Positions 1 through 64,000 of a DNA stretch of 64,000 bases are shown here, one piece after another. Every line of letters begins with the position of its first letter. Position 1 is the stretch's first letter. This DNA is from a phage. A program made the position numbers and the translations under genes. Location: the sequence record PZ445527.1; one strand, written 5' to 3'. Below the pieces are notes generated by a model, which was not told where the DNA came from, searched no databases, and saw only the letters and a list, made by a program, of their open reading frames with translations.

Positions 1-37
1 TTCCTCGATTAATAATTCATTTACTTTCTCTCTCATA

Positions 38-241
38 TTAGATACTCTCACAACTAAGGTGGAAACATTCGTAAGCATCCCCAGTAAACTCTTTATCTTG
101 TAATAAACACTTAGCCTGGTCTTCCGGTACTCCAGCATCTAATAATTGTTGTTTACTTGGCTTTTCAGCAAATACCTTTACAAAATACTCGCCATCCTGA
201 TTATACTCATTTATATCTCTAGTAAGGACATATACTTGCAT
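38..241 (-). CDS. hypothetical protein
   Basis: 67 aa ORF on the dominant minus coding strand; no recognisable motif. Confidence 0.4.
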   Translation of the reverse strand: MQVYVLTRDINEYNQDGEYFVKVFAEKPSKQQLLDAGVPEDQAKCLLQDKEFTGDAYECFHLSCESI

Positions 242-297
242 TTAAAGTTCCTTGAAAACATAAAAGGCCAGAACAATTAAGTCCTGGCCTCCTAAAA

Positions 298-669
298 TTA
301 ATGAAGTTGTTTACCACTTCTTAACATAGTGGCCGTTTCCATAAGACCTAGCGTAGCATCACGCTTATTGATCTGTTTACCAAGTTCATCAGTACGTTTA
401 CTGATGTAAGCATTAATAGCCATATTCATAGCTGTAGCGAGATCTTCTTTGGTTATCTCTTCATCGTCTAAAGCTAATTTAGCCAAAGAATCAAATGTGC
501 TAGAGAGTCCTATAAGATCTGAGGTTTCTCCAGCCAAAATAGGATTAATATTATCTACTGTTACTTCTAGCATGGAGTTGACAATATCTTCACCGTCTAT
601 TAGACCAGTTTCAATATTACTCTCCCACTCCTTCATCTGCTCCAATAATGGATTTTTCTTTTCTGTCAT
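298..669 (-). CDS. hypothetical protein (start moved to internal Met MTEKK)
   Basis: ORF 298..735; upstream part overlaps the 3-prime end of ORF 617..1078, so internal ATG at 669 preferred. Confidence 0.5.
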   Translation of the reverse strand: MTEKKNPLLEQMKEWESNIETGLIDGEDIVNSMLEVTVDNINPILAGETSDLIGLSSTFDSLAKLALDDEEITKEDLATAMNMAINAYISKRTDELGKQINKRDATLGLMETATMLRSGKQLH

Positions 670-1078
670 GGTAGAGGTTTCCTGTGTCAGTCGGTAAGAA
701 GGATGATTGCGTTTTAGGTGGATGTTGCTTAGCAATCCAGTTAAGAATCAGCACGCGACTAGGAACAATATCGGTGTTATACCAAAAATCGTGAACCCAT
801 TGACGAGCGTCTTCAAACTTACCAAATTTATATGCTTTCTTAAACAATTCAAATCCAAAACAATCTGGTGTAAAGTCTACTTCGCGATATTGAATTACTT
901 TAGAACCAGTTAGGTCTTGGATCGCTGCATTAATTTCTGTATGTGAGAATTTTGTTTCATGAAACTTATTAAAGAATCGGTAGTTGAAGCGTCCGTTCGT
1001 TTCGACAAACAACTGGATGAAAAGATCGTTAAATTGGTTATCAAACCAGTAATTCTGTAGTTGTTGTAGTGCTGTCAT
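617..1078 (-). CDS. hypothetical protein
   Basis: 153 aa ORF, minus strand. Confidence 0.55.
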   Translation of the reverse strand: MTALQQLQNYWFDNQFNDLFIQLFVETNGRFNYRFFNKFHETKFSHTEINAAIQDLTGSKVIQYREVDFTPDCFGFELFKKAYKFGKFEDARQWVHDFWYNTDIVPSRVLILNWIAKQHPPKTQSSFLPTDTGNLYHDRKEKSIIGADEGVGE

Positions 1079-1275
1079 TTACGAACCCCGTTAATCGCCA
1101 TAATGATGCCTTCGTACATAAAAGGAAGTAGCCCAGAAGTATAGAATATACTTTCCGTTATTCCTAGATGTCGAAAAAGTACATTAAATAACGCTGTTAG
1201 AAATACAATCTGAGGCAATAATACAAAATACTCAGTTACAATCTTTGGTGCCTGATAAACAAGACGTTTTATCAT
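1075..1275 (-). CDS. small hydrophobic protein
   Basis: 66 aa ORF with hydrophobic core; start overlaps neighbouring stop. Confidence 0.45.
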   Translation of the reverse strand: MIKRLVYQAPKIVTEYFVLLPQIVFLTALFNVLFRHLGITESIFYTSGLLPFMYEGIIMAINGVRK

Positions 1276-1374
1276 TGTTTTTAAGTCTCCTTATTACTTT
1301 GGCCTGCTCCACAATAATGAAAACTGCGAGCACTAATAGTGCTATTAGCCCCGCAGTAATTGGTACTAAATCAA

Positions 1375-1719
1375 TCATGGGAGACGCCATACGTAATTAG
1401 CTGTCTGTAGGACCATAGGAGTACCATTATGGTGCATTACTACAGACGTTGGAGAGTAACTATTCGCCAGTTCTGTACGAACCATCTCACGTTCTTCTCC
1501 AGTTTCAATATTTTTAACAACCACCTTCATTTTGAGAGGTGTCAGTTCAGAGAGCGGTTTCCAAGAGTCCTCAATTTCAATTCCTACCTTTTTCTCAATT
1601 AACATGAGAACTTCTAGTGTATCATCTGGAATACTAATATTATTATTTACAAACTGTAACAGCTCATGCAAAGTATTTAATTCGTTGAAATTAAGTTTCA
1701 TCTTTAAGAATATCCTCAA
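1375..1719 (-). CDS. hypothetical protein
   Basis: 114 aa ORF. Confidence 0.5.
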   Translation of the reverse strand: MRIFLKMKLNFNELNTLHELLQFVNNNISIPDDTLEVLMLIEKKVGIEIEDSWKPLSELTPLKMKVVVKNIETGEEREMVRTELANSYSPTSVVMHHNGTPMVLQTANYVWRLP

Positions 1720-1936
1720 TCATATCACAGGACTGTTGCAATTCGTCAGCAATGCGCTTAACATCGGTCTTCGTCACTTTACCGATTAACATCACTAGTA
1801 GCATAGAAAATATAACAAGGGGAACTGGAATAACAAATAATGCTACCTTAACTACATTCTTTGGTGCCCATGTATGGTATTTAGTAACTAGAACTCCCAC
1901 CACGATTAGATAAAATGCTAGAATAAACATCATCAT
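1691..1936 (-). CDS. small membrane protein
   Basis: 81 aa, two hydrophobic segments. Confidence 0.5.
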   Translation of the reverse strand: MMMFILAFYLIVVGVLVTKYHTWAPKNVVKVALFVIPVPLVIFSMLLVMLIGKVTKTDVKRIADELQQSCDMIEDILKDET

Positions 1937-2214
1937 TTTTTAATCTCCGTAATTATCTGTGCACGCATTACTTTATTAGGTAATTTTGTATTCCCAGCTA
2001 TTGCTTCAATATTATTTAGTTTTTCTTTAAGAATATCTGAGCGTCTTTGTGCTAATTCAATATCTTGCTCTTGCTCTAGTAACCGGTGGTGTAGCCCATC
2101 ATTAGTAATGAGCATACTTTCCATGTTTTTTCGTGCGTTTACAATCCCAATAACTCCACCAATCGCTACTAGCGTAGTAAGAACCAGTAACCCAATAAGA
2201 ATTTCAATCAACAT
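1933..2214 (-). CDS. hypothetical protein with N-terminal TM segment
   Basis: 93 aa; N-terminal hydrophobic helix then charged coiled-coil-like region. Confidence 0.5.
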   Translation of the reverse strand: MLIEILIGLLVLTTLVAIGGVIGIVNARKNMESMLITNDGLHHRLLEQEQDIELAQRRSDILKEKLNNIEAIAGNTKLPNKVMRAQIITEIKK

Positions 2215-2377
2215 TAAATGTCCTTACATTTTTCATTGTTTGGAACTAGTTTACACATCTCCACATTTAACTCGTGGATAGAATTGTCTAGTTCTTCTAA
2301 ACGTGTGTGAAGAAAAACTATACTATATATTAACACTCCTAAAAGGAGTGACAGCATAAAAATGGATAGTCTTTCCA

Positions 2378-2656
2378 TTATTTCTTACCTTTCAGTTGTT
2401 TAACTTCACGCTCAAAGCTAGCTGCACGGCGTTCTGCCACTGCTTGATGCTCCTTAGCAAAGCGTGCCTCTTGTTTTGCTAAGTTAAAGGCCATAGCGTT
2501 CTTGTTAAGAGAATCATACATCTTCTTCATCGCCGGAATAGACATTTTCATCAGTTGCCCCTCAAATCCTTGCATGTCGAGGAGAATTGCTAATACATTG
2601 GCCATTTCAGTCTTGGTAAGGTTAGAGGCGTCGAAGTCTTTAGTCATGTTTTCCAT
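2378..2656 (-). CDS. hypothetical protein
   Basis: ORF 2378..2674; start placed at MENMT Met 7 nt after GAGAGAGG RBS, downstream of promoter at 2689..2717. Confidence 0.55.
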   Translation of the reverse strand: MENMTKDFDASNLTKTEMANVLAILLDMQGFEGQLMKMSIPAMKKMYDSLNKNAMAFNLAKQEARFAKEHQAVAERRAASFEREVKQLKGKK

Positions 2657-2688
2657 TAGAATTTCCTCTCTCATTAATTTATGAACTT

Positions 2689-2717
2689 ATTATACAGAAT
2701 TTTGAGGTTTAAAGCAA
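2689..2717 (-). promoter_or_regulatory. sigma70-type promoter
   Basis: TTGCTT, 17 nt spacer, TATAAT, leader AAGTTCATAAATTAATGAGAGAGG. Confidence 0.6.
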
Positions 2718-2734
2718 CTGAATTTTTTAATTAC

Positions 2735-3166
2735 TTACCAATCGTTAACAACACCAGAGAACTCAGAAGCAAAAACTTTCTCAAATTTTTCTGCAATTTC
2801 AGGATGATCCTTACAGATCAACTCAATACATGCTTCTGGAGTCATTCCTTCGTCTTCAGGATCACCATAATACTTGTCCCAAAGATCGTCAGGGATGATG
2901 TGCTCTGCCAAATCTTGGAAAGAGATTAGCTGATAACGTTCTGCTTCCTCAGGGATAAGGATTTCACAAAGATCTTTATCTATATCACTACGGTAATCAG
3001 CAATTAGCAGGGCATTGCAAGCATGACACTCCCAAACCATCAAGCGTTCAGAAATAGAATTAGACTTATCCTGAATGTAGGACTGAAACAGGGTTCGAAA
3101 AGTAGCTTTAACTTGTTCAAACTTATCTGCTGCTGCAAAAACTAGAGCTTTATCAACTTTGTTCAT
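2735..3166 (-). CDS. hypothetical protein
   Basis: 143 aa ORF preceded by promoter at 3197..3225. Confidence 0.55.
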   Translation of the reverse strand: MNKVDKALVFAAADKFEQVKATFRTLFQSYIQDKSNSISERLMVWECHACNALLIADYRSDIDKDLCEILIPEEAERYQLISFQDLAEHIIPDDLWDKYYGDPEDEGMTPEACIELICKDHPEIAEKFEKVFASEFSGVVNDW

Positions 3167-3196
3167 TTTGTTTCCTTCTCATCAATTTATAAAGTA

Positions 3197-3225
3197 ATTA
3201 TACAGAAACTTAGGCATTTTAGCAA
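3197..3225 (-). promoter_or_regulatory. sigma70-type promoter
   Basis: TTGCTA, 17 nt spacer, TATAAT. Confidence 0.6.
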
Positions 3226-3333
3226 ATAAAACTTTTAATTAAAATGCCTAATCCTGTACTAATAGCAATACAAATGATTATAAGTATTGCTACTGCTTGT
3301 ATGACTCGTTTAATGATAACCTCAGCTATATAC

Positions 3334-3855
3334 TTAGACATTTAACATCCAGCTAGTTTTATCATGGGAAGTATACTTACCACTCATGATGTCTTCCAGG
3401 CGTACTGGTGATTTTGCATACTCTACACAAACGTTAATATAACGAGGGTCTCCCATTAACTCAAAGTGAGTATGCCCATGTAAGTTCTTTTTACCCCTCA
3501 GCTCCTCTGGATGTACTGGAGCATGGGAAAGCCAAAAGTTTTTATACTTAACTAGGGATTGTACATTATCTACTACTCCTACTAAGTCTTTGAAAGATAA
3601 CCCTTCTCGTTCTAAGTCGTGGTTCCCCAAAACTAATATAGTTCTAACATTGCTAAAGAGTTTTTCGAACTTTTCCAAACCATTTCTAGATACAAATGCA
3701 TCTCCTAAAATATAAAATACTGTACGCTTATCTTTCATGGATGTAATAGTATCCATAATAAATTCATCATGCTCTTCCATAGTAGAGAAGATTGGTCTGA
3801 ATTTAGTAATATTTGCATGTCCTAAATGGAGATCACTCCAAAAGCAAACTTTCAT
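3334..3855 (-). CDS. calcineurin-like metallophosphoesterase
   Basis: 173 aa; metal-ligand motifs DLHLGH, GDAF, GNHD, GHTH typical of metallophosphoesterases. Confidence 0.7.
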   Translation of the reverse strand: MKVCFWSDLHLGHANITKFRPIFSTMEEHDEFIMDTITSMKDKRTVFYILGDAFVSRNGLEKFEKLFSNVRTILVLGNHDLEREGLSFKDLVGVVDNVQSLVKYKNFWLSHAPVHPEELRGKKNLHGHTHFELMGDPRYINVCVEYAKSPVRLEDIMSGKYTSHDKTSWMLNV

Positions 3856-4718
3856 TAAAGGATCCTCTGTACACCACAGCTATTATTTTTGTCAGTGGTA
3901 AATGCTGTGATTTTGCCAGTTTCATCATTAACCTGCGCAACCGTCAACTGCCCGTTGAAAACACCGCCAGTATCAAGATAAACACGGTTTTTATAAAGAA
4001 GTGGGTAAGGTACTCCAGTATGCCCGTGAAACACGAAATCTATCCCTTTAACTTCTGGCACTTCCACCATATATTCTTCTTTAAATCCTGCATAACGCTG
4101 GAAATAGGGGTGTTCCTCAACATTTTTAGACAAGTGGAAGCCTATTTCTTGGATTACATCTCGATCCCATAAATATGGTTCAACATGGTATCCAGGAGGG
4201 TCATGTGGGTCTTCCTTAGCTGCTTCTACTTGTGCAATAAGGTTATCCCATACTGGGGTTTCAACTTCGTTACCACATTCTTTGTACATAAAAGGTACAC
4301 CACCATGAACAACACCATATTTCTTGCCACGATGTTTAACAGTTAGGAATACTGGCATTTTTTCAGCCATGTCTTCGGCAATATTTTTAATGGTATCTGC
4401 ATCTAGTTCATTCATAGCCCACATACCACCGTTATACATCCAGTTAGCCCAATCTCCTACAATCATAAACTGGTCATGATTTCCACGAACGCTACAGAAA
4501 CGTGGATTATACAGGAATTTGGCTAAAACTTGTAGGTTCTGCGTGCCTCGATCAATTAAATCTCCCACGCATACAACGCAATCTTTCTTGCCGTTATAGC
4601 CAGCTAATTGTAGTGCATCTTCTAGCAAATCGTTGCATCCATGAATATCACCAACAAAGAATAAGTTAACATCATCAGGTACTACTAGTGTTTTATGTAC
4701 ATTAAATTCTTTTTTCAT
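3855..4718 (-). CDS. serine/threonine protein phosphatase (PPP family)
   Basis: Motifs GDIHG, GDLIDRG, GNHD as in lambda-type PPP phosphatases; ATG at 4718 sits 2 nt after upstream stop. Confidence 0.8.
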   Translation of the reverse strand: MKKEFNVHKTLVVPDDVNLFFVGDIHGCNDLLEDALQLAGYNGKKDCVVCVGDLIDRGTQNLQVLAKFLYNPRFCSVRGNHDQFMIVGDWANWMYNGGMWAMNELDADTIKNIAEDMAEKMPVFLTVKHRGKKYGVVHGGVPFMYKECGNEVETPVWDNLIAQVEAAKEDPHDPPGYHVEPYLWDRDVIQEIGFHLSKNVEEHPYFQRYAGFKEEYMVEVPEVKGIDFVFHGHTGVPYPLLYKNRVYLDTGGVFNGQLTVAQVNDETGKITAFTTDKNNSCGVQRIL

Positions 4719-4720
4719 AA

Positions 4721-4966
4721 TTATTCCCAAATAACATTTAAAATAGTTGTACCATAGTTATTCGATAGTTTGAGAGTATAACCCTCTTTATTGAGGGCTT
4801 TTATAGCCTCATAACTAATTTCGTCACGATTAAGCTGTACAAAGGAACCTCCAATCTCGACAGAAGATACTATCCTCCGCTTAACCCATCTATACGTTTT
4901 CTTTCGGCTCTTAAGGAGTGCAGCTCTATTAACCCTAGCTAAATGTTTTGCTTGCTCTGCTAACAT
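4721..4966 (-). CDS. hypothetical basic protein
   Basis: 81 aa ORF downstream of promoter 4994..5022. Confidence 0.5.
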   Translation of the reverse strand: MLAEQAKHLARVNRAALLKSRKKTYRWVKRRIVSSVEIGGSFVQLNRDEISYEAIKALNKEGYTLKLSNNYGTTILNVIWE

Positions 4967-4993
4967 TTAATCCTCCTATCAATCTATATAAAT

Positions 4994-5022
4994 ATTATAC
5001 CAAAATTTTTAGCAAAAAGCAA
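4994..5022 (-). promoter_or_regulatory. sigma70-type promoter
   Basis: TTGCTT, 17 nt spacer, TATAAT. Confidence 0.55.
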
Positions 5023-5030
5023 GTAAAATA

Positions 5031-5057
5031 AAAGCCTGATCCGCTAAGATCAGGCTT
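5031..5057 (-). terminator. rho-independent terminator
   Basis: Perfect hairpin AAGCCTGATC-CGCTAA-GATCAGGCTT with T-rich tail on minus strand. Confidence 0.7.
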
Positions 5058-5063
5058 GGTTTA

Positions 5064-5360
5064 TTAATCCTCTGGATTATCATCCAGGAAATTTTTAATA
5101 GCTTCGTGCATAGTTTCCTTACGAAGCTGACGTCCAATCAAAATATGGTTAGCTTCTACTCGACCATTAGGTAAGCGATCTGCCAGAACTACTACAGGTA
5201 CTTGACGTACACCAAATTTCTGCATTAATTCTGTATTATCAGTCTCTTTATGGACTTCCAAGTTATAGTCATTGACTACTTTATCAAATACTGGCTCGAA
5301 AAGAGCACAAGGACGACACGTGGAACCTTTTAATAAATAAATAATTTTGCTCATATACAC
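5064..5360 (-). CDS. thioredoxin/glutaredoxin-like protein
   Basis: 98 aa with CRPC (CxxC) motif near N-terminus; followed by hairpin terminator. Confidence 0.55.
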   Translation of the reverse strand: MYMSKIIYLLKGSTCRPCALFEPVFDKVVNDYNLEVHKETDNTELMQKFGVRQVPVVVLADRLPNGRVEANHILIGRQLRKETMHEAIKNFLDDNPED

Positions 5361-5367
5361 TCCTATT

Positions 5368-5907
5368 TTACTTGTTAAGCTCTTCTAAATCTGGTATATA
5401 TCCAAGAAACTCCTCAATTAAAGCGTACTCCCCAGCAATCTCCTGTCTAGACTTATTCGCTAAGTCTACTGCCAGAGCTAAGTCTTCATAATTGAAGGTT
5501 CCTTTCATACGTTTTCGGCCTGTTTCATCCGTAATTTGAACTCTCCATTTCTGCCTATCTTTAGCCCACATAACATTTGCATATCCAGATTTGGACTTTC
5601 TATGCTTCTTATTACGACAATTTTGTGGTTTAGATGCAGAACGTAAGTTTTTCCATCGGTTATTTTGTGGATTTCTATCTATGTGATCCACAAATTCAGG
5701 TATATATCCTTCCATATATAGGAAGGCCCATCTATGGGCTCCCTGCCTCTCCCCTTCCACCATTATCATTATGTAATCATTGTTATATAGAGTTCCAGCT
5801 TCCATTCCCCTCTTTACATACTGATTATTACCATCTATCTTCCAGGTAAATATCCCGGTTTCTGGATTATATTCTAGTAATTCTTTTAGTCTTTCTTGAG
5901 TGATCAC
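5368..5907 (-). CDS. HNH homing endonuclease (HNH plus AP2-like domain)
   Basis: AHRWAFLYMEGYIPEFVDHIDRNPQNNRWKNLR HNH motif; paralog of ORFs at 29152 and 55085. Confidence 0.8.
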   Translation of the reverse strand: MITQERLKELLEYNPETGIFTWKIDGNNQYVKRGMEAGTLYNNDYIMIMVEGERQGAHRWAFLYMEGYIPEFVDHIDRNPQNNRWKNLRSASKPQNCRNKKHRKSKSGYANVMWAKDRQKWRVQITDETGRKRMKGTFNYEDLALAVDLANKSRQEIAGEYALIEEFLGYIPDLEELNK

Positions 5908-6308
5908 AATTTATTAATGGCCTCTAAGAAGTTTTTCATGCACTTAACAGTTGCGGTGCTGAGGTCTAGAGTAGTTCCTAAACATTCTGTTAATGCTGCC
6001 TGGTAAGGCGCTTTTAAACGCCCTTCAGGGACTTCTACCTTTTTGTAGGTTTTATTCTTTACTTTATCTAGCATAGCTTCAAGAACATTGAGAGGCAACT
6101 TCGCACCCTCAATATTCACACCAAGCATTTCGGTCAGCATGTTATTAAGATCAATACGAGTAAGTTTCTTGCCTTTAGACATAGTAGTTCCTGCCTTCTT
6201 CTCAAGTTTTTTACGCTCTGGTGAATCGAGGTCACGTAATGCGATGTTCAACTCATATGGAGCCATGTTATAATGTTCCGCCATTTGAGTGTAGAAACGA
6301 TCAGACAT
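5904..6308 (-). CDS. hypothetical protein
   Basis: 134 aa ORF downstream of promoter 6341..6369. Confidence 0.55.
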   Translation of the reverse strand: MSDRFYTQMAEHYNMAPYELNIALRDLDSPERKKLEKKAGTTMSKGKKLTRIDLNNMLTEMLGVNIEGAKLPLNVLEAMLDKVKNKTYKKVEVPEGRLKAPYQAALTECLGTTLDLSTATVKCMKNFLEAINKL

Positions 6309-6340
6309 AGTATATACCTCTCTTAACTAATTTATGTATA

Positions 6341-6369
6341 TATTATATAATAACTAGGGCTAAAAGTCA
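6341..6369 (-). promoter_or_regulatory. sigma70-type promoter
   Basis: TTGACT, 17 nt spacer, TATAAT. Confidence 0.6.
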
Positions 6370-6383
6370 ACTACTTTTTTATC

Positions 6384-6800
6384 TTAATCTACTGCATGTA
6401 TAAATCTTTTCCTAACTAGATACATAGTTATTGGGTAAATTGAGTACATAAGTATAGGGGAGAAAAGGGTGAAATACGCTGTAACTCCCCCAGCTAACAT
6501 CAAAGGTATTAATGCTAGAGTAAGGGCCATAAGAATCATACCGAATGAAACAGCCAAAGCTATGGATATAGGATTCTCTAGTTCCATCCATAACCAACAA
6601 TATTTCGTATCTCTGTGGCAATTGCATTTACAAACGCCGAATAAACCCATAATTATATACTCTAGTCCGTGAATAACCTTTATTAATAAGCTATTTCGGG
6701 TAGTTAATGCAATGATAGTAAAGACTATCATTAAAACGAATACTACTAGACTTATTTTCCAAATACCTAGCAGCATCATAGTGAATAGTTCTGCAAACAT
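6384..6800 (-). CDS. integral membrane protein
   Basis: 138 aa with about four hydrophobic helices. Confidence 0.5.
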   Translation of the reverse strand: MFAELFTMMLLGIWKISLVVFVLMIVFTIIALTTRNSLLIKVIHGLEYIIMGLFGVCKCNCHRDTKYCWLWMELENPISIALAVSFGMILMALTLALIPLMLAGGVTAYFTLFSPILMYSIYPITMYLVRKRFIHAVD

Positions 6801-6840
6801 GGCTTTCTCCTATCTTCAAAAGTTATTAAAGCCCCCTTTG

Positions 6841-6866
6841 CCTAAAAAGGCGGGAGTATTCCCGCC
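6841..6866 (-). terminator. rho-independent terminator after endolysin gene
   Basis: Hairpin GGCGGGA-GTAT-TCCCGCC followed by TTTTT on minus strand. Confidence 0.7.
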
Positions 6867-6875
6867 GTATCTTAC

Positions 6876-7289
6876 TTAAATCAATTCTATATGTGGGCCA
6901 TCAAAAGTACCACGTTGGATTTCATCCTTATAACTTCCGTTCTGGTTCCAATCACCACCCCATCTAATCTTTACCCCTAGCTCTTCTGCTGCCTTAAAGA
7001 AGGCATCTGCCACTAATTTGAATGATTCTAAATCATTCCAATCAATCTTCCCATTTTTAAGAGGAGCAAAGTCAACGGCCAGCCCTTGTACGTGTTTTGA
7101 CTTGCTCGGGTCTTTTAAAAACGAGGTTCCATTCTTAATATTTTGGGCGCTTTGTTCTAAGGAACGTAATCCTTCTGTAATTGTAAAATCATATGGGCTT
7201 AATTCTAAAGCTCTATGAGTTACTCTTACTAAATCTGGATGAACACCCTTTAATCTATCTAAACTTCTTTTACTAAATTTAAAACTCAT
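6876..7289 (-). CDS. lys: endolysin, L-alanyl-D-glutamate peptidase (M15-type)
   Basis: 137 aa; matches the size and sequence character I recall for T5 endolysin; followed by hairpin terminator. Confidence 0.85.
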   Translation of the reverse strand: MSFKFSKRSLDRLKGVHPDLVRVTHRALELSPYDFTITEGLRSLEQSAQNIKNGTSFLKDPSKSKHVQGLAVDFAPLKNGKIDWNDLESFKLVADAFFKAAEELGVKIRWGGDWNQNGSYKDEIQRGTFDGPHIELI

Positions 7290-7942
7290 ATTGACCTACC
7301 TAAAGACCTCTGTTGTGGGGAACAGAGCTTTGCTAAATATTCCTTGAACTGTTCAGAATCAGCTGTATCTACCGGATTATCTTTCCAAGCAATACCAATG
7401 TACCCAGCATAGATATTTTTTAGATTGAAGTATGGACAAGTGTATATGTAATTAAAAGTAATGTTTTTAAACGCAGGTATATTTAACCCCATATATTTAT
7501 TTACTCTTACACTTAAATCCGATGCGTAGTTAAAGCCCTCTAAATGACGTCTGTATAATTCAGACGTTTTATTTACCGCTTTATCGGCCAAGTCAGCCCT
7601 ATCTAATTGCGCATTACTTTCCCATGCAATAATATTGGAATAATCATTGATAGCATCTGGTTTATACTTGACTACAAAAACAGCATCTGCACCCGTCTGA
7701 GAGAAGAGAACCATGCTCTTTTCCCTCGCCACATTAGGGAAGTTATCTATCCTCTGGGTTTGTAAATCCTGTAAAACTGCAGACGTGGAAAAAGTCTTTA
7801 AGAATGACATCACTTCACTAGTATTACTAACGAATAAGAAAATAATGACAGCAACTAAGATAGTTAGCAGACGTTTAAGAAGCGATGCTGGGTCTTTCGC
7901 TTCTTGGAGCAGTACTGTTAATAATTGTAAGAACTTTTCCAA
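7286..7942 (-). CDS. holin (putative)
   Basis: Immediately upstream of and overlapping endolysin; single TM segment LLTILVAVIIFLFV; start placed at TTG 8 nt after AGGAGG giving 218 aa. Confidence 0.6.
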   Translation of the reverse strand: MEKFLQLLTVLLQEAKDPASLLKRLLTILVAVIIFLFVSNTSEVMSFLKTFSTSAVLQDLQTQRIDNFPNVAREKSMVLFSQTGADAVFVVKYKPDAINDYSNIIAWESNAQLDRADLADKAVNKTSELYRRHLEGFNYASDLSVRVNKYMGLNIPAFKNITFNYIYTCPYFNLKNIYAGYIGIAWKDNPVDTADSEQFKEYLAKLCSPQQRSLGRSI

Positions 7943-8098
7943 TTTGTAACCTCCTCTAACCAGTACCATTATACTAATTTTGGAGGAAAATTTCAATGGG
8001 TTTTTAAATGTTATACTTGGAGCACAAAATTATGTCGTTGTCAAGAAGAATTTTAGATAAAAGAAAAGCCAGGGTACTTAACCCTGGCTTAAAATTAC

Positions 8099-8698
8099 TT
8101 ACTCTTCGTTGCGCTCCTCGGATTGAGGTAACTGCGCTTTATTATATTGCTCAGATCGATATTTTGCCAAGATTTCAATACGTTTATGGATTTCCTTGCT
8201 ATCTAGATAGATATTTTTGTTGTCTTTTACCATCTCGTCGATTTCATCTATTGAGAAGAACGGATAGTAGACATCTAGCATCATATCTTCTACGAACTTG
8301 TTGTAAGATTCATAGGCTTTCTTGATTTCTTGACCTTTCTCACAGAACCCGCCAGAGAACGTGTGTCCCATTAGCGTAGCATGTGGATGTACTACCCATC
8401 CATGACAAGATAGGAAAATTGTGCAGTAAGCAGAAGCACTAGGACCAATCAGGTGTCCTATAACTGTTCCACGGCAATTAGCAATTAAGTTAGATAACTG
8501 TGCAGCGGTATCAACATAGCCACCAGGGCCATTAATCATCAGATTAATTTCATCGTCCTCATTTGCCTGCATAAGTACCATTGATAAATCACGGTATTCA
8601 TCCGGCGGACCAAGTTCTTCATCAAAGAAAAAGGTATACTCGTTAGATTGGCGAATAGAGTGGAACAGGTTAGTCTTTTCTTCTTTTTTATTAGTCAT
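8099..8698 (-). CDS. ClpP-like serine protease
   Basis: 199 aa with GPSASAY and HPHATLMGH segments resembling ClpP catalytic Ser and His regions. Confidence 0.65.
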   Translation of the reverse strand: MTNKKEEKTNLFHSIRQSNEYTFFFDEELGPPDEYRDLSMVLMQANEDDEINLMINGPGGYVDTAAQLSNLIANCRGTVIGHLIGPSASAYCTIFLSCHGWVVHPHATLMGHTFSGGFCEKGQEIKKAYESYNKFVEDMMLDVYYPFFSIDEIDEMVKDNKNIYLDSKEIHKRIEILAKYRSEQYNKAQLPQSEERNEE

Positions 8699-8710
8699 AG
8701 CGATCCTTGA

Positions 8711-9463
8711 TTATCCAACTAGTGGTTCTAGCTCTAAGTCACAGAAGTTATACACTTCTAGTTTAAGGTTATTGATACCATCGAATTTATTAACTAATTC
8801 ATGAGTAATATATTTTGCAGGAATACCACTTTCAGATGGATGATCTGATTTAATAGTGAACTTCTGCTCAGCGGGCACTACATTTACTAGTAAAGAATCC
8901 ATATCTAAATGGTTTGTTTCTCTGAGTAACTCTCCTTCATTGGGGAATCTCACATCTGTTATTACGGCGACATCTGGGTCGTCTTTAGCGATGGATTGCT
9001 CCAGAATTATGAGCCAAATGCGTTCATGTACTAGCTGCCTTCCTAGCTCTGTTCCTACGAGCTGTAACATTTTTCTCGGAGAAATAAATAAACTATAAAG
9101 TCCATCTTCTTTATTCTCTGAGATAAGTTGTTGAGGATTAAGATATTTTTCCTCAAAAATAGGCCAAACGTACGAGAAGTCCTCAAACTTATCGATACCA
9201 TATTTAAACCATACGTCTCTAGCTCGCTCCAATTGATATTGTGTGACCGTAAACCATTGGTCAATCTCTTTCCCCCTGCGCTCTCCTAGAAACTCTGGAG
9301 TTACCCCGAGGATTACGGATGCAAGCTCATAAACTGGTTTAGCAAAACTGTAACGACGTGGTAAACACGTTGGATACGTGTCATTACACCAATCGATAAT
9401 TAATTTTGCAACGGTATCTTTTCCTGCACCTGCCTCGCCATGTAAACCTACTAATACTGACAT
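8711..9463 (-). CDS. deoxynucleoside monophosphate kinase
   Basis: 250 aa; P-loop GEAGAGKDT at N-terminus; size and sequence as T5 dNMP kinase. Confidence 0.8.
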   Translation of the reverse strand: MSVLVGLHGEAGAGKDTVAKLIIDWCNDTYPTCLPRRYSFAKPVYELASVILGVTPEFLGERRGKEIDQWFTVTQYQLERARDVWFKYGIDKFEDFSYVWPIFEEKYLNPQQLISENKEDGLYSLFISPRKMLQLVGTELGRQLVHERIWLIILEQSIAKDDPDVAVITDVRFPNEGELLRETNHLDMDSLLVNVVPAEQKFTIKSDHPSESGIPAKYITHELVNKFDGINNLKLEVYNFCDLELEPLVG

Positions 9464-9816
9464 TAATCTTTCCTATTGTTAATGGGTGGATAGTAAATTA
9501 AGCAACGTTTTTCTTGTAAATCTTGGCGATAGAAGCAAACCATACTAGTCAATCGTGAGATATATGAATATTCTGCCTCCCGACATTTTGCTAACATATT
9601 CCAATCTTTATATGGTACAACAACTACTACACCATCTTCGCCATTTGTAGCTAATTTCTTTTCGAATTTGAAATCAAAGCTACAAGGCTGAAGTCCTTTA
9701 GGCCAATCTACATGAGCTGTTGGTAGCTCATGTGTAGGTTCTGGCTTTACTTCTTGTGCACAGCCTGTGATTGTGATTGCGGCTGTGAGCAGTATTCCAC
9801 ACTTCCAGTTAAACAT
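9463..9816 (-). CDS. lipoprotein (candidate o-spanin)
   Basis: Signal peptide with lipobox ITGC; start embedded in the 3-prime end of the upstream TM/coiled-coil ORF. Confidence 0.5.
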   Translation of the reverse strand: MFNWKCGILLTAAITITGCAQEVKPEPTHELPTAHVDWPKGLQPCSFDFKFEKKLATNGEDGVVVVVPYKDWNMLAKCREAEYSYISRLTSMVCFYRQDLQEKRCLIYYPPINNRKD

Positions 9817-10190
9817 GCTAATCTTTCCTCGAACTCCTTACTCTGCTTTTTAGCAATTAATGTAACCAATCCAGGCTTTGCAGCTATAATATCTTGACGA
9901 CTAAGTGCTTTATCAAGCTGGGAGATCTTCTTATCAAGATCTTGTTGGGAAATATTATGGAAAGTGAAATATTGATTCATACGTGTTTCACGTTGTTCAC
10001 TTTCAACTTTAATCTTGTTTAAGGAAGTTTCTAGAGTAGAGATCTTTTTAGTAGCTACTGCAAGATCACCTGATAGAGTCTCAACCTTATTAACTAAGTG
10101 ATAAGCACCGAATCCGATGCCTATCGCTAGACCTGCTCCCAGGATATACCATTTACCTTGCCATAGAGAACTAATAAAGTTTTTTATCAT
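9747..10190 (-). CDS. TM plus coiled-coil protein (candidate i-spanin)
   Basis: N-terminal TM helix WYILGAGLAIGIGFGAY followed by coiled-coil-like region; overlaps downstream lipoprotein gene by 70 nt. Confidence 0.5.
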   Translation of the reverse strand: MIKNFISSLWQGKWYILGAGLAIGIGFGAYHLVNKVETLSGDLAVATKKISTLETSLNKIKVESEQRETRMNQYFTFHNISQQDLDKKISQLDKALSRQDIIAAKPGLVTLIAKKQSKEFEERLACLTGSVEYCSQPQSQSQAVHKK

Positions 10191-10867
10191 CTTTTCATAT
10201 TCCTGAATGACGTAACCGTATCAAATCCATGTGCTGCTAGGCGGTCTTTATCAGAAGTGGTAATAATATCTGGTTCTCCTGTTCCAAGTACACCCCAAAT
10301 ATACTGCTCGATTCTTTGGTGCAGCCGATATAGGTTAGGTTCCACACTCTGCCACGGAATACCTGATAGGTGTAGACGCGGATTAGTTATAACCTTGAAG
10401 TATTTATTGTTATCTTTATCATTTGGAACTAATGAATCTAGAACTGCTAACGGTACTCTTAACTCAGTTAAGGCTTCTTCAGCTTTGGGGGTAACTTCTT
10501 CTTGCCATGCTAAGATAGACTCTTTTGGCTTCCCCCTATTTATGTCTAGCAAAGAAAACCCTGTTGACCATCCCTTCTCCTCCAAAATTTCTAACGCCTC
10601 GTCCAAACTGAAGGTTTTTACTTGGGTATCCAGTACATCAATGTGGTATAACCAGTAAATCTCCCCAGCTAGGAAGAAAGGCAAAATTTTAAAGTAGCCA
10701 ATCTTTCCCTCAATACGAGCAATCCTACGTTCTTGCATGATCATATAGTTGTCATCATCTGGGGCTTTTATTGTTAGCTCTTCAGTTTTACGTTCCCAAA
10801 CGCGATCGGGGTCGAACAAACTGTTCTGCAAATCATACACATCTACGAATTTAGAGATGATTCTCAT
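10187..10867 (-). CDS. hypothetical protein
   Basis: 226 aa ORF downstream of promoter 10899..10927. Confidence 0.55.
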   Translation of the reverse strand: MRIISKFVDVYDLQNSLFDPDRVWERKTEELTIKAPDDDNYMIMQERRIARIEGKIGYFKILPFFLAGEIYWLYHIDVLDTQVKTFSLDEALEILEEKGWSTGFSLLDINRGKPKESILAWQEEVTPKAEEALTELRVPLAVLDSLVPNDKDNNKYFKVITNPRLHLSGIPWQSVEPNLYRLHQRIEQYIWGVLGTGEPDIITTSDKDRLAAHGFDTVTSFRNMKR

Positions 10868-10898
10868 ATTTAATCCTCTTGCCTCAATCTATGAATAT

Positions 10899-10927
10899 AT
10901 TATACAAAAGTTTGGGCATCTATGCAA
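10899..10927 (-). promoter_or_regulatory. sigma70-type promoter
   Basis: TTGCAT, 17 nt spacer, TATAAT. Confidence 0.6.
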
Positions 10928-10940
10928 CTAAAATTTTATT

Positions 10941-10977
10941 ACAAAAATAGCCCAGTCGCAAAAGTGCAGGCTGGGCT
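10941..10977 (-). terminator. rho-independent terminator
   Basis: Hairpin AGCCCAG...CTGGGCT followed by ATTTTTGT on minus strand. Confidence 0.55.
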
Positions 10978-11021
10978 TTGTCATTATTTGCTTTTGCTAG
11001 TAAGTTGACTTAGTGTCAATC

Positions 11022-11402
11022 TTATGTAATATTAGTTTCTCTAGCTTTGCGTAGTACCCCTGCATTTCTCCATAACTTAATATCGTCTACTGTTTCTTTA
11101 TAAGGAGCTATGGTAAAACCTAGTGGGCCAGCACTAAATAATCCTAAGAATCCTATTGCACGCATATAGAATAAACATTCTTCGCCTGTCATTTCTTCAA
11201 CTGCTTTTCTTTGTTTTTCGTTTTCAAACTCGTGATCCTTGTTGTCTATACGAAGGTGTTTAATGAACCATTCAGCAGAATATTCATCTAAGTGTCTAAG
11301 TATGGCTACTGCATACCCAGCACCAATTAAAAACCAAGTGGTAACAAGAATTAATACTATAGTCATATCATCTCCAGTTAAGGTCAGCGACCAACTCACC
11401 AC
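11022..11402 (-). CDS. membrane protein
   Basis: 126 aa with two or more hydrophobic helices. Confidence 0.5.
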   Translation of the reverse strand: MVSWSLTLTGDDMTIVLILVTTWFLIGAGYAVAILRHLDEYSAEWFIKHLRIDNKDHEFENEKQRKAVEEMTGEECLFYMRAIGFLGLFSAGPLGFTIAPYKETVDDIKLWRNAGVLRKARETNIT

Positions 11403-11476
11403 TTACCGCACTAAGGGGCACGACTCCCTTATCCGTAACAGTTGCAGGTGACGCAACTCGGTCCTACGCGAGTTCT

Positions 11477-11761
11477 TTAAGTATTCTGCATTTCTGCTTT
11501 AAATTTTCTCATATTACGGGTTTTTCGGTAATAGAAAAATACAGATGTTGGGCCTAAAAGAATGTCTATAATAAATATTGCAGATCTAGCACACCTGAGC
11601 AACGTTTTATCATCAAGAGGTGCTAGGTCTGATGGACGTGTTTTATGTACAACATATAAGATCACATCTTTATTCTTGGAGATGAATAAATCATCTATTA
11701 GACTATAAATAGCAACCACAGAGCCGATGACGAACCAAAGAGCAAATGGAGAAACAATCAT
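11477..11761 (-). CDS. small membrane protein
   Basis: 94 aa, hydrophobic N-terminal half. Confidence 0.5.
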   Translation of the reverse strand: MIVSPFALWFVIGSVVAIYSLIDDLFISKNKDVILYVVHKTRPSDLAPLDDKTLLRCARSAIFIIDILLGPTSVFFYYRKTRNMRKFKAEMQNT

Positions 11762-12054
11762 TTCAGATCCTTTTCATTAATTAAAATATTTGTAAATAAT
11801 GGAGTATTTCCTAAACTCATAGTAGGTCCAAATGTTTTCATAGCTACCCATAACTGCATAGTAATCATGCCATCTTTAATTTCTGGATCTTTATACTCCT
11901 CGATACGTTTTTTAGCAAAGGCAACTACATCTGGAGTGCTGCCATTCTTTATAACATGATCATGCCAAAATTGTGCATCCTCACTACGCAGGAATGTTAA
12001 GATGTCCTTAGTTGCTGGAATCTGCACTGTGCTATTGATGTTTAGCTTTTTCAC
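11758..12054 (-). CDS. hypothetical protein
   Basis: 98 aa ORF, stop/start overlap with neighbours. Confidence 0.5.
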   Translation of the reverse strand: MKKLNINSTVQIPATKDILTFLRSEDAQFWHDHVIKNGSTPDVVAFAKKRIEEYKDPEIKDGMITMQLWVAMKTFGPTMSLGNTPLFTNILINEKDLK

Positions 12055-12451
12055 GTTCTTCTCTCCGACGTTTGCATTCTTTCATCATATGAGCTGCTAC
12101 TACTTCATGGTAGTAGTCATTAATGTTATCTTCTGGCAAGAAATGCTTAATAGTCTCTAGCTGACAAATAACTCGATGAAGATGATTATTTGGTAGACAC
12201 AATTTCATACCTGCAACAAATCCAGAGAAGCCTGGAACACTGAACATGGGTTGGGCTTCTACTCTACCTTCAGAGTTGATATTAAGCTCAATTGAGATAC
12301 CCATTTTCATGCTATAAAGCTGGCAGTATTCCCCATTACCAGATCTTGACCAAATAGTGAAGTCTTCATCAATTTGATCTTGGATTTCTGTAATTGCAAA
12401 TTTAATTCTAGGATCTAAATTATTCATCTTCACCTTCAAAGTCGCAATCAT
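12032..12451 (-). CDS. hypothetical protein
   Basis: 139 aa ORF. Confidence 0.5.
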   Translation of the reverse strand: MIATLKVKMNNLDPRIKFAITEIQDQIDEDFTIWSRSGNGEYCQLYSMKMGISIELNINSEGRVEAQPMFSVPGFSGFVAGMKLCLPNNHLHRVICQLETIKHFLPEDNINDYYHEVVAAHMMKECKRRREEREKAKHQ

Positions 12452-12722
12452 AACGACAAGTAAAAGAACTAGAGCTATTAGTACGTTGAGTAGTTATCTC
12501 ACCGCGTTTGCTAATGGTAATAGCTGGTGTAGAGAAATTTTTGTTAGTGTATACCTCTACTTTACCATTACGTTCCCTAACATCACGAACTTTACCATAC
12601 TCGGTAATAATACCATTCTGTTGTACCCTAACATTCCCATTTTTCATAAAAACTTTGGTAGATGCTAGAGAACCGAAACTAACTGCTGAAACCATCAGTG
12701 CAATAATAAACTTATTCATCAT
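12420..12722 (-). CDS. secreted small protein
   Basis: ORF 12420..12830; start placed at MMNKFIIALMVSAVSFGSLAST signal-peptide Met, which overlaps the upstream stop (ATGATGAATAA). Confidence 0.5.
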   Translation of the reverse strand: MMNKFIIALMVSAVSFGSLASTKVFMKNGNVRVQQNGIITEYGKVRDVRERNGKVEVYTNKNFSTPAITISKRGEITTQRTNSSSSFTCRYDCDFEGEDE

Positions 12723-12993
12723 GGTCTTCCTCATTGCAGTCACGGCATACATCATAATCATTGAAGGAATGTTCGTGGGCTTCACACCACCAAGAACAAG
12801 AATCACAGAGGAATATTTCGGTTTTCTCAAGTGCTTGGCCTAAAAGATCATCAGCTTCCTCAGCAGTAATCTTCAATCCACATACATCTGCCACACGTTC
12901 TTTAATTAAGCGACCTGCCTCATGGTAAGACATACAGGTTCCAACAACACTATGCTCGACAACGTGAATAGCACAGTCTAGACGAGTTTTCAT
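12712..12993 (-). CDS. cysteine-rich small protein
   Basis: 93 aa with multiple Cys pairs (CDSCSWWC, CRDC); RBS GAGAGAGG downstream of promoter 13024..13052. Confidence 0.55.
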   Translation of the reverse strand: MKTRLDCAIHVVEHSVVGTCMSYHEAGRLIKERVADVCGLKITAEEADDLLGQALEKTEIFLCDSCSWWCEAHEHSFNDYDVCRDCNEEDHDE

Positions 12994-13023
12994 TTCAAAC
13001 CTCTCTCATCAATTTATAAATAT

Positions 13024-13052
13024 ATTATAACAAGAAAAGAGAGGTTTAGCAA
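13024..13052 (-). promoter_or_regulatory. sigma70-type promoter
   Basis: TTGCTA, 17 nt spacer, TATAAT, leader ATATTTATAAATTGATGAGAGAGG. Confidence 0.65.
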
Positions 13053-13069
13053 ATGAATTATTTCAGAAA

Positions 13070-13417
13070 TTAGTCGTAGCACCACCATAACCCACGCTTA
13101 CGCATGTCATGATCGCGATTATAGTCGTAATTTTCTGGATCTTTCATCACGCGGTGGAGTTCTTGACGATTCCCTTGACGAACCATTTTATTAGAATGCC
13201 ACTTAACATTCTTACTAATGGAATTCCAGTTATAACCATCCTTTTTCTCATTACGAATGGTTGCTTCCTTCATTTCTTTTTTGATGTCGTCCCAGGATTT
13301 AGCATAAGTAACACGAATCCAGTAGCCATTTTCTTTTAGGAAAGAATATTCTTGAGAGAATTGTTCTTTAGACTTCCACCACTGATCACCAGATTGTTTA
13401 CGATAAGTACGGCTCAT
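13070..13417 (-). CDS. hypothetical protein
   Basis: 115 aa, Trp/Lys-rich. Confidence 0.55.
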   Translation of the reverse strand: MSRTYRKQSGDQWWKSKEQFSQEYSFLKENGYWIRVTYAKSWDDIKKEMKEATIRNEKKDGYNWNSISKNVKWHSNKMVRQGNRQELHRVMKDPENYDYNRDHDMRKRGLWWCYD

Positions 13418-13493
13418 ATTACCTCCATTAAGTCTTTTAAACTAACCTAATGTGGATGAATTTTGTTATACATATATTATGTACCTTTATACA

Positions 13494-13527
13494 GAAAAAC
13501 CCCAGACTACTTATTCAATAGCTGGGG
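13494..13527 (-). terminator. rho-independent terminator
   Basis: Hairpin CCCCAG...CTGGGG followed by TTTTT on minus strand. Confidence 0.6.
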
Positions 13528-13538
13528 TTTGTTATTAA

Positions 13539-13850
13539 TCACAGATCGGGGCGCTTATCTTCTAAACAGTCCGAGCTAATATCTTCTCCGAATCCTACGA
13601 AGCCATCAAATTCATTTGAAATATCCGTAATCATTGCTTCCATTTTCCTAATCTCCGAGGTTTTCATCCCTGCTTTACTATTCTTAAAGTGTTTGCGAGG
13701 ATTCCCGCACATCCAACAAGAACAGATACAAGGAGTAGTAGTGATAATACCTAACCGTTTAGGGCTTTCTTCATGCGGGAAGACTGTCCAATATTTCTTG
13801 CGGTTGTTCTTCACACGTTGCCGGTGATGACGTCTTAATGCTCGATCCAC
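13539..13850 (-). CDS. hypothetical protein with Cys cluster
   Basis: 103 aa; TPCICSCWMCG cysteine cluster; followed by hairpin terminator. Confidence 0.5.
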   Translation of the reverse strand: MDRALRRHHRQRVKNNRKKYWTVFPHEESPKRLGIITTTPCICSCWMCGNPRKHFKNSKAGMKTSEIRKMEAMITDISNEFDGFVGFGEDISSDCLEDKRPDL

Positions 13851-13931
13851 ACATTTCTCCTAAAACTTGGGAGATAAATGGAGTTTGCTCGACTACCTTA
13901 CGTAGTTCGTAGAAACCGTATCCAAGCCCCA

Positions 13932-14300
13932 TTACATCGCCTGAGTAAATGTACGACTAATAACGTCGTTCTGCTGTTCACGCGTCAGTGCGTTAAAACG
14001 CACAGCATAACCAGAAACACGAATGGTTAGCTGAGGATATTTTTCAGGATGTTTCTGAGCATCCAAAAGCTGGTCACGACTTAACACATTGACATTTAGG
14101 TGTTGACCCCCTTCAATTTGAGGGGCGACTTCCACCTTGACTTCACGAAAGGATTCGGGGTCAAAGTGAGGTGTGATACCTTCTAGATCCTCAACTAGAA
14201 CTTTTTGTTTAAGTTCACCATCTTTAGAGTATAATTGAATAATCTGATTATTATGAACAATATTAATTACGCCAGATTTAAGATTTTGATATGCTTTCAT
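13932..14300 (-). CDS. grcA: autonomous glycyl radical cofactor (GrcA/YfiD-like)
   Basis: 122 aa; C-terminus [30 protein letters not shown] carries the glycyl-radical motif RVSGYAV and aligns by eye with E. coli GrcA. Confidence 0.8.
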
Positions 14301-14669
14301 TAGATCTCCCTGATGTTAGAATTTGGCTCAGCTTTTTGTTAACCCAGAAGCAAGATAAAAACTGGAAGGCAGGCTTGCTTTTCTCTTAACCACTAGGCTA
14401 CTTTTGGGTGCTAGCATTCCGGTGAGATTGATGGTCTCGGTTAAGAAGAAAAACACGGGACTTCTGTTTTAACGTCGTGCTCCCGGATTGATGCGACTAC
14501 GTGATTGCTCGCGCTAAGACAATGGCTATCTAAAGTCTTAGCTTCTACATTTATACTCCTGGATAGCATGGAGTTGCAGTCTACTTCCTGCTGTCACGCC
14601 CGGTCATTTATAGAATGTGGACTCTCTTCTCAGCAAGTTCTGGCACTATGGCCTGATCTTCTGTTTGGT

Positions 14670-14745
14670 AGTTAGTAGTGGAATCGAACCAGGTTCCACG
14701 GTTTACAAGACCGTTGCATCGCCAGCAATGCTTTAAGAGCTATCG
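14670..14745 (-). tRNA. tRNA-like element or fragment (anticodon-like loop CTTGTAA, TGT)
   Basis: T-loop GGTTCGATTCC and 3-prime ACCA present with a good anticodon stem-loop, but no pairing 5-prime acceptor strand found; abuts the 3-prime end of the HNH ORF. Confidence 0.3.
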
Positions 14746-15132
14746 TTGTCTTGTTGAAACTCTATTTCTGGCCCTATGCGTAGAGGTCATAGAGTGGCAG
14801 TTAGGGCAGAGAATCTTTAGATTTTCTGGAGAACAGTTAGTTGCATCTCCATCTATATGATCTACCTCAGTTAAAACTGCTCCGTCAATTGGATGTTTCC
14901 CATCCCAACCACATACTTCACAAGCAGTACCACGAGTATCCCACAGCCACTTCCTAACAAAAGGTTTTAATTGTGCAGCTTTACCAGTATAACCAGGTTC
15001 TTCACCTGCCAGCCACTTTAATACTTTTTGCTTTGTCTGGTACTCCTGCTGACAAGCAGGACCACAATACTTACCTGCGGAACCTCTACTTTTAGGTTTT
15101 GTGATTCCGCAATTTAAACAAGTAAACTCCAT
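14740..15132 (-). CDS. HNH endonuclease
   Basis: 130 aa; EVDHIDGDATNCSPENLKILCPNCH HNH motif plus N-terminal Cys pairs. Confidence 0.75.
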   Translation of the reverse strand: MEFTCLNCGITKPKSRGSAGKYCGPACQQEYQTKQKVLKWLAGEEPGYTGKAAQLKPFVRKWLWDTRGTACEVCGWDGKHPIDGAVLTEVDHIDGDATNCSPENLKILCPNCHSMTSTHRARNRVSTRQR

Positions 15133-15296
15133 GTTGCTTCCTATTTCAACGGGATTTCTTTTTCAATAACAAGGGCTTATCAGTCATAACTGTCATTGCC
15201 ATTTGTTGTAGAAATTCAAAGGTGAAGGCTACACGTTCTTCACCAATCTCTACTTCTACACGTTTCTTTTGTTTGTCAACCTTTAATTTTAGGCTA

Positions 15297-15518
15297 TCAG
15301 CCATCTTCGGATTCTCGTTGCTCGGCTACTGCTAGCCAGTCTGGTAAAAGAAACTTAGTACGAAACTCTTCATACGTTTCTTCTGGATAAAAGCTAAAAC
15401 CCCCTTTCTCATCATTCAAGATAACAGAGCCGTCAGTTTGTTCATATGCTCGATATGTTTCTCCAATAATGATAACTCGCTTATCAGTACTTTTATTACG
15501 AAACTCAAAAACGTGCAT
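15297..15518 (-). CDS. hypothetical protein
   Basis: 73 aa ORF within the tRNA region. Confidence 0.45.
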   Translation of the reverse strand: MHVFEFRNKSTDKRVIIIGETYRAYEQTDGSVILNDEKGGFSFYPEETYEEFRTKFLLPDWLAVAEQRESEDG

Positions 15519-15534
15519 AACGTTTCCTTAAAGT

Positions 15535-15610
15535 TGGAGCGGCTAGAGGGAATCGAACCCTACTCAGCGAGGCTTGGAAGGCCTGCGACACAACCCGTGT
15601 GCTTAACCGC
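15535..15610 (-). tRNA. tRNA-Gly (anticodon TCC)
   Basis: Manual fold: acceptor GCGGTTA/TAGCCGC, anticodon loop CTTCCAA, T-loop TTCGATT, encoded CCA. Confidence 0.7.
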
Positions 15611-15618
15611 TTATTGTT

Positions 15619-15692
15619 TGGCAGGGGATATTGGATTTGAACCAATGATCTCGACTTCAAAGGCCGTTGTGCTAACCGTTACACTACTCTCC
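15619..15692 (-). tRNA. tRNA, possibly Gln (anticodon TTG)
   Basis: T-arm ATTGG-TTCAAAT-CCAAT, anticodon loop CTTTGAA, encoded CCA; acceptor stem pairs imperfectly so boundaries and isotype are uncertain. Confidence 0.45.
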
Positions 15693-15784
15693 AATTGTTT
15701 GGCTGGAGTGCCTGATTCAATCCCAGGCACCTTCGGAGTCAGAGGCCGACGACTTGACAATTGATCTACACCTCAAGAATACTA

Positions 15785-16021
15785 TTAACTAGATGCTGGT
15801 TCTGCTGGCTGAGATACAGCAGGCTGTTCTAATGTATCTGGTGCTGATACAGAGAAAAGAGCTTGTAATGCTGCAATATCACGCTCGTAAGTTTCAATAC
15901 GAGTAGTAAGAGTATCTACCATCTGTTTATGATAGGCTAAGTTATTCTGAGATTCATCTCGAAGGGTTTGCAGTTCTGCAAGACGTGTTAACATAATTTC
16001 ACTAATTAAAGCATTACTCAT
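15785..16021 (-). CDS. hypothetical protein
   Basis: 78 aa ORF, helical heptad-like character. Confidence 0.45.
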   Translation of the reverse strand: MSNALISEIMLTRLAELQTLRDESQNNLAYHKQMVDTLTTRIETYERDIAALQALFSVSAPDTLEQPAVSQPAEPASS

Positions 16022-16211
16022 TTGTTTCTCCTAAATTTTCCGGTTCTTCTAAACGTTTGCCTTCATGATCTACTCGAATAACTCCGCATCCTTCGCAAAT
16101 CACAACTGCACCATAACCTTCTTTGACTTCAGCTTCTGTAATCAAACCAGAAAGATCACCAGTATCTCTGCCCCACATATCAATGGAGCATTGTTTGCAG
16201 AAATCAGCCAT
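16014..16211 (-). CDS. small zinc-ribbon-like protein
   Basis: 65 aa with CKQC and CEGC pairs. Confidence 0.45.
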   Translation of the reverse strand: MADFCKQCSIDMWGRDTGDLSGLITEAEVKEGYGAVVICEGCGVIRVDHEGKRLEEPENLGETNE

Positions 16212-16236
16212 ATTTTATTTCCTATTTAAGTTAATT

Positions 16237-16313
16237 TGGGGTGGCTAGTGGAACTCGAATCCACATAGGCCTGATTCACAATCAGGATCATTAACCAATT
16301 ATGATATAGCCAC
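16237..16313 (-). tRNA. tRNA-His (anticodon GTG)
   Basis: Manual fold: acceptor GTGGCTA/TAGCCAC, D-stem TCAT/ATGA, anticodon stem CCTGA/TCAGG with loop TTGTGAA, T-arm GTGGA-TTCGAGT-TCCAC, CCA encoded. Confidence 0.8.
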
Positions 16314-16534
16314 AATTGAAAACTCGCAGGGTTAGCGAAACCATCCTCAATTAGCATGTTCTAGAATACTAATCAAGTTATCTCCTATTGCACGCAGCTC
16401 AAGACGAGTACGAATTTTCAATTGTGGCGGCTCTCAGAAACTCTTCTATTCTAGCCTCAGAAGCTTACCCCCGAACGCATGTCGGGAAAGTCTTTCCAAG
16501 CGCATCAAATAGCACCGTTACACTTTGAGCCATT

Positions 16535-16610
16535 GATGTATCAAGGAATAGAAGGACTTGAACCTTCATGAGTTAGACCATTTAACTCAACCGCTTTTTA
16601 GGGTATATTT
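16535..16610 (-). tRNA. tRNA-like element (unresolved)
   Basis: Perfect T-arm GAAGG-TTCAAGT-CCTTC on minus strand but acceptor and anticodon arms could not be paired by eye. Confidence 0.25.
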
Positions 16611-16679
16611 CTAGGAGTGGATGTTCCTAGTAAACCTATTCGGCAGTCCCGTCTACCAATTCCGGCATATTCCAAGATT

Positions 16680-16774
16680 TGGAGGTAGGTAAGGGGATCG
16701 AACCATTACACCGTATCACTACGGTCAACCGATTTCAAGTCGGAGTCCATCGCCAGCCGTTGGATTGACCTACC
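16680..16774 (-). tRNA. tRNA-Ser (anticodon TGA), class II
   Basis: Acceptor GGTAGGT/ACCTACC perfect, anticodon loop CTTGAAA, long variable arm, CCA encoded. Confidence 0.75.
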
Positions 16775-16786
16775 TTATAAATTGTT

Positions 16787-16871
16787 TGGTGGGTTAGGAG
16801 AGACTCGAACTCTCACGCACTTAAGCAAGGGCTTCTAAGACCCTCGTGGCTACCAATTACACCACTAACCC
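16787..16871 (-). tRNA. tRNA-Leu (anticodon TAG), class II
   Basis: Acceptor GGGTTAG/CTAACCC, anticodon stem AGGGT/GCCCT with loop CTTAGAA, long variable arm, T-arm GAGAG-TTCGAGT-CTCTC, CCA. Confidence 0.75.
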
Positions 16872-16877
16872 CTAATT

Positions 16878-16952
16878 TGGTGGACAGTAGGAGAGTCGAA
16901 CTCCTCACTCCTGAGTGCAAGTCAGGTATTTTCCCAGATAAACTAACCGCCC
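16878..16952 (-). tRNA. tRNA-Ala (anticodon TGC)
   Basis: Acceptor GGGCGGT with G3-U70 wobble, anticodon stem CCTGA/TCAGG with loop CTTGCAC, T-arm AGGAG-TTCGACT-CTCCT, CCA. Confidence 0.75.
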
Positions 16953-17191
16953 AAATTCTTTAATTTACTAAGGCTATTAGCTCGGCGTAACTACAGCACC
17001 TTCGCTTCAAGCGGAAGGAACCGCGTCATCTCGCAAACCCAATACACTATTCAGTTGCCGCTGAATCTAGTGGACTAATCTAGAACTTCTCCCGAGTCGT
17101 AGGGATCGTGCTTTTTGGCAGCCAGTCCTAGGTCGAGCTAATACCTTAGTGAATTATGATGAGGATTTCTCCCATATCAATTTATATAAAT

Positions 17192-17220
17192 ATTATAACA
17201 AGAAATTAATCATCAAGCAA
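17192..17220 (-). promoter_or_regulatory. sigma70-type promoter upstream of non-coding leader and tRNA-Ala/Leu/Ser
   Basis: TTGCTT, 17 nt spacer, TATAAT, then conserved leader ATATTTATATAAATTGA. Confidence 0.65.
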
Positions 17221-17321
17221 TTGAGTTTTTCTTGAAATTGGTAGCGGGTTCCAGTACTGCCCTGGACTTACTTAGCTTATGAGACTAAGAAGAACTCTAT
17301 GCCTTCCACCCGCAATTGTTT

Positions 17322-17400
17322 GGTTATTCTAGACAGGATTCGAACCTGTTATCACTTGTGCGGACTTACGAGAACCATTCTTTCACTCGAATCGAACGAG
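17322..17400 (-). tRNA. tRNA-like element (unresolved)
   Basis: Perfect T-arm ACAGG-TTCGAAT-CCTGT followed by ACCA; remaining arms not confidently paired. Confidence 0.3.
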
Positions 17401-17567
17401 CTTCTGCCCTAGCCAAGCTGGTTTCCCCATCAACCACGCTAGAATGTTTGATTGTTTTCAGTGCAAGAGTCCGAGTCTTGGACACGACCGTTTCGCAAGT
17501 ACATAGGCAGCTTATCATGAGTCAGCACTTCCGAATTGCTAGCCCCGTGTTCTGCACTGAAATTTTA

Positions 17568-17915
17568 TTAGTTTAACCGTAAAGTATTATCTAATTCACC
17601 ATTAATTGTTCGGCATTCCTCTGGAATTGCTGGTGTGGCCTTGTATTCCCACCACTCAGCACCATCATATTCCCCACGTTCTAGCCAAGTTCCGTCGGCA
17701 AACCATACATTACCATAAAGTAATTGTCCACCGTATCCAGAATCATACTCAAAGTCTAGGTTATCAAGAAAATCCTCAATATCTTCTTCTGTATAGCCTA
17801 AAGGTAATACCCAAACTTTTTTATCCCCATAATACCCGAATTCTATTTTAATACACTTAATTTTAGAATTGGTATTTTTTAAGGCAAGTAACAACTCTTC
17901 TTTAGCATTACGCAT
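17568..17915 (-). CDS. hypothetical protein
   Basis: 115 aa ORF between tRNA groups. Confidence 0.5.
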   Translation of the reverse strand: MRNAKEELLLALKNTNSKIKCIKIEFGYYGDKKVWVLPLGYTEEDIEDFLDNLDFEYDSGYGGQLLYGNVWFADGTWLERGEYDGAEWWEYKATPAIPEECRTINGELDNTLRLN

Positions 17916-17940
17916 AGTATATTCTCATACTGAATTAATT

Positions 17941-18017
17941 TGGCGCGACTGATGGGATTTGAACCCACATTCCCTCCCGTGATAGGGGAGTACCATTACC
18001 AAGCCAGCCACGGTCGC
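17941..18017 (-). tRNA. tRNA with unusual anticodon loop CTATCAC (anticodon ATC, isotype uncertain)
   Basis: Acceptor GCGACCG/CAGTCGC, anticodon stem CTCCC/GGGAG, T-arm GTGGG-TTCAAAT-CCCAT, CCA encoded. Confidence 0.6.
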
Positions 18018-18026
18018 ATAATTTAT

Positions 18027-18212
18027 TTACTCAGCTTTGAGTTTTTCAATAGCTGCATTAAGTTCTTTAAGAAACTCTTTTCGTACATTAAGACGATTGA
18101 GACTTACTAGTATATCATGTTTAAGTTCTTCGATGTATTTCTTCTCAACTTCAATATTGTTGATAGTGCTATCACGATGAACTTCTAGCTGCGCAATCAC
18201 ATTCTTGGACAT
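18027..18212 (-). CDS. hypothetical protein
   Basis: 61 aa ORF, charged helical. Confidence 0.4.
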   Translation of the reverse strand: MSKNVIAQLEVHRDSTINNIEVEKKYIEELKHDILVSLNRLNVRKEFLKELNAAIEKLKAE

Positions 18213-18314
18213 GCTTGTTTCCTCAGTTATTAATGAAAATGGTATCTGTGGCTGAATTAGATGTCAGCAATGATAGCTGGTTGGCTACCGGTTTACTTAA
18301 CTCTACACAGAATT

Positions 18315-18397
18315 TGGCGGGCCGTGTAGGATTCGAACCTACGTTGTCTTTCGACACGGATTAACAATCCGCCGCCAAACCGCTTGGCTAACGACCC
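18315..18397 (-). tRNA. tRNA-Asn-like (anticodon GTT) with extended variable arm
   Basis: Acceptor GGGTCGT/ACGGCCC, D-stem GCCA/TGGC, anticodon stem GCGGA/TCCGT loop TTGTTAA, 13-nt variable hairpin, T-arm GTAGG-TTCGAAT-CCTAC, CCA. Confidence 0.6.
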
Positions 18398-18552
18398 TAA
18401 AAAATTTATATTGCTGACTAGGGTTTTCACCTAGACGGAGTTAGCACCGTAGCGTGTAGCGGCATACCTCTCCAAACCGTGCCTCATCTTTCAATTACGG
18501 AGACAGTGTTCCTACGCGTGCCTGAATTGATTTAACAATTCTTTCAGCAAAT

Positions 18553-18628
18553 TGGACGACCGCATGAGGATTGAACTCACATAAAAAGGATTTGCAATCC
18601 TTCGCCTAAGCCATTCAGCCAACGGTCG
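18553..18628 (-). tRNA. tRNA-Cys (anticodon GCA)
   Basis: Acceptor CGACCGT/GCGGTCG, anticodon stem AAGGA/TCCTT loop TTGCAAA, T-arm GTGAG-TTCAATC-CTCAT, CCA. Confidence 0.75.
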
Positions 18629-18806
18629 ATTTATCTTGTTTTTCGAGATCTTCAAACTCTAAATCATTGAAGTTCCCTAGAGTACGGGTATAGAACCCAT
18701 CCCCTGCGTCATAGCCTGATTTACCACAATCACACATTTTAAATTCGCGCAGGTGTGTGAAAACATGTTCAGAACCACAACACTTAAATCTAACTAATCG
18801 TTTCAT
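18615..18806 (-). CDS. small Cys-containing protein
   Basis: 63 aa; CCGSEH and CDCG motifs; 3-prime end overlaps tRNA-Cys by about 14 nt; promoter at 18835..18863. Confidence 0.4.
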   Translation of the reverse strand: MKRLVRFKCCGSEHVFTHLREFKMCDCGKSGYDAGDGFYTRTLGNFNDLEFEDLEKQDKSTVG

Positions 18807-18834
18807 TAGCTTCTCCAGTTCAATTTATGTAATT

Positions 18835-18863
18835 ATTATATAGAACTTTTGGGAACTAAGCAA
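18835..18863 (-). promoter_or_regulatory. sigma70-type promoter
   Basis: TTGCTT, 17 nt spacer, TATAAT. Confidence 0.6.
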
Positions 18864-19145
18864 CTACATTTTTTAAGAATTTGATGCCTTTCTTTTTCTT
18901 CTTATATTTCCACGTTAATGGATTCTGTCGATTATGAACGCTTGAGATCTTTGTCTCGTCAAAGTTCTTCAATATCATGTAATCACAAGATAATTGTTCT
19001 AGTGGAATGTGATCACCGTCAAAAGCGTATACATAAGGCTGTTGACTAGCACGATAATGATAGACTTTGTTAATTCTACGTTTCAGCGACTTATCCGCGC
19101 AGTAAATAAAGAAGTTTTAAGGGTGCATCAGCATCTCCTTCAATT

Positions 19146-19229
19146 TGGTGCATCGTGCTGGATTTGAACCACCAACCCCGAAGGGCACGGATTTACAGAC
19201 CGCTGCAATAGCCATTCTGCCAACGATGC
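19146..19229 (-). tRNA. tRNA-Tyr (anticodon GTA), class II
   Basis: Acceptor GCATCGT/ACGATGC, D-stem GCAG/TTGC, anticodon stem GCGGT/TCCGT loop CTGTAAA, long variable arm, CCA. Confidence 0.8.
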
Positions 19230-19357
19230 ACATTTAAAAGTATTCAAATACTAGTTTAAACACTTTTAAATATGTTTCCAAATTAGATAACTATTATACC
19301 AAGTTTTAAGGCACTGAGCAAGTCAGATTTTGAAGAACTTGCTCAGTGCTGTATTAG

Positions 19358-19642
19358 TTAGTCGAACTTAGGAGTGACAGATAAGGAGAACGGAAGTTCA
19401 AAAACTTCTTCACCCTCATTACTAACGGTAACTACACGACCTTTAAGTTCAGACATTAAAATATCAATATCAGCTTTTGCATCTGGAGCCATGCCAGCTT
19501 CAATACATTTAGCTTTAACTTCCGGTAAAAGCTCTACGTTATAGAGATAGAGCCACTCAATCTCACCTTCCCAGTCTTCCCAGTCTTCCCAGGATTTGCA
19601 GATTGCACTTTCAATACCAGTTGCTACAACACGATTTTGCAT
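19358..19642 (-). CDS. hypothetical acidic protein
   Basis: 94 aa with WEDWEDWEGEIEW repeat; promoter 19673..19702 upstream. Confidence 0.5.
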   Translation of the reverse strand: MQNRVVATGIESAICKSWEDWEDWEGEIEWLYLYNVELLPEVKAKCIEAGMAPDAKADIDILMSELKGRVVTVSNEGEEVFELPFSLSVTPKFD

Positions 19643-19672
19643 TCGTTAACTCCTTCATCAATTTATATAACT

Positions 19673-19702
19673 ATTATACCAGAAATTTAAAGCAAAAGGC
19701 AA
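19673..19702 (-). promoter_or_regulatory. sigma70-type promoter
   Basis: TATAAT with TTGCCT 18 nt upstream. Confidence 0.5.
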
Positions 19703-19732
19703 GTACATTTTTAAAAATTCTGTTTGGAGGAG

Positions 19733-19939
19733 CTAAACTCCAGATTCTTCTGCCAAGTCTAGACTAATAAGAGTTATAGCCATAATTGCTGCACCGTGTT
19801 CTTTTTCTCCGGTGTTTTTAGCAGAGTCTATAATATCCTTAATCTGTTCGTAATAACTTTTTACTTCTTGTTCAATGCCTGCCTCGGCTATCATGCCTTT
19901 AGTCATGAGTCGTTGCATGGTAATTTCAGTATTAGCCAT
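19733..19939 (-). CDS. hypothetical protein
   Basis: 68 aa ORF. Confidence 0.45.
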   Translation of the reverse strand: MANTEITMQRLMTKGMIAEAGIEQEVKSYYEQIKDIIDSAKNTGEKEHGAAIMAITLISLDLAEESGV

Positions 19940-20114
19940 GTTGTTTCTCCAGTTTCATTTTTAATAGTTTACAAATGAAATCAACGTCTTCATCCGTGCC
20001 TAGATCTCTATCTTCAAGGGTTGCCTTGAAATTTTTTGTTAGTTCCATAAGAATAACTTCCCTGGAACGACGTGTTGGCGGGGGTGGATGTCTATACATC
20101 TTATTTCCTTAATT

Positions 20115-20189
20115 TGGTGGGTCGGAGGAGAATCTAACTCCTACTCGTTAGCTTATGAGGCCACCGCTTTAACTTTAAGCTACCGACCC
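20115..20189 (-). tRNA. tRNA-Met or Ile2 (anticodon CAT)
   Basis: Acceptor GGGTCGG/CCGACCC perfect, D-stem GCTT/AAGC, anticodon loop CTCATAA, T-arm AGGAG-TTAGATT-CTCCT, CCA. Confidence 0.75.
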
Positions 20190-20195
20190 TATGTT

Positions 20196-20284
20196 TGGCG
20201 GAAGAAGTGGGAATCGAACCCACAAGGCTATATTTCAAACCGACAGATTAGCAATCTGCTGCAATACCGTTATGCTATTCTTCC
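20196..20284 (-). tRNA. tRNA-Ser (anticodon GCT), class II
   Basis: Acceptor GGAAGAA/TTCTTCC, anticodon stem GCAGA/TCTGT loop TTGCTAA, long variable arm, T-arm GTGGG-TTCGATT-CCCAC, CCA. Confidence 0.8.
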
Positions 20285-20298
20285 GAATTTATAAATAT

Positions 20299-20327
20299 AT
20301 TATATTAGAAATTTAGCTTCATAGCAA
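20299..20327 (-). promoter_or_regulatory. sigma70-type promoter directly upstream of tRNA-Ser(GCT)/tRNA-Met
   Basis: TTGCTA, 17 nt spacer, TATAAT, with the tRNA 5-prime end about 15 nt downstream. Confidence 0.65.
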
Positions 20328-20823
20328 GAAAATTTTTCAAGTTTTCGGTAGACATCTCATCCACATCTACAGGAGAAACAAATCCATTTAATTGTCTAGC
20401 AAATTTTTTACCAGCAGGATCATTATCCCCAACAGCTACCAATTTAAAAGGTAGTAATTTCAATTGCTTTAATAGCGCTTTTCCTGGAGAAGAACCCAAC
20501 ATTGCCAAGGCTGGATAACCAGCGTTATGTAACGCAACTGCCTTAAATACAGATTCAGCAATCAATACCACTTTTTCATCTCCATTGAGAGTTTCTAGTC
20601 CCCATACACACTGTGTAGTAGAATAAGTAAAATATCTAGCTTCAAAGGGGCACTTACCATGACCTTTTGGAGCAGAAGGATTATAAGTCTGATAGCCTCT
20701 CAACATCCCAGAGAAGTCATACAATGGGACTGTTAGCCATCCTTCCGGGCTTAACCAGCAATGATATTTATCTGTATCAAACCCTCTAGATAAGAGATGT
20801 TCTGTTAGTTCATCAACAGTCAT
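20305..20823 (-). CDS. hypothetical protein (possible Toprim-like fold)
   Basis: 172 aa; VAVGDNDPAGKKF resembles a DxD Toprim motif, assignment tentative. Confidence 0.5.
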   Translation of the reverse strand: MTVDELTEHLLSRGFDTDKYHCWLSPEGWLTVPLYDFSGMLRGYQTYNPSAPKGHGKCPFEARYFTYSTTQCVWGLETLNGDEKVVLIAESVFKAVALHNAGYPALAMLGSSPGKALLKQLKLLPFKLVAVGDNDPAGKKFARQLNGFVSPVDVDEMSTENLKNFLAMKLNF

Positions 20824-20860
20824 ATTTGATCCCCTAGTTAGTTGTATAAATACATTATAC

Positions 20861-20894
20861 AGAAAAGCCCTGCGCTCTCCAGTGAACGCAGGGC
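20861..20894 (-). terminator. rho-independent terminator
   Basis: Stem GCCCTGCG...CGCAGGGC followed by T-run on minus strand, after SPFH gene stop. Confidence 0.55.
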
Positions 20895-20919
20895 TTACTT
20901 CGAATATTACGTGTGGGTA

Positions 20920-21867
20920 TTACTTGTTACGCATATCCATAATCATTTGGCCATCGTAACCAGTGCCAACCACAGTCTGCGGTACACCACCTTGATACTT
21001 CTGAGCACGAATCATTTCAACTTCTAGTTGCTTCCAGCGAATCATCTCAGGAGTAATGGTACGTTGCAGAGCGGCGTTAGCTTCAGCTTCTTTCTTAGCT
21101 GCGTACAGTTTAGCATCTGCATCACGTTCGTTTGCAATAGCTTGGTTGTTACGAGCTTCACGATCTGCTTCTGCTTGTTTAACCTTCTGCTGTGCTTCTT
21201 GTTCAACACGAGCCAACTCAGCTTTCGCAGCATTAACTTGTTCTTCACGAACTTTGGTATTCTGTACCTGTTCCATGATTACAGGCGGCAAAGTAATATC
21301 CTGAAGGAACACTTGCTTAACTGTGTAACCATAAGGGCGTGCATACTCTTCAACTTCCTGTTGAATTGCAGTTTGCAATTGAGCCTGAATTTTAGCATCA
21401 AACAAATCTTGTGCTTTAGGTACAGACTTACCAAACTCACGAATAGTAGACAGTAATTTTTCAGTTACATACTTGTCTAGTGCCTGATCCTGAGTACCTG
21501 CATTAATACGGTTAATCGGTGCCTTAGAACCATCAAACTGCAACATAACAGTCAGGTCAACAGTGGATTTAAACTTATCCTGACTAGGAACCTGAAGTTT
21601 ATCTAATTTTACAGCAATATCTTTTGTACTGAAAGTATCGAAAGATGCAAACGGGTTTACAATATGGAAACCAGGTAATACTGGATTAGGGTCTACTTTA
21701 CCAAGAAATGTTTGGGTTTTAACCGTACCATCAGAAACAATAGTATATGAATTAAAAGCTAGGATTAAACCTGCTAAACCAACTACAGCACCAATACCCC
21801 AACGTTTAATAGTACGGATTACTTTCTGCTCAGAAGTCAGTTCTTTCATATTTTTAGTAGCAAACAT
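20920..21867 (-). CDS. SPFH/band-7 (HflK/C, stomatin-like) domain protein
   Basis: 315 aa; N-terminal TM helix, SPFH-like core, long Ala/Gln/Glu-rich coiled-coil C-terminus. Confidence 0.65.
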   Translation of the reverse strand: MFATKNMKELTSEQKVIRTIKRWGIGAVVGLAGLILAFNSYTIVSDGTVKTQTFLGKVDPNPVLPGFHIVNPFASFDTFSTKDIAVKLDKLQVPSQDKFKSTVDLTVMLQFDGSKAPINRINAGTQDQALDKYVTEKLLSTIREFGKSVPKAQDLFDAKIQAQLQTAIQQEVEEYARPYGYTVKQVFLQDITLPPVIMEQVQNTKVREEQVNAAKAELARVEQEAQQKVKQAEADREARNNQAIANERDADAKLYAAKKEAEANAALQRTITPEMIRWKQLEVEMIRAQKYQGGVPQTVVGTGYDGQMIMDMRNK

Positions 21868-21901
21868 ATATTTCCTTTGTTTTAGTTACAGTTAATAAAA
21901 T

Positions 21902-21976
21902 TGGCCGAGGTGACAGGATTCGAACCTGCATAAAGGAATTTAGAAGACTCCTGCCTCTCCCTTAGACTACACCCCG
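21902..21976 (-). tRNA. tRNA-Arg (anticodon TCT)
   Basis: Acceptor CGGGGTG/CACCTCG, D-stem GTCT/AGGC, anticodon stem GGAGT/ATTCC loop CTTCTAA, T-arm GCAGG-TTCGAAT-CCTGT, CCA. Confidence 0.8.
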
Positions 21977-22479
21977 TTTAAGTATTTTTAAGAACTCTCG
22001 TAAAAACTCTTAAAAATACAGACGATACCGGGAGAGTCATAAGTCTCACTCATTAAGTATTTCAAGACAAAATACAGTAACGTCTATTATTTTCCAGTTT
22101 AAGTCAGGGTGACTTAGTGGTTATGTCCTGCGGTATATTGAGGACTCGGTTAGGCTTGGGGTCATGACTTCCCGCCTTTTGCTGCTACTCAACAGGAGTT
22201 ATCGCGAATTACCTGTGCTATTGTGCACCATTAGTGACATCTCTCATGCCAGCATTTCCCACTTTGTGGATAGCTTGAAAAACTACTCCGATACGGAGAA
22301 AGAACTTCACTATCCTAGAATACCTTCTAAAGTTCTTCTTTAGCCTGGACATAGTTAAATCGTAATAAAACTATTCAGCAGACCGGTTGGTTAGTCTGGA
22401 ACCAACTACCGCGTGGTTTAGGCAGTGCGCAACTAACCTCGGAAGCTTTTACGTTAAAAGCACCAGTTATCCAGTTCTT

Positions 22480-22552
22480 ACCGACCGTAGGATTCGAACC
22501 TACATCTTCCACCAGTTACGGCTTGATAATACCAATTATACTAGGACGGCAG
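22480..22552 (-). tRNA. tRNA-like element, possibly degenerate
   Basis: Canonical T-arm GTAGG-TTCGAAT-CCTAC and D-loop AATTGGTA, but no convincing anticodon stem and no encoded CCA. Confidence 0.3.
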
Positions 22553-22626
22553 TGTTACTACATAAGTGATTTCCACACCCCACTATTTATAAATTAGAAA
22601 AGAATTACTCTCTAATTTATGAATAT

Positions 22627-22655
22627 ATTATACAGAATTTATAAGCATTTAGCAA
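22627..22655 (-). promoter_or_regulatory. sigma70-type promoter reading into the tRNA-like element and non-coding region
   Basis: TTGCTA, 17 nt spacer, TATAAT. Confidence 0.6.
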
Positions 22656-22663
22656 ATGAATTT

Positions 22664-23098
22664 TTAGAAAAACTCGCTAGCAATCAAGGCGGCTGTTTTA
22701 CCATCATAACGCCCTGTAAACTCTGCCTTAATAGTTTTCATTAAGAGAGCTTTGGTAATACCTGGGTTTAGCTTAACCAATTCTGCAAAGTATTTACGAA
22801 TTTCAGTTTCAGTTAACTGTTGCAGTGCATAATCATGCTCTAAACGCGCTAAAAGATCTAAGTATTCAGCATCAGGGGTATAGTCAACATTCGATTTTTC
22901 AGCAGCAATCCGTGTATTCTCAATTGCTTTGAATTGTGATTTCAACCAGTTAGTAAACTCCAGCTCAGTTACGCAATCTTTATCAATACGTTGCAGGTCT
23001 CCTAGAACCGTACTTAGATGCTTAACTGATACAGCGTCACCACTTTTGCGAGCAGCTTCAATCAACTCTCGCAGTACATAAAGCATATTCATGCCCAT
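22664..23098 (-). CDS. hypothetical protein
   Basis: 144 aa ORF. Confidence 0.55.
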   Translation of the reverse strand: MGMNMLYVLRELIEAARKSGDAVSVKHLSTVLGDLQRIDKDCVTELEFTNWLKSQFKAIENTRIAAEKSNVDYTPDAEYLDLLARLEHDYALQQLTETEIRKYFAELVKLNPGITKALLMKTIKAEFTGRYDGKTAALIASEFF

Positions 23099-23099
23099 T

Positions 23100-23270
23100 A
23101 TTTCATCCCCAATGCTTGGTTGAAAGATTGTTCCGTCATAACTGCTGAGACTTTGGCGAAATCAAACTTTTTAGGGTTAGTAGTGATCTCAGCAACGTTG
23201 GAAGTTTTAACAGTTTTCGTAGTACGAATACCGCGAGTGTTAACACCAATGACGATCAAGTTTTTCATAT
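23100..23270 (-). CDS. small hypothetical protein (below 60 aa track cutoff)
   Basis: ATG at 23270 preceded by GAGAGGAAG RBS and promoter 23300..23328; about 56 aa ending just before the next gene start. Confidence 0.4.
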
Positions 23271-23299
23271 TTCGCTTCCTCTCATTAATTTATGAAAGT

Positions 23300-23328
23300 A
23301 TTATACAGAAGTTTAAGTATTTAAGCAA
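23300..23328 (-). promoter_or_regulatory. sigma70-type promoter
   Basis: TTGCTT, 17 nt spacer, TATAAT. Confidence 0.6.
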
Positions 23329-23336
23329 ATAAATTT

Positions 23337-23786
23337 TTAAGTTTTAGTGACAACAGGCTTATAAAATGTATGTCCCTTAATCTTAGTTGTTTTCTTAAAC
23401 TTCTTTGTCCAGTACGGTTTATCTTTACCACTATGGAAGTATAAAGCTCCATGTGTAGGATCTTGTGGTAAATCAACGTAGTATATCACTCTAGCTAAAT
23501 TCTTGGCGGTTTTCCAAGCCTCATCGGTTTTATCAACTTTTGGTCTCTTAGATACCCAAGAGAACTGGTTAGACTGATATACTACTTTACAGTAGGAATC
23601 TGGGAATTTACCGGAGTTTACACGGTTTTTAGTAACATGTGCAATCGCCGTCATTCCCTTTATGCCCTCACCACGACTTTCGAAATAGATATTTTTAGCA
23701 ATGCAATCTATTTCTTTTGCATCGTGCGATGCCTGACTACTAAAGCTGAAGGTAAGGGCAGCTACTAAAAGCAAAGCTGCCTTCAT
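23337..23786 (-). CDS. secreted cell-wall hydrolase (SleB/CwlJ-like)
   Basis: 149 aa; signal peptide then NIYFESRGE...TAIAHVTKNR...YQSNQFSW resembling the SleB/CwlJ hydrolase domain. Confidence 0.6.
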   Translation of the reverse strand: MKAALLLVAALTFSFSSQASHDAKEIDCIAKNIYFESRGEGIKGMTAIAHVTKNRVNSGKFPDSYCKVVYQSNQFSWVSKRPKVDKTDEAWKTAKNLARVIYYVDLPQDPTHGALYFHSGKDKPYWTKKFKKTTKIKGHTFYKPVVTKT

Positions 23787-23798
23787 TCTTTTTACTCC

Positions 23799-24620
23799 TT
23801 AAAATAGATCATATTCTAATCTATTGGGATTTTCTCGGTATCCATAAGACGTAAGAGTACCCCTCATATACTCTGCGTCAACAGGATTAGATGTTACTAG
23901 AACCACTTTTAGTGGTCTTTGACCTAAAAATAGTATATGATCTAATAAGTCTTTTCCTTGTACCTCTGGATCTCCTAAATCTGAGTCCATAAATAAATAG
24001 GATCCTGTGAAACTAAATATATCTGATAGTTCCAGCGCACCTATAACTGTACGACAAATAATGGACATTTCAGGTAGATCTCTAACATCGTCTATTAGAA
24101 TATTGGTCTGCTTCCCAATTTCTGCATTACATAAACCATTTACTAGTTTTTCTCTTTCCCCTTTAGCTTGTTCGAAAGTGGTGAAGCCAGGAGATACGAA
24201 AAACTTTCCACCTAATGTAATGCTATACACAAAACCCTCTGGGAGTAGTTCTACACCTACGGTTTTATTAGTATTAATCCTATTTAACTTAAAATTTGTC
24301 TCTCTTAGATTAATAATTCTGTTATCCCACGGTATAGTATTTATATGGTCGATCATATAAGGCGGCTCTTCACCATAATGGAGCAACCACGCTATTCGGT
24401 GTCCATAAATAATTGTGGGTTTATTATCTAAGAGCAAACTAACTCTGATGTACCCATCAGAGTTCTTACTACATATTTCTCTCCCAGCATATAGGGTGTG
24501 CCAAGTTTTATTCTTGTATTTATTAGGCTTATAAAATAATTTACCGGTATAAGGATTATACTCTATAATTTCTCGAATATAATCTATATATGGTAGTATT
24601 TGTTTTTGTAATTTACCCAT
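23799..24620 (-). CDS. HNH homing endonuclease (HNH_3-like)
   Basis: 273 aa; GHRIAWLLHYGEEPPYMIDHINTIPWDNRIINLR; own promoter at 24651..24679. Confidence 0.7.
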   Translation of the reverse strand: MGKLQKQILPYIDYIREIIEYNPYTGKLFYKPNKYKNKTWHTLYAGREICSKNSDGYIRVSLLLDNKPTIIYGHRIAWLLHYGEEPPYMIDHINTIPWDNRIINLRETNFKLNRINTNKTVGVELLPEGFVYSITLGGKFFVSPGFTTFEQAKGEREKLVNGLCNAEIGKQTNILIDDVRDLPEMSIICRTVIGALELSDIFSFTGSYLFMDSDLGDPEVQGKDLLDHILFLGQRPLKVVLVTSNPVDAEYMRGTLTSYGYRENPNRLEYDLF

Positions 24621-24650
24621 AATAGCCTCGTTTCATCAATTTAAAAATAT

Positions 24651-24679
24651 ATTATACAGATAACTTAGTAAATTAGCAA
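24651..24679 (-). promoter_or_regulatory. sigma70-type promoter
   Basis: TTGCTA, 17 nt spacer, TATAAT. Confidence 0.6.
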
Positions 24680-25062
24680 ATACATTTTTAAATTGTGAAA
24701 CTAGTAAACCGATAAACAGCCTAGAGGCGCCACAGGCCATATCTTACGAGCCATGTACCTTTGATCTAGGGTTTGAATCATCAACGAATACTTTGCATCT
24801 TTTAGCTTTAGAAGTTTAGAAGTTTGAGTTCTTTAAACTTTTCAGCTTTCATACTTAAATGTTGATCTTTGAAGTTGTGTCGGTAATATCAACGACGCTT
24901 TGTTTTTACGTGTCAGATTAAGTGTCTGATGTAATAAACATAATCTCCAATAGATTATACTTTATAGTATGGTCAGCGGTCTTATTTAACCTCGTATTTC
25001 AACCGCTGCTGCGAGGTAAGATGCTTGGGCTTTCGTCTACCGATTTACTAGCTTTTAAATTA

Positions 25063-25701
25063 TTACTCTACTTCAATGAAGGTAGAGGCGTTAGACTCGG
25101 ACAGAACAAAGTCAACATTTGTTGCAAAGTCCTGATATTCCTCGTCATGCTGTTTAATCAGCTTCTCCAGCTCCAGCGGATCAATCAAGAATGGAGTATT
25201 CTTGAGTTCCAACAGGTTGAGCTGCATTTTAACTTCATCTTCGGAAGTTTTCTTATCGCGGGTAGCCATGCTATCCTGCAAACGCTCATATTTAGCATCA
25301 AACTGTGCTTTCTGCGTATTAAACTTAACTGTAGCGGCATGGAACTGCTTACGCATGTTAGCCAGCAGCTGAGCTTTAAGCTCCATAGAACGCTTAGCTT
25401 CAATTGCTTCCGCAACAGTCATCTTACGAGAGCCAATCTCAACGATTGTTTCCGCATTGCTTTTAATCAGAGCAGCTTTGATACGATCACGCTGGGACAT
25501 CATATCCAGCAGAGACTGGAAATCAGTCTTAATACGGGTAGACAGATCAGCTACTTCGATTGCAGCGCCAACTACAACCTGGTTTTTATCCTTACCTTCA
25601 CCAACAGCGATCAGAAGCTGTTGTTCAGTAGCTTTACGGATTTTAGCTTCCAGAGATTTGATGGTTGCCAGAGCACGAGTTTTAGAAATACGAGTAGTCA
25701 T
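25063..25701 (-). CDS. hypothetical protein
   Basis: 212 aa charged helical ORF on the coding strand. Confidence 0.55.
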   Translation of the reverse strand: MTTRISKTRALATIKSLEAKIRKATEQQLLIAVGEGKDKNQVVVGAAIEVADLSTRIKTDFQSLLDMMSQRDRIKAALIKSNAETIVEIGSRKMTVAEAIEAKRSMELKAQLLANMRKQFHAATVKFNTQKAQFDAKYERLQDSMATRDKKTSEDEVKMQLNLLELKNTPFLIDPLELEKLIKQHDEEYQDFATNVDFVLSESNASTFIEVE

Positions 25702-25754
25702 TATTTGCTTCCTTATATGAAGTTTGAGATTTGAATTTGTTTAAAGTTGGTCTA

Positions 25755-25937
25755 TTACAGACCAATTGCCAGCAGAGTGCGTAGAACAGTATCGTTACTG
25801 TTATCAATTTTAGGATTAGCACGATTTAGCAGATCAAAGATCTTCTGGACACCTGATTGACGTTCAGCCATACGACGGCTACCCAGATTACGAGTAGCTT
25901 TCTTACCATTTTTACGAACATTTTTAGATACTGGCAT
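25755..25937 (-). CDS. small basic protein
   Basis: 60 aa, Lys/Arg-rich; promoter 25978..26007. Confidence 0.45.
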   Translation of the reverse strand: MPVSKNVRKNGKKATRNLGSRRMAERQSGVQKIFDLLNRANPKIDNSNDTVLRTLLAIGL

Positions 25938-25977
25938 ATTTGTTTTCCTTTTATTGTTCTCTCAAATTTATGAATAT

Positions 25978-26007
25978 ATTATACAGAATTTTGGGGGCCG
26001 GAAGCAA
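25978..26007 (-). promoter_or_regulatory. sigma70-type promoter
   Basis: TTGCTT, 18 nt spacer, TATAAT. Confidence 0.55.
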
Positions 26008-26008
26008 A

Positions 26009-26710
26009 TCAAATTTTCATTTTTTCGATCATAGCTGCAACACAATAGCTCTCAACTAAGGCATCGAATGCTGGGTCATGTTTAACTGGGTAGATCCCAT
26101 AACGAATGGTGTCCATCTTCTCCATTTTAGCTTTTGCCCAGCTAATCCCCTCTGCTTCTAGGTCTTTGTAGTTATAACCAGCCTGCATCCAGAGATTGCG
26201 GAGAGATCGAACATTACCCAAGTTCCAGAATTTCCACGGAACTATTTCTTCATTGGTTCCAGCATGGAAAGTGTTTGCAGAGTAGATAGTCATATCAAAC
26301 TCTGGGCCGTTGCCATAATACAAAGCATTCTCTCCTAGAGCCAACTCCATAATATTTTGAGCCATAGAGTAAGCAGCATAGTTAGAGCCGAGTTTATTAG
26401 TACAATGATGTTTACCGTTTTGGAATGCAATCAGCTTTGGATTACGTTCGTTCATAGCTTCCATAATGTGGAGAGCAGACGGACTATTTTTAGCTTGATC
26501 CATCCAGAATGCTAGAGTAGATGCTGTAACTTTAGCACCAGAATTAAACTGATCTTGCACATCCAAAGTAACAAATACTAGATCAGGATCTTTATCAATT
26601 CCGTGCATAGCCACAAAAGCGAAAGAAGGCATTGCGATATGAGTAGTACCACAATCTCCTGGAGTTCCTAGAGATTCAATATCTAGCATACCAAATGGTT
26701 TTACTTTCAT
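26009..26710 (-). CDS. DEDD-type 3-prime-5-prime exonuclease (putative)
   Basis: 233 aa; N-terminal MLDIESLG (Exo I D-x-E) and C-terminal HDPAFDAL (H-x4-D) consistent with DEDDh exonucleases. Confidence 0.55.
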   Translation of the reverse strand: MKVKPFGMLDIESLGTPGDCGTTHIAMPSFAFVAMHGIDKDPDLVFVTLDVQDQFNSGAKVTASTLAFWMDQAKNSPSALHIMEAMNERNPKLIAFQNGKHHCTNKLGSNYAAYSMAQNIMELALGENALYYGNGPEFDMTIYSANTFHAGTNEEIVPWKFWNLGNVRSLRNLWMQAGYNYKDLEAEGISWAKAKMEKMDTIRYGIYPVKHDPAFDALVESYCVAAMIEKMKI

Positions 26711-26738
26711 AACTTATCCTTTATTGTGTAGAAAACTA

Positions 26739-26960
26739 TTAAAGAGCTGTCTCTTTAATAGACTCCCACTTCTTGGGGTCTTTAAAACCAGGAAGCATAC
26801 CCTCACTGACATCCCAGTTCTCCTCCACATAGAGGTCCTCTAAGTCTAACTCATCTACTGCTAGATCCATTACCTCATGACTAGAAAGTCGTGTATAATC
26901 CCTAGCTGACTTATGGGTACTAGCACGGTTAAAATCATTCTTTGCTACAAAATTACGCAT
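26739..26960 (-). CDS. hypothetical protein
   Basis: 73 aa ORF. Confidence 0.4.
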   Translation of the reverse strand: MRNFVAKNDFNRASTHKSARDYTRLSSHEVMDLAVDELDLEDLYVEENWDVSEGMLPGFKDPKKWESIKETAL

Positions 26961-26969
26961 AGTTTCTCC

Positions 26970-26993
26970 AAATAAGAGGGGCTTTCGCCCCCT
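26970..26993 (-). terminator. rho-independent terminator
   Basis: GC-rich hairpin AGGGGGC...GCCCCCT with T-rich tail on minus strand. Confidence 0.5.
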
Positions 26994-27001
26994 GATTTAA
27001 A

Positions 27002-27217
27002 TCACTTGCCCAGCAGTTTAAGGATATTTTCCATAATAGTTTGGGCAGATTTTTCACTCTTGTTGGTTTCAGCCAACTTTAAAGCGAGTTCTTCCTGCTG
27101 TTTCTGAATATCCGCAGCAATTTTTTGATCAGCCTCAATACGAGCTTGAAGCTCATCAGTGATAGTGGTAAAGGAAGCAACGATTTCAGTAACAGAACGT
27201 GGTTTCTTAGAGAACAT
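27002..27217 (-). CDS. hypothetical protein
   Basis: 71 aa ORF, helical. Confidence 0.4.
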   Translation of the reverse strand: MFSKKPRSVTEIVASFTTITDELQARIEADQKIAADIQKQQEELALKLAETNKSEKSAQTIMENILKLLGK

Positions 27218-27280
27218 AAAAATATCCTTGATTAGTTAGAGAATTAGTAGATTCTAGGGGCAGAAGCCCCTATTTATCTA

Positions 27281-27796
27281 TTACTTCGCTTTACGTTTAC
27301 GAGCTGGTTTAGCAGATTTACGAGCAGAATCACCCGTGAACTTAATGCCTACACCGTAACACAGAGCACGAACATTATCTTTACTATACTCTACGCCAAA
27401 GATATTTGGCTTAACAGAACCAAACTGTCCACGAGTATCACGCAATACATCTGCCGTTGGTTTGCGTTTCTGGTTAACTGCTTTCTCGTAATCTTTCATG
27501 GCCATGCCATTACGAGGGAACAATTCTGCTCCAGCATTGAAACTCAGTGCTACGGGAACAGATTTGTGACCGTAACCCTGTACATAGGTCACAAGGCGGG
27601 TTACAGAACGAGTAGCATTCTTAGCCTTCGGCTTTTGACGAATCGGAGCCGGACGATTCAGTGCCTGTGCAGCTTGAGCATCAGTAGGGTGCTTGCGCAG
27701 GTGGCGTTCCAGACGAGCTTTGCGGTTAGCCTCAGTCTGAGGGAAAGTTTTAACTGTAGTAGCTGCTTGAGTTTTTGCGTTTTTCTGCTTAGCCAT
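27281..27796 (-). CDS. basic protein, possibly nucleic-acid binding
   Basis: 171 aa, Lys/Arg-rich termini; promoter 27835..27863. Confidence 0.5.
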   Translation of the reverse strand: MAKQKNAKTQAATTVKTFPQTEANRKARLERHLRKHPTDAQAAQALNRPAPIRQKPKAKNATRSVTRLVTYVQGYGHKSVPVALSFNAGAELFPRNGMAMKDYEKAVNQKRKPTADVLRDTRGQFGSVKPNIFGVEYSKDNVRALCYGVGIKFTGDSARKSAKPARKRKAK

Positions 27797-27834
27797 TATT
27801 TGTTTTCCTTTTTGTTTATCAATTTATGAAGTAT

Positions 27835-27863
27835 ATTATACGGTAATTTGAAGCGTTTAGCAA
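27835..27863 (-). promoter_or_regulatory. sigma70-type promoter
   Basis: TTGCTA, 17 nt spacer, TATAAT. Confidence 0.6.
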
Positions 27864-27871
27864 ATGAATTT

Positions 27872-28321
27872 TTAATTTATTAACTGTAAGCTTCTTTTAA
27901 TTTCAGACCTTACCTGCATCAAAAGAACTCCTAAAGTATTGTCCCCGATGCCTCGGCAAACACCCCAATATGTATCTCCCCAGGTATTTCCTTCGATCAA
28001 AGTTGCATTTTTTGTTGCTAACAGTTTGTCCCTCAAATCAGGGATTGCAAACTTTAACCGTAAAAGCTCTAGCATTACGTCATCTTTTACCTTATCCCAG
28101 TCAGAGCGCAGAGTTAATTTACGTCCCCTACGTTTGGCAACTCCTGCATTTAGGGAGCGCAGTACATGAGCTACATCATCTTTTTGGTCGGATTTCATAG
28201 CCTGAAAAGCATGTTCTACAGTATCAGCATGCCATATCTCATTTAGATATTCGAAAGTAATTGGTGATAAATAAAAGTTAGATAAAAAACTATAAGTACC
28301 TTTAAATTCAGTAATCTTCAT
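27872..28321 (-). CDS. NADAR (YbiA-like, DUF1768) domain protein
   Basis: 149 aa; FYLSPITFEY...EHAFQAMK...GNTWGDTYWG resembles the NADAR/YbiA family. Confidence 0.6.
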   Translation of the reverse strand: MKITEFKGTYSFLSNFYLSPITFEYLNEIWHADTVEHAFQAMKSDQKDDVAHVLRSLNAGVAKRRGRKLTLRSDWDKVKDDVMLELLRLKFAIPDLRDKLLATKNATLIEGNTWGDTYWGVCRGIGDNTLGVLLMQVRSEIKRSLQLIN

Positions 28322-28602
28322 TTTTTACGCCCCGCATCTTTAGCCTCCTCGGCTGTATAGATATACTGATAAGCCCCTTTGGAGTAGGCTGGAGCAGTAC
28401 ACATTTTCTTACGCTCAATCTCTTCTTGAGCTTTTCTTTCGCGTTCAGCTAATTCTTCATCCAGATAAACTAAACGTTGTTCTGGAGGAGGTGGAAGACG
28501 TGTTTCTGGCTCACCAATATTAGCCTTTCTTATTTGACGAGGTGATTGTGCACGTTTTCTCAACGGTTTAAATCCTAATGAATTTGAGTTATAAATTCGC
28601 AT
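28318..28602 (-). CDS. hypothetical protein
   Basis: 94 aa ORF; promoter 28630..28658. Confidence 0.45.
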   Translation of the reverse strand: MRIYNSNSLGFKPLRKRAQSPRQIRKANIGEPETRLPPPPEQRLVYLDEELAERERKAQEEIERKKMCTAPAYSKGAYQYIYTAEEAKDAGRKK

Positions 28603-28629
28603 AAAGCCCTCCTCACTTTCAATACGAAT

Positions 28630-28658
28630 ATTATACTAAATTAGAGGGCTTTAAGCAA
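28630..28658 (-). promoter_or_regulatory. sigma70-type promoter
   Basis: TTGCTT, 17 nt spacer, TATAAT. Confidence 0.6.
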
Positions 28659-28678
28659 GAAGATTTTTAATTTATTTA

Positions 28679-29155
28679 TCACATCTCGGCAAGTTCTTGC
28701 TCAGTAATAACAGTATTACATAATGCGTCAACTTCTTCATTACCTCTAATACCTGAGTGCCCTTTAACCTTAATAAAGGTAGGGTTAGTATTATGAAAAT
28801 TAATATACTGTTGGGTTAGTTTAAATGCTTCTTGCCATAGTTCTAAATTGAGAGGAGCTTCACCATCTCCCTTCTTCCAGCCTTTCTTCTGCCAAGACCA
28901 CATCCAGCTTTCCATACCATTTTTACAGTATGCAGAATCAGTGTAGATTATAACTGGACGTTTATCATTCTTAGTAGCCCAGCGCAGAACTTCAACAATA
29001 GCTGTAAGTTCCATTTCATTGTTTGTGGTTTTTGGACTGAAACCCGACTTAGAACCCAAACGTTCGTCATTAGGATCATAAACTACGAAACCCCAAGCAC
29101 CTAAACCAGGATTACCTTTACAAGCCCCATCTGTATATATATGAAATGTACTCAT
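28679..29155 (-). CDS. rnhA: ribonuclease H
   Basis: 158 aa; IYTDGAC...EMELTAI...YTDSAY...HSG...EVD typical RNase HI catalytic motifs. Confidence 0.85.
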   Translation of the reverse strand: MSTFHIYTDGACKGNPGLGAWGFVVYDPNDERLGSKSGFSPKTTNNEMELTAIVEVLRWATKNDKRPVIIYTDSAYCKNGMESWMWSWQKKGWKKGDGEAPLNLELWQEAFKLTQQYINFHNTNPTFIKVKGHSGIRGNEEVDALCNTVITEQELAEM

Positions 29156-29694
29156 TTATTAAGTTCCTCTAAAATAGGGGGTGGTTTTGTGGAATCAAAA
29201 GTTTCTATAACAGCGTTTTTACCGTGTAACTGTAGACGAAGTTCATTGGCACATTGAATGGCGGATTCTAGGTCTTTGTACTCAAAATAACCACCATATA
29301 CTGACTTTTTATCGGAGTCTCTAACATGTACTTGCCATTTCTGATTTTGCCTATTCCAGCTAATTCCTAGATAACCAGATTTACTTCTAGTGGTTTTATT
29401 TCTCTGATTCTCTTGGTAATTAGATTTCCTGAGATTAATCCATCTATTATCATCTCGTATGCGGTTTATGTGGTCTACCATTTCCGGTAGATAGCCTTCC
29501 ATATAGAGAAATGCTAGCTGATGCGCATAATATGGATTTTTATCCACGGATATAGTTATATATCCGTCTTTTCTTAGATGACCAGCAATACTTCCTATTT
29601 TTCCGTTTCTACCCCTGACTCCCGTCCTTCTAGTAAATATTCCGGTATCGGGGTTATAATCGAATAGTTCTTTTAATCTTTCTTGTGTGATCAT
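29152..29694 (-). CDS. HNH homing endonuclease (HNH plus AP2-like)
   Basis: 180 aa; N-terminus MITQERLKELFDYNPDTGIFT shared with ORFs at 5368 and 55085. Confidence 0.8.
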   Translation of the reverse strand: MITQERLKELFDYNPDTGIFTRRTGVRGRNGKIGSIAGHLRKDGYITISVDKNPYYAHQLAFLYMEGYLPEMVDHINRIRDDNRWINLRKSNYQENQRNKTTRSKSGYLGISWNRQNQKWQVHVRDSDKKSVYGGYFEYKDLESAIQCANELRLQLHGKNAVIETFDSTKPPPILEELNK

Positions 29695-30074
29695 TCATCT
29701 AACCATCCTATGTCTATACTAAGTAATGCTTTTATTCCTGTAATACCTGTACCATAGGTATTATATCGAATAGCACTTCTGCTCTTTACTTCAAGTATAT
29801 TTTCATACTCTGTATTTTCTAGAATTTCTGTAGATATACCTAAATATCCTGATTGATCTTCCTCGTCCCAACCCATATCTTCTAGAAGATTTAGACGTAA
29901 TTCTACCTTCTCATCTCCATTGCCTACAGAGTAGTAGTCTTCTAAAGTCCTGAATTTAGAAGTGATAGAGTCTAGTATTAATAATATCTGTTCCTTAGTA
30001 ATAGTTTCTTTATCACCCTGTAAGTAATTGGAGTAATTCAGAAGGGCTTGTTCTAATTCAATTTCTTTACTCAT
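29691..30074 (-). CDS. hypothetical acidic protein
   Basis: 127 aa ORF. Confidence 0.5.
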   Translation of the reverse strand: MSKEIELEQALLNYSNYLQGDKETITKEQILLILDSITSKFRTLEDYYSVGNGDEKVELRLNLLEDMGWDEEDQSGYLGISTEILENTEYENILEVKSRSAIRYNTYGTGITGIKALLSIDIGWLDE

Positions 30075-30174
30075 TTTATTATCCTTTTGTACTTATTGAG
30101 TATATTATATTTAAAATTATACCTAATAAGCAGGTACAATTTCAAATATAATAGCCCCGAAAGGGCTATTTGAG

Positions 30175-31014
30175 TTAAGAAGACATCTTAGCTTTAAGAG
30201 CTGGGTGAGGATCATACCCCTCCAAATGGAATGACCAAGCTGCCGTATTATTTTCTAGTAAGTCGTAAAGATCTACAAATTCTGGCATTACTAGAGTCGG
30301 TAAAGGACGAGGTTTACGTTTTACCTGTTCTTCTACCTGTTCCATGTGGTCATTATAGATATGAGTATCGCCGCCACTAAAGATAAGGTAGCGAGGTTTT
30401 AATCCTGTCAGTTTTGCTAATATATGCGTTAATAAAGCATAACTAGCAATGTTGAAAGGTAAACCGAGGAAACAATCCACAGAACGTTGTGTCCATTTAA
30501 GATCTAGGTATCCATCGTTACTTACATAGCACTGGAAGCCGTAGTGACAGGGTGGTAATGCCATTTTATCAAGTTCAGCTACGTTCCATGCAGATACTAG
30601 GTGTCTGCGACCATGTGGGTTATTTTTGAGTCCCTCAATAAGTTCTATAATCTGATCTCGTCCACCAAAGTTGCGCCATTGTTTACCATATACTGGCCCT
30701 AGATTACCTTTGTCATAACCCATACTTATGGCTTGGTCTTCGTAGTTTGGAGTCCATATAGTCCATTGCCCCTCATCACACCCAAAAGTGAATACACGTA
30801 GATCATGAAGATTTGTGGAACCAGACAAGAACCATAAAAGTTCTCCTACTACTGATTTCCAGGCCAGGCGTTTAGTAGTTACAGCCGGGAACCCTTCACG
30901 TAGATCGAACTTAGCATAGGAATCAAAAATTGAAACTGTGCCTGTTCCTGTACGGTCATTACGGGGTTCACCTAGTAAAATTACATCTGTCAAAATTTTT
31001 AAGTATTGTTGCAT
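30175..31014 (-). CDS. thyA: thymidylate synthase
   Basis: 279 aa; conserved ThyA active-site region PPCHYGFQCYV. Confidence 0.9.
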   Translation of the reverse strand: MQQYLKILTDVILLGEPRNDRTGTGTVSIFDSYAKFDLREGFPAVTTKRLAWKSVVGELLWFLSGSTNLHDLRVFTFGCDEGQWTIWTPNYEDQAISMGYDKGNLGPVYGKQWRNFGGRDQIIELIEGLKNNPHGRRHLVSAWNVAELDKMALPPCHYGFQCYVSNDGYLDLKWTQRSVDCFLGLPFNIASYALLTHILAKLTGLKPRYLIFSGGDTHIYNDHMEQVEEQVKRKPRPLPTLVMPEFVDLYDLLENNTAAWSFHLEGYDPHPALKAKMSS

Positions 31015-31547
31015 TAATAAGTAACCAATTCCTGTACAAATCGCAGGCTGTTATCACTGTTTGCGCCAACTGCATAGACTAATCGAGTGGATTCATAGTT
31101 ATAATCCAGTATCATACTATCTAGGTGTGTATCTGCCTCTAGCTTCTGTTCGCTAAAGATTGTAGATACAAAAGCACTTTCAATATGCCCATGTTGGTAC
31201 ATTTCTAGAAGAAGACTAGCTCCACCTAGAACTACTGTTTGCTGATCTTTTAGAAAGGTAGGTAATGTATCACCTATCATTGATATGGGAGTGTAAATAT
31301 CGTGTGTAATATCGTCTGGCAGTGGACGATCAGCACGAATAAATAGGTCAGAAGCTCCAATCATACGTTCCCTAACGGTATATGGAAGAGCTAAATAAGT
31401 ACCCGCACCAATGATGATATTATCGGGATTCAACACGTCCAGTTGGGAATAGAAAGCATTCAGCTCTTCCTTGAAGGAGCCCCAAGGAAGCTTACCCCGG
31501 AGGCCGAACTCCCCATTCGGCCCAACTGCATACATTGCTGTAATCAT
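31014..31547 (-). CDS. dihydrofolate reductase
   Basis: 177 aa; N-terminal MITAMYAVGPNGEFG and position between thyA and nrdB. Confidence 0.8.
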   Translation of the reverse strand: MITAMYAVGPNGEFGLRGKLPWGSFKEELNAFYSQLDVLNPDNIIIGAGTYLALPYTVRERMIGASDLFIRADRPLPDDITHDIYTPISMIGDTLPTFLKDQQTVVLGGASLLLEMYQHGHIESAFVSTIFSEQKLEADTHLDSMILDYNYESTRLVYAVGANSDNSLRFVQELVTY

Positions 31548-32689
31548 AGGAAATCTCCAAATTCATTACCCAAATCTTTCAGGGTATCCATAGACGTTTC
31601 TGTGACTTGACCTACACGGTAGGCTGCACCAATCTGGATTTCTTGTGGAGCAGGCTGTAGAGAGGTAGTATCCAACCAGTTCATGATCCACGGAATAGGG
31701 TTTTTGGTGATTACTGGTAAGTGACTAGGCCATTCTACACCAATGTGCATAAATGCATTACGCCCCACAAAGTACAGATATTCTTCTAGAAGTTCTGCAT
31801 TCAAACCAATCAGACTACGACCTTTGAAGATGAAATGACCCCATTCAATTTCAGTTTTCAGAGTTTTCAGGAGCTGTGCTGGTGCTTTAGCCACTGCTTC
31901 ATCTACCAGATCTTTGTCAAACTGCTGGAACATAATCTGGATGATTGTTTTAGACATCTGCGTGTGAAGGGCCTCATCCTTAGCAATCAACTGCAGATTT
32001 TTAGCAATACCTTGCAGAATATCGTTCTCTGCTAACGCAAAGGTACATGCAAAGGATGCGTAGAACTGCATTGCTTCCAGACCGTAGATTGCAAAATAAG
32101 CATCTAACAGTTTAGCCTGAGTTTCACGCTTAACTTCAGGGAACTCAGTTTCTGGGTATGTATTGTCACCACGATGATCACGTACTGCGATGAAATACTG
32201 ACCTAACTGGTACAGTTCATCAAATAGTTCAACAGAATCTGCGATACGTGCAAATGCTTCTTGGTTTTTAGTTACAGAATCAATAAATTCTGCCGGATCA
32301 GTCAACACATTACGAATAATATTGCTATAGGCACGACTATGCAGGTCTTCAAAGTAGCTCCACTGTTTTAGCATTCCTTCCAGTTCAGGGCGGCTTACAA
32401 GCGGCATAATAGCTGCTTCAGGTGCGCGACTAATGAAAGAATCTGTTTGGGTCTGCCATGCTAAGTTCAGGAGTGTAATTTCCTGAATTTCACGAGGGAG
32501 GTTAGGCCATTGTTTCTTATCAGCCTCTAAACTGATTTCTGTCTCAGTCCAAAATTGAGAGCGTTGCAGAAGTGCCAGACGCTCTAATTCTGGATGTGCT
32601 ACGCGTACATAATCTGCGATACCTAGAGAATCGCCCAGGAAAAGATCAGCGTTAGTATGATCCCAATTCAGGTTTAGTAAAGTAGTCAT
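31544..32689 (-). CDS. nrdB: ribonucleotide reductase small subunit
   Basis: 381 aa; iron-ligand and tyrosyl-radical region typical of class Ia R2. Confidence 0.9.
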   Translation of the reverse strand: MTTLLNLNWDHTNADLFLGDSLGIADYVRVAHPELERLALLQRSQFWTETEISLEADKKQWPNLPREIQEITLLNLAWQTQTDSFISRAPEAAIMPLVSRPELEGMLKQWSYFEDLHSRAYSNIIRNVLTDPAEFIDSVTKNQEAFARIADSVELFDELYQLGQYFIAVRDHRGDNTYPETEFPEVKRETQAKLLDAYFAIYGLEAMQFYASFACTFALAENDILQGIAKNLQLIAKDEALHTQMSKTIIQIMFQQFDKDLVDEAVAKAPAQLLKTLKTEIEWGHFIFKGRSLIGLNAELLEEYLYFVGRNAFMHIGVEWPSHLPVITKNPIPWIMNWLDTTSLQPAPQEIQIGAAYRVGQVTETSMDTLKDLGNEFGDFL

Positions 32690-32720
32690 TGATTTTCCTC
32701 TTTCTCACTATTTCAGGAAT

Positions 32721-32749
32721 ATTATAGCAAATCAGATAGCGATTAGCAA
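32721..32749 (-). promoter_or_regulatory. sigma70-type promoter upstream of nrdB
   Basis: TTGCTA, 17 nt spacer, TATAAT. Confidence 0.6.
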
Positions 32750-32755
32750 GTAAAA

Positions 32756-33262
32756 TTATAAACTATCAAGCTCCAATAGTTTAGCATCACGCCATTCTAT
32801 AGCATCCTCTAATTCTTTAAATGTTTTTGTATATTTTACGCCTTTACGAGCTATCTGGACTTGATATGATCCACTAGCTTTTTGATGAATATTTTTAATA
32901 CCTAGCTTATTGTCTTTATGCGCCCCGACATTCTTTCCGTTACTGAATCTATCAGAAGCTACTAGGTTAATAGCTCTATTATCATGTCGTATTCTATTAT
33001 CGTGGTCTACTTCAGGTGGCAGATACCCATGAATTTTAGCAAAGATTACCCTATGGGCTAAGTAGGGGTATCCTTTAATATTTAATACTATATATCCTGT
33101 AGATTTATCTAAGGAGCCTGCTGGTTTTCCGGCATATTTGGTATTAAATGTTTTATTATCTCTAGGTCTATGAGTCAATATTCCAGTATATGGATCATAA
33201 TCAAATAATTTAGCTACCTCTAGATGATCTTCTAATGTTTTTGACATAATTATAATTTCCAA
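32756..33262 (-). CDS. HNH homing endonuclease
   Basis: 168 aa; AHRVIFAKIHGYLPPEVDHDNRIRHDNRAINL; sits between nrdA and nrdB. Confidence 0.75.
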   Translation of the reverse strand: MEIIIMSKTLEDHLEVAKLFDYDPYTGILTHRPRDNKTFNTKYAGKPAGSLDKSTGYIVLNIKGYPYLAHRVIFAKIHGYLPPEVDHDNRIRHDNRAINLVASDRFSNGKNVGAHKDNKLGIKNIHQKASGSYQVQIARKGVKYTKTFKELEDAIEWRDAKLLELDSL

Positions 33263-33311
33263 CCAATTAGTATAAAAATAAGAGGGTTATAATTAACCCT
33301 CTTTACTAGTT

Positions 33312-36300
33312 TTATAAGGTGCAGCCACCTGAAGAACATCCTGTAGTTTCTCCAGCTCCTCCACCATTCGCAGTGTTAAAGTTAGCATAATACCAGGTTT
33401 TTATACCATACTTAACCGCAGTCATAAAGTCACGAACTACTACTGGGCCAGGGATGATTTCATTCTCGAATTTAGAGTAATCATAATACATCTGGAAACT
33501 TGATGACTGACTCAAGAATTTTTGGTAAACGGCGTTCCACTTGATCCACTCAATACGATCTACATCATAGGCCAGTTTATAGCTCATGAGAGTATCCCAA
33601 TCAGTTGCACCTGGGGCAATTGCAATTACTTTATTCACTGCACTACCCTTGATAGATACAATCTTACGAGGTGGTTCAATAGAGTTAGTAACGCCTAACA
33701 GAACAGAGGAACTTTCTCCCGGCATCTGCGCAGTCAGAACAGAGTTACGCATACCGTATTTCAGAATGTCTGCACGCAGAGATTCCCAATCCATTTCTAG
33801 ACCTACGGATACCAGCTCATCAACAGTTTTCTTATACGTGTCGATTACCAGAATTCCTTTGGATGGTTTAGTACGATTAAACCATTCACATGCACCTTGT
33901 TCTTTAGCCAGACGTACAGAGGCTTTATGTAGGAAGTAAGACAGTTTTTCAGCTTCACGATGAATCCAGTTACGTGCTTCAACGCCTTCATAAGCCAAAC
34001 CTTCCGCCGCCATTGCACCTGCTGCGTTCATCAGACCAATACCAACATTACGACGTTTCTTAGCCGTATATTCCATAGTTGGGAACGGATAATCCTGAAT
34101 TTCAATGATGGTATCAACGAATTTCAGGAGGATGTAGCAAGTTTTCTCCCACTCAGCCAGAGATTCCATGCGTCCTAGTACAACACCACCTAAGTTACAC
34201 AGAGATACTTCACCAATATCCTCTGGCTTCATTTGATCAAGCTGCTCTTTTGTCTTATACAGCTCTGTGATATGATGGAACGGGCGTGTAGGCTGAGTAA
34301 TTTCTACACAGTTACCCGCTAAAATGCCATTAAATACACCTAAGTTTAATTTAGGTTCTGTAAAGCAATAAGTATCACTAATACGACCAGTAAACTCAAC
34401 GTTAGTTACAGTTACAAAACGGGTTGCGTCTCTATTGGGGCGTGTTAGGTTTAAGAGTTTCTCTTTATCCAAAGAGAGTCCTAAATCTTTAAGTTTCCAG
34501 AAGCCACTACTCCCCACAATAAGCCTACTAGTCTCCTTGCAGTGGTATAGTTTACTAGTACCAGTACCATCTGGTAACTCGTGGTCACCTTCTTTGCGTC
34601 CTAAAATAATCTTGCTAGTAACCCCCAATTCTAGTAACAAATCCTTCACTTTACTTAGAAAATCAGGCTCTGCCGAAGCAACCACAATACTAGGAGTTGT
34701 GCCATTTTTCTGTATGCAGCCATCTGCATCTAAATATCCCTCTAACCATTTGATACGGCTATCAATAGTATACTCTGGGCCAGGTACAAAATACTTCGGC
34801 ATTAAATCAGACTTAACAATATAGCTCAGTCTACCTGTGCTGTCCAGTAATCCACTTCCCTGAATTTCTGCGTCAATTTTATCCACTAATGGTAGTTTGC
34901 CACCTTTTTCATAGAAGTACAGCTTAGGTTCTCCATGTCTTCCATAAGTTCCATCTCCAGTGAAGAAACCGTTAGTATAAGGAGATTTTAGTACCATATT
35001 TCCATGATCTACAATAGGATTACTAAATTTAGGCATTTTCATACCTACTTGCAAGTCTACTGCTCGTACCTCTTCTAGCCCCTGTTTGAAAGAGGTACGA
35101 CGATCCTCTCTGACATATTTGGGCTGGTGGTAGAACTTATGATAAAGAGTAGATTCAATAGTAGATCCATCAGAGAATGTGATTTTTATCAACTCCTGAG
35201 CTTCCCCAGTTTTAGTAGGGATAACTGTTGACCATTCTTGTCCGTTCCAAATCTCTACTTCTTTACCAACTAAATCAATAATCTCTATGTTACCATTTTT
35301 GGTTAAAATTTTTGTTTCTGGAGCTACACAAAGGTTTGTCATACGGATTGGATCAAGGAAGTTACCGTGACGATTAGATTCCCCGATGTGGTGCGCATAC
35401 ATACGTCCTGTTTCCATTCGGATACGTAGCCAAGTATCTAGGATTTCTTTTGCAGAGACTTTAGGAGCTGCTGGAACTGTTTTTCCTTCGTGGTCGATCT
35501 TTGTAAGAGATGCCACACGTTTCTCCGCTGCCACGTAGATTTCTTCAAATTTAGCCTCGTCATCACTATAAAACGCTTCATGAACTTCTGGAGCATAGAA
35601 GTATGACATTAGCGTAATATCTTCATTTTTCAGATAACGTTTTAACAAAAGATTGTTGAAGCTCAGAGAATAATCCATCTTATCAATTTTATTCTCGTCT
35701 GTAGCACGTTGTTGCTTAACCTGCATCAACTGAATGATTTCAGGGTCAAAGTATGGATAAGACACTGTAGCAGAACCACCACGAGTTTGCTGAGTATTGG
35801 CCTTTACTGAGCGATCAATGTGTCGATAATATGGCAGTTTTCCGGAATGCGGGAATGCCCCATTTCGCACCGGATCAGCAATTGATCTGCTTTCAAGATG
35901 ATACCCGATTCCCGCTCTGGCTGCAACCATTTTGAAGACGATGTGCTCGGCGGTGTCGATTGAATCCAACGTGTCAGTGGAATCCACGAGGCAGCAACTA
36001 GCAAATCCACGGTCACTAGAGCGCAGACCAACCAGTGGCGGCGTAGGAACGTTGATTTTGTGGAGCGACATTGCGTTGTAGAGGTCGATTGCATCTAGAA
36101 TTGTCCAGTTAGGTTGAGATAACATCGCCATTGCCATACCCATGTAGGCAAACTGCGGAGTTTCATAAATTTCACCAGTGGCTATGTTGCGGCGGGAATA
36201 CTTATCAAAGAACTGCTTCAGTCCACCACTAGTAAAAAGACGGTCACGATCATGGTCGATAACCTGATTCAGAGCTTCAAATTGCTCATCGGTAATCCAT

Positions 36301-36659
36301 GCACTCATGTCTTCCCATGCACCTACGCTAACCATGTGGTCATGGAAGAAGCGCAGAGAAGGTGGTTCGAAGGAATCATAAAGGCGTTTACGCATTTGCG
36401 CAAGACGTAATTCCTTTGCTGGCACATCGTATGCTGGGTTATCTTTGATAAGGCTTTCAGCAGCCTTAATTAATGCGTCCATCAGAGTGTCGGAATCTAC
36501 AACCCCTTTAGGCAGAGTTTTTTGAGCAGCCATAGTAATGGCTGACCAACTTACATCAACTGTTTTGCAACCATACTCTGCCCAACCATTGAGTTTTTCA
36601 GGAGCAAAGTCTTCTACAGTACCGTCACGTTTAATTACTTTTTCAATGCGATGGCTCAT
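33312..36659 (-). CDS. nrdA: ribonucleotide reductase large subunit with in-frame intein
   Basis: ORF 33312..36764; start placed at MSHRIEKVIKRDG Met by comparison with NrdA N-termini; class Ia R1 motifs throughout; about 340 extra residues inserted at the NLC active-site motif. Confidence 0.9.
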   Translation of the reverse strand: MSHRIEKVIKRDGTVEDFAPEKLNGWAEYGCKTVDVSWSAITMAAQKTLPKGVVDSDTLMDALIKAAESLIKDNPAYDVPAKELRLAQMRKRLYDSFEPPSLRFFHDHMVSVGAWEDMSAWITDEQFEALNQVIDHDRDRLFTSGGLKQFFDKYSRRNIATGEIYETPQFAYMGMAMAMLSQPNWTILDAIDLYNAMSLHKINVPTPPLVGLRSSDRGFASCCLVDSTDTLDSIDTAEHIVFKMVAARAGIGYHLESRSIADPVRNGAFPHSGKLPYYRHIDRSVKANTQQTRGGSATVSYPYFDPEIIQLMQVKQQRATDENKIDKMDYSLSFNNLLLKRYLKNEDITLMSYFYAPEVHEAFYSDDEAKFEEIYVAAEKRVASLTKIDHEGKTVPAAPKVSAKEILDTWLRIRMETGRMYAHHIGESNRHGNFLDPIRMTNLCVAPETKILTKNGNIEIIDLVGKEVEIWNGQEWSTVIPTKTGEAQELIKITFSDGSTIESTLYHKFYHQPKYVREDRRTSFKQGLEEVRAVDLQVGMKMPKFSNPIVDHGNMVLKSPYTNGFFTGDGTYGRHGEPKLYFYEKGGKLPLVDKIDAEIQGSGLLDSTGRLSYIVKSDLMPKYFVPGPEYTIDSRIKWLEGYLDADGCIQKNGTTPSIVVASAEPDFLSKVKDLLLELGVTSKIILGRKEGDHELPDGTGTSKLYHCKETSRLIVGSSGFWKLKDLGLSLDKEKLLNLTRPNRDATRFVTVTNVEFTGRISDTYCFTEPKLNLGVFNGILAGNCVEITQPTRPFHHITELYKTKEQLDQMKPEDIGEVSLCNLGGVVLGRMESLAEWEKTCYILLKFVDTIIEIQDYPFPTMEYTAKKRRNVGIGLMNAAGAMAAEGLAYEGVEARNWIHREAEKLSYFLHKASVRLAKEQGACEWFNRTKPSKGILVIDTYKKTVDELVSVGLEMDWESLRADILKYGMRNSVLTAQMPGESSSVLLGVTNSIEPPRKIVSIKGSAVNKVIAIAPGATDWDTLMSYKLAYDVDRIEWIKWNAVYQKFLSQSSSFQMYYDYSKFENEIIPGPVVVRDFMTAVKYGIKTWYYANFNTANGGGAGETTGCSSGGCTL
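34311..35330 (-). mobile_element. intein with LAGLIDADG homing endonuclease inside nrdA
   Basis: Insert begins with Cys (CVAPET), ends GILAGN followed by +1 Cys of extein NL-CVEITQP; contains GFFTGDGTYG and LEGYLDADGC motifs. Confidence 0.8.
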
Positions 36660-36803
36660 TTGGTTTTCCTTTTTATAGTTATCAGGATTTAAGGAATATT
36701 CTACATTATTATTGGTCATTAGGCAAATAAAATTTTCTGATAGAAAAGGCCCGAGTATTTTCATACCCAGGCCCTCTGTGTTGTCAGTCTAGTTTTTGGC
36801 CAC

Positions 36804-37001
36804 TTAAGTTCTCAGCAGAATATCTATCGAGGTACTTAGTTCACTATAATTGAAGGGCCGATTTGGATTTGAGGTTACAATTTTCCACGCTAGGGTAGTC
36901 TTAGGACTTTCTTCCCCTTCCTTACGTGTAATCATATTAGCAGCGCTCAGTGAAGTACGATGTATTTTAGTTTTTCGGTGTAGATGTACAACGTCTCCCA
37001 T
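36804..37001 (-). CDS. small hypothetical protein
   Basis: ATG 2 nt after phoH stop, preceded by GGGGAAGG RBS; low confidence. Confidence 0.3.
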   Translation of the reverse strand: MGDVVHLHRKTKIHRTSLSAANMITRKEGEESPKTTLAWKIVTSNPNRPFNYSELSTSIDILLRT

Positions 37002-37002
37002 A

Positions 37003-37755
37003 TTACACCTTCCCCATGTCTTTAAAAATATCGTAGAATGCTTTAGACTCAGCAGAACGAACGTTATCAATTAATTCGATCATTGAGAATGGAGCATTTT
37101 CATATTTCTCATAAACTTCCATAAGAAGTGCTAGACCTGAGTCACCTTTAATGTCTTTCTGAGCTATATCCCCGCAGATAATCAAACGGCAGTCTTGTCC
37201 TACACGAGTTAGGAGACAAACCATTGCCTCAACGGAAATATTCTGAGCTTCATCGACAATTACATAGGAGTTGTTGAAAGTTCTGCCACGAGCATGTTCT
37301 ATAGCCAAAAATTTAATTTTCTGACGTTCGACATATCCCTTATAGGCATGATCACCGATGGCCCATTTCATACCATCAGCTATTGGCTCCAACCAAGGCT
37401 CTAGCTTTTCGGCTAGATCACCAGGAAGCATACCAAGAGACTTACCTAGAGGTTCATTAGGACGTACGAGAATCACTTGCTCAATATCTGAGTGAATGTC
37501 TACGAGTTCCTGAGCTGCAAGAACGGACGGAATAAAGGTTTTACCAGTACCTGGCTCACCGATACCCACAGTCACTGTGTTGTTCTTGATCATATTGATA
37601 TATGATTTTTGCTCGCGGTTTTTACCTACTAGGGATTTAGCAACTGGGTTAGCGTAATCATTAGAAAAATCAGCCTGAATTACGTTATTCTCATATTTGT
37701 TGCCACGCTTTCTTGAACCATTGCGGTTCTCTCTTTTTTGACGTGCTTTTCCCAT
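37003..37755 (-). CDS. phoH: PhoH-like ATPase
   Basis: Walker A GEPGTGKT and VIVDEAQN Walker B; start at MGKARQ Met after AGGAGTG RBS. Confidence 0.85.
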   Translation of the reverse strand: MGKARQKRENRNGSRKRGNKYENNVIQADFSNDYANPVAKSLVGKNREQKSYINMIKNNTVTVGIGEPGTGKTFIPSVLAAQELVDIHSDIEQVILVRPNEPLGKSLGMLPGDLAEKLEPWLEPIADGMKWAIGDHAYKGYVERQKIKFLAIEHARGRTFNNSYVIVDEAQNISVEAMVCLLTRVGQDCRLIICGDIAQKDIKGDSGLALLMEVYEKYENAPFSMIELIDNVRSAESKAFYDIFKDMGKV

Positions 37756-37830
37756 AAATAACACTCCTATAGTGTACTTCGCTTCTAACAGAGGATCAAC
37801 AAAAGATCTTGTTTATCAACTTACAAATAT

Positions 37831-37859
37831 ATTATACCAGTATATACAGTAAAAAGCAA
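37831..37859 (-). promoter_or_regulatory. sigma70-type promoter upstream of phoH
   Basis: TTGCTT, 17 nt spacer, TATAAT. Confidence 0.6.
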
Positions 37860-38030
37860 CTACAATTTTAAATAAGCCTATGATATTGCATTTAAATAAA
37901 AAATTTGCTTGCTTATAGAGGTAGAAATATGATACTAGATAATCATTTATTTATATGTAAAAATACTATGCTGTATAGCATCAATAAAAATTGATAAAAA
38001 TCAAAAGTCAAATAGTATTAGAAAAATGTA
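37860..38030. promoter_or_regulatory. AT-rich divergent intergenic region with palindromes at the strand switch
   Basis: No ORF; AT-rich; contains palindrome ATGCTGTATAGCAT; lies between outward-facing promoters. Confidence 0.35.
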
Positions 38031-38031
38031 G

Positions 38032-38060
38032 TTGACGTATGGGGTGGAATTATGTATAAT
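38032..38060 (+). promoter_or_regulatory. sigma70 promoter
   Basis: TTGACG, 17 nt spacer, TATAAT, then AAGGAG RBS and ATG at 38082. Confidence 0.7.
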
Positions 38061-38081
38061 ATGTGAATTAAGGAGAATTTA

Positions 38082-38747
38082 ATGGTAAGAAAGAAAATAA
38101 CTACAGAAGATGTGAACTTAGCACTTGCTCCCAGAGGAATAATTATGCTAAGCACGTATATATCAGCTAAATCCAATGCTATATTTAAGTGCTCTAATGG
38201 GCATAGTTGGGAGGCTAGAGTAGATAATGTAAAAGGTGGGAGAGGTTGCCCTTATTGTGCTAGTCGTACTTTAGATCTTAAAGAGGTAAATGAATCCTTA
38301 GCTGCTCGTGGAATAAAGATGGAAGGTAAATACATCAATTCTAAGAGTAAAATTATGTTCAGCTGTGAGAATGATCATAGGTGGGAGTCTACCCTTGATA
38401 GTGTTAGAAATCATAATTCTGGTTGTCCTATATGTTTATTAGAGAAGGATAATTATCCTACTAACGTATATATTTTAGTAAGTAGTATGGGAACCAAAAT
38501 AGGGATGTCTAGCAGAACTAAAGATAGACTCAGAGATATTAAAACTTCTTCTAACATACATGATTTAAAAATATTTAAGGAATATAGCTTTTCAGATAGA
38601 TCAAAAGCTGTGCGTATTGAAAGAGAAGCCCATTTACAGTTTAAGGAATATAATTGTCAGTACAAAGATTTTGATGGTGCTACAGAATTTTTTAGTATTG
38701 AGCCAGAAGTAGTAGCAAGGTTTATTGAGGAAATAATTAATGAATAA
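38082..38747 (+). CDS. zinc-ribbon plus T5orf172/GIY-YIG-like nuclease-domain protein (putative homing endonuclease)
   Basis: 221 aa; two CxxGHxW...CPxC zinc-ribbon repeats and C-terminal region VYILVSS...RLRDIKTS...REAHLQFKEY resembling the T5orf172 domain. Confidence 0.55.
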   Translation: MVRKKITTEDVNLALAPRGIIMLSTYISAKSNAIFKCSNGHSWEARVDNVKGGRGCPYCASRTLDLKEVNESLAARGIKMEGKYINSKSKIMFSCENDHRWESTLDSVRNHNSGCPICLLEKDNYPTNVYILVSSMGTKIGMSSRTKDRLRDIKTSSNIHDLKIFKEYSFSDRSKAVRIEREAHLQFKEYNCQYKDFDGATEFFSIEPEVVARFIEEIINE

Positions 38748-40587
38748 AGATGAATTGATTAGAAACTGCAAAGAAATTATTGAGGGTTCTGCTGATGAAG
38801 AGCTTCTCTTTAATAATGCGAATAAACCCTCTGAGCGTTTCCCTACACAAAGGGATATGCTTGCAGGGGAATTGAGTAAATATCTGATTCTAGAAGAAAT
38901 GCCAATTCAGATTCGAAATGCTCATATGATTGGAGATATTCATTTCCATGATGCTGACTATGCTGCATTAGGCATGACTAACTGTTGCCTAGTAGCCCTG
39001 GAAGATATGTTGAAAAATGGTATGAAAGTTGGTAATGCTGAAATTAGTACACCAAATTCTATTACTACTGCGGCGGCTATTACTGCTCAGATTATCACTC
39101 AGGTTAGCTCCCATCAGTATGGTGGTACTTCTGTAGATCGCCTTGATGAAGTATTAGCCCCTTATGTTCGTAAGTCCTATGATAAAAATCATGCGTTTGC
39201 AAAACGTTGGACTAAGGATGAAGCTAAAGCATCTGTAATGGCTACGGAGATGACTGAAAAAGAAGTCTATGACGCTTGCCAGGGTTTAGAATATGAAATC
39301 AATACCATGTTCAACTCTAACGGTCAGAGTCCATTTATTACCTTTGGTTTTGGTCTAGGAACTTCTTGGGAAGCACGTCTAGTACAGAAAGCAATACTGA
39401 AAGTACGCATGGATGGTTTAGGTATCAATAAACGTACAGCTATCTTCCCGAAACTGGTATTTGTACTTCGTGATGGCGTAAATATGAAACCAGGGGATGT
39501 TAATTATGACATCAAGAAGTTAGCTATGAAATGTACTGCTGAACGTATGTATCCAGATTATATCAGCTATGATAAGGTTGTGGAAGTTACTGGAGACTAT
39601 AAAGTTTCTATGGGCTGCCGTTCATTCCTAGCTGCTGCAGAAGATGGTGAAACTGCCGGTCGTAATAACTTAGGTGTTGTTTCTGTAAACTTGCCTAGAA
39701 TTGCTATCGAAGCTGAAGGAAATATTGACCTATTCTTTGATTTGCTTGAGCTACGTGTAGATACAGCATTAAAAGCGTTGGAGTGGAGAGTTGATCGCTT
39801 AAAATACATTCAAGCTAAAGCTGCACCCATCCTCTATATGTCAGGAGCCTTTGGATTACGCTTAGGGCCTGATGAATATGTATTCGATCATTTCTATAAC
39901 CGTGCTTCTGTATCTCTAGGGTATATTGGTTGCCATGAAATGCTACAGTTCATGTTTGGCAAAGATGTAGACACAATGTCCGAGACCTGCATCAAGTTTG
40001 TTCAGCGTGTATTGCAGTACATGCGGGATAGAGTCGATCAGAAGAAGGAAGAAACTAAGTTAGGTTATAGCCTGTATGCTACACCATCAGAGTCCCTATG
40101 TGATCGCTTTTGTCGTCTAGACCGTGAATATTTCCCGGAGCATGAAGATATTCTGTCCAAAGGATACTACACTAACTCTCACCACCTTGATGTGGAACGT
40201 AAAGTTGCCCCTAACGTGAAATTTGATTATGAATCTAACTTTACTCCGATTGCTTCTGGTGGGTGTATCTCTTATGTAGAACTACCAGATATGAAACGAT
40301 TCCCGGATGCACTGGAATGGGTTATTAATTATGCTGCTAGTAAGGTTCATTACTTCGGTATTAATACTCCAGTGGATTCCTGTGGTAAATGTGGATTCTT
40401 AGGTGAAACAGTAGCATCCGAAGATGGATTCAAGTGCCCTATCTGTGGTAATCATGACCCTGAAACTCTTGAAGTAACTCGTCGAGTTTGTGGGTATCTT
40501 GGAAATCCAGGTGCTCGTCCGTTTAACCCAGGAAAACAACATGAGGTTATGGGCAGGGTGAAACATCAGGATATTCGAGCTAAATAA
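38740..40587 (+). CDS. nrdD: anaerobic ribonucleoside-triphosphate reductase (class III)
   Basis: 615 aa; C-terminal glycyl-radical motif RVCGYLG; size similar to phage NrdD. Confidence 0.85.
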   Translation: MNKDELIRNCKEIIEGSADEELLFNNANKPSERFPTQRDMLAGELSKYLILEEMPIQIRNAHMIGDIHFHDADYAALGMTNCCLVALEDMLKNGMKVGNAEISTPNSITTAAAITAQIITQVSSHQYGGTSVDRLDEVLAPYVRKSYDKNHAFAKRWTKDEAKASVMATEMTEKEVYDACQGLEYEINTMFNSNGQSPFITFGFGLGTSWEARLVQKAILKVRMDGLGINKRTAIFPKLVFVLRDGVNMKPGDVNYDIKKLAMKCTAERMYPDYISYDKVVEVTGDYKVSMGCRSFLAAAEDGETAGRNNLGVVSVNLPRIAIEAEGNIDLFFDLLELRVDTALKALEWRVDRLKYIQAKAAPILYMSGAFGLRLGPDEYVFDHFYNRASVSLGYIGCHEMLQFMFGKDVDTMSETCIKFVQRVLQYMRDRVDQKKEETKLGYSLYATPSESLCDRFCRLDREYFPEHEDILSKGYYTNSHHLDVERKVAPNVKFDYESNFTPIASGGCISYVELPDMKRFPDALEWVINYAASKVHYFGINTPVDSCGKCGFLGETVASEDGFKCPICGNHDPETLEVTRRVCGYLGNPGARPFNPGKQHEVMGRVKHQDIRAK

Positions 40588-40594
40588 GCTAATC

Positions 40595-40630
40595 AGCCAG
40601 GTTGCTAGTCGACCTGGCTTTTATTTTATT
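40595..40630 (+). terminator. rho-independent terminator after nrdD
   Basis: Hairpin AGCCAGGT...ACCTGGCT followed by TTTTATTTTATTT. Confidence 0.7.
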
Positions 40631-40658
40631 TGCTTTCAGCTAAAAATATATGTATAAT
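40630..40658 (+). promoter_or_regulatory. sigma70 promoter
   Basis: TTGCTT, 17 nt spacer, TATAAT, leader ATAAATTTGAGAGGAG. Confidence 0.7.
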
Positions 40659-40686
40659 AGATTTATAAATTTGAGAGGAGAAGACT

Positions 40687-41067
40687 ATGAAAGTAAAACC
40701 CTATATAGTTGAGTCTACGTGCGGGAGTTTCCATCTAGGAGTGGATGATATTGCAGAAGCTATCTTTGCTGCTACAGGTGATTACTCCCATATAGGGGGT
40801 GCTGCATACCCCACCGTTATTGGTGATTGGGCGGAAACAAATCTAGATGTATCACCATATAGCTCACATTGCTTGTTTGATGAAGACAGAGATGAGGTAA
40901 AATGTAATCTTGAATTTGTATACAATAGAGTACTAAAAGTCTATCAACACAGTGTTGAGGGATATGAAGATATTACTGGAAGTATTAAACAATATCTTAA
41001 AGATGTATACTCTAATTTTTCTGATGAAGACCTGGAAACAGTTGCAGTGGAGTTTAATAATGACTAA
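40687..41067 (+). CDS. hypothetical protein
   Basis: 126 aa ORF with RBS GAGAGGAG. Confidence 0.5.
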   Translation: MKVKPYIVESTCGSFHLGVDDIAEAIFAATGDYSHIGGAAYPTVIGDWAETNLDVSPYSSHCLFDEDRDEVKCNLEFVYNRVLKVYQHSVEGYEDITGSIKQYLKDVYSNFSDEDLETVAVEFNND

Positions 41068-41293
41068 GAATGTGAAACACCTTAAATATCGCTTAATCTA
41101 TAACGGACGTATGGAAACTGAAGAGCTAGCTCAATTAGCTATTAACTCTAGTGAGGTTATGGTGCGTGCGCTAGCAATTGAAAAGTTGCGTGCTTCTTAT
41201 GAAAGCCGTATTATGCAACTGGAGGAAACCCTTTATGGGCTTCTTGAATCAGAAGCTAAAAGCAACCCAGAGGATAGACCTACTAAGCAATAA
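41060..41293 (+). CDS. hypothetical protein
   Basis: ORF 40952..41293; ATG at 41060 overlaps upstream stop (ATGACTAA), giving 77 aa. Confidence 0.45.
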   Translation: MTKNVKHLKYRLIYNGRMETEELAQLAINSSEVMVRALAIEKLRASYESRIMQLEETLYGLLESEAKSNPEDRPTKQ

Positions 41294-41347
41294 AAGGTAT
41301 GCATATTATGGAATAATTTTACCCCAAAACATTATCGAAGGATTTAA

Positions 41348-42187
41348 GTGAGGAACTGTACAGTGCGTAGATTAATTATTATTAGCGGTGCAGGTTTGAG
41401 CGTTGAAAGTGGTGTACGAGCCTTCCGTACTGATACTGCTAGTGGTAAAGCATTGTGGGATGATTATGACTTAGAAGAGGTATGTAATATTCATGCCTTT
41501 CGTGGTAATTTTTATCATAAAACCCATATGTTTTACAACAAGCGTCGTGAAGAGCTAAAAACTATTGAACCCAATCTTGCGCATCTTCGTATTGGTGAGT
41601 GGTATAAACAATACCCAGGTCAAGTAGTAAACTTGACTACTAACGTCGATGACCTTATTGAGCGTGCTGGCGTTCCGCATAGTGACATTCTACATATTCA
41701 TGGGTATTTAAAAGAGGTTGTTGTAGCTGACAGCTACAATAGCAGTAATAAACGAGTTATTGATGTTGGGTATAGCTCTATTGACCCAGATGATTATAAA
41801 TGGGTTAAACCTAATGTAATCTTCTTTGGTGAGCATGCTCCAGCGTACGCAGAAATGTACAATATTTTTGATGGTATTACCAGTCAAGATATGATCGTTG
41901 TAGTTGGTTGCTCTAACCAAGTAATTAACTTCTACTGGGAATTATTCCCTGTTCTTAATTTGACTGCTGCCAAATTAATGGTAGTTAACTACTATGATAG
42001 TGCCCTAGCGACAGAGCCAGGCTATCAAGGTATGACTCGTAGTGAGATGTACCAGCTGGAAGAACGCGGTATCCCTTACTGGAGTAAAGGGGCTGTAGAT
42101 GCCTTCAGTGACCCTGATTTTATTACTCGTGTAGAAGCTCATCTAGAGGGTAGACCTTATATGCCGGGGAAACAAATATGTCCATAA
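41348..42187 (+). CDS. Sir2-like NAD-dependent protein (deacetylase/ADP-ribosyltransferase family)
   Basis: 279 aa; Sir2-type Rossmann motif GAGLSVESGVRAFR, VIFFGE and VVVGCS segments; no obvious Cys4 zinc module. Confidence 0.65.
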   Translation: MRNCTVRRLIIISGAGLSVESGVRAFRTDTASGKALWDDYDLEEVCNIHAFRGNFYHKTHMFYNKRREELKTIEPNLAHLRIGEWYKQYPGQVVNLTTNVDDLIERAGVPHSDILHIHGYLKEVVVADSYNSSNKRVIDVGYSSIDPDDYKWVKPNVIFFGEHAPAYAEMYNIFDGITSQDMIVVVGCSNQVINFYWELFPVLNLTAAKLMVVNYYDSALATEPGYQGMTRSEMYQLEERGIPYWSKGAVDAFSDPDFITRVEAHLEGRPYMPGKQICP

Positions 42188-42360
42188 TTAAATCTGTGTA
42201 TACACACCCTGATGATATATTTGTATGGGCGGATGGTAGTTGGTGCTATCGCTGTGAGCTGTGGGAAATGGACTATAAATCCGATGACTATGGTGTCATA
42301 TATGTTGATACGGTTGAGTATGATACGTTCTTAGAAAGGGACAAAAGTGGAAATAAGTAA
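42178..42360 (+). CDS. small hypothetical protein
   Basis: 60 aa ORF. Confidence 0.4.
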   Translation: MSIIKSVYTHPDDIFVWADGSWCYRCELWEMDYKSDDYGVIYVDTVEYDTFLERDKSGNK

Positions 42361-42855
42361 TACTCCGATTATTTTTCTAGACATTGATGGGGTGCTCAAT
42401 TCGAGCATCTCCCACCATCATGCACCTGATGATGAAAAGATTTTCTTTGGAAGTGACTGGGTTTTCAAACCGCTTCTCAAGGCTTTTCAGGACTTTATTC
42501 GTCCTTCTCCGATAATGATTGTTGGAGTATCCTCATGGTTCTCTGTCAGGAATGAGGTGGAGAACGTTCACATTATGACCGGATTAGGTCTTATCGATCG
42601 TTTTCTAGGTACAACGGATTTTACAGGGGGGTGGATTATCTAGGGGTAATTCTGTTCTTCGTTTCGTTGAAAAGCATAAGCTCAAACATTGGTGTGTGCT
42701 GGATGATGCTGGTGCTATGATGTATCAGTATCCAACAGTTATAGTCAATGGTAGGACTGGGATAAATCTTCAAGATTTAAAAGCTGTTAGCTATATGCTA
42801 GAATTTAGCCCAGATCTTGAAATGTGTAAATCCTTACAACAATTTAAGGTGTAAA
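42347..42855 (+). pseudogene. HAD-like phosphatase/nucleotidase interrupted by a frameshift at a G6 tract
   Basis: N-terminal ORF 42347..42643 has HAD motif I FLDIDGVLN; continuation with WCVLDD motif is open in a different frame from 42609; frames meet at GGGGGG 42626..42631. Confidence 0.5.
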
Positions 42856-42856
42856 T

Positions 42857-43285
42857 ATGTTCAATAATGTATTCTCTAAAGAAGCTAACCCAATTTTGGT
42901 TAACTTTTGGCGTACTCTTCCAGCCAACCTATACAATGAGGCTATTAATGCTCTGAAAATATGGTGTGAGAATAATGAAATCTCCTTTGCTTTTAAAGGT
43001 GAGATTGAAGAGGCTCCGTGTATTGGTTTAATTGTGCAGGTGGAGGATGGTCTTGAAGAGATTGTCGGCTGGAAAGAGTTAGATGAAATGGGCTTGGTTT
43101 TTGCATTAAACTATAAGCTGTTTATGCCTAATAAACACCGTATTGTTGTTAATTATAAAACCAGTGAATCTCCTGGTTTTCAAGTTAATGAACGGTATGG
43201 TTGGTCTTACTCACCAGAAGAGGTAAATGATGGTATCCAAAAACTTCGCCGTTTTGGTTATCAAATTCCGGGTTTAACTGCCTAA
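42857..43285 (+). CDS. hypothetical protein (tandem paralog A)
   Basis: 142 aa; shares conserved block with the next ORF. Confidence 0.55.
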   Translation: MFNNVFSKEANPILVNFWRTLPANLYNEAINALKIWCENNEISFAFKGEIEEAPCIGLIVQVEDGLEEIVGWKELDEMGLVFALNYKLFMPNKHRIVVNYKTSESPGFQVNERYGWSYSPEEVNDGIQKLRRFGYQIPGLTA

Positions 43286-43294
43286 GGAGGCACA

Positions 43295-43681
43295 ATGGAA
43301 CAAGTATATTGGCGTCAGATTGATCCTAGTTTAGTGAAGCGTGCAGAGAAGCTGCTACAACGTTGGTTGGGGGTAAGACAAGCCTCCTTCACTTTTCCGG
43401 AGCAGCAAACGGATGATCCCTGTATTGGTGTTTTCCTATCAGGCTACGCTAGGGAATTGGATTGGAATGAGTTGTCTGCTATGGGTTTAATTGTTGCACT
43501 AAATTTCTTTTTGTTCCATCCACGTGGTTTGGCCATATGTCGTGTGCCTGATGACGGTTGTTCGCCCCATCTTTTACAGGTGAAAGATGATACTTGGGAG
43601 TACACTCCAGATATTCTCAAAGAAGCCAAAGAACAATTGAATCGTGTTGGAATCTATGTTCCAGGCCTGAATGATGAATGA
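43295..43681 (+). CDS. hypothetical protein (tandem paralog B)
   Basis: 128 aa; similar to preceding ORF; RBS AAGGAGG. Confidence 0.55.
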   Translation: MEQVYWRQIDPSLVKRAEKLLQRWLGVRQASFTFPEQQTDDPCIGVFLSGYARELDWNELSAMGLIVALNFFLFHPRGLAICRVPDDGCSPHLLQVKDDTWEYTPDILKEAKEQLNRVGIYVPGLNDE

Positions 43682-43704
43682 TTTTTATTAGCTGAACTCT
43701 AATT

Positions 43705-43730
43705 GCCGAGTCATTTTGGCTCGGTTTTCT
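43705..43730 (+). terminator. rho-independent terminator
   Basis: Hairpin GCCGAG...CTCGG followed by TTTTCT. Confidence 0.55.
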
Positions 43731-43772
43731 CTATGCTCAAAGACACTGGTAGCAGCCCCTGGAAAAATCTAC

Positions 43773-43801
43773 TTGCATGATGCTCAAAATCTTGATATAA
43801 T
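43773..43801 (+). promoter_or_regulatory. sigma70 promoter preceding a long non-coding leader
   Basis: TTGCAT, 17 nt spacer, TATAAT; no ORF of 60 aa or more until 44396. Confidence 0.65.
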
Positions 43802-44395
43802 ATTTATATTGAATTGAGAGACATTAGTAAAAATTGATTTTGCTAATTTTTCTTAGTGAAGCTGACAAGGGATTTACGGCGAGAGGAATCGATGACCCGT
43901 AAATAGCTGCATAAGGTACGTTGCTAGAGCTTTACGAAAAAGTTTTTTCTTGTTTACAATCCGCGATACGGAACAGTTAGGCTGCCCCATTAAGGGTTGT
44001 TTTAACTATTACTAGTGTTTATATTGCATTAGTTAATCTTCAATTAAGTGATCTGTGTACCCTGAATTCGGAAAGGTAAATCCAAACCGTGCATATTTAG
44101 CTCGTTATATAGGCAGAGTTTTATATGGGGGTGCGAACGAAAAGAGCAGCGAATGGCGGCACGTACAGTAGTCACCTACCAATAGGATAGTGAGGACAAA
44201 TAGAATCGGCTTAGCGGCCAATGACCTAGGTTCTATTCTGTATATGAGCGAAGAGAGCACAGCACTGAGATATGATAACTTATTCATATTGTTTGATGAT
44301 AATTGATGTTTACGTAAATAGTAGTAATAGTTGTTCTATTCTTTCTGAATAGTCCTAAAGAAAAGATTTCGATTAACCAACACAGGAGTATTATT

Positions 44396-47185
44396 GTGTT
44401 TTCTATCCTCCAAGGTCACGCCGGGTTTTCTCGTGATTTAGCAACAGGTATTTGGCGAGAAATCAAAGCGGAAGATTATACCTTTGCCAAGCGATTCTCG
44501 AAAGAGCATCCAGAAGGTAAACCAGCTTCTATGCCCTTCAAATTTGATGTAATAGAAGAGCACGACCCACAAAGCCTTGCAGAAATGTTACCACTTATGA
44601 GACGTTTAACGTCTGACCCTCATATCGTTGCGGTACGAGGTCGATGTCTTGCACCTAAAAATAATGTGCGACGTAAGAAAGATAACTTTAATGTATCTAA
44701 TCCTAGTAATATTATTGCTATGGACGTGGATGGTATCCTAGATACCGGTGGGTACGACAAATTTAACCTTGTTGGTATGGCCCGCCACATTATTAAGATG
44801 TTGAATAGTATTAGTGAGGATATGTTTCCTCTTGATGCAGGCTTTATAGCTCATGCATCGTCTTCGGCTGGGCTAAAACCAGGTATCCGAATGCACTTAA
44901 TGCTAGAATCTAACGTCAAGGTAACTCAGGGTCAGCTAAAGTTCTTATTTACATCTATCAATGATAGTAGTAAGCAAAAATTTGGTTTTGATATTGCCGA
45001 CCTAGCTTATTATTCATCTGTCCAGCTCCACTATTTTGCCAACCCCTTATTTAGCGATGGTATTGTTGATCCGTTTAAAGCGGAGAGTAAGCCACGTCTG
45101 GTGTATGTTAAAGGTTCGAAAGTAAATTTGCCCAATAATCTGGTTGACTATGAAACAACTAGAGGGGAGTTTAAAGAGGAATTCTACTCTTTACTCGATC
45201 AAATTAAAGGCAAAAAGATTGCTTCCGATAAAGTAGAAGAAACCATTAGCGAGTTAGAAGAGGCTGATGATGGAGTGTACTTGCGTATTATCCCCAAACT
45301 ATACCATAGAGCATTAGAGGATGGTGTTGATTTTGAATGGCTAGAACGTGAGATTAAACCAGCTTTATCTGAATATATTGCAACTAAAGATAACAGCCGT
45401 AATATTCAAGATTACTTTAATAACGGTCGTAAGCAGGCTCTCAAAGCGTTTGTTAATAATTCTAAACGTGAGATTCCATTAAATCTGAAAGGTGTTCCAC
45501 TTAAGAAATTAGAAGTGGATTCTCCACCAGAAGTTCCATACCTGAAGATTAACATTGTGCCCCCAAAAGGCCATATAACATTTGTTAAGGCAAGTCTTGG
45601 TACTGGTAAAACTACGGCAGTAACTAAATGGCTGGACGCAGGTGTTCTTCCGGGCAACTTTTTAGCAGTTACAAATACTAGAGCACTGGTATCTTCAAAT
45701 GCTAAGAAATTTAGTGCAGGACAATATGATAAGTCTGTAGATATGCTTAATTTTAAACGTGGAGCTATTGATCGTATGTCCACAACTATTCACTCTTTAC
45801 ATAAGTTCAAAAGTTTTATTGGGCAAATAGACACCATTTTTATTGATGAATGTGACGCTGTAATGAATGACCTATTATTCGCCCCAGTTGTTAAGCAACG
45901 TCGCGAGTGTATTCAAGTTCTACGTGACATCCTCATGACAGCTAAGACTGTAATCTTATCCGATGGTGATATTAGTGCGGAAACAATTGAAGCATATGGT
46001 TCTTTGATTGAGTTCGATAAACCAGTTGCATTCTATAATCATCACCGTAAGATGCTGTCAAAAGCTCATGCTTATGAGTTCCCTGATGAATCTAGTATTT
46101 GGGTTGCACTTCAGACCTCTCTAGAGATGGGTGAGAAATCTATTCTGGTATCTGATTGTGGGCCGGATGAACTGAATGAGAAGGGCATGGCGTTGCGTCG
46201 TAATACGGGTGCGTTAGTTAAGGAAATCCACTCAAACTCTACGTCTGATGTAGATATTCGACGTATTCTGGATTACACAACTAATGAGTTAATTGACCAA
46301 CAAATTGATTGCTTATTATGTAGTCCATCCGTAACGAGTGGTGTTGACTTCAACTATTTTGATAACGTATTCGTTATTACTAGAACCTCAAACCAAGCGC
46401 CAAACATGCGTTTTCAAGCAATCAGGCGCGACCGTGGTGCTCAGAATATCTATTATTTTATTGATAAATCCACTAGTGGGTTCTCTGCAGGTTCTGAACA
46501 ATATAATATTGATGAAGGTTGGCTGGAGTTAGCACAGCAATTATACGCACGTCGCAGAGAGCTGGAATCTAGGAACTATACTAGTACTTTACGTTATTAT
46601 TTGCTTGATCAGGGTGCAACTATTGATATTTTCAGCGAAAGCTGGGGAACTATTGAAGGTGCTGGTAAAGAGTACACAGAAGAGCGAATCAAAGCTATTC
46701 TGCACTCAACTCCTGATTATTGTGCTCCACGTCATGCGGATGCGTATGAAGCTAAACTACTTCTTGTCCGCTATTATCATCTTGAGTCTATTAAAGATGT
46801 AACAGTTGAGCATGTTGAACAATATATCAAAGATAAGCCGAATGATCGAGCTGCATTCTTCCATAAGATGCACGAGATGTTCTGGGAAGATATTAAGAAG
46901 TGTTCAAATGTGACCATTAAACCATTCATAGAAGCTCTGAAGGGTAAGAAGAAGGACTTCTTCCTTAAAACAGGTCAGAGTGCTAACCCAAAATATGCTA
47001 GAATGTATCTTGGTATGATGGGTATTGGTAAGGATATGAACACTGAAAATATTGTAGACTGGTACAGAACCTATTGTAAAATCGAGTGTATGCCAATTCC
47101 TTTCAAATTCATGACAGAGGAAGAGAAGGCTATGGCAGAAGAAGTAATGTCAGAGCTAGGTGCTAGAAATGACAGTGAAGAATAA
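44396..47185 (+). CDS. large replication-associated P-loop protein (T5 D2-like)
   Basis: 929 aa; GTG start 7 nt after CAGGAG RBS; Walker A ASLGTGKTT and Walker B FIDECD; position upstream of ligase/helicase/primase/polymerase. Confidence 0.65.
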   Translation: MFSILQGHAGFSRDLATGIWREIKAEDYTFAKRFSKEHPEGKPASMPFKFDVIEEHDPQSLAEMLPLMRRLTSDPHIVAVRGRCLAPKNNVRRKKDNFNVSNPSNIIAMDVDGILDTGGYDKFNLVGMARHIIKMLNSISEDMFPLDAGFIAHASSSAGLKPGIRMHLMLESNVKVTQGQLKFLFTSINDSSKQKFGFDIADLAYYSSVQLHYFANPLFSDGIVDPFKAESKPRLVYVKGSKVNLPNNLVDYETTRGEFKEEFYSLLDQIKGKKIASDKVEETISELEEADDGVYLRIIPKLYHRALEDGVDFEWLEREIKPALSEYIATKDNSRNIQDYFNNGRKQALKAFVNNSKREIPLNLKGVPLKKLEVDSPPEVPYLKINIVPPKGHITFVKASLGTGKTTAVTKWLDAGVLPGNFLAVTNTRALVSSNAKKFSAGQYDKSVDMLNFKRGAIDRMSTTIHSLHKFKSFIGQIDTIFIDECDAVMNDLLFAPVVKQRRECIQVLRDILMTAKTVILSDGDISAETIEAYGSLIEFDKPVAFYNHHRKMLSKAHAYEFPDESSIWVALQTSLEMGEKSILVSDCGPDELNEKGMALRRNTGALVKEIHSNSTSDVDIRRILDYTTNELIDQQIDCLLCSPSVTSGVDFNYFDNVFVITRTSNQAPNMRFQAIRRDRGAQNIYYFIDKSTSGFSAGSEQYNIDEGWLELAQQLYARRRELESRNYTSTLRYYLLDQGATIDIFSESWGTIEGAGKEYTEERIKAILHSTPDYCAPRHADAYEAKLLLVRYYHLESIKDVTVEHVEQYIKDKPNDRAAFFHKMHEMFWEDIKKCSNVTIKPFIEALKGKKKDFFLKTGQSANPKYARMYLGMMGIGKDMNTENIVDWYRTYCKIECMPIPFKFMTEEEKAMAEEVMSELGARNDSEE

Positions 47186-47402
47186 AAAATGGGAAACAAG
47201 GAAGCTTCCAGTAAAAGAACGTAAAGTTCCTGTTTATGATACTTCGGAAAAGCTATGTAGGGTGGTTCCTGCTAGACTAGCTGGCATCCCTAACATATCC
47301 GAGTGGTTACTTAAACAACGGAGGACTAACGTATCTCTTCGCATAGGGTTTGAGTTAGATAAAGTATATGCTGAACTTTCTTCTTTGCTCAAGGAACAAT
47401 AA
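47169..47402 (+). CDS. small basic protein
   Basis: ORF 47160..47402 fills the gap between the large protein and the HNH gene; ATG at 47169 after AGGTG. Confidence 0.35.
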   Translation: MTVKNKKWETRKLPVKERKVPVYDTSEKLCRVVPARLAGIPNISEWLLKQRRTNVSLRIGFELDKVYAELSSLLKEQ

Positions 47403-47974
47403 TGTTTATAAGAATTCCTAAATTTCCTGACTATGCAGTGAATGAAAATGGAGAGGTGTATTCTTTTCTCTCCTACAAGTTTCTTACTCCAGGTCAAAAT
47501 ACTGCTGGGTACTTACAAGTTAATTTAATGAAGGACGGTCCCCCTATAAATATGAGGGTGCATAGGTTAGTAGCCTATTGTTTTGGACTACTTCCTGGGT
47601 TAGAATCAGAATTGGTAGTAGACCATATAAATGATGATAAGTTAGATCCTAGACTATCTAACTTGCAGGTATTAACCTACAGAGCTAATGCAATAAAATT
47701 TCATAATAAAAATTGGAGAGAACATCCAGATTTCCTAGTAGAAATTAAGAAATTAGAAAGTATGGGCATAACTAAAGCAGCTGCATCCTATAGGCGCAAG
47801 GCTATGCTTAAATACATTGTGGCTGTTCCCTCTAGTGATACTCTAACCTTAGAATTAATAGAATCTACATATCAGAAAACCAATTCTTGGAGAAAAACTG
47901 CTAGAGTGCTTGGATTTAAAAGCGCCCCAGCTATTCTTTATAGATATAACAAGCTGAAAGCAGCTTCTTTATAA
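47402..47974 (+). CDS. HNH homing endonuclease
   Basis: 190 aa; HRLVAYCFGLLPGLESELVVDHINDDKLDPRLSNLQ HNH motif. Confidence 0.7.
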   Translation: MFIRIPKFPDYAVNENGEVYSFLSYKFLTPGQNTAGYLQVNLMKDGPPINMRVHRLVAYCFGLLPGLESELVVDHINDDKLDPRLSNLQVLTYRANAIKFHNKNWREHPDFLVEIKKLESMGITKAAASYRRKAMLKYIVAVPSSDTLTLELIESTYQKTNSWRKTARVLGFKSAPAILYRYNKLKAASL

Positions 47975-47980
47975 ATTTAT

Positions 47981-48009
47981 TTGCATAGTTCAAAAAATTT
48001 CTGTATAAT
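47981..48009 (+). promoter_or_regulatory. sigma70 promoter, close match to T5 PN25
   Basis: TTGCAT, 17 nt spacer, TATAAT, AGATTCATAAATTTGAGAGAGGAGTTTAAATATG; this leader and ATGGCCGGTTCTCGCAGAAAG start match the T5 N25 promoter region as I recall it. Confidence 0.8.
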
Positions 48010-48040
48010 AGATTCATAAATTTGAGAGAGGAGTTTAAAT

Positions 48041-48745
48041 ATGGCCGGTTCTCGCAGAAAGAAACATATCCATGAAATCCCGGATGAAGTCTTTAAAAAA
48101 GTTATAGAGCATCTGGAGAACGGTGGTACTAAGAAAGCAGCATGTGAAATGCTCGGCGTATCATCCAATCCGACTATGGAAAGGATGATAGAAGAGTGGC
48201 AAGATCGCCAAATTCAAGTTGCCGAGATGAAGAAAAAGAAACGTGGTACACTCATTGAAGGTATTGAGTTGGCCAACGTTATTGAACAGTATCTATCTGG
48301 TGATTCTTTTGAAGAGATTGCCGATCGTAATTACCGCTCTGTAGCAATGGTTAAATCCGTTCTGGAACGCTATGGTGCTCTGCTTCGTTTGAACGATATT
48401 GTAGATCCATTGAATCCACCAATTATTCCTGATGATGCTGTAGCAGAAGAATTTGAGGTAGGTGAGCTTGTTTGGGTTCCTGGATACCAGTGTATCGGTG
48501 AAATCAAAAAAGCAATGGATAACCCTGTTGGTTGTTACCGTGTATGGCTTCTATCAGAAGGCAAACAACAGAACGTTCATTATATGAATTATGAATTAGC
48601 TTCTGTAAAGCATTTGGAAAAGCTAGGGGTAGACGTAAAATCTCTGGGGTATAAATGGTCCCGGGAAGAAGTTATCACACTGATTAACGAAGCTGTTAAG
48701 GCCGCCTTGAAACTTGATAAAGAAAAAGGAAAACGCCGTGAGTAG
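48041..48745 (+). CDS. early protein with helix-turn-helix-like region
   Basis: 234 aa directly behind the PN25-like promoter; N-terminal GGTKKAACEMLGVS looks HTH-like. Confidence 0.6.
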   Translation: MAGSRRKKHIHEIPDEVFKKVIEHLENGGTKKAACEMLGVSSNPTMERMIEEWQDRQIQVAEMKKKKRGTLIEGIELANVIEQYLSGDSFEEIADRNYRSVAMVKSVLERYGALLRLNDIVDPLNPPIIPDDAVAEEFEVGELVWVPGYQCIGEIKKAMDNPVGCYRVWLLSEGKQQNVHYMNYELASVKHLEKLGVDVKSLGYKWSREEVITLINEAVKAALKLDKEKGKRRE

Positions 48746-48974
48746 ACTAACTGATTTACTTAAAGATGGAGATGTAAAATATCTCCAACGGGATAGCTGG
48801 GAAAATAATAAAGAGTATACTGTACTATTGAAGTTTGACGTAGACAGTAATACTGTACGCCAATACGTGTGGATGCCTTCAGACACTACTCTGCTGCCTA
48901 GTGATGAAGAGGTTGAATTAACACTAGATGAAGCTCTAGCGGATGATTGGGAGATTGTTGAGCTAGATGTGTAG
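48738..48974 (+). CDS. hypothetical protein
   Basis: ORF 48714..48974; GTG at 48738 follows AAGGAAA RBS. Confidence 0.4.
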   Translation: MSRLTDLLKDGDVKYLQRDSWENNKEYTVLLKFDVDSNTVRQYVWMPSDTTLLPSDEEVELTLDEALADDWEIVELDV

Positions 48975-48995
48975 CAATTACCGAAAAATTTCAGT

Positions 48996-49024
48996 TGCTT
49001 AATCCTACAATTCTTGATATAATA
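48996..49024 (+). promoter_or_regulatory. sigma70 promoter
   Basis: TTGCTT, 17 nt spacer, TATAAT. Confidence 0.65.
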
Positions 49025-49080
49025 TTCTCATAGTTTGAAAGAACTATTCTGTTTAATTCTTAATTAAGGAAATATAAAAT

Positions 49081-49491
49081 ATGACTACTCCAACTCAGTG
49101 GACTGATGAACTGTTCGAAAAAATGTCTTCCGAATATGTTGCTCGTATGGAGCAATTCCCAGAGGATGAACGTCCGAGTGTTAGCATGGAAATTGTTAGC
49201 GAAATTGCCCAGGAAAATGGTGTAACTCCGAACGGTTTTCGTATGAAGCTGACTAAAGCAGGTTTGTATATCAAGAAAGCTGCTGGTTCTACTTCTAAAT
49301 CTAGCGCATCTACTGGAGAAAAAGCTTCCGGTGGTTCTCGTACCTCCAAAGCCCAGGCCCATGCCGACCTTCGTTCAGCATTCTCTGACGCTGGCTTAGC
49401 ACCAGATTTTCTGGATGACGCAATTATCGACAAACTGACCGGTAAAGCGGCCGCTCATCTGGCAGAAGCAATCCGAGCTATCACTAAGTAA
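49081..49491 (+). CDS. hypothetical protein
   Basis: 136 aa; Ser/Ala-rich low-complexity middle. Confidence 0.55.
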   Translation: MTTPTQWTDELFEKMSSEYVARMEQFPEDERPSVSMEIVSEIAQENGVTPNGFRMKLTKAGLYIKKAAGSTSKSSASTGEKASGGSRTSKAQAHADLRSAFSDAGLAPDFLDDAIIDKLTGKAAAHLAEAIRAITK

Positions 49492-49505
49492 TAGGGAGAT
49501 TATAC

Positions 49506-49793
49506 ATGAACAAACAAGAAATTATCTCCGCATGTGAAGCCTATAATGAATTCTATCTCCATTATGAGAAACTACGCCAAAAAGGTACTACGTATCTTCA
49601 GGGTACTATGGATTTTTCTGATAAGTACCTAAGTAAACGTTTTGCCCAGGAGCGTATCCGTCAACCAAAAGATGACGAAATTCTAGTGTTTAGTCGCACT
49701 AATGACAGCTTCCGTTTTATTCCTGTAGCGAAAGTTCGTCGTGTGACTAGCCTCCAATCAGAGTTAGATCGTGCTTCTCCAGTAGGCCGATAA
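49506..49793 (+). CDS. hypothetical protein
   Basis: 95 aa ORF followed by hairpin terminator. Confidence 0.5.
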   Translation: MNKQEIISACEAYNEFYLHYEKLRQKGTTYLQGTMDFSDKYLSKRFAQERIRQPKDDEILVFSRTNDSFRFIPVAKVRRVTSLQSELDRASPVGR

Positions 49794-49803
49794 GAAAACA
49801 ATT

Positions 49804-49828
49804 AGCCCCTATATGGGGCTTTTTGTGT
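49804..49828 (+). terminator. rho-independent terminator
   Basis: Hairpin AGCCCC...GGGGCT followed by TTTTTGTG. Confidence 0.6.
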
Positions 49829-49843
49829 ATTTGGGATATGTAA

Positions 49844-50152
49844 ATGAGCGAACAGGTAAATCAAAACTATGAGGGACACGTTGATGACCAGTCCATCATA
49901 CTTTGGGAGAAGGAGGGGGAACAAGTAAGATTAACAGTATCTGAATTTCGTGGGAATCTATACATGGGTATTCGTTACTGGCTTCTTGATATTAATGATG
50001 AGTGGTTTCCAACGAAATCTGGCTTCTCTTTTCCTTACACCCTAGAAACAACATCACAGCTTTTCTATGCGTTTACACAGATTCTTAGCGAATCTGAGGT
50101 TTTACATGAAGTACAGAAACGAGCTGAAGAACTCAAAGCCAAGAATGCCTAG
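49844..50152 (+). CDS. hypothetical protein
   Basis: 102 aa ORF. Confidence 0.5.
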   Translation: MSEQVNQNYEGHVDDQSIILWEKEGEQVRLTVSEFRGNLYMGIRYWLLDINDEWFPTKSGFSFPYTLETTSQLFYAFTQILSESEVLHEVQKRAEELKAKNA

Positions 50153-50169
50153 TTCTTGGCTTTTTCTTT
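50138..50169 (+). terminator. rho-independent terminator
   Basis: Hairpin GCCAAGAA...TTCTTGGC followed by TTTTTCTTT. Confidence 0.65.
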
Positions 50170-50179
50170 ATAAATGTAT

Positions 50180-50208
50180 TTGCTTTCAACTCAGTTTTGT
50201 TATATAAT
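50180..50208 (+). promoter_or_regulatory. sigma70 promoter upstream of ligase A
   Basis: TTGCTT, 17 nt spacer, TATAAT. Confidence 0.7.
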
Positions 50209-50239
50209 ATTTATATAAATTAATGAGAGATATAAATAA

Positions 50240-51211
50240 ATGACTAATGTAAAAGAATTTATTAAACGCTGTCAAGAAGCATATTATCAAGGCATGTCTT
50301 TAATCTCTGATGAAGAATATGATCGTCTGGTAAAACGCTTCCCGTTAGAGGAAGAGATCGGGCCTAAGGGTGATATTCCACACCTATATCGTATGTATTC
50401 TTTACAGAAAGTTTATTATAATCGTGGGGATAAACCACCATTCAATCCTTTAGGTCAGGTGGAAACCGATAAGTTAGATGGTTGTGCAATTTCTCTGCTA
50501 TATATTAACGGTGAATTTGTTCAAGCATTAACCCGTGGTAACGGTATTCTGGGGAATGATGTCACAAGCAACGTAAGATTGCTGAACATCCCTAAAAAGA
50601 TTTCCCAAAAAGTACCTACCCAAATCACTGGTGAAGTTCTAATTACAAAGGAAGTAGAAAATAAACGTAACTTTGCCTCTGGTGCTATTAACCTCAAAGA
50701 TAGCAATGATTTTGTACAACGCATTGGAGAAGGCGGTTTAATTTTTGTTGCTTATGGTATCCAATGTTCTGCTGAATCTGTAGGTATTACAGAAGCATAC
50801 TTAAAAGATATGCTTTGGCTAGAGAATGAGAACTTCTTAACAGTTGTTAATGTACGTTCCTTCTTTAAATGGATTCCAACCGACGGTAAAGTTGTTCGTA
50901 TTAATGATAATAATAAATTCTTCCGCGAAGGGTGGACTAATAAATTCCCTCGTGGAGCATTCGCTATTAAAGAGGATGAAGAAGGCGAGATTACAACTCT
51001 TACTAAAGTTGAATGGGCGACAGGAGCGTCTGGTAAAGTAACTCCAGTTGGTTATTTCGAACCGGTAATTATTGATGATGCAGTTATTACAAAAGCCACC
51101 CTTAATAATGTAGATTATATTAAATCACTAGATTTAGAGATCGGATGTCAGATTAGAGTAGTACGTGCAGGCGGTGTGATACCAAAGATTGTGGAAAGAG
51201 TTTATGAATAG
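50240..51211 (+). CDS. ligA: NAD-dependent DNA ligase, N-terminal part (adenylation and OB domains)
   Basis: 323 aa; adenylation motif KLDGCAISL; ends where bacterial LigA continues into its Zn finger. Confidence 0.85.
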   Translation: MTNVKEFIKRCQEAYYQGMSLISDEEYDRLVKRFPLEEEIGPKGDIPHLYRMYSLQKVYYNRGDKPPFNPLGQVETDKLDGCAISLLYINGEFVQALTRGNGILGNDVTSNVRLLNIPKKISQKVPTQITGEVLITKEVENKRNFASGAINLKDSNDFVQRIGEGGLIFVAYGIQCSAESVGITEAYLKDMLWLENENFLTVVNVRSFFKWIPTDGKVVRINDNNKFFREGWTNKFPRGAFAIKEDEEGEITTLTKVEWATGASGKVTPVGYFEPVIIDDAVITKATLNNVDYIKSLDLEIGCQIRVVRAGGVIPKIVERVYE

Positions 51212-51845
51212 CGGAGTTTATCCACTGATAGTAAAAGGATATAAATATGTTGGCTATTCCAGAAATATTGATAGAAGGTTTAAGGAGCATACATATACTT
51301 ATGTTACTAATCTAGGTCATATAGACTCCCATATCCCGAGAAACTTACTAGGTGTACAGGTACAGAAGTCAGATATAAGCATAGAAATTCTAGAGTATAT
51401 TTCTCCGGAAGAGAGTACTGATGTATTTTTAAGGGCAGAAGATTTGTGGATACAGAGGATTTGTCCAGAGCTAAATACAAACGTTCCTTTATCTAACTTA
51501 GTCGAAGCAGTAGAATATTGTATTTCAAACCCATCTGAAACGTATAAATCAGCGGCCTCAAAGTTCAACATTACACCTAAAATGTTAGAGCATGTTGCCT
51601 CTGGAGGATATAACTCCTTAGGATGCATTTTATCAAGAAGTACTTTAGAACTATTTCGTAGTAAGAAATATAAAGAACTAATATTAGTACACGAAAATGG
51701 GGCTAGGTTTGTAGCGACGTCTTACCTTGAATTACATAGATTATCTGGGCTAGATAGGCATAGAATATCTGACCTACATAAAGGCAAGTACCCCACCTTT
51801 AAAGGGTGGACCCTTTTAACCCCATCTACCATATCGGAATTATAA
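51204..51845 (+). CDS. GIY-YIG homing endonuclease
   Basis: ORF 51189..51845; GVYPLIVKGYKYVGYSRNIDRRFKEH GIY-YIG motif; start at MNSG Met overlapping ligA end. Confidence 0.75.
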   Translation: MNSGVYPLIVKGYKYVGYSRNIDRRFKEHTYTYVTNLGHIDSHIPRNLLGVQVQKSDISIEILEYISPEESTDVFLRAEDLWIQRICPELNTNVPLSNLVEAVEYCISNPSETYKSAASKFNITPKMLEHVASGGYNSLGCILSRSTLELFRSKKYKELILVHENGARFVATSYLELHRLSGLDRHRISDLHKGKYPTFKGWTLLTPSTISEL

Positions 51846-51946
51846 AGTGGTTATTGACATTTTCGCCGCTTAGGTATATACTATTATCATTCAGTTGAGG
51901 GATAGAAAGTTATGGCGAGGGTAAGCAAAGTTAATTAAAATTGTAG

Positions 51947-51975
51947 TTGCTAAATGCTTAAATACTTGCTATAAT
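51947..51975 (+). promoter_or_regulatory. sigma70 promoter upstream of ligase B
   Basis: TTGCTA, 17 nt spacer, TATAAT, leader ATTTATATAAATTGATAAGGAAG. Confidence 0.7.
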
Positions 51976-52002
51976 ATTTATATAAATTGATAAGGAAGAA
52001 AT

Positions 52003-52773
52003 TTGATGAAAATCGAAATTCCAACACAATGTCCCTCTTGTGGTTCTAAGCTAGATCTTGTCAACGGACAATTATTCTGTCGTAATAAGTCCAACTGTCC
52101 AGCGCAATCAAGTAAGTTAATTGAGAACTTCTGTACAAAAATGAAGTTAAAGGGCTTTGGCCCAAAAACTATTGAGAAGCTGGAGCTGACGAAGATTTCA
52201 GAACTATTTTACCTAACCGAAGAAGATTTGGTTAGAGCCGTGGGTAGCAAGGTTGCCGCTAAGTTAATTAGCGAATTAAATACTAAAGTTCGCGGAGACA
52301 TTGACTTTGGTTCAGTTCTCGGTTCTTTAGGAATCCCTCTGATTGGAGAGGTTGCAGCAAAGAAATTATCCCAAAATTGCACTAGCTTCCACGATGTGAA
52401 GGCTGACGGCAAGGCTGGAGAAAACTATAAAGCCTGGCTAAATTCCCCACAAGGCAAGGATGTAATCGAATTACCGTGGAAATTCTCAAAGGGTGTTAAA
52501 GCTGACATCATTACTGATGGTCTAGTAGCTCAACCAAATGGAATCGCGGTATGTATTACCGGATCTTTGCAAGATTTTGCAAATAGAACGGATGCAACAA
52601 ACTATTTAGAAAGTCTAGGGTATACGGTTAAGAAATCCGTTACTAAAGACGTCAAATACCTAATCTGTGAGGATGAATCAAAACGTTCTTCCTCATCTTA
52701 TAAGAAAGCCGAAACGAATGGGATAGAAATCCTGTCGATTAAAGAACTATTGGAGAAAAATAATAATGTCTAA
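52003..52773 (+). CDS. ligB: NAD-dependent DNA ligase, C-terminal part (Zn finger, HhH, BRCT)
   Basis: 256 aa; begins with Zn-finger Cys cluster CPSCGS...C...C corresponding to the LigA Zn finger. Confidence 0.85.
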   Translation: MMKIEIPTQCPSCGSKLDLVNGQLFCRNKSNCPAQSSKLIENFCTKMKLKGFGPKTIEKLELTKISELFYLTEEDLVRAVGSKVAAKLISELNTKVRGDIDFGSVLGSLGIPLIGEVAAKKLSQNCTSFHDVKADGKAGENYKAWLNSPQGKDVIELPWKFSKGVKADIITDGLVAQPNGIAVCITGSLQDFANRTDATNYLESLGYTVKKSVTKDVKYLICEDESKRSSSSYKKAETNGIEILSIKELLEKNNNV

Positions 52774-53533
52774 ACTGAACTGGAACGTAGAAGGTGTAAC
52801 CGAGTCTCTGAAAGCAAAAGCCACTGCTCTGGGTGTTGCTGTAATCTCTCAAGAACAAGTAGCTGCTATCGCTGCTGAACTGGCCGCTGAAACTGGTAAA
52901 GATGTTACCGCTCGCTCTGTTGGCTCTAAACTGCGTAAAGAAGGTTTTGAAGTACAAAAAGCTAACGAAGTACAGAAATCCCCGTGGACTCCTGAGCAGG
53001 AAGCTGAACTGGTTGATTTCCTGAACGCTCATGCTGGTCAGTATACCTATGCTGAAATCGCTGCTGCTGTAGCTGGTGGTCAGTTCGGTGCTAAGCAGGT
53101 ACAGGGTAAGATTCTGAGTCTGGAAATGACCGCTTCTGTTAAACCAACCGAAAAAGCTGCTGCTGTTCGTTCCTTCACTCCGGATGAAGAAACTGATTTT
53201 GTTAATCAGGTTGTTGCTGGTGCTACTATTGAAGCTATCGCTGCTCACTTCGGTCGTAATATCAAGCAGATCCGTGGTAAAGCTCTGAGCCTGCTTCGTG
53301 AAGGTCGTATCGCTGCTATGCCGGTACAGGAAACCTCAAGTGCTAAAACTCGTGAAGATCTGTTAGAAGGTCTGGATCTGGTTAACATGACTGTTGCTGA
53401 GATCGCTGAGAAAACTGGTAAGTCTGAGCGTGGTGTTAAATCTATGCTGTCTCGTCGTGGTCTGGTTGCTAAGGACTATGATGGTGCCGCTAAGCGTGCT
53501 AAACTGGATGCAAAAGCTGCGGCTGCTGAATAA
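52766..53533 (+). CDS. abundant DNA-binding protein (T5 D5-like), tentative
   Basis: 255 aa, Ala-rich; three internal repeats of a short HTH-like motif; strongly biased codon use. Confidence 0.55.
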   Translation: MSKLNWNVEGVTESLKAKATALGVAVISQEQVAAIAAELAAETGKDVTARSVGSKLRKEGFEVQKANEVQKSPWTPEQEAELVDFLNAHAGQYTYAEIAAAVAGGQFGAKQVQGKILSLEMTASVKPTEKAAAVRSFTPDEETDFVNQVVAGATIEAIAAHFGRNIKQIRGKALSLLREGRIAAMPVQETSSAKTREDLLEGLDLVNMTVAEIAEKTGKSERGVKSMLSRRGLVAKDYDGAAKRAKLDAKAAAAE

Positions 53534-53615
53534 TCTGGTAAATTAAACCTAAGGGGTGGGGGCTATGCCTCTACCCCTTTTTGCATTTAGAAGGCACGAA
53601 AGCGTGCAAAGGAGA

Positions 53616-55088
53616 ATGACCTTGTTTAACGTGCAAGCTGTAGTGTTGAAGATGCTTCTAGCTTCCGAACAGAAGCAAATAGCATTGGAAACATTCTCAA
53701 AACTGCATAAAGATCATTTTAATGACGCTTTCTCCTCAATTTACCAAGCCGTCCAGAATTATTATAAAAAATATAACGCAATGCCGTCCATTGACGCACT
53801 TATGCTTGAGGCCAATAGGAACGCCCGCCTTTCTCAAGCTCTAGTCGTCTTAGCTAACACTCAAATTCCAGAAGTTAGCATGGAACAGGCACTTGAAGTC
53901 CTAGAGGCCGAGTATACACAGGATTTATTCCTGAAGCTTCTAGAAACAGACGTGCTTCAAGATTTAACAATGCTGGATCAGGGAGAAATTCTTAACCGAG
54001 TTGCCTCCCTTCACTTAAAATTAGAAGAGAAAGTAACGAATACTGGAAAAGTATTCAACGCAGATAACATGCGTATTTTCCAGAGAGAAGAAGATACCAA
54101 ACTGAACTTAATCGCTCTTGGTATTTGTAATGAGTTCGACGCTCAAATTGGTTTAGCTCGCACAGAAACGTTACTGCTTGGTGGTTGGCGTGGTACTGGT
54201 AAATCCATTATCTGTTCAAACATACAGGTTCAGCAATATTTGAATGGAGATATTGCTCCATACTTCTCAATTGAGATGAAAGAACATGAAGTATTTAGAC
54301 GTAATCTAGCCATGTTAGCTGGTGTATCAGCACTAGCAATGCGTAATAATACTCTAGAAGGCGCAGCTCTGTTGAGATTAGCCAGAACTAGAGCTAGGAT
54401 GTTTAATGGTGGTGAAGAGCTTTTCGATAACTTCGTTAAACAGTACACAATGGCTAAGATGAGTGATTTCTACGATATGGAAAGTAAGCTAATAGAAGGA
54501 TATGAGCTACATACTCCTATGATTATTGTTTATGATCCTGAGCTGTCTATTACAACAGTTGACGTAGAATTAAATAAATTAGTTGCTAGATATGGGGATA
54601 AAGTTACAGTAGCTTTACTGGACTATATTAACCAAACCCGACTTCCAGACTCTAAAACCATTGATATGTATGACTGGAAAGAACAGATGGTTGTTAGCTC
54701 GTCTTTCAAATCTATCTGCCAGAAACATAACGTGGCTGGTGTAGCCCCTTACCAGATTGATCAAGATGGTAGAACACGTATGTCAAAGGGGATTCTTGAT
54801 TCCGCAGACATGGCTGCTAATCTTAATGCTGCAAAAGCTGATAATGGTCAAGGTGCTATTATGTTTGACTTCGTTAAGACTCGTTCTTCTGATAGCGTGA
54901 AGTTTATGCCTAAAATGAACTGGGAAACCCTACGGATGGATAACACTACCAACCTAGCAATGGAAGATATATCTCAAATGGAAGCTGAGTTCGTTATCCC
55001 TATTGAGAAGGATAAGCCGGCTCAATCTAAACGTGCTAAGAAAGACAAAGCTGAAAATTCAACAGGTGAACAGGCCAGCGATATATGA
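53616..55088 (+). CDS. DnaB-like replicative helicase
   Basis: ORF 53556..55088; start at MTLFNVQ Met 4 nt after AAGGAG; Walker A GWRGTGKS. Confidence 0.8.
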   Translation: MTLFNVQAVVLKMLLASEQKQIALETFSKLHKDHFNDAFSSIYQAVQNYYKKYNAMPSIDALMLEANRNARLSQALVVLANTQIPEVSMEQALEVLEAEYTQDLFLKLLETDVLQDLTMLDQGEILNRVASLHLKLEEKVTNTGKVFNADNMRIFQREEDTKLNLIALGICNEFDAQIGLARTETLLLGGWRGTGKSIICSNIQVQQYLNGDIAPYFSIEMKEHEVFRRNLAMLAGVSALAMRNNTLEGAALLRLARTRARMFNGGEELFDNFVKQYTMAKMSDFYDMESKLIEGYELHTPMIIVYDPELSITTVDVELNKLVARYGDKVTVALLDYINQTRLPDSKTIDMYDWKEQMVVSSSFKSICQKHNVAGVAPYQIDQDGRTRMSKGILDSADMAANLNAAKADNGQGAIMFDFVKTRSSDSVKFMPKMNWETLRMDNTTNLAMEDISQMEAEFVIPIEKDKPAQSKRAKKDKAENSTGEQASDI

Positions 55089-55615
55089 TAACACAGGAAC
55101 GACTAAAAGAACTGTTTGACTACTCCCCAGAGACTGGGGAGTTTACTAGAAAAGTATCTAGAGGCAATCAGAAAGCTGGTAGTATTGCGGGTACTCTAGA
55201 TAGTGGATACATACGGATAAGGGTAGATAGAAAATTATACTTTGCACACCAACTAGCCTTCCTATACATGGAAGGATATATGCCAGAGGAAGTAGACCAT
55301 ATTAATCGAATTACTTGGGATAATAGATGGATTAATATTAGGCCATCCACCCGGCAAGAAAATAGCAGAAATAAAACAGCTAGAAGTAAATCTGGATACT
55401 TGGGAGTTTTCTGGTTTAAGCGGGATCACAAATGGCATGTAAGAGTAGTAAATTCTATGGGAGAAAAAGTTCACGGTGGGCTCTTTAATTACGCAGATCT
55501 AAAGCTTGCAGTCACTAAAGCCAATGAACTACGTCTACAATTACATGGAGAAAATGCTGTTCAAGAGATCTTTGATCCAACTAAGTATCCTTCACTGGAG
55601 GAGTTAAATTCATGA
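55085..55615 (+). CDS. HNH homing endonuclease (HNH plus AP2-like)
   Basis: 176 aa; N-terminus MITQERLKELFDYSPETGEFT, paralog of ORFs at 5368 and 29152. Confidence 0.8.
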   Translation: MITQERLKELFDYSPETGEFTRKVSRGNQKAGSIAGTLDSGYIRIRVDRKLYFAHQLAFLYMEGYMPEEVDHINRITWDNRWINIRPSTRQENSRNKTARSKSGYLGVFWFKRDHKWHVRVVNSMGEKVHGGLFNYADLKLAVTKANELRLQLHGENAVQEIFDPTKYPSLEELNS

Positions 55616-56502
55616 GTAGAATAACAGAATTACTTGATCTTAAGGGAATTGAGTATAAAGATACTGGTGGAGATATTTTAATCTGTTGCTTAAATCCAGA
55701 TCATGACGATAAACACCCAAGTTTGCGTATTGACCCTGAAACAGGTATTATGCACTGCTTGAGTTGTGGCTTCGGTAAAGGTATACCGAGCATTTACCAT
55801 TATTTTAATGAGACTCAGTACCGACAGTCCCCAAGACTATCGCAAGTACGTAAAAAGATTTCAGAGATTAGGAATGGATCAACGAATCTTGCAATTCCTG
55901 AATCTGCTTACCTTTTCGAAGGTGATTTCCGAGGTATAAGTTCTAAGACCTTGAAGAAATATTTTGCTTTCCAACACCAAGCAGACTGGGAAGGCAGAAT
56001 TGTATTCCCAATCACAGATGCTGTTGGACGCAATATCCTATTTTTGGGTCGTTCTATAAACAGTTCTGCCCCTCCTAAATACTTAGTAAAACCAAAACAA
56101 GTTTCACCCCCAATTTTTCCTGTACGATATAATACTCCAGTTCTTATTCTAGTTGAAGGCATCTTTGATATGCTGAACCTAGAGGATAATGGTATAGACT
56201 ATGCTTCTTGCTGCTTTGGTACACATCAGTTTACTTCGGATAACATTGCAGATAAGTTCAGTCCTTATATTATTGCCGGTGTAAAAGTTGTTGTTATCTT
56301 ACTAGATAATGATGCTTCTGGTAATAAAGCCGCACAAGCATTGGCCAAGCTAATTCGTACAAAAACACGTTTAACACCTGTAGTTGCTAACTTCTTACTT
56401 CCAGAGGGTAAGGATCCTGGTGATTTAAATAAAGAAGAAGTCGATACGTTAGCAAAACGTATTGAAATTTTAGTTGCTGAATCGCTTAAAGATTTGGTAT
56501 AA
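55612..56502 (+). CDS. DNA primase (DnaG-like zinc finger plus Toprim)
   Basis: 296 aa; CCLNPDHDDKHPSLRID...HCLSCGFGKG zinc finger; Toprim LVEGIFD...LLDNDASGNKAA. Confidence 0.85.
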   Translation: MSRITELLDLKGIEYKDTGGDILICCLNPDHDDKHPSLRIDPETGIMHCLSCGFGKGIPSIYHYFNETQYRQSPRLSQVRKKISEIRNGSTNLAIPESAYLFEGDFRGISSKTLKKYFAFQHQADWEGRIVFPITDAVGRNILFLGRSINSSAPPKYLVKPKQVSPPIFPVRYNTPVLILVEGIFDMLNLEDNGIDYASCCFGTHQFTSDNIADKFSPYIIAGVKVVVILLDNDASGNKAAQALAKLIRTKTRLTPVVANFLLPEGKDPGDLNKEEVDTLAKRIEILVAESLKDLV

Positions 56503-56564
56503 TATATTGGTAAGTTAGAGAAGAAACATTGAAGTTATACTTACTTACCAAGAGGAGATTAAAT

Positions 56565-59132
56565 TTGAAAATCGCAGTAGTTGATAAAGCTCTAAACAAC
56601 ACTCGTTATGATAAACATTTCCAGCTATACGGCGAGGAAGTTGATGTATTCCATATGTGTAATGAGAAGTTGTCCGGTCGTTTGCTCAAAAAGCATATTA
56701 CTATCGGGACTCCAGAAAACCCATTTGACCCGAATGATTATGATTTTGTTATACTGGTAGGTGCCGAACCTTTTCTGTACTTTGCAGGTAAGAAAGGTAT
56801 TGGTGATTATACCGGTAAACGTGTAGAGTATAATGGATATGCTAACTGGATTGCTAGTATCAGCCCAGCCCAGTTACACTTTAAACCTGAAATGAAACCA
56901 GTTTTTGATGCAACAGTAGAGAATATCCACGATATTATCAATGGTCGTGAGAAGATTGCAAAAGCTGGTGATTACCGTCCTATTACTGGTCCTGACGAGG
57001 CAGAAGAATATATCAAGATGGTATATAATATGGTTATCGGACCTGTCGCATTCGACTCCGAAACCTCAGCACTATACTGTCGAGATGGTTATCTGCTTGG
57101 TGTTTCTATATCTCACCAAGAGTATCAGGGTGTATATATTGATTCTGATTGTCTCACAGAGGTTGCAGTATATTATCTCCAGAAAATTCTGGATAGTGAA
57201 AACCACACTATTGTTTTTCACAACTTGAAGTTTGATATGCACTTTTATAAGTACCACCTGGGACTTACTTTTGATAAAGCACATAAAGAACGCAGGCTCC
57301 ATGATACCATGTTGCAGCACTATGTTCTAGATGAACGTCGTGGTACTCATGGCTTGAAATCTCTAGCAATGAAGTATACCGATATGGGTGACTATGACTT
57401 CGAACTAGATAAGTTCAAAGATGATTACTGCAAAGCACATAAAATCAAGAAAGAAGATTTCACCTATGATTTAATTCCGTTTGATATTATGTGGCCTTAC
57501 GCTGCGAAAGATACAGATGCCACCATACGTTTGCACAACTTCTTCTTACCAAAGATTGAGAAGAATGAAAAACTTTGCAGTCTGTATTACGATGTTTTGA
57601 TGCCTGGTTGCGTATTCTTGCAGCGTGTTGAAGATCGTGGTGTACCTATTTCTATCGATCGTTTAAAAGAAGCTCAGTATCAGTTAACCCATAATCTGAA
57701 TAAAGCCCGTGAGAAACTGTACACTTATCCGGAAGTTAAACAGCTAGAACAAGATCAGAATGAAGCGTTTAACCCGAACTCTGTTAAGCAACTTCGTGTT
57801 CTTCTGTTCGATTATGTTGGTTTGACTCCAACTGGTAAGTTAACAGATACTGGGGCAGATTCTACGGATGCAGAAGCTCTGAATGAACTGGCTACGCAGC
57901 ATCCAATTGCTAAAACTCTACTAGAGATTCGTAAGCTGACTAAGCTGATCTCTACTTATGTTGAGAAGATTCTACTGAGTATTGATGCAGATGGTTGCAT
58001 TCGTACTGGTTTCCATGAACATATGACTACTTCTGGTCGTCTGAGTTCTTCTGGTAAACTGAACCTGCAACAGTTGCCCCGCGATGAATCTATTATCAAG
58101 GGTTGTGTAGTAGCTCCTCCAGGATATCGTGTAATCGCATGGGACTTAACAACTGCGGAAGTTTATTATGCTGCTGTTCTATCTGGGGATAGAAATATGC
58201 AACAGGTATTTATCAACATGAGAAATGAACCTGATAAATACCCAGACTTCCACTCTAACATCGCACACATGGTATTTAAGCTCCAATGCGAACCTCGTGA
58301 TGTTAAAAAGTTATTTCCAGCTCTGCGTCAAGCAGCTAAAGCAATCACCTTTGGTATTCTGTATGGTTCTGGCCCAGCTAAAGTAGCTCATTCTGTTAAC
58401 GAAGCTCTTCTGGAGCAGGCTGCTAAGACAGGCGAACCGTTTGTAGAGTGTACTGTTGCAGATGCTAAAGAGTACATTGAAACTTACTTCGGTCAGTTCC
58501 CGCAGCTTAAGCGTTGGATTGATAAGTGCCACGATCAGATAAAGAATCATGGATTTATCTACAGTCACTTTGGTCGTAAACGTCGTCTGCATAATATCCA
58601 CTCCGAAGACCGTGGTGTTCAGGGTGAAGAAATCCGTTCTGGATTTAACGCAATCATTCAGTCTGCTTCTTCTGATAGTCTCCTTTTAGGTGCTGTAGAT
58701 GCAGATAATGAGATCATTTCTCTTGGCCTAGAACAAGAGATGAAGATTGTTATGCTGGTTCATGACTCCGTAGTTGCTATTGTTCGTGAAGACTTGATCG
58801 ACCAATACAATGAAATCCTGATTCGTAATATTCAGAAAGACCGTGGTATCAGTATTCCTGGCTGTCCGATTGGTATTGATTCAGATTCTGAAGCTGGAGG
58901 TTCTCGTGACTACTCTTGTGGTAAGATGAAGAAACAGCACCCATCAATCGCTTGTATTGATGATGATGAATATACTCGTTATGTCAAGGGTGTATTACTT
59001 GATGCAGAGTTCGAGTATAAGAAACTAGCTGCAATGGATAAAGAGCATCCAGATCATAGCAAGTACAAGGATGATAAGTTTATTGCTGTATGTAAAGATT
59101 TGGATAACGTGAAAAGGATTCTCGGTGCTTAA
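56565..59132 (+). CDS. DNA polymerase, family A with 3-prime-5-prime exonuclease domain
   Basis: ORF 56529..59132; TTG at 56565 follows AGAGGAG and gives 855 aa; Pol A motif B KAITFGILYGSG and motif C LVHDS. Confidence 0.9.
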   Translation: MKIAVVDKALNNTRYDKHFQLYGEEVDVFHMCNEKLSGRLLKKHITIGTPENPFDPNDYDFVILVGAEPFLYFAGKKGIGDYTGKRVEYNGYANWIASISPAQLHFKPEMKPVFDATVENIHDIINGREKIAKAGDYRPITGPDEAEEYIKMVYNMVIGPVAFDSETSALYCRDGYLLGVSISHQEYQGVYIDSDCLTEVAVYYLQKILDSENHTIVFHNLKFDMHFYKYHLGLTFDKAHKERRLHDTMLQHYVLDERRGTHGLKSLAMKYTDMGDYDFELDKFKDDYCKAHKIKKEDFTYDLIPFDIMWPYAAKDTDATIRLHNFFLPKIEKNEKLCSLYYDVLMPGCVFLQRVEDRGVPISIDRLKEAQYQLTHNLNKAREKLYTYPEVKQLEQDQNEAFNPNSVKQLRVLLFDYVGLTPTGKLTDTGADSTDAEALNELATQHPIAKTLLEIRKLTKLISTYVEKILLSIDADGCIRTGFHEHMTTSGRLSSSGKLNLQQLPRDESIIKGCVVAPPGYRVIAWDLTTAEVYYAAVLSGDRNMQQVFINMRNEPDKYPDFHSNIAHMVFKLQCEPRDVKKLFPALRQAAKAITFGILYGSGPAKVAHSVNEALLEQAAKTGEPFVECTVADAKEYIETYFGQFPQLKRWIDKCHDQIKNHGFIYSHFGRKRRLHNIHSEDRGVQGEEIRSGFNAIIQSASSDSLLLGAVDADNEIISLGLEQEMKIVMLVHDSVVAIVREDLIDQYNEILIRNIQKDRGISIPGCPIGIDSDSEAGGSRDYSCGKMKKQHPSIACIDDDEYTRYVKGVLLDAEFEYKKLAAMDKEHPDHSKYKDDKFIAVCKDLDNVKRILGA

Positions 59133-59622
59133 TTTCAAATTGCCCGTCTATGCGTTACGGGCATTTGTATCAATTGAGCAAGAAGGTGATTATTCCGTAA
59201 TTACAACAAGATATAATAAATATGTCCTAGATAACAGGAAGTTGCCTGGCACTTTTTCTCAACGTAGACTTATTCTATTTGAGAAACGGAAAGAATTACC
59301 ATACAAGCTCTATCCTATTAGAGGTAGAATATCAATGTTGTCTCAATTAGTTGGGTCAAAGCGTAACCAATTTATAGATTCTGATGGAAATCTTATTAAT
59401 TGGAAGAAAACTACGTTCTACGATGTTGTCACCTCTAAAGTTTTGCATTCAGCTAGAATTTATAATGGAAAATACCAATGCTATGTGGCTAAAGTCCCTT
59501 ATCCATTTGTATTATCCTATGTTCCAGCTTATATAAGCTATATTCTGGTAAATAATAGCCCTGTTATTTATCAAGTCCATCAAGAGGAGCCTGAAATTCC
59601 TAGACTTAGAATAAAATTATGA
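59125..59622 (+). CDS. hypothetical protein
   Basis: 165 aa ORF between polymerase and helicase. Confidence 0.5.
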   Translation: MLNFKLPVYALRAFVSIEQEGDYSVITTRYNKYVLDNRKLPGTFSQRRLILFEKRKELPYKLYPIRGRISMLSQLVGSKRNQFIDSDGNLINWKKTTFYDVVTSKVLHSARIYNGKYQCYVAKVPYPFVLSYVPAYISYILVNNSPVIYQVHQEEPEIPRLRIKL

Positions 59623-60971
59623 AGGTTGTTATATCTAATAAAGCCTATTTCAAGCCCGATGATGAACTTTGGGATTATTGTAGTAAGCAAACCACTTATC
59701 ACATAGAGACAATGACTAGTAAATACCCTATTATGTATAAGAATAGTGGTGTTGTTGCCAAAGAGATTAAGTGGATTCCTATTACGCGTCTGGACTTATT
59801 AGATGCTAAAGGAATAAAATACGAATTAGTCGATAAACGCACATTAGCTCCGGTAGATATACCAAAACCGTCGTTTAAACTGCGTGAAGAAGATCAGCTT
59901 CCAATATACGAAGAATGCGATGATACCTGTATTATTAATGGTAAGCCTGGGTTTGGTAAAACTATCCTAGCACTTGCACTTGCGTATAAATTTAGTCAGA
60001 AAACTTTGGTAATCTGTACAAATACATCCATTCGTGAAATGTGGGCGGCAGAAGTTCGTAAATGGTTTGGGTTTGAACCAGGCATCATAGGTTCTGGAAA
60101 GTACAATATTGATCCACCCATTGTGGTTAGTAATATTCAAACAGTGAATAAACATGCGAATAATCTTTCTAAAGTATTCGGTACTGTTATAGTTGATGAA
60201 GTTCACCATTGTGTGGCTACAACTTTCACTAACTTCCTAGAAATATCATGTGCTCGCTATAAAATTGGACTATCCGGTACACTAAAACGAAAAGATGGTC
60301 TACAAGTTATGTTCAAAGATTTCTTTGGATATAAGATATTTAGCCCACCGGTTAATAATACTGTTGCACCTACAATCCATAGGTACTCCGTGCCTGTTGA
60401 GCTATCAGGAAACCAAAACGTACCGTGGGCATTACGTGCTAACGATGTGTATAACCATCCTGAATACCGAGAGACTATTATAAACCTAGCACATCTATAT
60501 GTGAATATGGGGCATAAAGTACTCATTGTAAGTGATAGAACAGAGTTAATCCAAACAGTACTAGAAGCACTATCTCAGCGAGGCGTCACAACCTATGAGA
60601 TTATTGGCGCAACCCCCCTTGATGATCGATTAAAAATTCAGGAAGATATAGCAAAAGGTGGCCCTTGTGTACTTGCAGCAGCTCAAAGTATCTTCTCTGA
60701 AGGTATTTCCCTTAATGAGCTATCTTGTTTAATAATGGGAAGCCTCATTAATAATGAATCTCTCATTGAACAGCTTGCAGGCCGTGTTCAACGTATTGTC
60801 GATGGTAAACTCGACCCTATTGTTGTAGATCTAATTATGAAAGGTGGCACTGGACTAAGACAGGCTTCTGGGCGTATGGCAGTATATCGTAACAACGGGT
60901 GGAAAACTATTACTATGACTCCGGAGAAAGCAGTTCAATTAGCTAAAATTGCATTTGGCAACAGCTTATAA
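59619..60971 (+). CDS. SF2 ATP-dependent DNA helicase (T5 D10-like)
   Basis: 450 aa; Walker A GKPGFGKT, DEVH box VIVDEVHH, C-terminal helicase motifs. Confidence 0.8.
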   Translation: MKVVISNKAYFKPDDELWDYCSKQTTYHIETMTSKYPIMYKNSGVVAKEIKWIPITRLDLLDAKGIKYELVDKRTLAPVDIPKPSFKLREEDQLPIYEECDDTCIINGKPGFGKTILALALAYKFSQKTLVICTNTSIREMWAAEVRKWFGFEPGIIGSGKYNIDPPIVVSNIQTVNKHANNLSKVFGTVIVDEVHHCVATTFTNFLEISCARYKIGLSGTLKRKDGLQVMFKDFFGYKIFSPPVNNTVAPTIHRYSVPVELSGNQNVPWALRANDVYNHPEYRETIINLAHLYVNMGHKVLIVSDRTELIQTVLEALSQRGVTTYEIIGATPLDDRLKIQEDIAKGGPCVLAAAQSIFSEGISLNELSCLIMGSLINNESLIEQLAGRVQRIVDGKLDPIVVDLIMKGGTGLRQASGRMAVYRNNGWKTITMTPEKAVQLAKIAFGNSL

Positions 60972-60983
60972 ATGATGTATAAT
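60955..60983 (+). promoter_or_regulatory. sigma70 promoter (first of a tandem pair)
   Basis: TTGGCA, 17 nt spacer, TATAAT, leader ATATACATAAATTTGAGAGAG; followed by hairpin TTCGGA...TCCGAA. Confidence 0.6.
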
Positions 60984-61054
60984 ATATACATAAATTTGAG
61001 AGAGAAAGTTTCGGATTGATAAGAAAGTCCGAAGCAGAAAAATAAAAATTTTAG

Positions 61055-61084
61055 TTGCTAAATTCTCTCGAAATCTAGTATAAT
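61055..61084 (+). promoter_or_regulatory. sigma70 promoter (second of a tandem pair)
   Basis: TTGCTA, 18 nt spacer, TATAAT, leader ATATACATAAATTCGAGGAG. Confidence 0.6.
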
Positions 61085-61191
61085 ATATACATAAATTCGA
61101 GGAGAAAACAAAAATTAAATTCTTCGATTATGAAAAGCTATACTTACTAGCTAGAGGAAATTCCGACTTAATTATTAGGCTATTCAAAAGA

Positions 61192-61476
61192 ATGCTTACA
61201 GAGCCTGATGCTCACCAATTATTGGTCGGTTCCTCATTCATTTTGAATGAATCAACAATAGTTGATAATCCAAATAAATTGTCTAATAGACAACTGGCAG
61301 AATATCTAGGAATTTTAAGTCTACGAAATTATGCCGAATACAAGTTTACAAACGATCCTAGTTTGGACATACAATATGTTCCAGTATGGATACCACGTTT
61401 AGTAATCGACACTAACCCACTAATCGCAATTAACAAATCGAAATTAATCTTTAAAGAGGAAATAAAATATGGCTAA
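61192..61476 (+). CDS. hypothetical protein
   Basis: 94 aa ORF; weak RBS. Confidence 0.4.
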   Translation: MLTEPDAHQLLVGSSFILNESTIVDNPNKLSNRQLAEYLGILSLRNYAEYKFTNDPSLDIQYVPVWIPRLVIDTNPLIAINKSKLIFKEEIKYG

Positions 61477-62242
61477 GTCTTGGGGCGAAACTACTGGCGG
61501 TTCTAACGATAAAATCGAATTCCTGAAGTTCAACAACGGTATCACTCGTGTTCGTATCGTTTCTGGTGTTCTTCCACGTTATGTCTACTGGCTGACTAAT
61601 AAAGAAGGTAGCGTAGCTCCTTTTGAATGTCTCCGTTTTAACCGCGACAAAGAGAGCTTTGTTCGTGGTAAAGCTGATCCAGTTCATGAGATGGGCTTCT
61701 TTGAGAAAGAGCTGGATAAAGATGGTAATCGAGTTCCGCTGAAACCGAAGAAAAACTATATCGCTTTTGTTATCGACCGTTCTGATAACAAACTGAAAGT
61801 AATGGAAGTCAAAGCTACTATTCTGAAAGGCATCCAGTCTATCATGAAGCAGTTGAATCTGGCAACTCCGTTTGATATTGATATTTCTATCGAGAAAAAA
61901 GGCAAAGGTTTCGATACTGAGTATGATGTACAGCAGATTGCTGCTATGCAGTTCCAGATTAAGCTGCAAGATCCTAACAGTGCAGAGTCTAAGCAATATG
62001 CTGCGGATGTAGATCTGATCGGTGAAGCTATGTGTGATGAAGATGGCGACATCATTAAGTTCGAGAAAGTTCCTTCTCTGGAACAAACCTATCCGGTCCC
62101 TACCTATGAAGAGCAGAAAGAAGCAATTCAAGCCTTCATGGAAGGTCGTGAGAATAAAGATGATGATGCCAAATCTGGTAACAGCAATGCTGGTTCCCAG
62201 AAAGGTATTGACCAAGAAGCTGCAAGCGATCTGGATGACTAA
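61469..62242 (+). CDS. acidic-tailed protein, possible ssDNA-binding/replication accessory (T5 D11-like)
   Basis: 257 aa; biased codon use; acidic C-terminal tail ending DLDD. Confidence 0.5.
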   Translation: MAKSWGETTGGSNDKIEFLKFNNGITRVRIVSGVLPRYVYWLTNKEGSVAPFECLRFNRDKESFVRGKADPVHEMGFFEKELDKDGNRVPLKPKKNYIAFVIDRSDNKLKVMEVKATILKGIQSIMKQLNLATPFDIDISIEKKGKGFDTEYDVQQIAAMQFQIKLQDPNSAESKQYAADVDLIGEAMCDEDGDIIKFEKVPSLEQTYPVPTYEEQKEAIQAFMEGRENKDDDAKSGNSNAGSQKGIDQEAASDLDD

Positions 62243-62248
62243 TAAATA

Positions 62249-62275
62249 GAGGGGCTTCGGCCCCTTTCTTTTTAA
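62249..62275 (+). terminator. rho-independent terminator
   Basis: Hairpin AGGGGC-TTCG-GCCCCT followed by TTCTTTTT. Confidence 0.7.
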
Positions 62276-62278
62276 CAT

Positions 62279-63256
62279 ATGAGAATATTATTTAGTGCTG
62301 ATCATCATATTAAGCTGGGCCAAGATAAGATACCCAAAGAATGGCAGAAGCGTCGCTTCCTGATGCTAGGAGAACGGTTAAATGATATATTCCATAATCA
62401 TAACTGTGATCTTCATATTATTGGTGGTGATTTATTTGATCATTCCGACCCGTCGTCGGAAGAAGTAGAACTTCTAGAAAAATTTATGTCTAGGCTAGAT
62501 CATATAGGAATGGTATTTACAGGTAATCATGAATTAATAACTAAAACTATTTCATGTCTGTACCATTATGCGGGAGTTATTAATAAAGTAACTAGTGGGA
62601 AGTGGGAAGTAATTACCAAACCATATCGTTCCCTTGAATTTGATATTGTCCCATATGATGAGATTCATAAACCCAAGTGGAAACCTGCTGAATCAAAACT
62701 ATGTTTCACGCATGTTCGTGGTGAAATCCCTCCACATGTAAAACCAGAAATTGATCTAACTAAGTACAACTGTTATGATACTGTAATTGCTGGAGATTTA
62801 CATTCTTATACTAATAGCCAGACTATCGGATCTACTAGACTTCTCTACCCAGGGTCTCCATTAACTACATCGTTCCATAGAGAACGCACAAAAGGTACAA
62901 ATGGTTGCTTTATCATTGATACCGATACATTAAAAGTAGAATGGATTGAACTAGGTGATTTACCACAACTGATTCGTAAAACAATCGGAGCAGGTGAAGA
63001 AATGGAACCTAGTGATTATGATCGTGTAGTCTACGAAGTTACTGGTGACGTTGTTCAATTAAAGTCTATCAAAGACTCTGATTTATTAGATAAGAAGATT
63101 AACCATCGAGTTACTAAAGACGCTAAGTTAAATCTTGTTGATCTTGATATGTTGGGCGAACTTGAACTTTACTTCCGTGAAGTCGAGAAGCTATCTCAAG
63201 GCGACATTGATAGAATCTTGGCTAGAGCTGCGAAATATGTCAAAGATTACAATTAA
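62279..63256 (+). CDS. SbcD/Mre11-like nuclease (T5 D12-like)
   Basis: 325 aa; metallophosphoesterase motifs FSADHH, GGDLFDH, GNHE. Confidence 0.8.
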   Translation: MRILFSADHHIKLGQDKIPKEWQKRRFLMLGERLNDIFHNHNCDLHIIGGDLFDHSDPSSEEVELLEKFMSRLDHIGMVFTGNHELITKTISCLYHYAGVINKVTSGKWEVITKPYRSLEFDIVPYDEIHKPKWKPAESKLCFTHVRGEIPPHVKPEIDLTKYNCYDTVIAGDLHSYTNSQTIGSTRLLYPGSPLTTSFHRERTKGTNGCFIIDTDTLKVEWIELGDLPQLIRKTIGAGEEMEPSDYDRVVYEVTGDVVQLKSIKDSDLLDKKINHRVTKDAKLNLVDLDMLGELELYFREVEKLSQGDIDRILARAAKYVKDYN

Positions 63257-64000
63257 GACACTAAAATTTAGTAACGTTATGTCTTACGGTAAGGACATCG
63301 TAATTCATTTCGATAAGAATCCAGTTACTCAACTAATTGGTGGCAATGGGCTAGGGAAATCCACCATCGCTACTGTTATCGAGGAATTGTTTTATAACAA
63401 GAACTCTCGAGGTATCAAGAAGGATGCTCTATTCTCTTGGAATGCCCCTAAGAAAGAATATGATATGCACGCTTATTTCTCGAAAGATGATGATGAGTAT
63501 GAATTGCATAAAGTAGTTAAATCAACTGCTAAGGTTACACTCATTAAGAATGGAGAAGATATTAGTGGGCATACGGCAACCCAAACATATAAGATGATTG
63601 AAGAAATTATGGGTGGTGACTTTCAAACGTTCACCAAACTGATTTATCAATCAGTGGGTTCCAACCTAGATTTTCTAAAAGCAACAGATGCAACACGTAA
63701 GGCTTTTCTTGTCAACTTGTTTAATCAAGAACAATACAAAGAAATGTCGGAAACTATTAAGGCTGACCGTAAAGAAATAGCAAATACCTTAAATAATTTG
63801 CAGGGCCAAATGGCTGTAATTACGAAAATCCTTAATGGAAAAAATAATCTAGGAACTTTGCAGGAACCTGTAGAAGTACCGGAGTTTGATGAAGAGCCAT
63901 TAGCACAAGAACTTACTGAATCGAAAATTAAGGCGGCATTAGCCAAGTCTCAAGAGGCTAATATTACTAAGTTGCGTAATTTGGACAAAGCTGTACAAGT
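63237..64000 (+). CDS. SbcC/Rad50-like ATPase (T5 D13-like), 5-prime partial
   Basis: ATG at 63237 overlaps sbcD end; N-terminal Walker A GGNGLGKST; ORF runs off the window end. Confidence 0.8.
   Translation, partial: MSKITIKTLKFSNVMSYGKDIVIHFDKNPVTQLIGGNGLGKSTIATVIEELFYNKNSRGIKKDALFSWNAPKKEYDMHAYFSKDDDEYELHKVVKSTAKVTLIKNGEDISGHTATQTYKMIEEIMGGDFQTFTKLIYQSVGSNLDFLKATDATRKAFLVNLFNQEQYKEMSETIKADRKEIANTLNNLQGQMAVITKILNGKNNLGTLQEPVEVPEFDEEPLAQELTESKIKAALAKSQEANITKLRNLDKAVQ

Follow-up and report, generated by a model that had tools for sequence, protein, structure and literature searches.

Biochemically validated spare-part proteins of the glycyl-radical type are so far two, YfiD (GrcA) of E. coli and Y06I of bacteriophage T4 (PMC8683613). 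Both take a glycyl radical from the activase of pyruvate formate-lyase (PFL) and rebuild the catalytic centre of PFL that has been cleaved by oxygen (Wagner et al. 2001, summarised in PMC8683613), and in vivo work points to transfer of the radical on Gly102 of GrcA to Cys419 of PflB (PMC12338860). Within YfiD, residues 1-60 promote binding to cleaved PFL and installation of the radical and are dispensable for catalysis; in the free protein this N-terminal half is disordered by NMR (PMC8683613).

The gene that we compare with these systems lies in a stretch of 64,000 nucleotides of phage DNA (sequence record PZ445527.1), referred to throughout as the window. Megablast of its neighbourhood and of the nrdD region returned hundreds of T5-like phages (Demerecviridae, Tequintavirus/Epseptimavirus) at 88-96% identity, so that the window, judged by its sequence, is DNA of a T5-like phage (Demerecviridae). 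An initial annotation of the window had proposed a GrcA-like open reading frame of 122 codons on the minus strand, and its position proved correct, with both the ATG start and the stop codon lying within the coordinates (Table 1). The stretch GGAGATCTAATGAAAGC at the Shine-Dalgarno sequence is kept in T5 and HdH2, and a scan for promoters and terminators around the gene returned nothing above shuffled expectation. The radical glycine, Gly97, is encoded at 14010..14012 on the minus strand. The protein had been described as ending with the RVSGYAV motif, which is loosely worded: the motif is present, but 22 residues separate it from the C-terminus. RVSGYAV is invariant in 89 spare-part homologues, and the phage protein retains all 33 of the 33 positions that are invariant among them, the whole radical loop included. 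Around this loop every residue of the protein is conserved.

Table 1. Features of the GrcA-like locus and of related genes, with positions in the window.
Feature	Position	Strand	Remarks
GrcA-like CDS (T5p055 / T5 'putative formate acetyltransferase')	13932..14300	-	122 aa + stop, ATG start; from the ORF list
Shine-Dalgarno AGGGAG	14306..14311	-	5 nt 5' of the GrcA-like ATG; read from the sequence
RVSGYAV glycyl-radical motif	14001..14021	-	residues 94-100; read from the sequence
Glycyl-radical domain, residues 61-122	13935..14120	-	counterpart of PflB 698-759 and GrcA 66-127
N-terminal half, residues 1-60	14121..14300	-	T5-lineage-specific, predicted beta-rich
T5 ORF053 homologue, 103 aa, basic	13539..13850	-	CxCxCxxC-GNPRK; directly downstream of the GrcA-like gene
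nrdD, class III (anaerobic) ribonucleotide reductase, 615 aa	38740..40587	+	RRVCGYLG; PF13597 E 5e-172, PF01228 E 9.6e-23

Profile searches gave matches to several glycyl-radical families. Pfam Gly_radical (PF01228) matches residues 62-103 (E 3.6e-18), and the best NCBIfam match is the GrcA equivalog TIGR04365 (E 2.5e-35), which covers residues 50-122 only. The score against this model, 121.5 bits, is below the curated equivalog cut-off of 170 bits. T4-type vs.6, at 154.6 bits, does not reach it either, nor do the jumbo-phage forms, at 135-144 bits; E. coli GrcA attains 234 bits. Because vs.6 and the jumbo-phage forms also fall short, the cut-off divides bacterial from phage forms rather than functional from non-functional ones. 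Here and below, T4-type refers to vs.6 of the T4-like phage RB51, and we take Y06I of T4 to be the product of the vs.6 locus. Among sequences in the PDB, E. coli YfiD/GrcA ranks first with its NMR structure (6owr; E 1.6e-30, residues 49-121) and PflB second (E ~5e-27, residues 61-122 against 698-759). Similarly, a Foldseek search with an AF2 model of the phage protein returned 6owr first (TM 0.75 on the target, 60 ordered residues) and then PFL (2pfl). The claim of GrcA-like identity, which was to fall if the protein failed to align with GrcA over the glycyl-radical domain, thus holds: the alignment exists, and the Pfam and PDB matches are far beyond chance. Known proteins of this kind are small and stand-alone (~120-130 aa, GrcA/YfiD type, TIGR04365/COG3445), and the phage protein has a comparable length with a Shine-Dalgarno sequence and ATG of its own. 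Together these comparisons support the designation of the reading frame as a putative autonomous glycyl-radical protein of GrcA/YfiD type.

Pyruvate formate-lyase proper (TIGR01255) was considered and rejected. Only positions 683-744 of the 744 in this model match, with 86 bits against a cut-off of 994, and the phage protein has neither the ten-stranded barrel of ~750 aa nor the catalytic Cys418/Cys419. The names 'pyruvate formate-lyase' and 'formate acetyltransferase', under which the gene is often found, are therefore misnomers. Naming in T5-like genomes is inconsistent and often wrong, with '2-ketobutyrate formate-lyase', 'ribonucleotide reductase subunit', 'putative acetyltransferase-related protein' and 'hypothetical protein' also in use.

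The likeness to the described systems is concentrated in the C-terminal part. Over the last 62 residues the phage protein is identical to E. coli PflB (residues 698-759) at 49, to E. coli GrcA at 48 and to the T4-type protein at 49 positions. The T5 type is therefore equidistant from the three, unlike vs.6 of RB51, which agrees with E. coli GrcA at 60 of its last 62 positions. In the DNA, resemblance to E. coli genes is confined to the 3' half of the gene, the best match being pflB (74.7% identity), whose sole region of similarity is the segment encoding 698-759; a median of three matching places was found per genome. Against T4-type vs.6 the protein aligns over its full length at 53% identity, so that the T4 comparison proposed in the initial annotation came out in its favour. 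The two are alike in size (120-122 aa), in their MKAYQ start and in an identical radical loop, whereas their N-terminal halves are only weakly alike. They also share PHROG 1209: residues 1-122 of the T5 type match positions 1-121 of 121 in the phrog_1209 profile (E 5.8e-48), RB51 vs.6 matches it with E 5.4e-63, and the T5, T4 and jumbo-phage forms are all end-to-end matches. A different arrangement was seen in two 127-aa sequences, P0106 and P0099, in which the N-terminal half of GrcA is joined to a PflB-type C-terminal tail (...SLTKEQQQDVITRTFTQSM). These come from short Logan/ENA contigs, one of them representing a cluster of 900 members, and are either grcA-pflB assembly chimeras or real gene-conversion variants.

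The protein had also been called collinear with E. coli GrcA. This is borne out for the C-terminal ~72 residues, where BLASTP aligns residues 51-122 with GrcA 54-127 (P68066) at 74% identity, but in the N-terminal 50 residues nothing aligned. Comparing these ~50 residues of the T5 type with bacterial GrcA, we found no similarity by BLASTP, by profile-profile alignment with hhalign or by a shuffle test (z -0.4). Between the N-terminal profiles of the T5 type and the T4/jumbo type hhalign gave a weak match (Prob 75%, E 2.6e-5), with a shuffle z of 3.9 for T5 against vs.6, and between the T4/jumbo type and bacterial GrcA the probability was 99.5%. Derivation of the N-terminal half from PflB 633-697, with which it has 'Y(A/S)KDG' in common, was rejected as not significant (shuffle z 1.5, p 0.10). 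In the AF2 model (mean pLDDT 78) the N-terminal half is predicted to form strands at 2-6, 12-16, 19-26 and 29-37 (pLDDT 84-91), followed by a strand at 51-54, a low-confidence segment at 62-71, helices at 75-83 and 107-117 and, between these two, the radical hairpin at 92-95/98-101. The low-confidence residues correspond to the segment that inserts into PFL. A modelled GrcA of E. coli type has the same order of elements: first a beta-rich N-terminal half and the low-confidence insertion strand, then a helix and the radical beta-hairpin, and last a C-terminal helix. Collinearity of the N-terminal half with GrcA is thus plausible but unproven. Since the corresponding half of free YfiD is disordered, the sheet predicted for the T5 type, if it forms at all, may do so only when the protein binds.

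The gene itself is already known, the T5 copy having been annotated two decades ago as YfiD-like. In the T5 record AY587007 it lies at 27577..27945 as 'putative formate acetyltransferase, IPR001150', and in T5 st0 T5p055 is labelled 'pyruvate formate-lyase related protein' with a glycine radical motif (PF01228) and 'acid-induced glycyl radical enzyme' (COG3445). The protein of the window is 100% identical to those of T5 (AAX11991.1/AAU05208.1) and HdH2. At the DNA level, comparisons among the window, T5 and HdH2 gave 13-20 synonymous and 0 non-synonymous differences (dS 0.19-0.31, dN 0), 17 of the synonymous sites separating the window from T5, and this ratio points to strong purifying selection, on the N-terminal as well as the C-terminal half. 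By tblastn, the protein was found in 1584 phage records, ~437 of them at >= 80% identity (the T5-like group); the remainder include T4-like phages (vs.6, often labelled 'autonomous glycyl radical cofactor GrcA') and jumbo phages. Two short contigs that lack annotation (6.3 kb and 4 kb), deposited as 'Listeria phage LM 4-14-1' (OR848450.1 and OR848732.1), match T5-like coliphage sequence. Our literature search returned no T5-specific study of the GrcA-like gene, nor one of nrdG in T5-like phages.

The neighbours are the same as those of T5p055 (AAU05208.1), with ORF053 downstream and the tRNA cluster upstream. In contrast to T5, the tRNA-Met/Ile/Thr block upstream is rearranged in the window and accompanied by a spacer, as in NBEco002. 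More precisely, the block of tRNA-Met, tRNA-Ile, ORF055 and tRNA-Thr (T5, HdH2, NBEco002) has collapsed, and at 14670..14740 on the minus strand the 5' part of tRNA-Thr is joined at the T-arm (GGTTCGATTCC) to the 3' end of tRNA-Met (ACTACTAACTACCA). ARAGORN does not detect this chimeric tRNA, and its Rfam score of 24.5 bits is below the threshold of 29. Between it and the GrcA-like gene lies the non-coding spacer of ~370 bp (14315..14669), also found in NBEco002. Further sub-threshold tRNA-like matches of 30.9 and 20 bits (15538..15611 and 15703..15775, both on the minus strand) flank an intact tRNA-Gln. They may be decaying tRNA genes, as T5 and HdH2 have tRNA-Gly and a second tRNA-Gln there.

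Given that all 33 invariant positions are kept, we assign the mechanism of YfiD and Y06I to the T5 protein. Our preferred reading, to which we give a probability of roughly 0.8, is that the gene encodes the autonomous glycyl-radical cofactor of the T5 family, which would act like YfiD and Y06I in repairing the oxygen-damaged PFL of the host. Expression of the gene is from the phage's early, tRNA-rich region. The last 62 residues of the protein, close to a copy of PflB 698-759, would supply the part that is lost when oxygen cuts the enzyme at the radical glycine. By analogy with YfiD and Y06I, the protein would dock onto oxygen-cleaved PflB of the host, and possibly onto TdcE; the host radical-SAM activase PflA would then install the radical on Gly97, and this radical would abstract hydrogen from Cys419 of PflB. 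Hosts carry pflB with pflA adjoining. Two observations speak against a spare part: the half that YfiD needs for PFL binding and efficient radical installation bears no detectable resemblance to YfiD in the phage protein, and the TIGR04365 score is below the cut-off, although that of the T4-type protein is as well. Recognition of damaged PFL is presumed to lie with the N-terminal half of the phage protein.

Alternatively, this N-terminal half, unlike that of YfiD, invariant among the three phages and predicted to fold into a four-stranded beta-sheet, might be a distinct targeting module by which the spare part acts in another manner, a reading that we regard as doubtful. If so, the protein might be loaded onto PflB or TdcE that is undamaged or freshly synthesised, or PflA might activate it without prior docking. 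Either route, if true, would give the phage control over the pyruvate flux of its host beyond mere repair of damage, and the two radical proteins of T5-like phages would then need a host activase each, PflA and NrdG.

Less likely again is that the protein serves as a decoy or inhibitor, occupying host PflA or the active-site cleft of PFL without catalysis and thereby shutting down or redirecting host fermentation. Mimics of parts of host proteins are often encoded by phages, and with an N-terminal half that differs from YfiD the outcome of docking could differ as well. Against this, every invariant position is kept, the whole radical loop included, and a decoy could do without an intact context of the radical glycine maintained under a dN of 0. 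In vitro, the homologue of T4 does restore activity (PMC8683613).

The presence of a second glycyl-radical protein invites another explanation. The claim that the phage encodes nrdD held up on inspection, as the reading frame contains the NRDD domain, a Gly_radical domain and RRVCGYLG, and with the GrcA-like protein the phage indeed has two glycyl-radical proteins. NrdD, like PFL, is an enzyme of the glycyl-radical type that is cleaved by oxygen, and both genes are retained throughout T5-like and T4-like phages, which would suit a spare part for NrdD of the phage itself after damage by oxygen. Nevertheless, the GrcA-like gene does not stand 'alongside' nrdD, as the initial annotation had put it, but is 24 kb away on the opposite strand. 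The two proteins have no significant similarity (BLASTP E 5.1, as opposed to 79% identity with the PflB C-terminus), and their motifs, RVSGYAV and RVCGYLG, are unlike. Distance, strand and lack of similarity together make such a role very unlikely. Finally, it is scarcely credible that the gene is a functionless remnant, the captured 3' end of a host pflB or grcA, a view that would fit the DNA likeness confined to the 3' half and the many records misnamed as PFL or 'ribonucleotide reductase subunit', but not a protein identical in three phages despite their synonymous differences, a frame and Shine-Dalgarno sequence intact in hundreds of genomes, and retention of the gene in the T5 st0 deletion mutant.

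Probable insertions were noticed at and near the ribonucleotide reductase genes. The nrdA reading frame (33312..36764, minus strand) encodes 1150 aa compared with ~776 aa in T5. A LAGLIDADG_3 domain at residues 672-758 lies inside the RNR barrel domain, with the flanks ...NLC|VAPETKIL... and ...GILAGN|CVEITQ, and this looks like an intein with a homing endonuclease. Upstream of nrdD, a reading frame of 221 aa at 38082..38747 (plus strand) combines a DUF4379 treble-clef zinc finger with a T5orf172/MUG113 (homing-endonuclease-like) domain and its end overlaps the start of nrdD by 8 nt. No gene occupies this position in T5, where the 370-nt gap between phoH and nrdD holds only a promoter, and the frame is probably a mobile-endonuclease insertion.

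We also searched for the activases on which the two radical proteins would depend. A six-frame scan for CxxxCxxC and tblastn with a T4-like NrdG agreed with the initial annotation that the window holds no NrdG-like activase with this cluster. The search was extended, as had been suggested there, to the complete 121,752-bp T5 genome, a proxy for the parts of the genome outside the window, and no nrdG was found in it. In the window and T5 together the tblastn search returned nothing below E 7, with a positive control at E 3e-106, and neither contains a homologue of NrdG or PflA. Among the annotated genes of T5 are nrdA, nrdB and nrdD, but no activase. In this T5 differs from T4-like phages, which have their own nrdG adjoining nrdD. 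With no activase in the window or in T5, both phage radical proteins appear to rely on host activases. For the GrcA-like protein the absence of NrdG is uninformative, as proteins of GrcA type are activated by PflA, the PFL activase supplied by the host (PMC8683613). Among real genes of the window and T5, CxxxCxxC occurs only in the ORF053 homologue, in the motif TPCICSCWMCGNPRK. In T5, ORF053 and the GrcA-like gene both lie between the putative promoter P16 and a terminator. The homologue was considered as a mini-activase and rejected: it is too short for a radical-SAM enzyme, has no Pfam match, and its sole PHROG matches, 4499 and 6828, are of unknown function.

The discovery weight of these results is small, as an identical T5 protein was already annotated and its T4 counterpart is one of the two validated spare-part proteins. 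Their practical value lies in annotation, where the name should be 'autonomous glycyl-radical cofactor (GrcA/Y06I-like)'. The T5 gene further offers a convenient natural variant for testing the role proposed for the YfiD N-terminus. Whatever benefit the phage draws from a GrcA-like cofactor is something that we infer. That two glycyl-radical proteins in one phage reflect an adaptation to anaerobic hosts, as originally suggested, is a reasonable reading of the pair.

What the first reader, a model, noticed from the sequence alone, without database searches (positions are those of the whole stretch)
14301..22600. tRNA cluster interleaved with HNH endonuclease, small ORFs and several unresolved tRNA-like stretches
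Thirteen tRNAs fold well by eye (Gly, His, Ser x2, Leu, Ala, Asn-like, Cys, Tyr, Met/Ile, Arg, plus two with uncertain identity). Several intervening segments have no ORF but contain T-loop-like motifs I could not fold (14301..14670, 16314..16679, 17230..17570, 18398..18552, 21977..22480).
Basis: seen in the sequence. Interest (0 to 1): 0.5.

Follow-up and report, generated by a model that had tools for sequence, protein, structure and literature searches.

The report
Phage tRNA cluster with structured RNAs

Summary
The window is a T5-like phage (Demerecviridae), and 14301-22600 is its tRNA-rich region, all on the minus strand. Tools confirm 12 tRNAs, plus tRNA-Gly(UCC). There is also one tRNA-like module, one degenerate Gln-like copy and one Thr/Met chimera that cannot form an acceptor stem.

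None of the five "unresolved" stretches holds a further functional tRNA.
- 16314-16679 is RNAIII, RNAI and RNA1.
- 16953-17570 is RNA2H, a CAU tRNA-like element, RNA2 and an unannotated 121-nt element (Y).
- 21977-22480 is the body of RNAX, about 637 nt.
- These names come from the T5 st0, BF23 and DT571/2 GenBank records, which call them "stable" or "tRNA-like RNA with unknown functions".
- 18398-18552 (D) and 14301-14669 (A) carry no RNA annotation in any record I inspected.

Compensatory base changes support RNA structure for A, D, the RNAX 3' domain, RNA1, RNA2H and RNA2. RNAIII, X and Y vary too little to test. RNAX, A and D recur in other Demerecviridae lineages, and D always lies between tRNA genes. 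No Rfam family other than tRNA matches.

The likely origin is co-transcription with the tRNAs and release by tRNA-processing enzymes. Function is unknown. The cluster itself is ordinary; the RNAs are an under-studied, testable class.

The parts
21977..22613 (-). RNAX, about 637 nt, running from the start site of promoter P16-17 to the 5' end of tRNA-Arg. It has a 5' tRNA-like module (22479-22550), a mosaic middle part and a conserved 3' domain (21977-22265). The 3' domain carries a 9-nt hairpin loop RAGUCAUGA, the hairpin AGUCACCYUGACU and a terminal 15-bp hairpin.
   Evidence: 97.5% identical to BF23 'RNAX, stable RNA with unknown functions' and to the DT571/2 rnaX feature of 636 nt. Covariation on the 3' domain: 95.1% of cells paired, 13 pairs changed on both sides against 1-8 in slid controls. 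No conserved ORF. Homologues in Pectobacterium DU_PP_V and Klebsiella Sugarlandvirus phages.
22479..22550 (-). tRNA-like 5' module of RNAX. It has a canonical T-arm. The acceptor stem has a G-U and a U-U pair. No CCA is encoded and the anticodon arm is irregular.
   Evidence: RF00005 35.5 bits. Only relaxed ARAGORN calls it. Marked pseudo, 'tRNA-OTHER' or 'tRNA-Sec' in relatives. Compensatory T-stem and acceptor changes are visible.
21902..21976 (-). tRNA-Arg(UCU), directly abutting the 3' end of RNAX.
   Evidence: ARAGORN; Rfam 49.3 bits.
20920..21867 (-). SPFH/Band-7 protein gene.
   Evidence: Pfam Band_7, E=1.8e-17.
20305..20823 (-). Toprim-domain ('primase-like') ORF.
   Evidence: Pfam Toprim_2, E=3e-5.
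20196..20284 (-). tRNA-Ser(GCU).
20115..20189 (-). tRNA with anticodon CAU. The gene at this position is annotated Ile2 in BF23 and Ile(CAU) in DT571/2, and Met elsewhere. The allele here differs from the T5/BF23 one.
19146..19229 (-). tRNA-Tyr(GUA). The allele differs from T5/BF23.
18553..18628 (-). tRNA-Cys(GCA).
18398..18552 (-). Element D, a structured RNA of about 148 nt that fills the Cys-Asn spacer. It has a closing stem, a long-range helix and four hairpins around an invariant core AUGCCGCUACACGCUACGG. No record I inspected annotates it as RNA.
   Evidence: 220 phage records hold it. It is 98% identical to the S147 copy, while the flanking ORFs are 68-86% identical. Covariation: 98.6% of cells paired, 13 of 39 pairs changed on both sides against 0-3 in slid controls. 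It always lies between tRNA genes, including in Klebsiella phages.
18315..18397 (-). tRNA-Asn(GUU).
18240..18312 (-). RNA3, a tRNA-like RNA of 73 nt. It is cloverleaf-like and ends in ACCA.
   Evidence: 98.6% identical to DT571/2 RNA3. BF23 labels it 'tRNA-like RNA with unknown functions'. Three compensatory pairs.
17941..18017 (-). tRNA-Asp with anticodon AUC. All 33 relatives checked have GUC.
17447..17567 (-). Element Y, 121 nt. Predicted to fold as a closed three-hairpin structure. Not annotated as RNA in any record I inspected.
   Evidence: Fold z-score -3.0. 220 records at 91.6-99% identity. G-U to A-C cells 57:3, but almost no variation, so covariation cannot be tested.
17323..17446 (-). 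RNA2, a tRNA-like RNA with an acceptor-like stem, a D-like arm, a canonical T-arm and an expanded middle.
   Evidence: 96% identical to the T5 rna2 feature. BF23 annotation. Seven compensatory pairs, G-U to A-C 53:2. Relaxed ARAGORN hit at 17377-17444.
17230..17322 (-). Element X, a tRNA-like element with anticodon loop CUCAUAA, a non-canonical T-loop and an encoded ACCA end. It occupies roughly the position that RNAIV holds in T5/BF23.
   Evidence: Read from the sequence. RNAIV is absent from the window. Few homologues and no variation.
17165..17239 (-). Early promoter, homologous to BF23 P13b. It drives RNA2H, tRNA-Ala, Leu, Ser, RNA1, RNAI, RNAIII and tRNA-His.
   Evidence: 86.7% identical to the BF23 P13b feature.
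16972..17143 (-). RNA2H, 172 nt. A 17-bp closing stem extends to 16965-17150 and encloses three branches.
   Evidence: 98.8% identical to T5 RNA2H. Fold z-score -4.0. Ten compensatory pairs, G-U to A-C 165:4.
16878..16952 (-). tRNA-Ala(UGC).
16787..16871 (-). tRNA-Leu(UAG).
16680..16774 (-). tRNA-Ser(UGA).
   Evidence: ARAGORN. In the Rfam scan only a sub-threshold tRNA-Sec match, 34.7 bits against a cutoff of 47.
16532..16676 (-). RNA1, a tRNA-like RNA of 145 nt, with a T-arm and an acceptor-like closing stem.
   Evidence: 94.5% identical to T5 RNA1. Nine compensatory pairs, G-U to A-C 107:4. Sub-threshold RF00005 hit of 22.2 bits at 16543-16612.
16425..16531 (-). RNAI, 107 nt. It has a GGCUC...GAGCC closing stem and an encoded GCCA 3' end.
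   Evidence: 99% identical to T5 RNAI. Two compensatory pairs.
16315..16420 (-). RNAIII, 106 nt. A 12-bp closing stem encloses three hairpins. It ends 1 nt before tRNA-His.
   Evidence: 100% identical to T5 RNAIII. Fold z-score -2.85. Invariant among relatives, so covariation cannot be tested.
16237..16313 (-). tRNA-His(GUG).
15703..15775 (-). Degenerate copy resembling tRNA-Gln(CUG).
   Evidence: RF00005 only 20 bits. ARAGORN rejects it even at the relaxed setting. 84-86% identical to the tRNA-Gln(CUG) of slur09 and BF23.
15619..15693 (-). tRNA-Gln(UUG).
15535..15611 (-). tRNA-Gly(UCC), with an atypical D and T stem.
   Evidence: Relaxed ARAGORN. 99-100% identical to the copy annotated tRNA-Gly in relatives.
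14740..15132 (-). HNH (homing-type) endonuclease ORF, 130 aa.
   Evidence: Pfam HNH and HNH_3. Annotated HNH endonuclease in HdH2.
14670..14740 (-). Chimeric pseudo-tRNA. The 5' part is tRNA-Thr(UGU) up to the T-loop and the 3' part is tRNA-Met. The acceptor strands are not complementary.
   Evidence: Three-way alignment. RF00005 24.5 bits, below the cutoff of 29. ARAGORN rejects it.
14301..14669 (-). Element A, a structured RNA of about 370 nt. It contains an H-type pseudoknot, a 17-bp helix seen in three or four different sequences, and a candidate kissing-loop pair. Its last 75 nt are invariant and end at the ribosome-binding site of the GrcA-like ORF. No record I inspected annotates it as RNA.
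   Evidence: 149 phage records cover at least 80% of it. Covariation: 96.4% of cells paired, 14 of 67 pairs changed on both sides against 1-2 in slid controls. Homologues in Klebsiella phage Riker and Pantoea phage AAS21.
13932..14300 (-). GrcA-like glycyl-radical cofactor ORF, downstream of A.
   Evidence: Pfam Gly_radical, E=3.6e-18.

Best explanation
The region is the early-transcribed tRNA-rich region of a T5-like (Demerecviridae) phage.

Besides about 13 working tRNA genes, an HNH homing-type endonuclease and small ORFs, roughly a quarter of it (about 2.1 kb) encodes at least eleven structured non-coding RNAs on the same strand as the tRNAs: RNAX, RNA3, D, Y, RNA2, X, RNA2H, RNA1, RNAI, RNAIII and A.

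Shown:
- Seven of these are homologous to named T5/BF23 RNAs.
- RNA structure in A, D, RNAX, RNA1, RNA2H and RNA2 is conserved through compensatory changes.

Inferred from the layout:
- The RNAs are made as parts of the polycistronic tRNA transcripts from the sigma-70 early promoters P16-17, P15b, P14b, P13b and others.
- They are cut out by the host tRNA-maturation machinery. RNase P would define the 3' ends of RNAX, D and RNAIII, which abut tRNA 5' ends. tRNA 3' processing would define the 5' ends of D, RNA3 and RNA1.
- Closing stems, tRNA-like T-arm and acceptor modules, and encoded CCA ends would make the products stable.

Inferred, with low confidence:
- They act in trans as accessory host-takeover or anti-defence RNAs, for example as tRNA mimics or as an assembling large RNA.
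- They are not leftovers of tRNA genes.
For: Identity of the region:
- 94-96% nucleotide identity to T5-like phages.
- tRNAs; Pfam domains.

Identity of the RNAs:
- 94-100% identity to the misc_RNA features of T5 st0, BF23 and DT571/2.

Structure:
- Covariation with slid-partner controls for A, the RNAX 3' domain and D.
- Compensatory pairs in RNA1 (9), RNA2H (10), RNA2 (7) and RNA3 (3).
- G-U cells greatly outnumber A-C cells in all of them (for example 165:4, 107:4, 36:0), which points to RNA on this strand.
- Fold z-scores range from -2 to -4 on the sense strand, against -0.66 for antisense RNAX.

Selection:
- D is 98% identical between Tequintavirus and Epseptimavirus, while neighbouring ORFs are 68-86% identical.
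- RNAX motifs are kept in order across three Demerecviridae lineages.
- No conserved ORF in RNAX.

Biogenesis:
- The RNAs are flush with tRNA ends (coordinates).
- BF23 promoters map upstream of them.

Accessory role:
- The T5 st0 deletion removes RNAX and the phage is viable.
- Phages with deletions of the tRNA-rich region become sensitive to retrons Eco2 and Eco7 (PMC11555353).
Against: - I examined no expression data. 'Stable RNA' is the depositors' wording in GenBank, and I could not read the primary papers.
- RNAIII, X and Y vary too little for any covariation test, so their structures are only predictions.
- The RNAX and A structures were derived partly from the window sequence, which favours the observed register over the slid controls.
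- No phenotype is known. In PMC11555353 only the fragments carrying tRNA-Tyr and ORF75 rescued the deletion phages from the two retrons tested.
- High identity among phages that recombine often can reflect recent exchange rather than selection.
Confidence: 0.78

Rival explanations
1. The stretches are decaying tRNA genes and recombination scars with no function of their own. They would persist only by hitch-hiking in a region that homing endonucleases shuffle often.
For: - Two elements really are of this kind: the Thr/Met chimera at 14670-14740 and the degenerate Gln(CUG) copy at 15703-15775.
- RNA1, RNA2, RNA3, X and the RNAX 5' module retain T-arm or acceptor remnants.
- The region is mosaic, with alternative alleles and inserted HNH ORFs.
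Against: - Compensatory changes maintain helices that are not part of any tRNA cloverleaf. These include the A pseudoknot and 17-bp helix, the D long-range helix, and RNAX helices P2, P4, P6 and P8.
- Loops and junction sequences are invariant across subfamilies.
- D is more conserved than the flanking ORFs.
Confidence: 0.1
2. The elements act in cis. They would be processing scaffolds or spacers that ensure correct tRNA maturation, or 5' leaders or attenuators of the downstream genes. For example, A could be a regulatory leader of the GrcA-like gene, and the RNAX terminal hairpin a processing or attenuation signal for tRNA-Arg.
For: - A ends at the ribosome-binding site and start codon of the GrcA-like ORF and precedes a Gly_radical ORF in five relatives.
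- The RNAX terminal hairpin is almost identical across subfamilies and lies 5 nt from tRNA-Arg.
- All the elements are embedded in tRNA transcription units.
Against: - T5 and BF23 express the same GrcA-like gene without A.
- A-like elements in Klebsiella phage Riker and Pantoea phage AAS21 are not followed by a Gly_radical ORF.
- In Klebsiella Sugarlandvirus the RNAX-like element is followed by an ORF, not tRNA-Arg.
- D occurs between different tRNA pairs and in either order.
- A 640-nt multi-domain RNA is far more than a spacer needs.
- No riboswitch or leader family matches.
Confidence: 0.12
3. The conserved sequences work at the DNA level, for example as homing-endonuclease target sites, protein-binding palindromes, or replication or nick-associated sites.
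For: - Invariant palindromes are present: GTCATGAC, AGTCACCYTGACT, and the arms of the terminal hairpin.
- The region is rich in HNH endonucleases.
Against: - Helices tolerate G-U but almost never A-C, which is strand-specific RNA behaviour.
- Folding is asymmetric between the sense and antisense strands.
- Long-range and pseudoknotted pairings covary.
Confidence: 0.04
4. The gaps hold unannotated small protein genes.
For: Mechanical ORFs of 30-60 aa exist in the gaps. Some annotators call 'hypothetical proteins' there.
Against: - The ORFs are not conserved among homologues. For example, the 44-aa ORF in RNAX is missing from L028, L046, L047 and L053.
- Indels are not in multiples of three.
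- The substitution pattern is pairwise compensatory.
Confidence: 0.02

Closest known systems
T5/BF23 'stable RNAs' RNAI, RNAIII, RNAIV, RNA2H and RNAX, and 'tRNA-like RNAs' RNA1, RNA2 and RNA3 (GenBank AY692264, NC_042564, NC_047749)
   Same: Seven of the window's elements are these RNAs: 94-100% identity, same order, same strand and same flanking tRNAs.
   Different: - The window lacks RNAIV and has a CAU tRNA-like element (X) roughly in its place.
- It also carries A, D and Y, which those records do not annotate. A and D are absent from T5/BF23, where an ORF or a tRNA occupies the spot.
- None of these RNAs is in Rfam, and none has a described structure or function that I could find.
Small stable RNAs encoded in the phage T4 tRNA gene cluster (species 1 and 2, also called bands C and D). 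This is from my own knowledge and was not checked here.
   Same: They are phage-encoded, co-transcribed with tRNAs, released by tRNA-processing enzymes and stable, with function unknown for decades.
   Different: No sequence relationship was tested. The T5-type set is larger, with eleven elements of up to about 640 nt.
ROOL and GOLLD large ornate RNAs (Rfam). Their association with phages and tRNAs, and their self-assembly, is recalled from the literature and was not checked here.
   Same: RNAX is likewise large (570-780 nt), phage-encoded, adjacent to or fused with tRNA-like elements, and multi-domain. It has an invariant palindromic hairpin loop that could mediate self-association.
   Different: No match to either covariance model even at E<=10, nor in relatives at E<=1. 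Different hosts (Enterobacterales). Oligomerisation is pure conjecture.
tRNA (RF00005) and tRNA-like domains such as YrlA/Y-RNA-like or mascRNA
   Same: RNA1, RNA2, RNA3, X and the RNAX 5' module keep an acceptor-like stem plus a T-arm. Several have an encoded CCA end.
   Different: Scores fall below the tRNA threshold, except the RNAX module. Anticodon or D regions are expanded or irregular. A, D, Y, RNAIII and RNA2H have no tRNA-like signature at all.

Membership tests
tRNA (Rfam RF00005 / ARAGORN) | Cloverleaf scoring at or above the gathering score of 29 bits, or an ARAGORN call, inside the five 'unresolved' stretches. | tested here: not met
   No hit at or above 29 bits in 14301-14669, 16314-16679, 16953-17570, 18398-18552 or 21977-22478. 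Only 22.2 bits at 16543-16612, inside RNA1. Relaxed ARAGORN gives pseudo-hits in RNA1 and RNA2 only.
tRNA (Rfam RF00005 / ARAGORN) | A pairable 7-bp acceptor stem for 14670-14740 (the 'Thr' candidate). | tested here: not met
   The 5' strand comes from tRNA-Thr and the 3' strand from tRNA-Met, and they are not complementary. Rfam score 24.5 bits.
T5/BF23 stable and tRNA-like RNAs (RNAI, RNAIII, RNA1, RNA2, RNA2H, RNA3, RNAX) | Sequence homology and the same position as the annotated misc_RNA features. | tested here: met
   Identities: RNAIII 100%, RNAI 99%, RNA1 94.5%, RNA2H 98.8%, rna2 96%; RNA3 98.6%; RNAX 97.5% over 630 nt. The order relative to the tRNAs is the same.
T5/BF23 stable and tRNA-like RNAs | Accumulation as a discrete stable RNA in infected cells. 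| not testable with these tools
   Rests on the depositors' annotation only. No RNA-seq or Northern data were available.
Structured RNA (general criterion) | Base pairs maintained by compensatory substitutions beyond controls. | tested here: met
   Pairs changed on both sides, against slid controls: A 14 versus 1-2; D 13 versus 0-3; RNAX 3' domain 13 versus 1-8. Compensatory pairs: RNA1 9, RNA2H 10, RNA2 7. Inconclusive for RNAIII, X and Y, which hardly vary.
ROOL / GOLLD / other large Rfam RNAs, tmRNA, RNase P RNA, riboswitches | A match to the family covariance model. | tested here: not met
   cmscan of 13800-23200 at E<=10 returns only tRNA-clan matches and chance-level hits. The same holds at E<=1 for relatives L068, L069, L072, L076 and L077. 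ARAGORN finds no tmRNA.
HNH homing endonuclease | An HNH nuclease domain in an ORF inserted among tRNA genes. | tested here: met
   PF01844 at 24.5 bits and PF13392 at 24.9 bits, both above their cutoffs, for 14740-15132. Homing activity itself was not tested.
cis-regulatory leader of the GrcA-like gene (for element A) | Obligatory linkage of the element to the regulated gene across genomes. | tested here: not met
   T5 and BF23 have the gene without A. Riker and AAS21 have A-like elements without a Gly_radical ORF downstream.

The most novel reading that the evidence does not exclude
T5-like phages may carry, inside their tRNA operons, several distinct RNA families that Rfam lacks and that have autonomous trans-acting functions.

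The most striking candidate is RNAX. It could be an enterobacterial-phage counterpart of the large 'ornate' phage RNAs, with a tRNA-like handle fused to a multi-domain body of about 500 nt. Its invariant palindromic loop (UCAUGA) could drive self-association.

D and A would be new compact RNA folds that move between tRNA clusters of different Demerecviridae and larger Klebsiella phages. They might serve as decoys or inhibitors of tRNA-directed host defences or of tRNA-processing enzymes.
Probability: 0.3. Interest if true: 0.75.

Novelty: new member of a known kind. Interest (0 to 1): 0.45.

Why it matters
- The T5 tRNA-rich region is now known to counter tRNA-cleaving defences through tRNA-Tyr and tRNA-Lys. 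Yet about a quarter of it encodes structured RNAs that have been labelled 'unknown function' for decades and are missing from Rfam.
- Several of these RNAs show structure conserved by compensatory changes (A, D, RNAX, RNA1, RNA2H, RNA2). They also recur across Demerecviridae genera, always in tRNA operons. Together this turns an old annotation footnote into concrete targets.
- T5 is genetically tractable, and viable deletions of this region exist (T5 st0, T5n). Each RNA can therefore be deleted or supplied in trans and screened against panels of defence systems.
- For annotation, these models would stop pipelines from calling spurious 'hypothetical proteins' or 'tRNA-OTHER' and 'tRNA-Sec' in hundreds of T5-like genomes.

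Tried and rejected
- **Extra tRNAs in the gaps.** Rejected by Rfam at E<=10 and by relaxed ARAGORN.
- **Any other Rfam family.** None matched in the window or in divergent relatives.
- **Homologues near the SPFH gene of more distant Demerecviridae (L031-L039).** Neither nhmmer nor motif searches found any.
- **Wider sampling by motif scans.**
  - IMG/VR returned only contigs already held, plus one 147-kb contig.
  - The metagenome scan added eight near-identical loci.
  - The genome scan with the 19-nt D core gave three hits in bacterial MAGs. They sit in unrelated sequence with no flanking similarity and no tRNAs, so they are chance matches and D is not a host RNA.
- **Literature.** Four full-text searches found no paper in the library describing these RNAs. 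Two further searches failed on term syntax.
- **Element A as a decayed tRNA-Met.** Rejected. The 'tRNA-Met' annotated under the match in relatives is the neighbouring upstream gene.
- **Coding potential of RNAX.** Rejected.
- **mafft-qinsi structural alignment.** Not available. MAFFT misaligns swapped modules, namely RNAX helices P8/P9 and stem 2 of the A pseudoknot, so the counts understate the pairing.

Full report
**What the region is.** Megablast of 14301-22600 finds 542 phage records. The best are T5-like Salmonella and Escherichia phages (Demerecviridae, Tequintavirus/Epseptimavirus) at 94-96% identity. Annotated relatives show the same layout: tRNAs, small ORFs, HNH endonucleases, a Toprim 'primase-like' ORF and an SPFH/Band-7 ORF. 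Pfam confirms, in the window:
- HNH at 14740-15132
- Toprim_2 at 20305-20823
- Band_7 at 20920-21867
- Gly_radical at 13932-14300

Everything relevant is on the minus strand. BF23's annotated early promoters map onto the window:
- P16-17 at 22675-22609
- P15b at 20347-20273
- P15c at 19721-19647
- P14a at 19343-19270
- P14b at 18883-18809
- P13b at 17239-17165

**The tRNAs.** ARAGORN at default settings tRNAs: Gln-UUG, His, Ser-UGA, Leu-UAG, Ala, Asp, Asn, Cys, Tyr, CAU, Ser-GCU and Arg-UCU. Rfam RF00005 supports 11 of them at 44-61 bits. Ser-UGA is reported only as a sub-threshold tRNA-Sec match of 34.7 bits. tRNA-Gly(UCC) at 15535-15611 is found only with relaxed thresholds, but it is 99-100% identical to the annotated T5/BF23/HdH2 gene.

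Three further tRNA-like objects are not working tRNAs:
- 22479-22550 scores 35.5 bits. It has a U-U mismatch in the acceptor stem and no CCA, and relatives mark it pseudo, 'OTHER' or 'Sec'.
- 15703-15775 is a degenerate Gln(CUG) copy at 20 bits.
- 14670-14740 is identical to tRNA-Thr(UGU) up to the T-loop. It then switches to the 3' half of a tRNA-Met, so the acceptor strands cannot pair.

It named neither Gln nor Asp.

**The 'unresolved' stretches map to named T5 RNAs.** The T5 st0 record annotates six misc_RNAs in this region. Five of them match the window:
- RNAIII at 16315-16420 (100%)
- RNAI at 16425-16531 (99%)
- RNA1 at 16532-16676 (94.5%)
- RNA2H at 16972-17143 (98.8%)
- rna2 at 17323-17446 (96%)

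RNAIV is absent. The BF23 tRNA-region record calls RNAI, RNAIII, RNAIV, RNA2H and RNAX 'stable RNA with unknown functions'. It calls RNA1, RNA2 and RNA3 'tRNA-like RNA with unknown functions'. DT571/2 annotates a 636-nt RNAX directly upstream of tRNA-Arg, and also RNA3. BF23 RNAX aligns to window 22606-21977 at 97.5%. RNA3 aligns to 18312-18240 at 98.6%.

- 16314-16679 is RNAIII, RNAI and RNA1.
- 16953-17570 is RNA2H, promoter P13b, a CAU tRNA-like element (X, 17230-17322), RNA2 and a 121-nt element (Y, 17447-17567).
- 21977-22480 is the body of RNAX.

Three elements carry no RNA annotation in any record I inspected: 18398-18552 (D), 14301-14669 (A) and Y. Most records show 'none' under the match.

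**Are they structured RNAs?** Single-sequence folds give closed multibranch structures. The z-scores are -4.0 (RNA2H), -3.0 (Y), -2.85 (RNAIII), -2.35 (RNA1), -2.1 (RNAX sense, against -0.66 antisense) and -2.0 (A).

I collected homologues from IMG/VR, metagenomes and GenBank phages. RNAalifold-based counting on these gave:
- RNA1: 9 compensatory pairs, G-U to A-C cells 107:4
- RNA2H: 10 compensatory pairs, 165:4
- RNA2: 7 compensatory pairs, 53:2
- RNA3: 3 compensatory pairs
- RNAI: 2 compensatory pairs
- RNAIII, X and Y: almost invariant, so untestable

The strong G-U over A-C asymmetry argues for RNA on this strand rather than a DNA palindrome.

**Element D.** It occurs in 220 phage records. 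It is 98% identical between this phage and Epseptimavirus S147, although the flanking tRNA-Cys is 88% identical and the neighbouring ORFs 68-86%. With Klebsiella Sugarlandvirus copies and a copy from a 146-kb Klebsiella phage, 39 predicted pairs are 98.6% paired. Thirteen pairs change on both sides, against 0-3 in the slid controls and 0 of 500 shuffles. The core AUGCCGCUACACGCUACGG is invariant.

D always lies between tRNA genes, but between different ones: Cys-D-Asn here, Asn-D-Cys in Sugarlandvirus, Ser-D-Ser in P8734/L094. The three 19-mer hits in bacterial MAGs are chance matches.

**Element A.** 149 records cover at least 80% of it. In relatives it follows tRNA-Met and precedes the GrcA-like ORF. 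T5 and BF23 lack it, and there the tRNA abuts the ribosome-binding site.

On seven distinct sequences, my structure of nine helices is 96.4% paired. It includes an H-type pseudoknot. Fourteen pairs change on both sides, against 1-2 in the slid controls. Details:
- The 17-bp helix occurs in three different sequences, and in a fourth in Pantoea phage AAS21.
- Pseudoknot stem 2 reads CGGGA/UCCCG, CUGGAA/UUCCAG or CAGGAG/CUCCUG.
- A loop-loop pairing GCUAUC/GAUAGC becomes GCCGUC/GACGGU in Klebsiella phage Riker.
- A-like elements in Riker and AAS21 are not followed by a Gly_radical ORF. This argues against a dedicated leader role.

**RNAX.** It runs from the P16-17 start site (about 22613) to the base before tRNA-Arg (21977). 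The alignment shows swapped modules between invariant islands. The islands include GAUAACU, AAACCACG, GUGGGAAAUG, the 9-nt loop RAGUCAUGA, AGUCACCYUGACU and UAAACUGGAAGAUA.

On an unrefined MAFFT alignment of 29 distinct 3' domains, a 63-pair structure is 95.1% paired. Thirteen pairs change on both sides, against 1-8 in the slid controls and 0 of 500 shuffles. Several helices have entirely different sequences in different phages:
- The stem closing the conserved AAYUCGMGAUAAYU loop is ACAGG/CCUGU in some phages and GCUAGGAAG/CUUCCUAGC in others.
- P6 is GUCCU/AGGAC, GCACU/AGUGU or GUUCUC/GAGAAC.

No ORF is conserved. The same architecture occurs in Pectobacterium phage DU_PP_V (Mccorquodalevirinae): tRNA-like module, about 510 nt, then tRNA-Arg, with the GGAGUCAUGACC motif and an almost identical terminal hairpin. 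The three signature motifs occur in the same order in Klebsiella Sugarlandvirus phages. The T5 st0 deletion removes RNAX, so it is dispensable in the laboratory.

**How it most likely works.** Homology, conserved RNA structure and position are shown. Biogenesis is inferred:
- The RNAs lie in the tRNA transcription units.
- Their boundaries coincide with tRNA ends. RNAX, D and RNAIII end at or within one base of a tRNA 5' end. D starts directly after tRNA-Cys, and RNA3 and RNA1 start two and three bases after a tRNA 3' end.
- Most have a terminal closing stem.
- Several have T-arm and acceptor modules or encoded CCA ends (RNAI GCCA; RNA3 and X ACCA).

So RNase P and the tRNA 3'-processing enzymes should release them as stable species.

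Function is not shown. The region is accessory and contributes to evasion of tRNA-cleaving defences (PMC11555353). That makes tRNA mimicry or another trans-acting host-takeover role the most plausible guess, but no phenotype has been assigned to these RNAs.

**Comparison with known systems and verdict.** No Rfam family except tRNA matches the window at E<=10, or divergent relatives at E<=1. ARAGORN finds no tmRNA. The closest known things are the T5/BF23 RNAs themselves, of which seven window elements are members by homology and synteny. By analogy only, two others resemble them: the small stable RNAs of the T4 tRNA cluster, and the large phage-associated ROOL/GOLLD RNAs. Membership of ROOL/GOLLD was tested and not met.

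The tRNA cluster is ordinary and most of the RNAs are already named. The additions here are:
- a complete map of the region
- evidence from compensatory changes that A, D, RNAX, RNA1, RNA2H and RNA2 fold as RNA
- recognition of A, D and Y as further members, not annotated as RNA in the records I inspected
- their spread across Demerecviridae lineages

I searched the literature four times and found nothing on these RNAs in the held library.

Noticed in passing
window 17941-18017 (-): tRNA-Asp has anticodon AUC (loop CUAUCAC). All 33 homologous copies in the fetched loci have GUC. An A34 tRNA-Asp would lose the G34 that is normally queuosine-modified. This is either a real anticodon mutation or a sequencing error.
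   Followed up: partly
window 14670-14740 (-): Chimeric pseudo-tRNA. It is tRNA-Thr(UGU) up to the T-loop and is then joined to the 3' half of the tRNA-Met that precedes element A in relatives. This looks like a deletion by recombination between two T-loops, which removed the intervening ORFs and tRNA-Ile.
   Followed up: yes
window 19146-19229, 20115-20189, 16878-16952, 16787-16871 (-): The tRNA-Tyr, tRNA(CAU), tRNA-Ala and tRNA-Leu alleles have little or no blastn similarity to the T5, BF23 or slur09 alleles at the same positions. Whole tRNA genes have been replaced within a conserved scaffold. This is notable because T5 tRNA-Tyr is the retron-Eco7 counter-defence (PMC11555353).
   Followed up: no
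L078, L079, L081 (299-526); L080 (247-390); L094: Element D lies between tRNA-Asn and tRNA-Cys in the opposite order in Klebsiella Sugarlandvirus phages. There it is followed by about 80 further non-coding bases. In a 146-kb Klebsiella phage it lies between two tRNA-Ser genes.
   Followed up: partly
L076 about 560-1190 (Klebsiella phage Riker): The A-like element is expanded. It contains an inserted module closely resembling the T-arm half of RNA1 (GAGAUAAAUGGUCUAUCUUGUGAAGGUUCGAUCCCUUC). The non-coding RNAs seem to be built from exchangeable modules.
   Followed up: no
window 21980-22017 (-), also L068-L070: The terminal hairpin of RNAX (GUAUYUUUAAGAG...GAGUUCUUAAARAUAC, 15 bp here) is nearly identical across three Demerecviridae lineages, although the rest of RNAX diverges. 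It contains G-U pairs and sits 5 nt before tRNA-Arg. It could be an RNase III-type or protein-binding site.
   Followed up: partly
window 14301-14375 (-): The last 75 nt of element A, up to the ribosome-binding site, are 97-100% identical in many phages whose upstream sequence is unrelated (hits H80-H86). They may form a second pseudoknot (GCAAG/CUUGC with CCAG/CUGG), but they are invariant and so untestable.
   Followed up: no
L047 9923-9996; L049 9924-9996: The RNAX 5' tRNA-like module is annotated 'tRNA-Sec (TCA)' or 'tRNA-OTHER' in Epseptimavirus records. This is probably a systematic mis-annotation of a non-tRNA module.
   Followed up: no
L015/L004 (T5) and L061, RNAX 3' domain: T5 and one metagenomic relative carry an insertion of about 85 nt that duplicates the AGUCACCUUGAC-UAAACUGGAA motif within RNAX.
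   Followed up: no

Follow-up and report, generated by a model that had tools for sequence, protein, structure and literature searches.

Results

The locus and its setting in the tRNA cluster

The stretch of phage DNA analysed here, 64,000 nt from sequence record PZ445527.1 (hereafter the window), contains the early-region tRNA cluster of a T5-like phage (Demerecviridae, Markadamsvirinae), with the genes of the cluster on the minus strand. When positions 13900-15800 and 9000-24000 were searched with megablast, several hundred T5-like phages of Salmonella and Escherichia matched at 85-95% identity, and no identical genome was found. Within the window ARAGORN called 12 tRNA genes, which all lie between 15.6 and 22 kb on the minus strand, and it made no call at 14670-14740; here an HNH endonuclease gene is followed by a grcA-like gene with no callable tRNA between them. 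A scan of 13800-16100 for promoters and terminators returned sites no more numerous than in shuffled sequence.

For comparison we fetched 27 IMG/VR loci around a conserved 73-aa neighbour gene, together with GenBank loci, and re-annotated all of them with ARAGORN and tblastn. In 28 distinct IMG/VR and GenBank relatives the fetched DNA spans the locus, and 27 of them share one gene order: the 73-aa ORF, a DUF7293 ORF, in some cases the HNH gene, tRNA-Thr(UGU), one or more ORFs, tRNA-Ile(GAU), tRNA-Met(CAU), in some cases a spacer, and the grcA-like gene. The distance from tRNA-Thr to tRNA-Met in these 27 is 526-1011 bp, so that tRNA-Met lies 0.5-1.0 kb downstream. Mosaic boundaries are common throughout this region. 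An intact tRNA-Thr is annotated in relatives at the orthologous locus, the place where an earlier, sequence-only reading of the window had suspected a damaged tRNA gene.

In the window, the minus strand from 14740 to 14666 reads GCTCTTAAAGCATTGCTGGCGATGCAACGGTCTTGTAAACCGTGGAACCTGGTTCGATTCCACTACTAACTACCA. The sequence-only reading had noticed a D-arm-like hairpin, a TGT anticodon stem-loop and a T loop with ACCA, and all three are indeed there. The D arm (GCAT/ATGC) is the same as in the functional-looking tRNA-Thr of phage HdH2, as is the anticodon arm, in which a perfect 5-bp stem (ACGGT/ACCGT) closes the 7-nt loop CTTGTAA with the anticodon TGT (UGU) at 14707-14705; a T loop (TTCGATT) and a terminal ACCA follow. 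The HNH ORF does adjoin this sequence as that reading stated, and is intact: the G of its TAG stop codon (14742-14740) is also nucleotide 1 of the tRNA-like sequence. The features of the locus are listed in Table 1.

Table 1. Coordinates of the features at the locus (positions in the window)
Feature	Position	Strand	Basis
Hybrid pseudo-tRNA, 75 nt, Thr(UGU) 5' part and Met(CAU) 3' end	14666..14740	-	Rfam, ARAGORN, MFE fold, parent alignments
Thr-derived nt 1-49: acceptor strand GCTCTTA, D arm, anticodon arm, variable region	14692..14740	-	Identity to HdH2
Junction: Met-type T (14691) and 11-nt identity GGTTCGATTCC	14680..14691	-	BLAST segment overlap; parent sequences
Last 14 nt ACTACTAACTACCA: Met 3' T-stem strand, 3' acceptor strand, discriminator, CCA	14666..14679	-	tRNA-Met of relatives
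HNH endonuclease gene, intact, free-standing, 130 aa	14740..15132	-	Pfam, PHROG, presence/absence in relatives
Left cassette junction: half-hairpin cccgttgaaata (15153-15142), then leader ggaagcaac (15141-15133)	15133..15153	-	Comparison of HNH carriers
Conserved structured non-coding spacer, 365 nt, before the grcA-like gene	14301..14665	-	Co-linear with tRNA-Met; covariation

An optional HNH cassette beside tRNA-Thr

The product of the HNH ORF matches two Pfam families (PF01844, 24.5 bits with a cut-off of 21.4; HNH_3 PF13392, 24.9 bits) and HNH families of PHROG (down to E=6e-18). It is 99.2% identical to the HdH2 endonuclease, with further matches at 60-73% to HNH proteins of Klebsiella, Pectobacterium and jumbo phages. 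At a tblastn identity of at least 98%, the protein was found only in HdH2, PMBT27, MET_P1-88, MET_P1_137_112 and three contig-level GenBank records; among the 27 IMG/VR loci, HdH2 alone has the gene.

The borders of the cassette are constant. On the left, all HNH carriers compared have the same junction, gaaata followed directly by ggaagcaacATG, which breaks a small hairpin in its loop. In HNH-less phages this hairpin is complete, cccgttgaaataacggg, and acgggNNNNNN and then the tRNA come next. The right junction is likewise identical among carriers, with the TAG stop overlapping tRNA nucleotide 1. In five other carriers of this HNH gene, namely HdH2, PMBT27, MET_P1-88, S.Hadar 4-5-1 and LM 4-14-1, ARAGORN calls an intact tRNA-Thr beside it (Rfam scores were obtained for two of these genes, those of HdH2 and LM 4-14-1). 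The HNH gene is therefore not the disruptor: of the earlier suggestion that it had inserted into or beside a tRNA gene and disrupted it, only the position beside the gene holds, since five other carriers keep tRNA-Thr intact and the damage in the window is on the 3' side. Judged by these comparisons, the HNH gene is an optional, free-standing cassette of putative homing type, which occupies a fixed site beside tRNA-Thr and occurs sporadically among syntenic T5-like phages.

Every HNH carrier examined has a tRNA-Thr allele with the anticodon stem ACGGT/ACCGT, and most HNH-less genomes have the allele GTTGC/GCATC. This pattern fits what would be expected if the enzyme had its target in tRNA-Thr and carriers were immune, or if flanking markers were co-converted with the cassette. 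The linkage is one-directional, because phagemcphageface and smaug are HNH-less and carry the ACGGT allele, and because TrudiRoth, which retains no more than 25 nt from the 3' end of the HNH gene, carries the GTTGC allele. These three phages weaken the case for target-site immunity that a strict link between the HNH gene and the ACGGT allele would have made.

The tRNA-like sequence joins the 5' part of tRNA-Thr to the 3' end of tRNA-Met

We aligned the tRNA-like sequence with the intact tRNA-Thr genes of relatives, as the sequence-only reading had proposed. Its nucleotides 1-49 are 100% identical to nucleotides 1-49 of the HdH2 gene, and divergence begins only after them, at the T arm, where HdH2 continues with GAACCGGGTTCGATTCCTGGTGGGAGCACCA and the window with GAACCTGGTTCGATTCCACTACTAACTACCA. 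In HdH2 the 5' acceptor strand GCTCTTA pairs with TGGGAGC; in the window the 3' strand is instead ACTAACT. A match up to nucleotide 49 followed by divergence implies that the 5' acceptor strand is native and that the 3' end has been replaced. What had been described as a 3' fragment of a tRNA without a 5' acceptor strand to pair with is thus the reverse. The acceptor stem does fail to form, as that reading saw, but GCTCTTA is present and is the native tRNA-Thr strand; the substituted part is the 3' end. The stretch in which a missing 5' half had been expected (15133-15304) is occupied by the conserved DUF7293 ORF (Pfam E=1e-29) and contains no tRNA-like match.

The replacing sequence comes from tRNA-Met. 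In HdH2, S124, GSW6 and nearly all other relatives, tRNA-Met ends in the same 14 nt as the hybrid. Beyond them the window continues (AACAGAAGATCAGGCCA and onwards) with the downstream flank of tRNA-Met, 98% identical to that of S124 over 91 nt and matching that of GSW6 as well. S124 and GSW6 are the closest relatives of this right-hand flank, and their tRNA-Met has the T loop TTCGATT in place of the usual form TTCAAAT. As a result of this T loop, the T arms of an S124/GSW6-type tRNA-Met and of tRNA-Thr have an 11-nt identity in common, GGTTCGATTCC (14690-14680 in the window). A 25-mer search, which matched only the normal tRNA-Met of S124, revealed this T-loop sequence common to the two genes.

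In pairwise BLAST comparisons with LM 4-14-1, S124, PMBT27, MET_P1-88 and HdH2, the window always aligned as two co-linear segments, and these overlap in the window at exactly 14680-14691. Where tRNA-Ile and tRNA-Met are adjacent in the relative, the segments are offset by about 528-532 bp, corresponding to a deletion of about 0.53 kb. Lost in this arrangement are the 3' end of tRNA-Thr, a promoter-like spacer, an ORF of 97 aa without a Pfam match, tRNA-Ile(GAU) and about 50 nt from the start of tRNA-Met. Neither the lost ORF, nor tRNA-Ile, nor the tRNA-Thr 3' end, nor the tRNA-Met 5' half has a copy elsewhere within the 64-kb window, which rules out relocation of these genes within it.

The switch from one parent to the other can be placed closely. 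Base 14691, a T directly 5' of the 11-nt identity, is of the Met type, which puts the switch at the 5' edge of the identity, between nucleotides 49 and 50 of the hybrid, and not strictly inside it. Alternatively, the switch may lie inside the identity and be accompanied by one extra G-to-T change. The edge position counts against the simplest model, which needs either a mismatched-end join or an additional substitution. With either placement the product is an in-register fusion of two T arms, presumably formed by recombination or annealing at short homology.

The hybrid is predicted to be a non-functional tRNA

The Rfam tRNA model (RF00005) aligns with the hybrid from end to end and scores 24.5 bits for 14670-14740 (E=0.025 in 1.5 kb), below its gathering score of 29 bits; the intact parents reach 49.5 and 51.7 bits (tRNA-Thr) and 51.5 bits (tRNA-Met). 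An intact tRNA, the outcome that would have spoken against a disrupted gene, is accordingly not what the covariance model recovers. The end-to-end alignment, together with orthology to the annotated tRNA genes of relatives, indicates that the tRNA-like sequence is not a product of chance.

Its defects lie in the acceptor and T stems. The Rfam alignment marks non-pairs in both, and by direct reading only two of seven acceptor positions (GCTCTTA against ACTAACT) can pair, one as a Watson-Crick pair and one as G-U, along with three of the five in the T stem (CCTGG against CCACT). The hybrid thus has a D arm and an anticodon arm with a 7-nt loop, and does not have the minihelix of a 7-bp acceptor and a 5-bp T stem. 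No compensatory changes that would restore either stem were seen in the hybrid. Its minimum free energy fold (-15 kcal/mol, z -0.39 against shuffled sequence) shows neither a cloverleaf nor an acceptor stem; the intact HdH2 tRNA-Thr folds as a cloverleaf at -26.5 kcal/mol. The Rfam score, the silence of ARAGORN and the folding rule out an intact but unusual tRNA.

These features suggest that the hybrid is a non-functional tRNA pseudogene, which RNase P should not process and which should be neither charged nor used in translation. From general tRNA biology, an RNA with no acceptor/T minihelix would be expected to be a non-substrate for RNase P, CCA maintenance, ThrRS and EF-Tu.

The junction is private to this genome

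An exact 26-mer across the junction was absent from IMG/VR, from JGI metagenome contigs and from GTDB genomes, and a degenerate pattern for a fusion of a UGU-anticodon tRNA to a Met 3' end in the same register was absent from IMG/VR. In INPHARED, the 40 junction-region matches listed are all split into two pieces about 0.7 kb apart; only two of the matches listed cover at least 80% of the junction-region query, and both of these are split. The junction is therefore known from a single genome, as a private allele.

At the same locus, an independent Thr/Met hybrid is present in Salmonella phage SP3 (MG387042.1; L023, 4409-4496), which has no HNH gene there. In it the 5' part of the 87-nt, long-variable-arm tRNA(UGU) variant is joined to tRNA-Met at a shared ATGCACCT, and the hybrid was found in contiguous form only in the two SP3 records.

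Neighbouring features

The 365-nt spacer that follows the hybrid is co-linear with tRNA-Met in rokbiter, S124, GSW6 and others; it lies outside the pseudogene and belongs to its context. Conserved copies of it, mostly without annotation, are present in 149 T5-like phage records; T5 and HdH2 lack it, and elsewhere other spacers take its place. It had no match in Rfam. RNAalifold gives a structure of 90 pairs, 98.2% paired across 10 diverse copies, in which 15 pairs show compensatory double changes, compared with 1-3 when the partners are slid by 1-3 columns; none of 500 shuffles reached the observed covariation. This spacer is potentially of more interest than the hybrid itself.

An event of the same kind has affected the tRNA-Gln(UUG) of the window, 0.9 kb away, where two alleles have recombined and the join lies in the anticodon loop. 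The tRNA-Gln(CUG) homologue next door is degenerate (20 bits). A tRNA-Gly(UCC)-like gene missed by ARAGORN is conserved, with compensatory changes relative to a Klebsiella phage.

Discussion

Origin of the hybrid

We consider it highly probable that this locus is a hybrid tRNA pseudogene, left when a deletion within the genome fused two tRNA genes of a T5-type cluster. The ancestor would have had, in order, the DUF7293 ORF, the HNH gene, tRNA-Thr(UGU), a small ORF, tRNA-Ile(GAU), tRNA-Met(CAU), the 365-nt spacer and the grcA-like gene, with a tRNA-Met of the S124/GSW6 type whose T arm shared the 11-nt identity with that of tRNA-Thr. Recombination or annealing at this identity would then have joined nucleotides 1-49 of tRNA-Thr to the last ~26 nt of tRNA-Met. 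Such a fusion would remove about 0.53 kb and leave a product that keeps the D and anticodon arms of tRNA-Thr and has mismatched acceptor and T stems, in a phage now without tRNA-Thr, tRNA-Ile(GAU), one CAU tRNA and the 97-aa ORF. In this sequence of events the HNH cassette would already have been settled directly upstream of tRNA-Thr, a bystander to the structural damage.

Several other explanations start from the same observations. If insertion of the HNH gene had split or truncated the tRNA gene, with the 5' acceptor strand removed or displaced, perhaps to a place upstream of HNH, one could understand why the HNH ORF ends on tRNA nucleotide 1 and why the acceptor stem is unpaired. However, the 5' strand GCTCTTA is in place, the same strand that pairs in HdH2; the same HNH gene abuts an intact tRNA-Thr through the same junction in five other phages; the upstream DNA at 15146-15304 is the conserved DUF7293 ORF and not half of a tRNA; and the part that deviates is the 3' end, which derives from tRNA-Met. 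We therefore regard this explanation as extremely unlikely. A split, permuted or intron-containing tRNA gene was rejected as well: no complementary half or intron was found in 14741-15520, where the Rfam tRNA model gave no tRNA-like match and which is occupied by the HNH, DUF7293 and PHROG 5598 ORFs. An artefact of assembly or library preparation would mean that the assembly software, or a PCR chimera, had linked the two T arms and that the real genome retains the order Thr-ORF-Ile-Met. It would account for a junction that falls in a short repeat and has no second occurrence in any collection searched. Against this stand the co-linear and clean flanks, the comparable natural hybrid in the deposited SP3 genome, and other signs of recombination and decay in the neighbouring tRNA genes of this phage. 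Moreover, the k-mer sizes used by assemblers are normally far above 11-12 nt, and we judge an artefact to be distinctly unlikely. Finally, the hybrid could be a functional tRNA-like RNA, for example a decoy for tRNA-targeting defence nucleases, or a signal in the processing of the HNH mRNA or of the structured RNA downstream. Its D and anticodon arms are intact and its anticodon loop is unchanged; the tRNAs of T5-like phages counter tRNA-cleaving defences (PMC11464382; PMC10644984); and loss of an RNase P substrate at the HNH stop could alter the fate of the HNH mRNA, an idea put forward for T5 endonucleases (PMC2330249). Yet the allele is private and shows no conservation, it folds no better than shuffled sequence, and neither stem has compensatory changes, which makes a function very improbable.

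A further question is whether the deletion was a by-product of HNH activity, through aberrant homing or repair. In one version, the HNH enzyme cut near tRNA-Thr, resection of the break reached tRNA-Met, and the T arms annealed in its repair; in another, the HNH cassette was copied into an HNH-less genome and its right-hand end was resolved in the wrong tRNA. The tract made up of the HNH cassette and tRNA-Thr nucleotides 1-49 is 98-100% identical to HdH2 and ends exactly at the junction, and its flanks differ in affinity, being L014/L027-like on the left and S124/GSW6-like on the right. The anticodon-stem allele common to all examined carriers would fit a target site within the tRNA-Thr gene, the T5 tRNA region has HNH endonucleases for which a site-specific, homing-type action is described (Akulenko 2004, as cited in PMC2330249 and PMC10644984), and for T6 it is proposed that the homing endonuclease SegB starts a microhomology-mediated rearrangement, a segmental amplification, in the tRNA cluster (PMC13096335). 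On the other hand, SP3 has a comparable Thr/Met hybrid with no HNH gene in cis, and deletions in one of seven HNH-carrying and one of ~26 HNH-less genomes do not differ significantly. The ACGGT allele also occurs in HNH-less phagemcphageface and smaug, and the HNH remnant of TrudiRoth is accompanied by the other allele; mosaic boundaries are found everywhere in the region. It is possible that the HNH nuclease supplied the initiating DNA break, and we hold a causal role for HNH activity to be a tentative and rather doubtful proposition. The same caution applies to the specific idea, on balance improbable, that the hybrid is a fossil of mis-resolved homing: while the HNH cassette was copied into an HNH-less genome, or once the enzyme had cut close to its own gene, the right-hand end would have been resected and would then have primed or annealed in the wrong tRNA gene, at the T-arm identity.

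Implications for annotation and for the tRNA repertoire

For annotation, the locus should be labelled as a tRNA pseudogene (Thr/Met hybrid), neither as tRNA-Thr nor as a tRNA split by HNH, and the phage should be scored as being without tRNA-Thr(UGU), tRNA-Ile(GAU) and one CAU tRNA. The absence of these tRNAs is relevant because the tRNAs of T5-type phages counter host defences that cleave tRNA (PMC11464382; PMC10644984). The deletion itself is private and probably neutral or mildly deleterious.

The position of the HNH stop codon may also matter for expression. RNase P cleavage at nucleotide 1 of an intact tRNA would cut within this stop codon, and control of this kind by tRNA processing has been proposed for T5 endonucleases (PMC2330249). 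The hybrid-bearing phage has probably lost the RNase P site at the HNH stop. If the deletion did arise from mis-resolved homing, this loss might de-repress the endonuclease, and gaining a selfish gene would have cost the phage three tRNA genes; were such events general, homing endonucleases would be a direct driver of the erosion and turnover of the tRNA repertoire in T5-like phages. An intact homing-type HNH gene at the edge of a deletion offers a concrete candidate case for endonuclease-triggered loss of tRNA genes. Taken together, the hybrid in the window, the SP3 hybrid and the recombinant tRNA-Gln support the view that conserved loops of clustered tRNA genes serve as crossover points, at which tRNA genes of T5-like phages are shuffled and deleted.

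Comparison with known systems

In laboratory hosts phages can do without their tRNA clusters, and these clusters readily suffer deletions between short repeats. Deletions in such clusters reportedly include the T4 tRNA deletions studied by Abelson and colleagues and the heat-stable deletion mutants of T5. Our search of the literature found nothing specific on hybrid tRNA genes at phage deletion junctions, or on structured RNA in the T5 family.

A close parallel is the SP3 hybrid, which involves the same two parent gene positions and the same tRNA-Met 3' end, is likewise private, and has also lost tRNA-Ile and ORFs. It differs from the hybrid in the window in its 5' parent, the long-variable-arm variant, in its crossover at ATGCACCT, which runs from the D stem to the anticodon stem, in keeping the Met anticodon, and in having no HNH gene.

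The HNH gene resembles the T5 HNH endonucleases (Akulenko 2004, as cited in PMC2330249, PMC10644984 and PMC3326045) in being a small free-standing HNH ORF between the tRNA genes of the cluster. It also resembles them in being sporadic among syntenic relatives and packed against a tRNA whose processing could affect the mRNA. It differs in that its best matches are HdH2-type proteins (99%) and the HNH proteins of Klebsiella, Pectobacterium and jumbo phages (60-73%), and its activity at a specific target site is putative. SegB, in the tRNA cluster of T4 and T6, is again a free-standing homing endonuclease within a phage tRNA cluster (PMC2330249; PMC13096335), and for T6 its cleavage, followed by microhomology recombination between a tRNA gene and a neighbour, has been proposed to rearrange the cluster (PMC13096335). 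SegB is however a GIY-YIG enzyme, and the outcome in T6 was a tandem amplification selected by a defence system, whereas in the window it was a deletion that destroyed three tRNA genes, with a possible role for the HNH enzyme. The locus is thus neither a new system nor a split tRNA, and the event is of a known kind: a short-repeat deletion in a dispensable phage tRNA cluster, beside a homing-type endonuclease.

A candidate structured RNA beside the hybrid tRNA

The non-coding stretch between the Thr/Met hybrid pseudo-tRNA and the grcA-like gene spans 365 nt and is conserved among T5-like phages: 149 phage records carry it at a coverage of at least 80%, and in most of these it is not annotated. 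By its behaviour it is an optional cassette, because T5 and the relative HdH2 lack it and other phages have a 274-nt spacer in its place.

The RNAalifold consensus of this spacer comprises 15 helices with 90 pairs and is 98.2% paired across 10 diverse copies. Compensatory double changes were found at 15 pairs of the consensus, as compared with 1–3 in slid controls, and none of 500 shuffles reached the observed value. In Yersinia phage phiR2-01, the tip of one helix is extended by an inserted hairpin of 38 nt. The G-U pairs of the predicted fold indicate that the minus strand would be the transcribed one. We were not able to find a match in Rfam at E≤10, and the spacer looks like an undescribed structured RNA.

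Positions of the features discussed, in the window and in relatives
Feature	Location	Strand	Remarks
365-nt non-coding spacer	window 14301-14665	minus	
tRNA-Gly(UCC)-like gene	window 15538-15611	minus	Rfam best match: tRNA-Sec model, 30.9 bits
tRNA-Gln(UUG), recombinant of two alleles	window 15619-15693	minus	called by ARAGORN
Degenerate tRNA-Gln(CUG) homologue	window 15703-15775	minus	Rfam 20 bits
87-nt tRNA, anticodon UGU	~4388-4474 in the IMG/VR loci		L010, L011, L013, L024, L026, L029, L044
SP3 hybrid pseudo-tRNA	L023 4409-4496		Salmonella phage SP3, MG387042.1; same locus as window hybrid
HNH homologue and neighbouring tRNAs	L035 1506-2062		Klebsiella phage vB_Kpn_B01
tRNA-Gly(UCC)-like homologue	L035 1984-2062		Klebsiella phage vB_Kpn_B01
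HNH remnant before tRNA-Thr	L047 880-925		Escherichia phage TrudiRoth
HNH-less locus with HNH-linked tRNA-Thr allele	L046 880-980		Salmonella phage phagemcphageface

The tRNA-Thr position and the HNH gene in relatives

Where others have tRNA-Thr, some T5-like phages carry an 87-nt tRNA with the anticodon UGU, whose long variable arm suggests a class II-like tRNA and whose 5' half is similar to that of the nearby tRNA-Met. It is the 5' part of this variant that is joined to tRNA-Met in the SP3 hybrid, at a common ATGCACCT, with deletion of tRNA-Ile and the ORFs. The SP3 locus has no HNH gene, and the only two records with a contiguous hybrid of this type are both SP3. The SP3 hybrid is independent of that in the window.

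An HNH homologue (73% protein identity) is present in vB_Kpn_B01, with tRNA-Thr(UGU) on one side and the tRNA-Gly(UCC)-like gene on the other, and its stop codon overlaps the start of the tRNA that follows, as in the window. The link of this HNH lineage to tRNA-Thr and to the 5' ends of tRNAs thus reaches another genus. In TrudiRoth only the last ~25 nt of the HNH ORF are left ahead of tRNA-Thr, marking where the HNH gene was lost. The HNH-linked anticodon-stem allele of tRNA-Thr is also found in phagemcphageface and smaug, both of which lack the HNH gene.

Atypical tRNA genes in the window

The tRNA-Gln(UUG) of the window is itself a recombinant of two alleles: nucleotides 1–37 are of the type seen in the relatives L019 and S124 and nucleotides 38–75 of the L014 type, meeting at a common CGGCCTTTGA in the anticodon loop. 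This join results in two extra mismatches in the acceptor stem and one in the anticodon stem; the gene scores 44.6 bits, versus 58.1 for that of HdH2. The neighbouring tRNA-Gln(CUG), which almost all relatives keep intact, has degenerated in the window, where ~12 substitutions disrupt the acceptor stem, the D stem and the T loop (GGATTGAATC instead of GGTTCGATCC), and ARAGORN did not call it there.

ARAGORN also made no call in the window for the tRNA-Gly(UCC)-like gene, whose D arm is atypical, with a stem of 5 bp and the loop CGGGT. Several relatives (L004, L014, L019) carry it with 100% identity, and each of its four arms shows compensatory changes when it is compared by eye with the vB_Kpn_B01 homologue. 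The gene probably encodes a genuine tRNA of unusual form, in place of the canonical allele of tRNA-Gly(UCC) that HdH2 and S124 carry.
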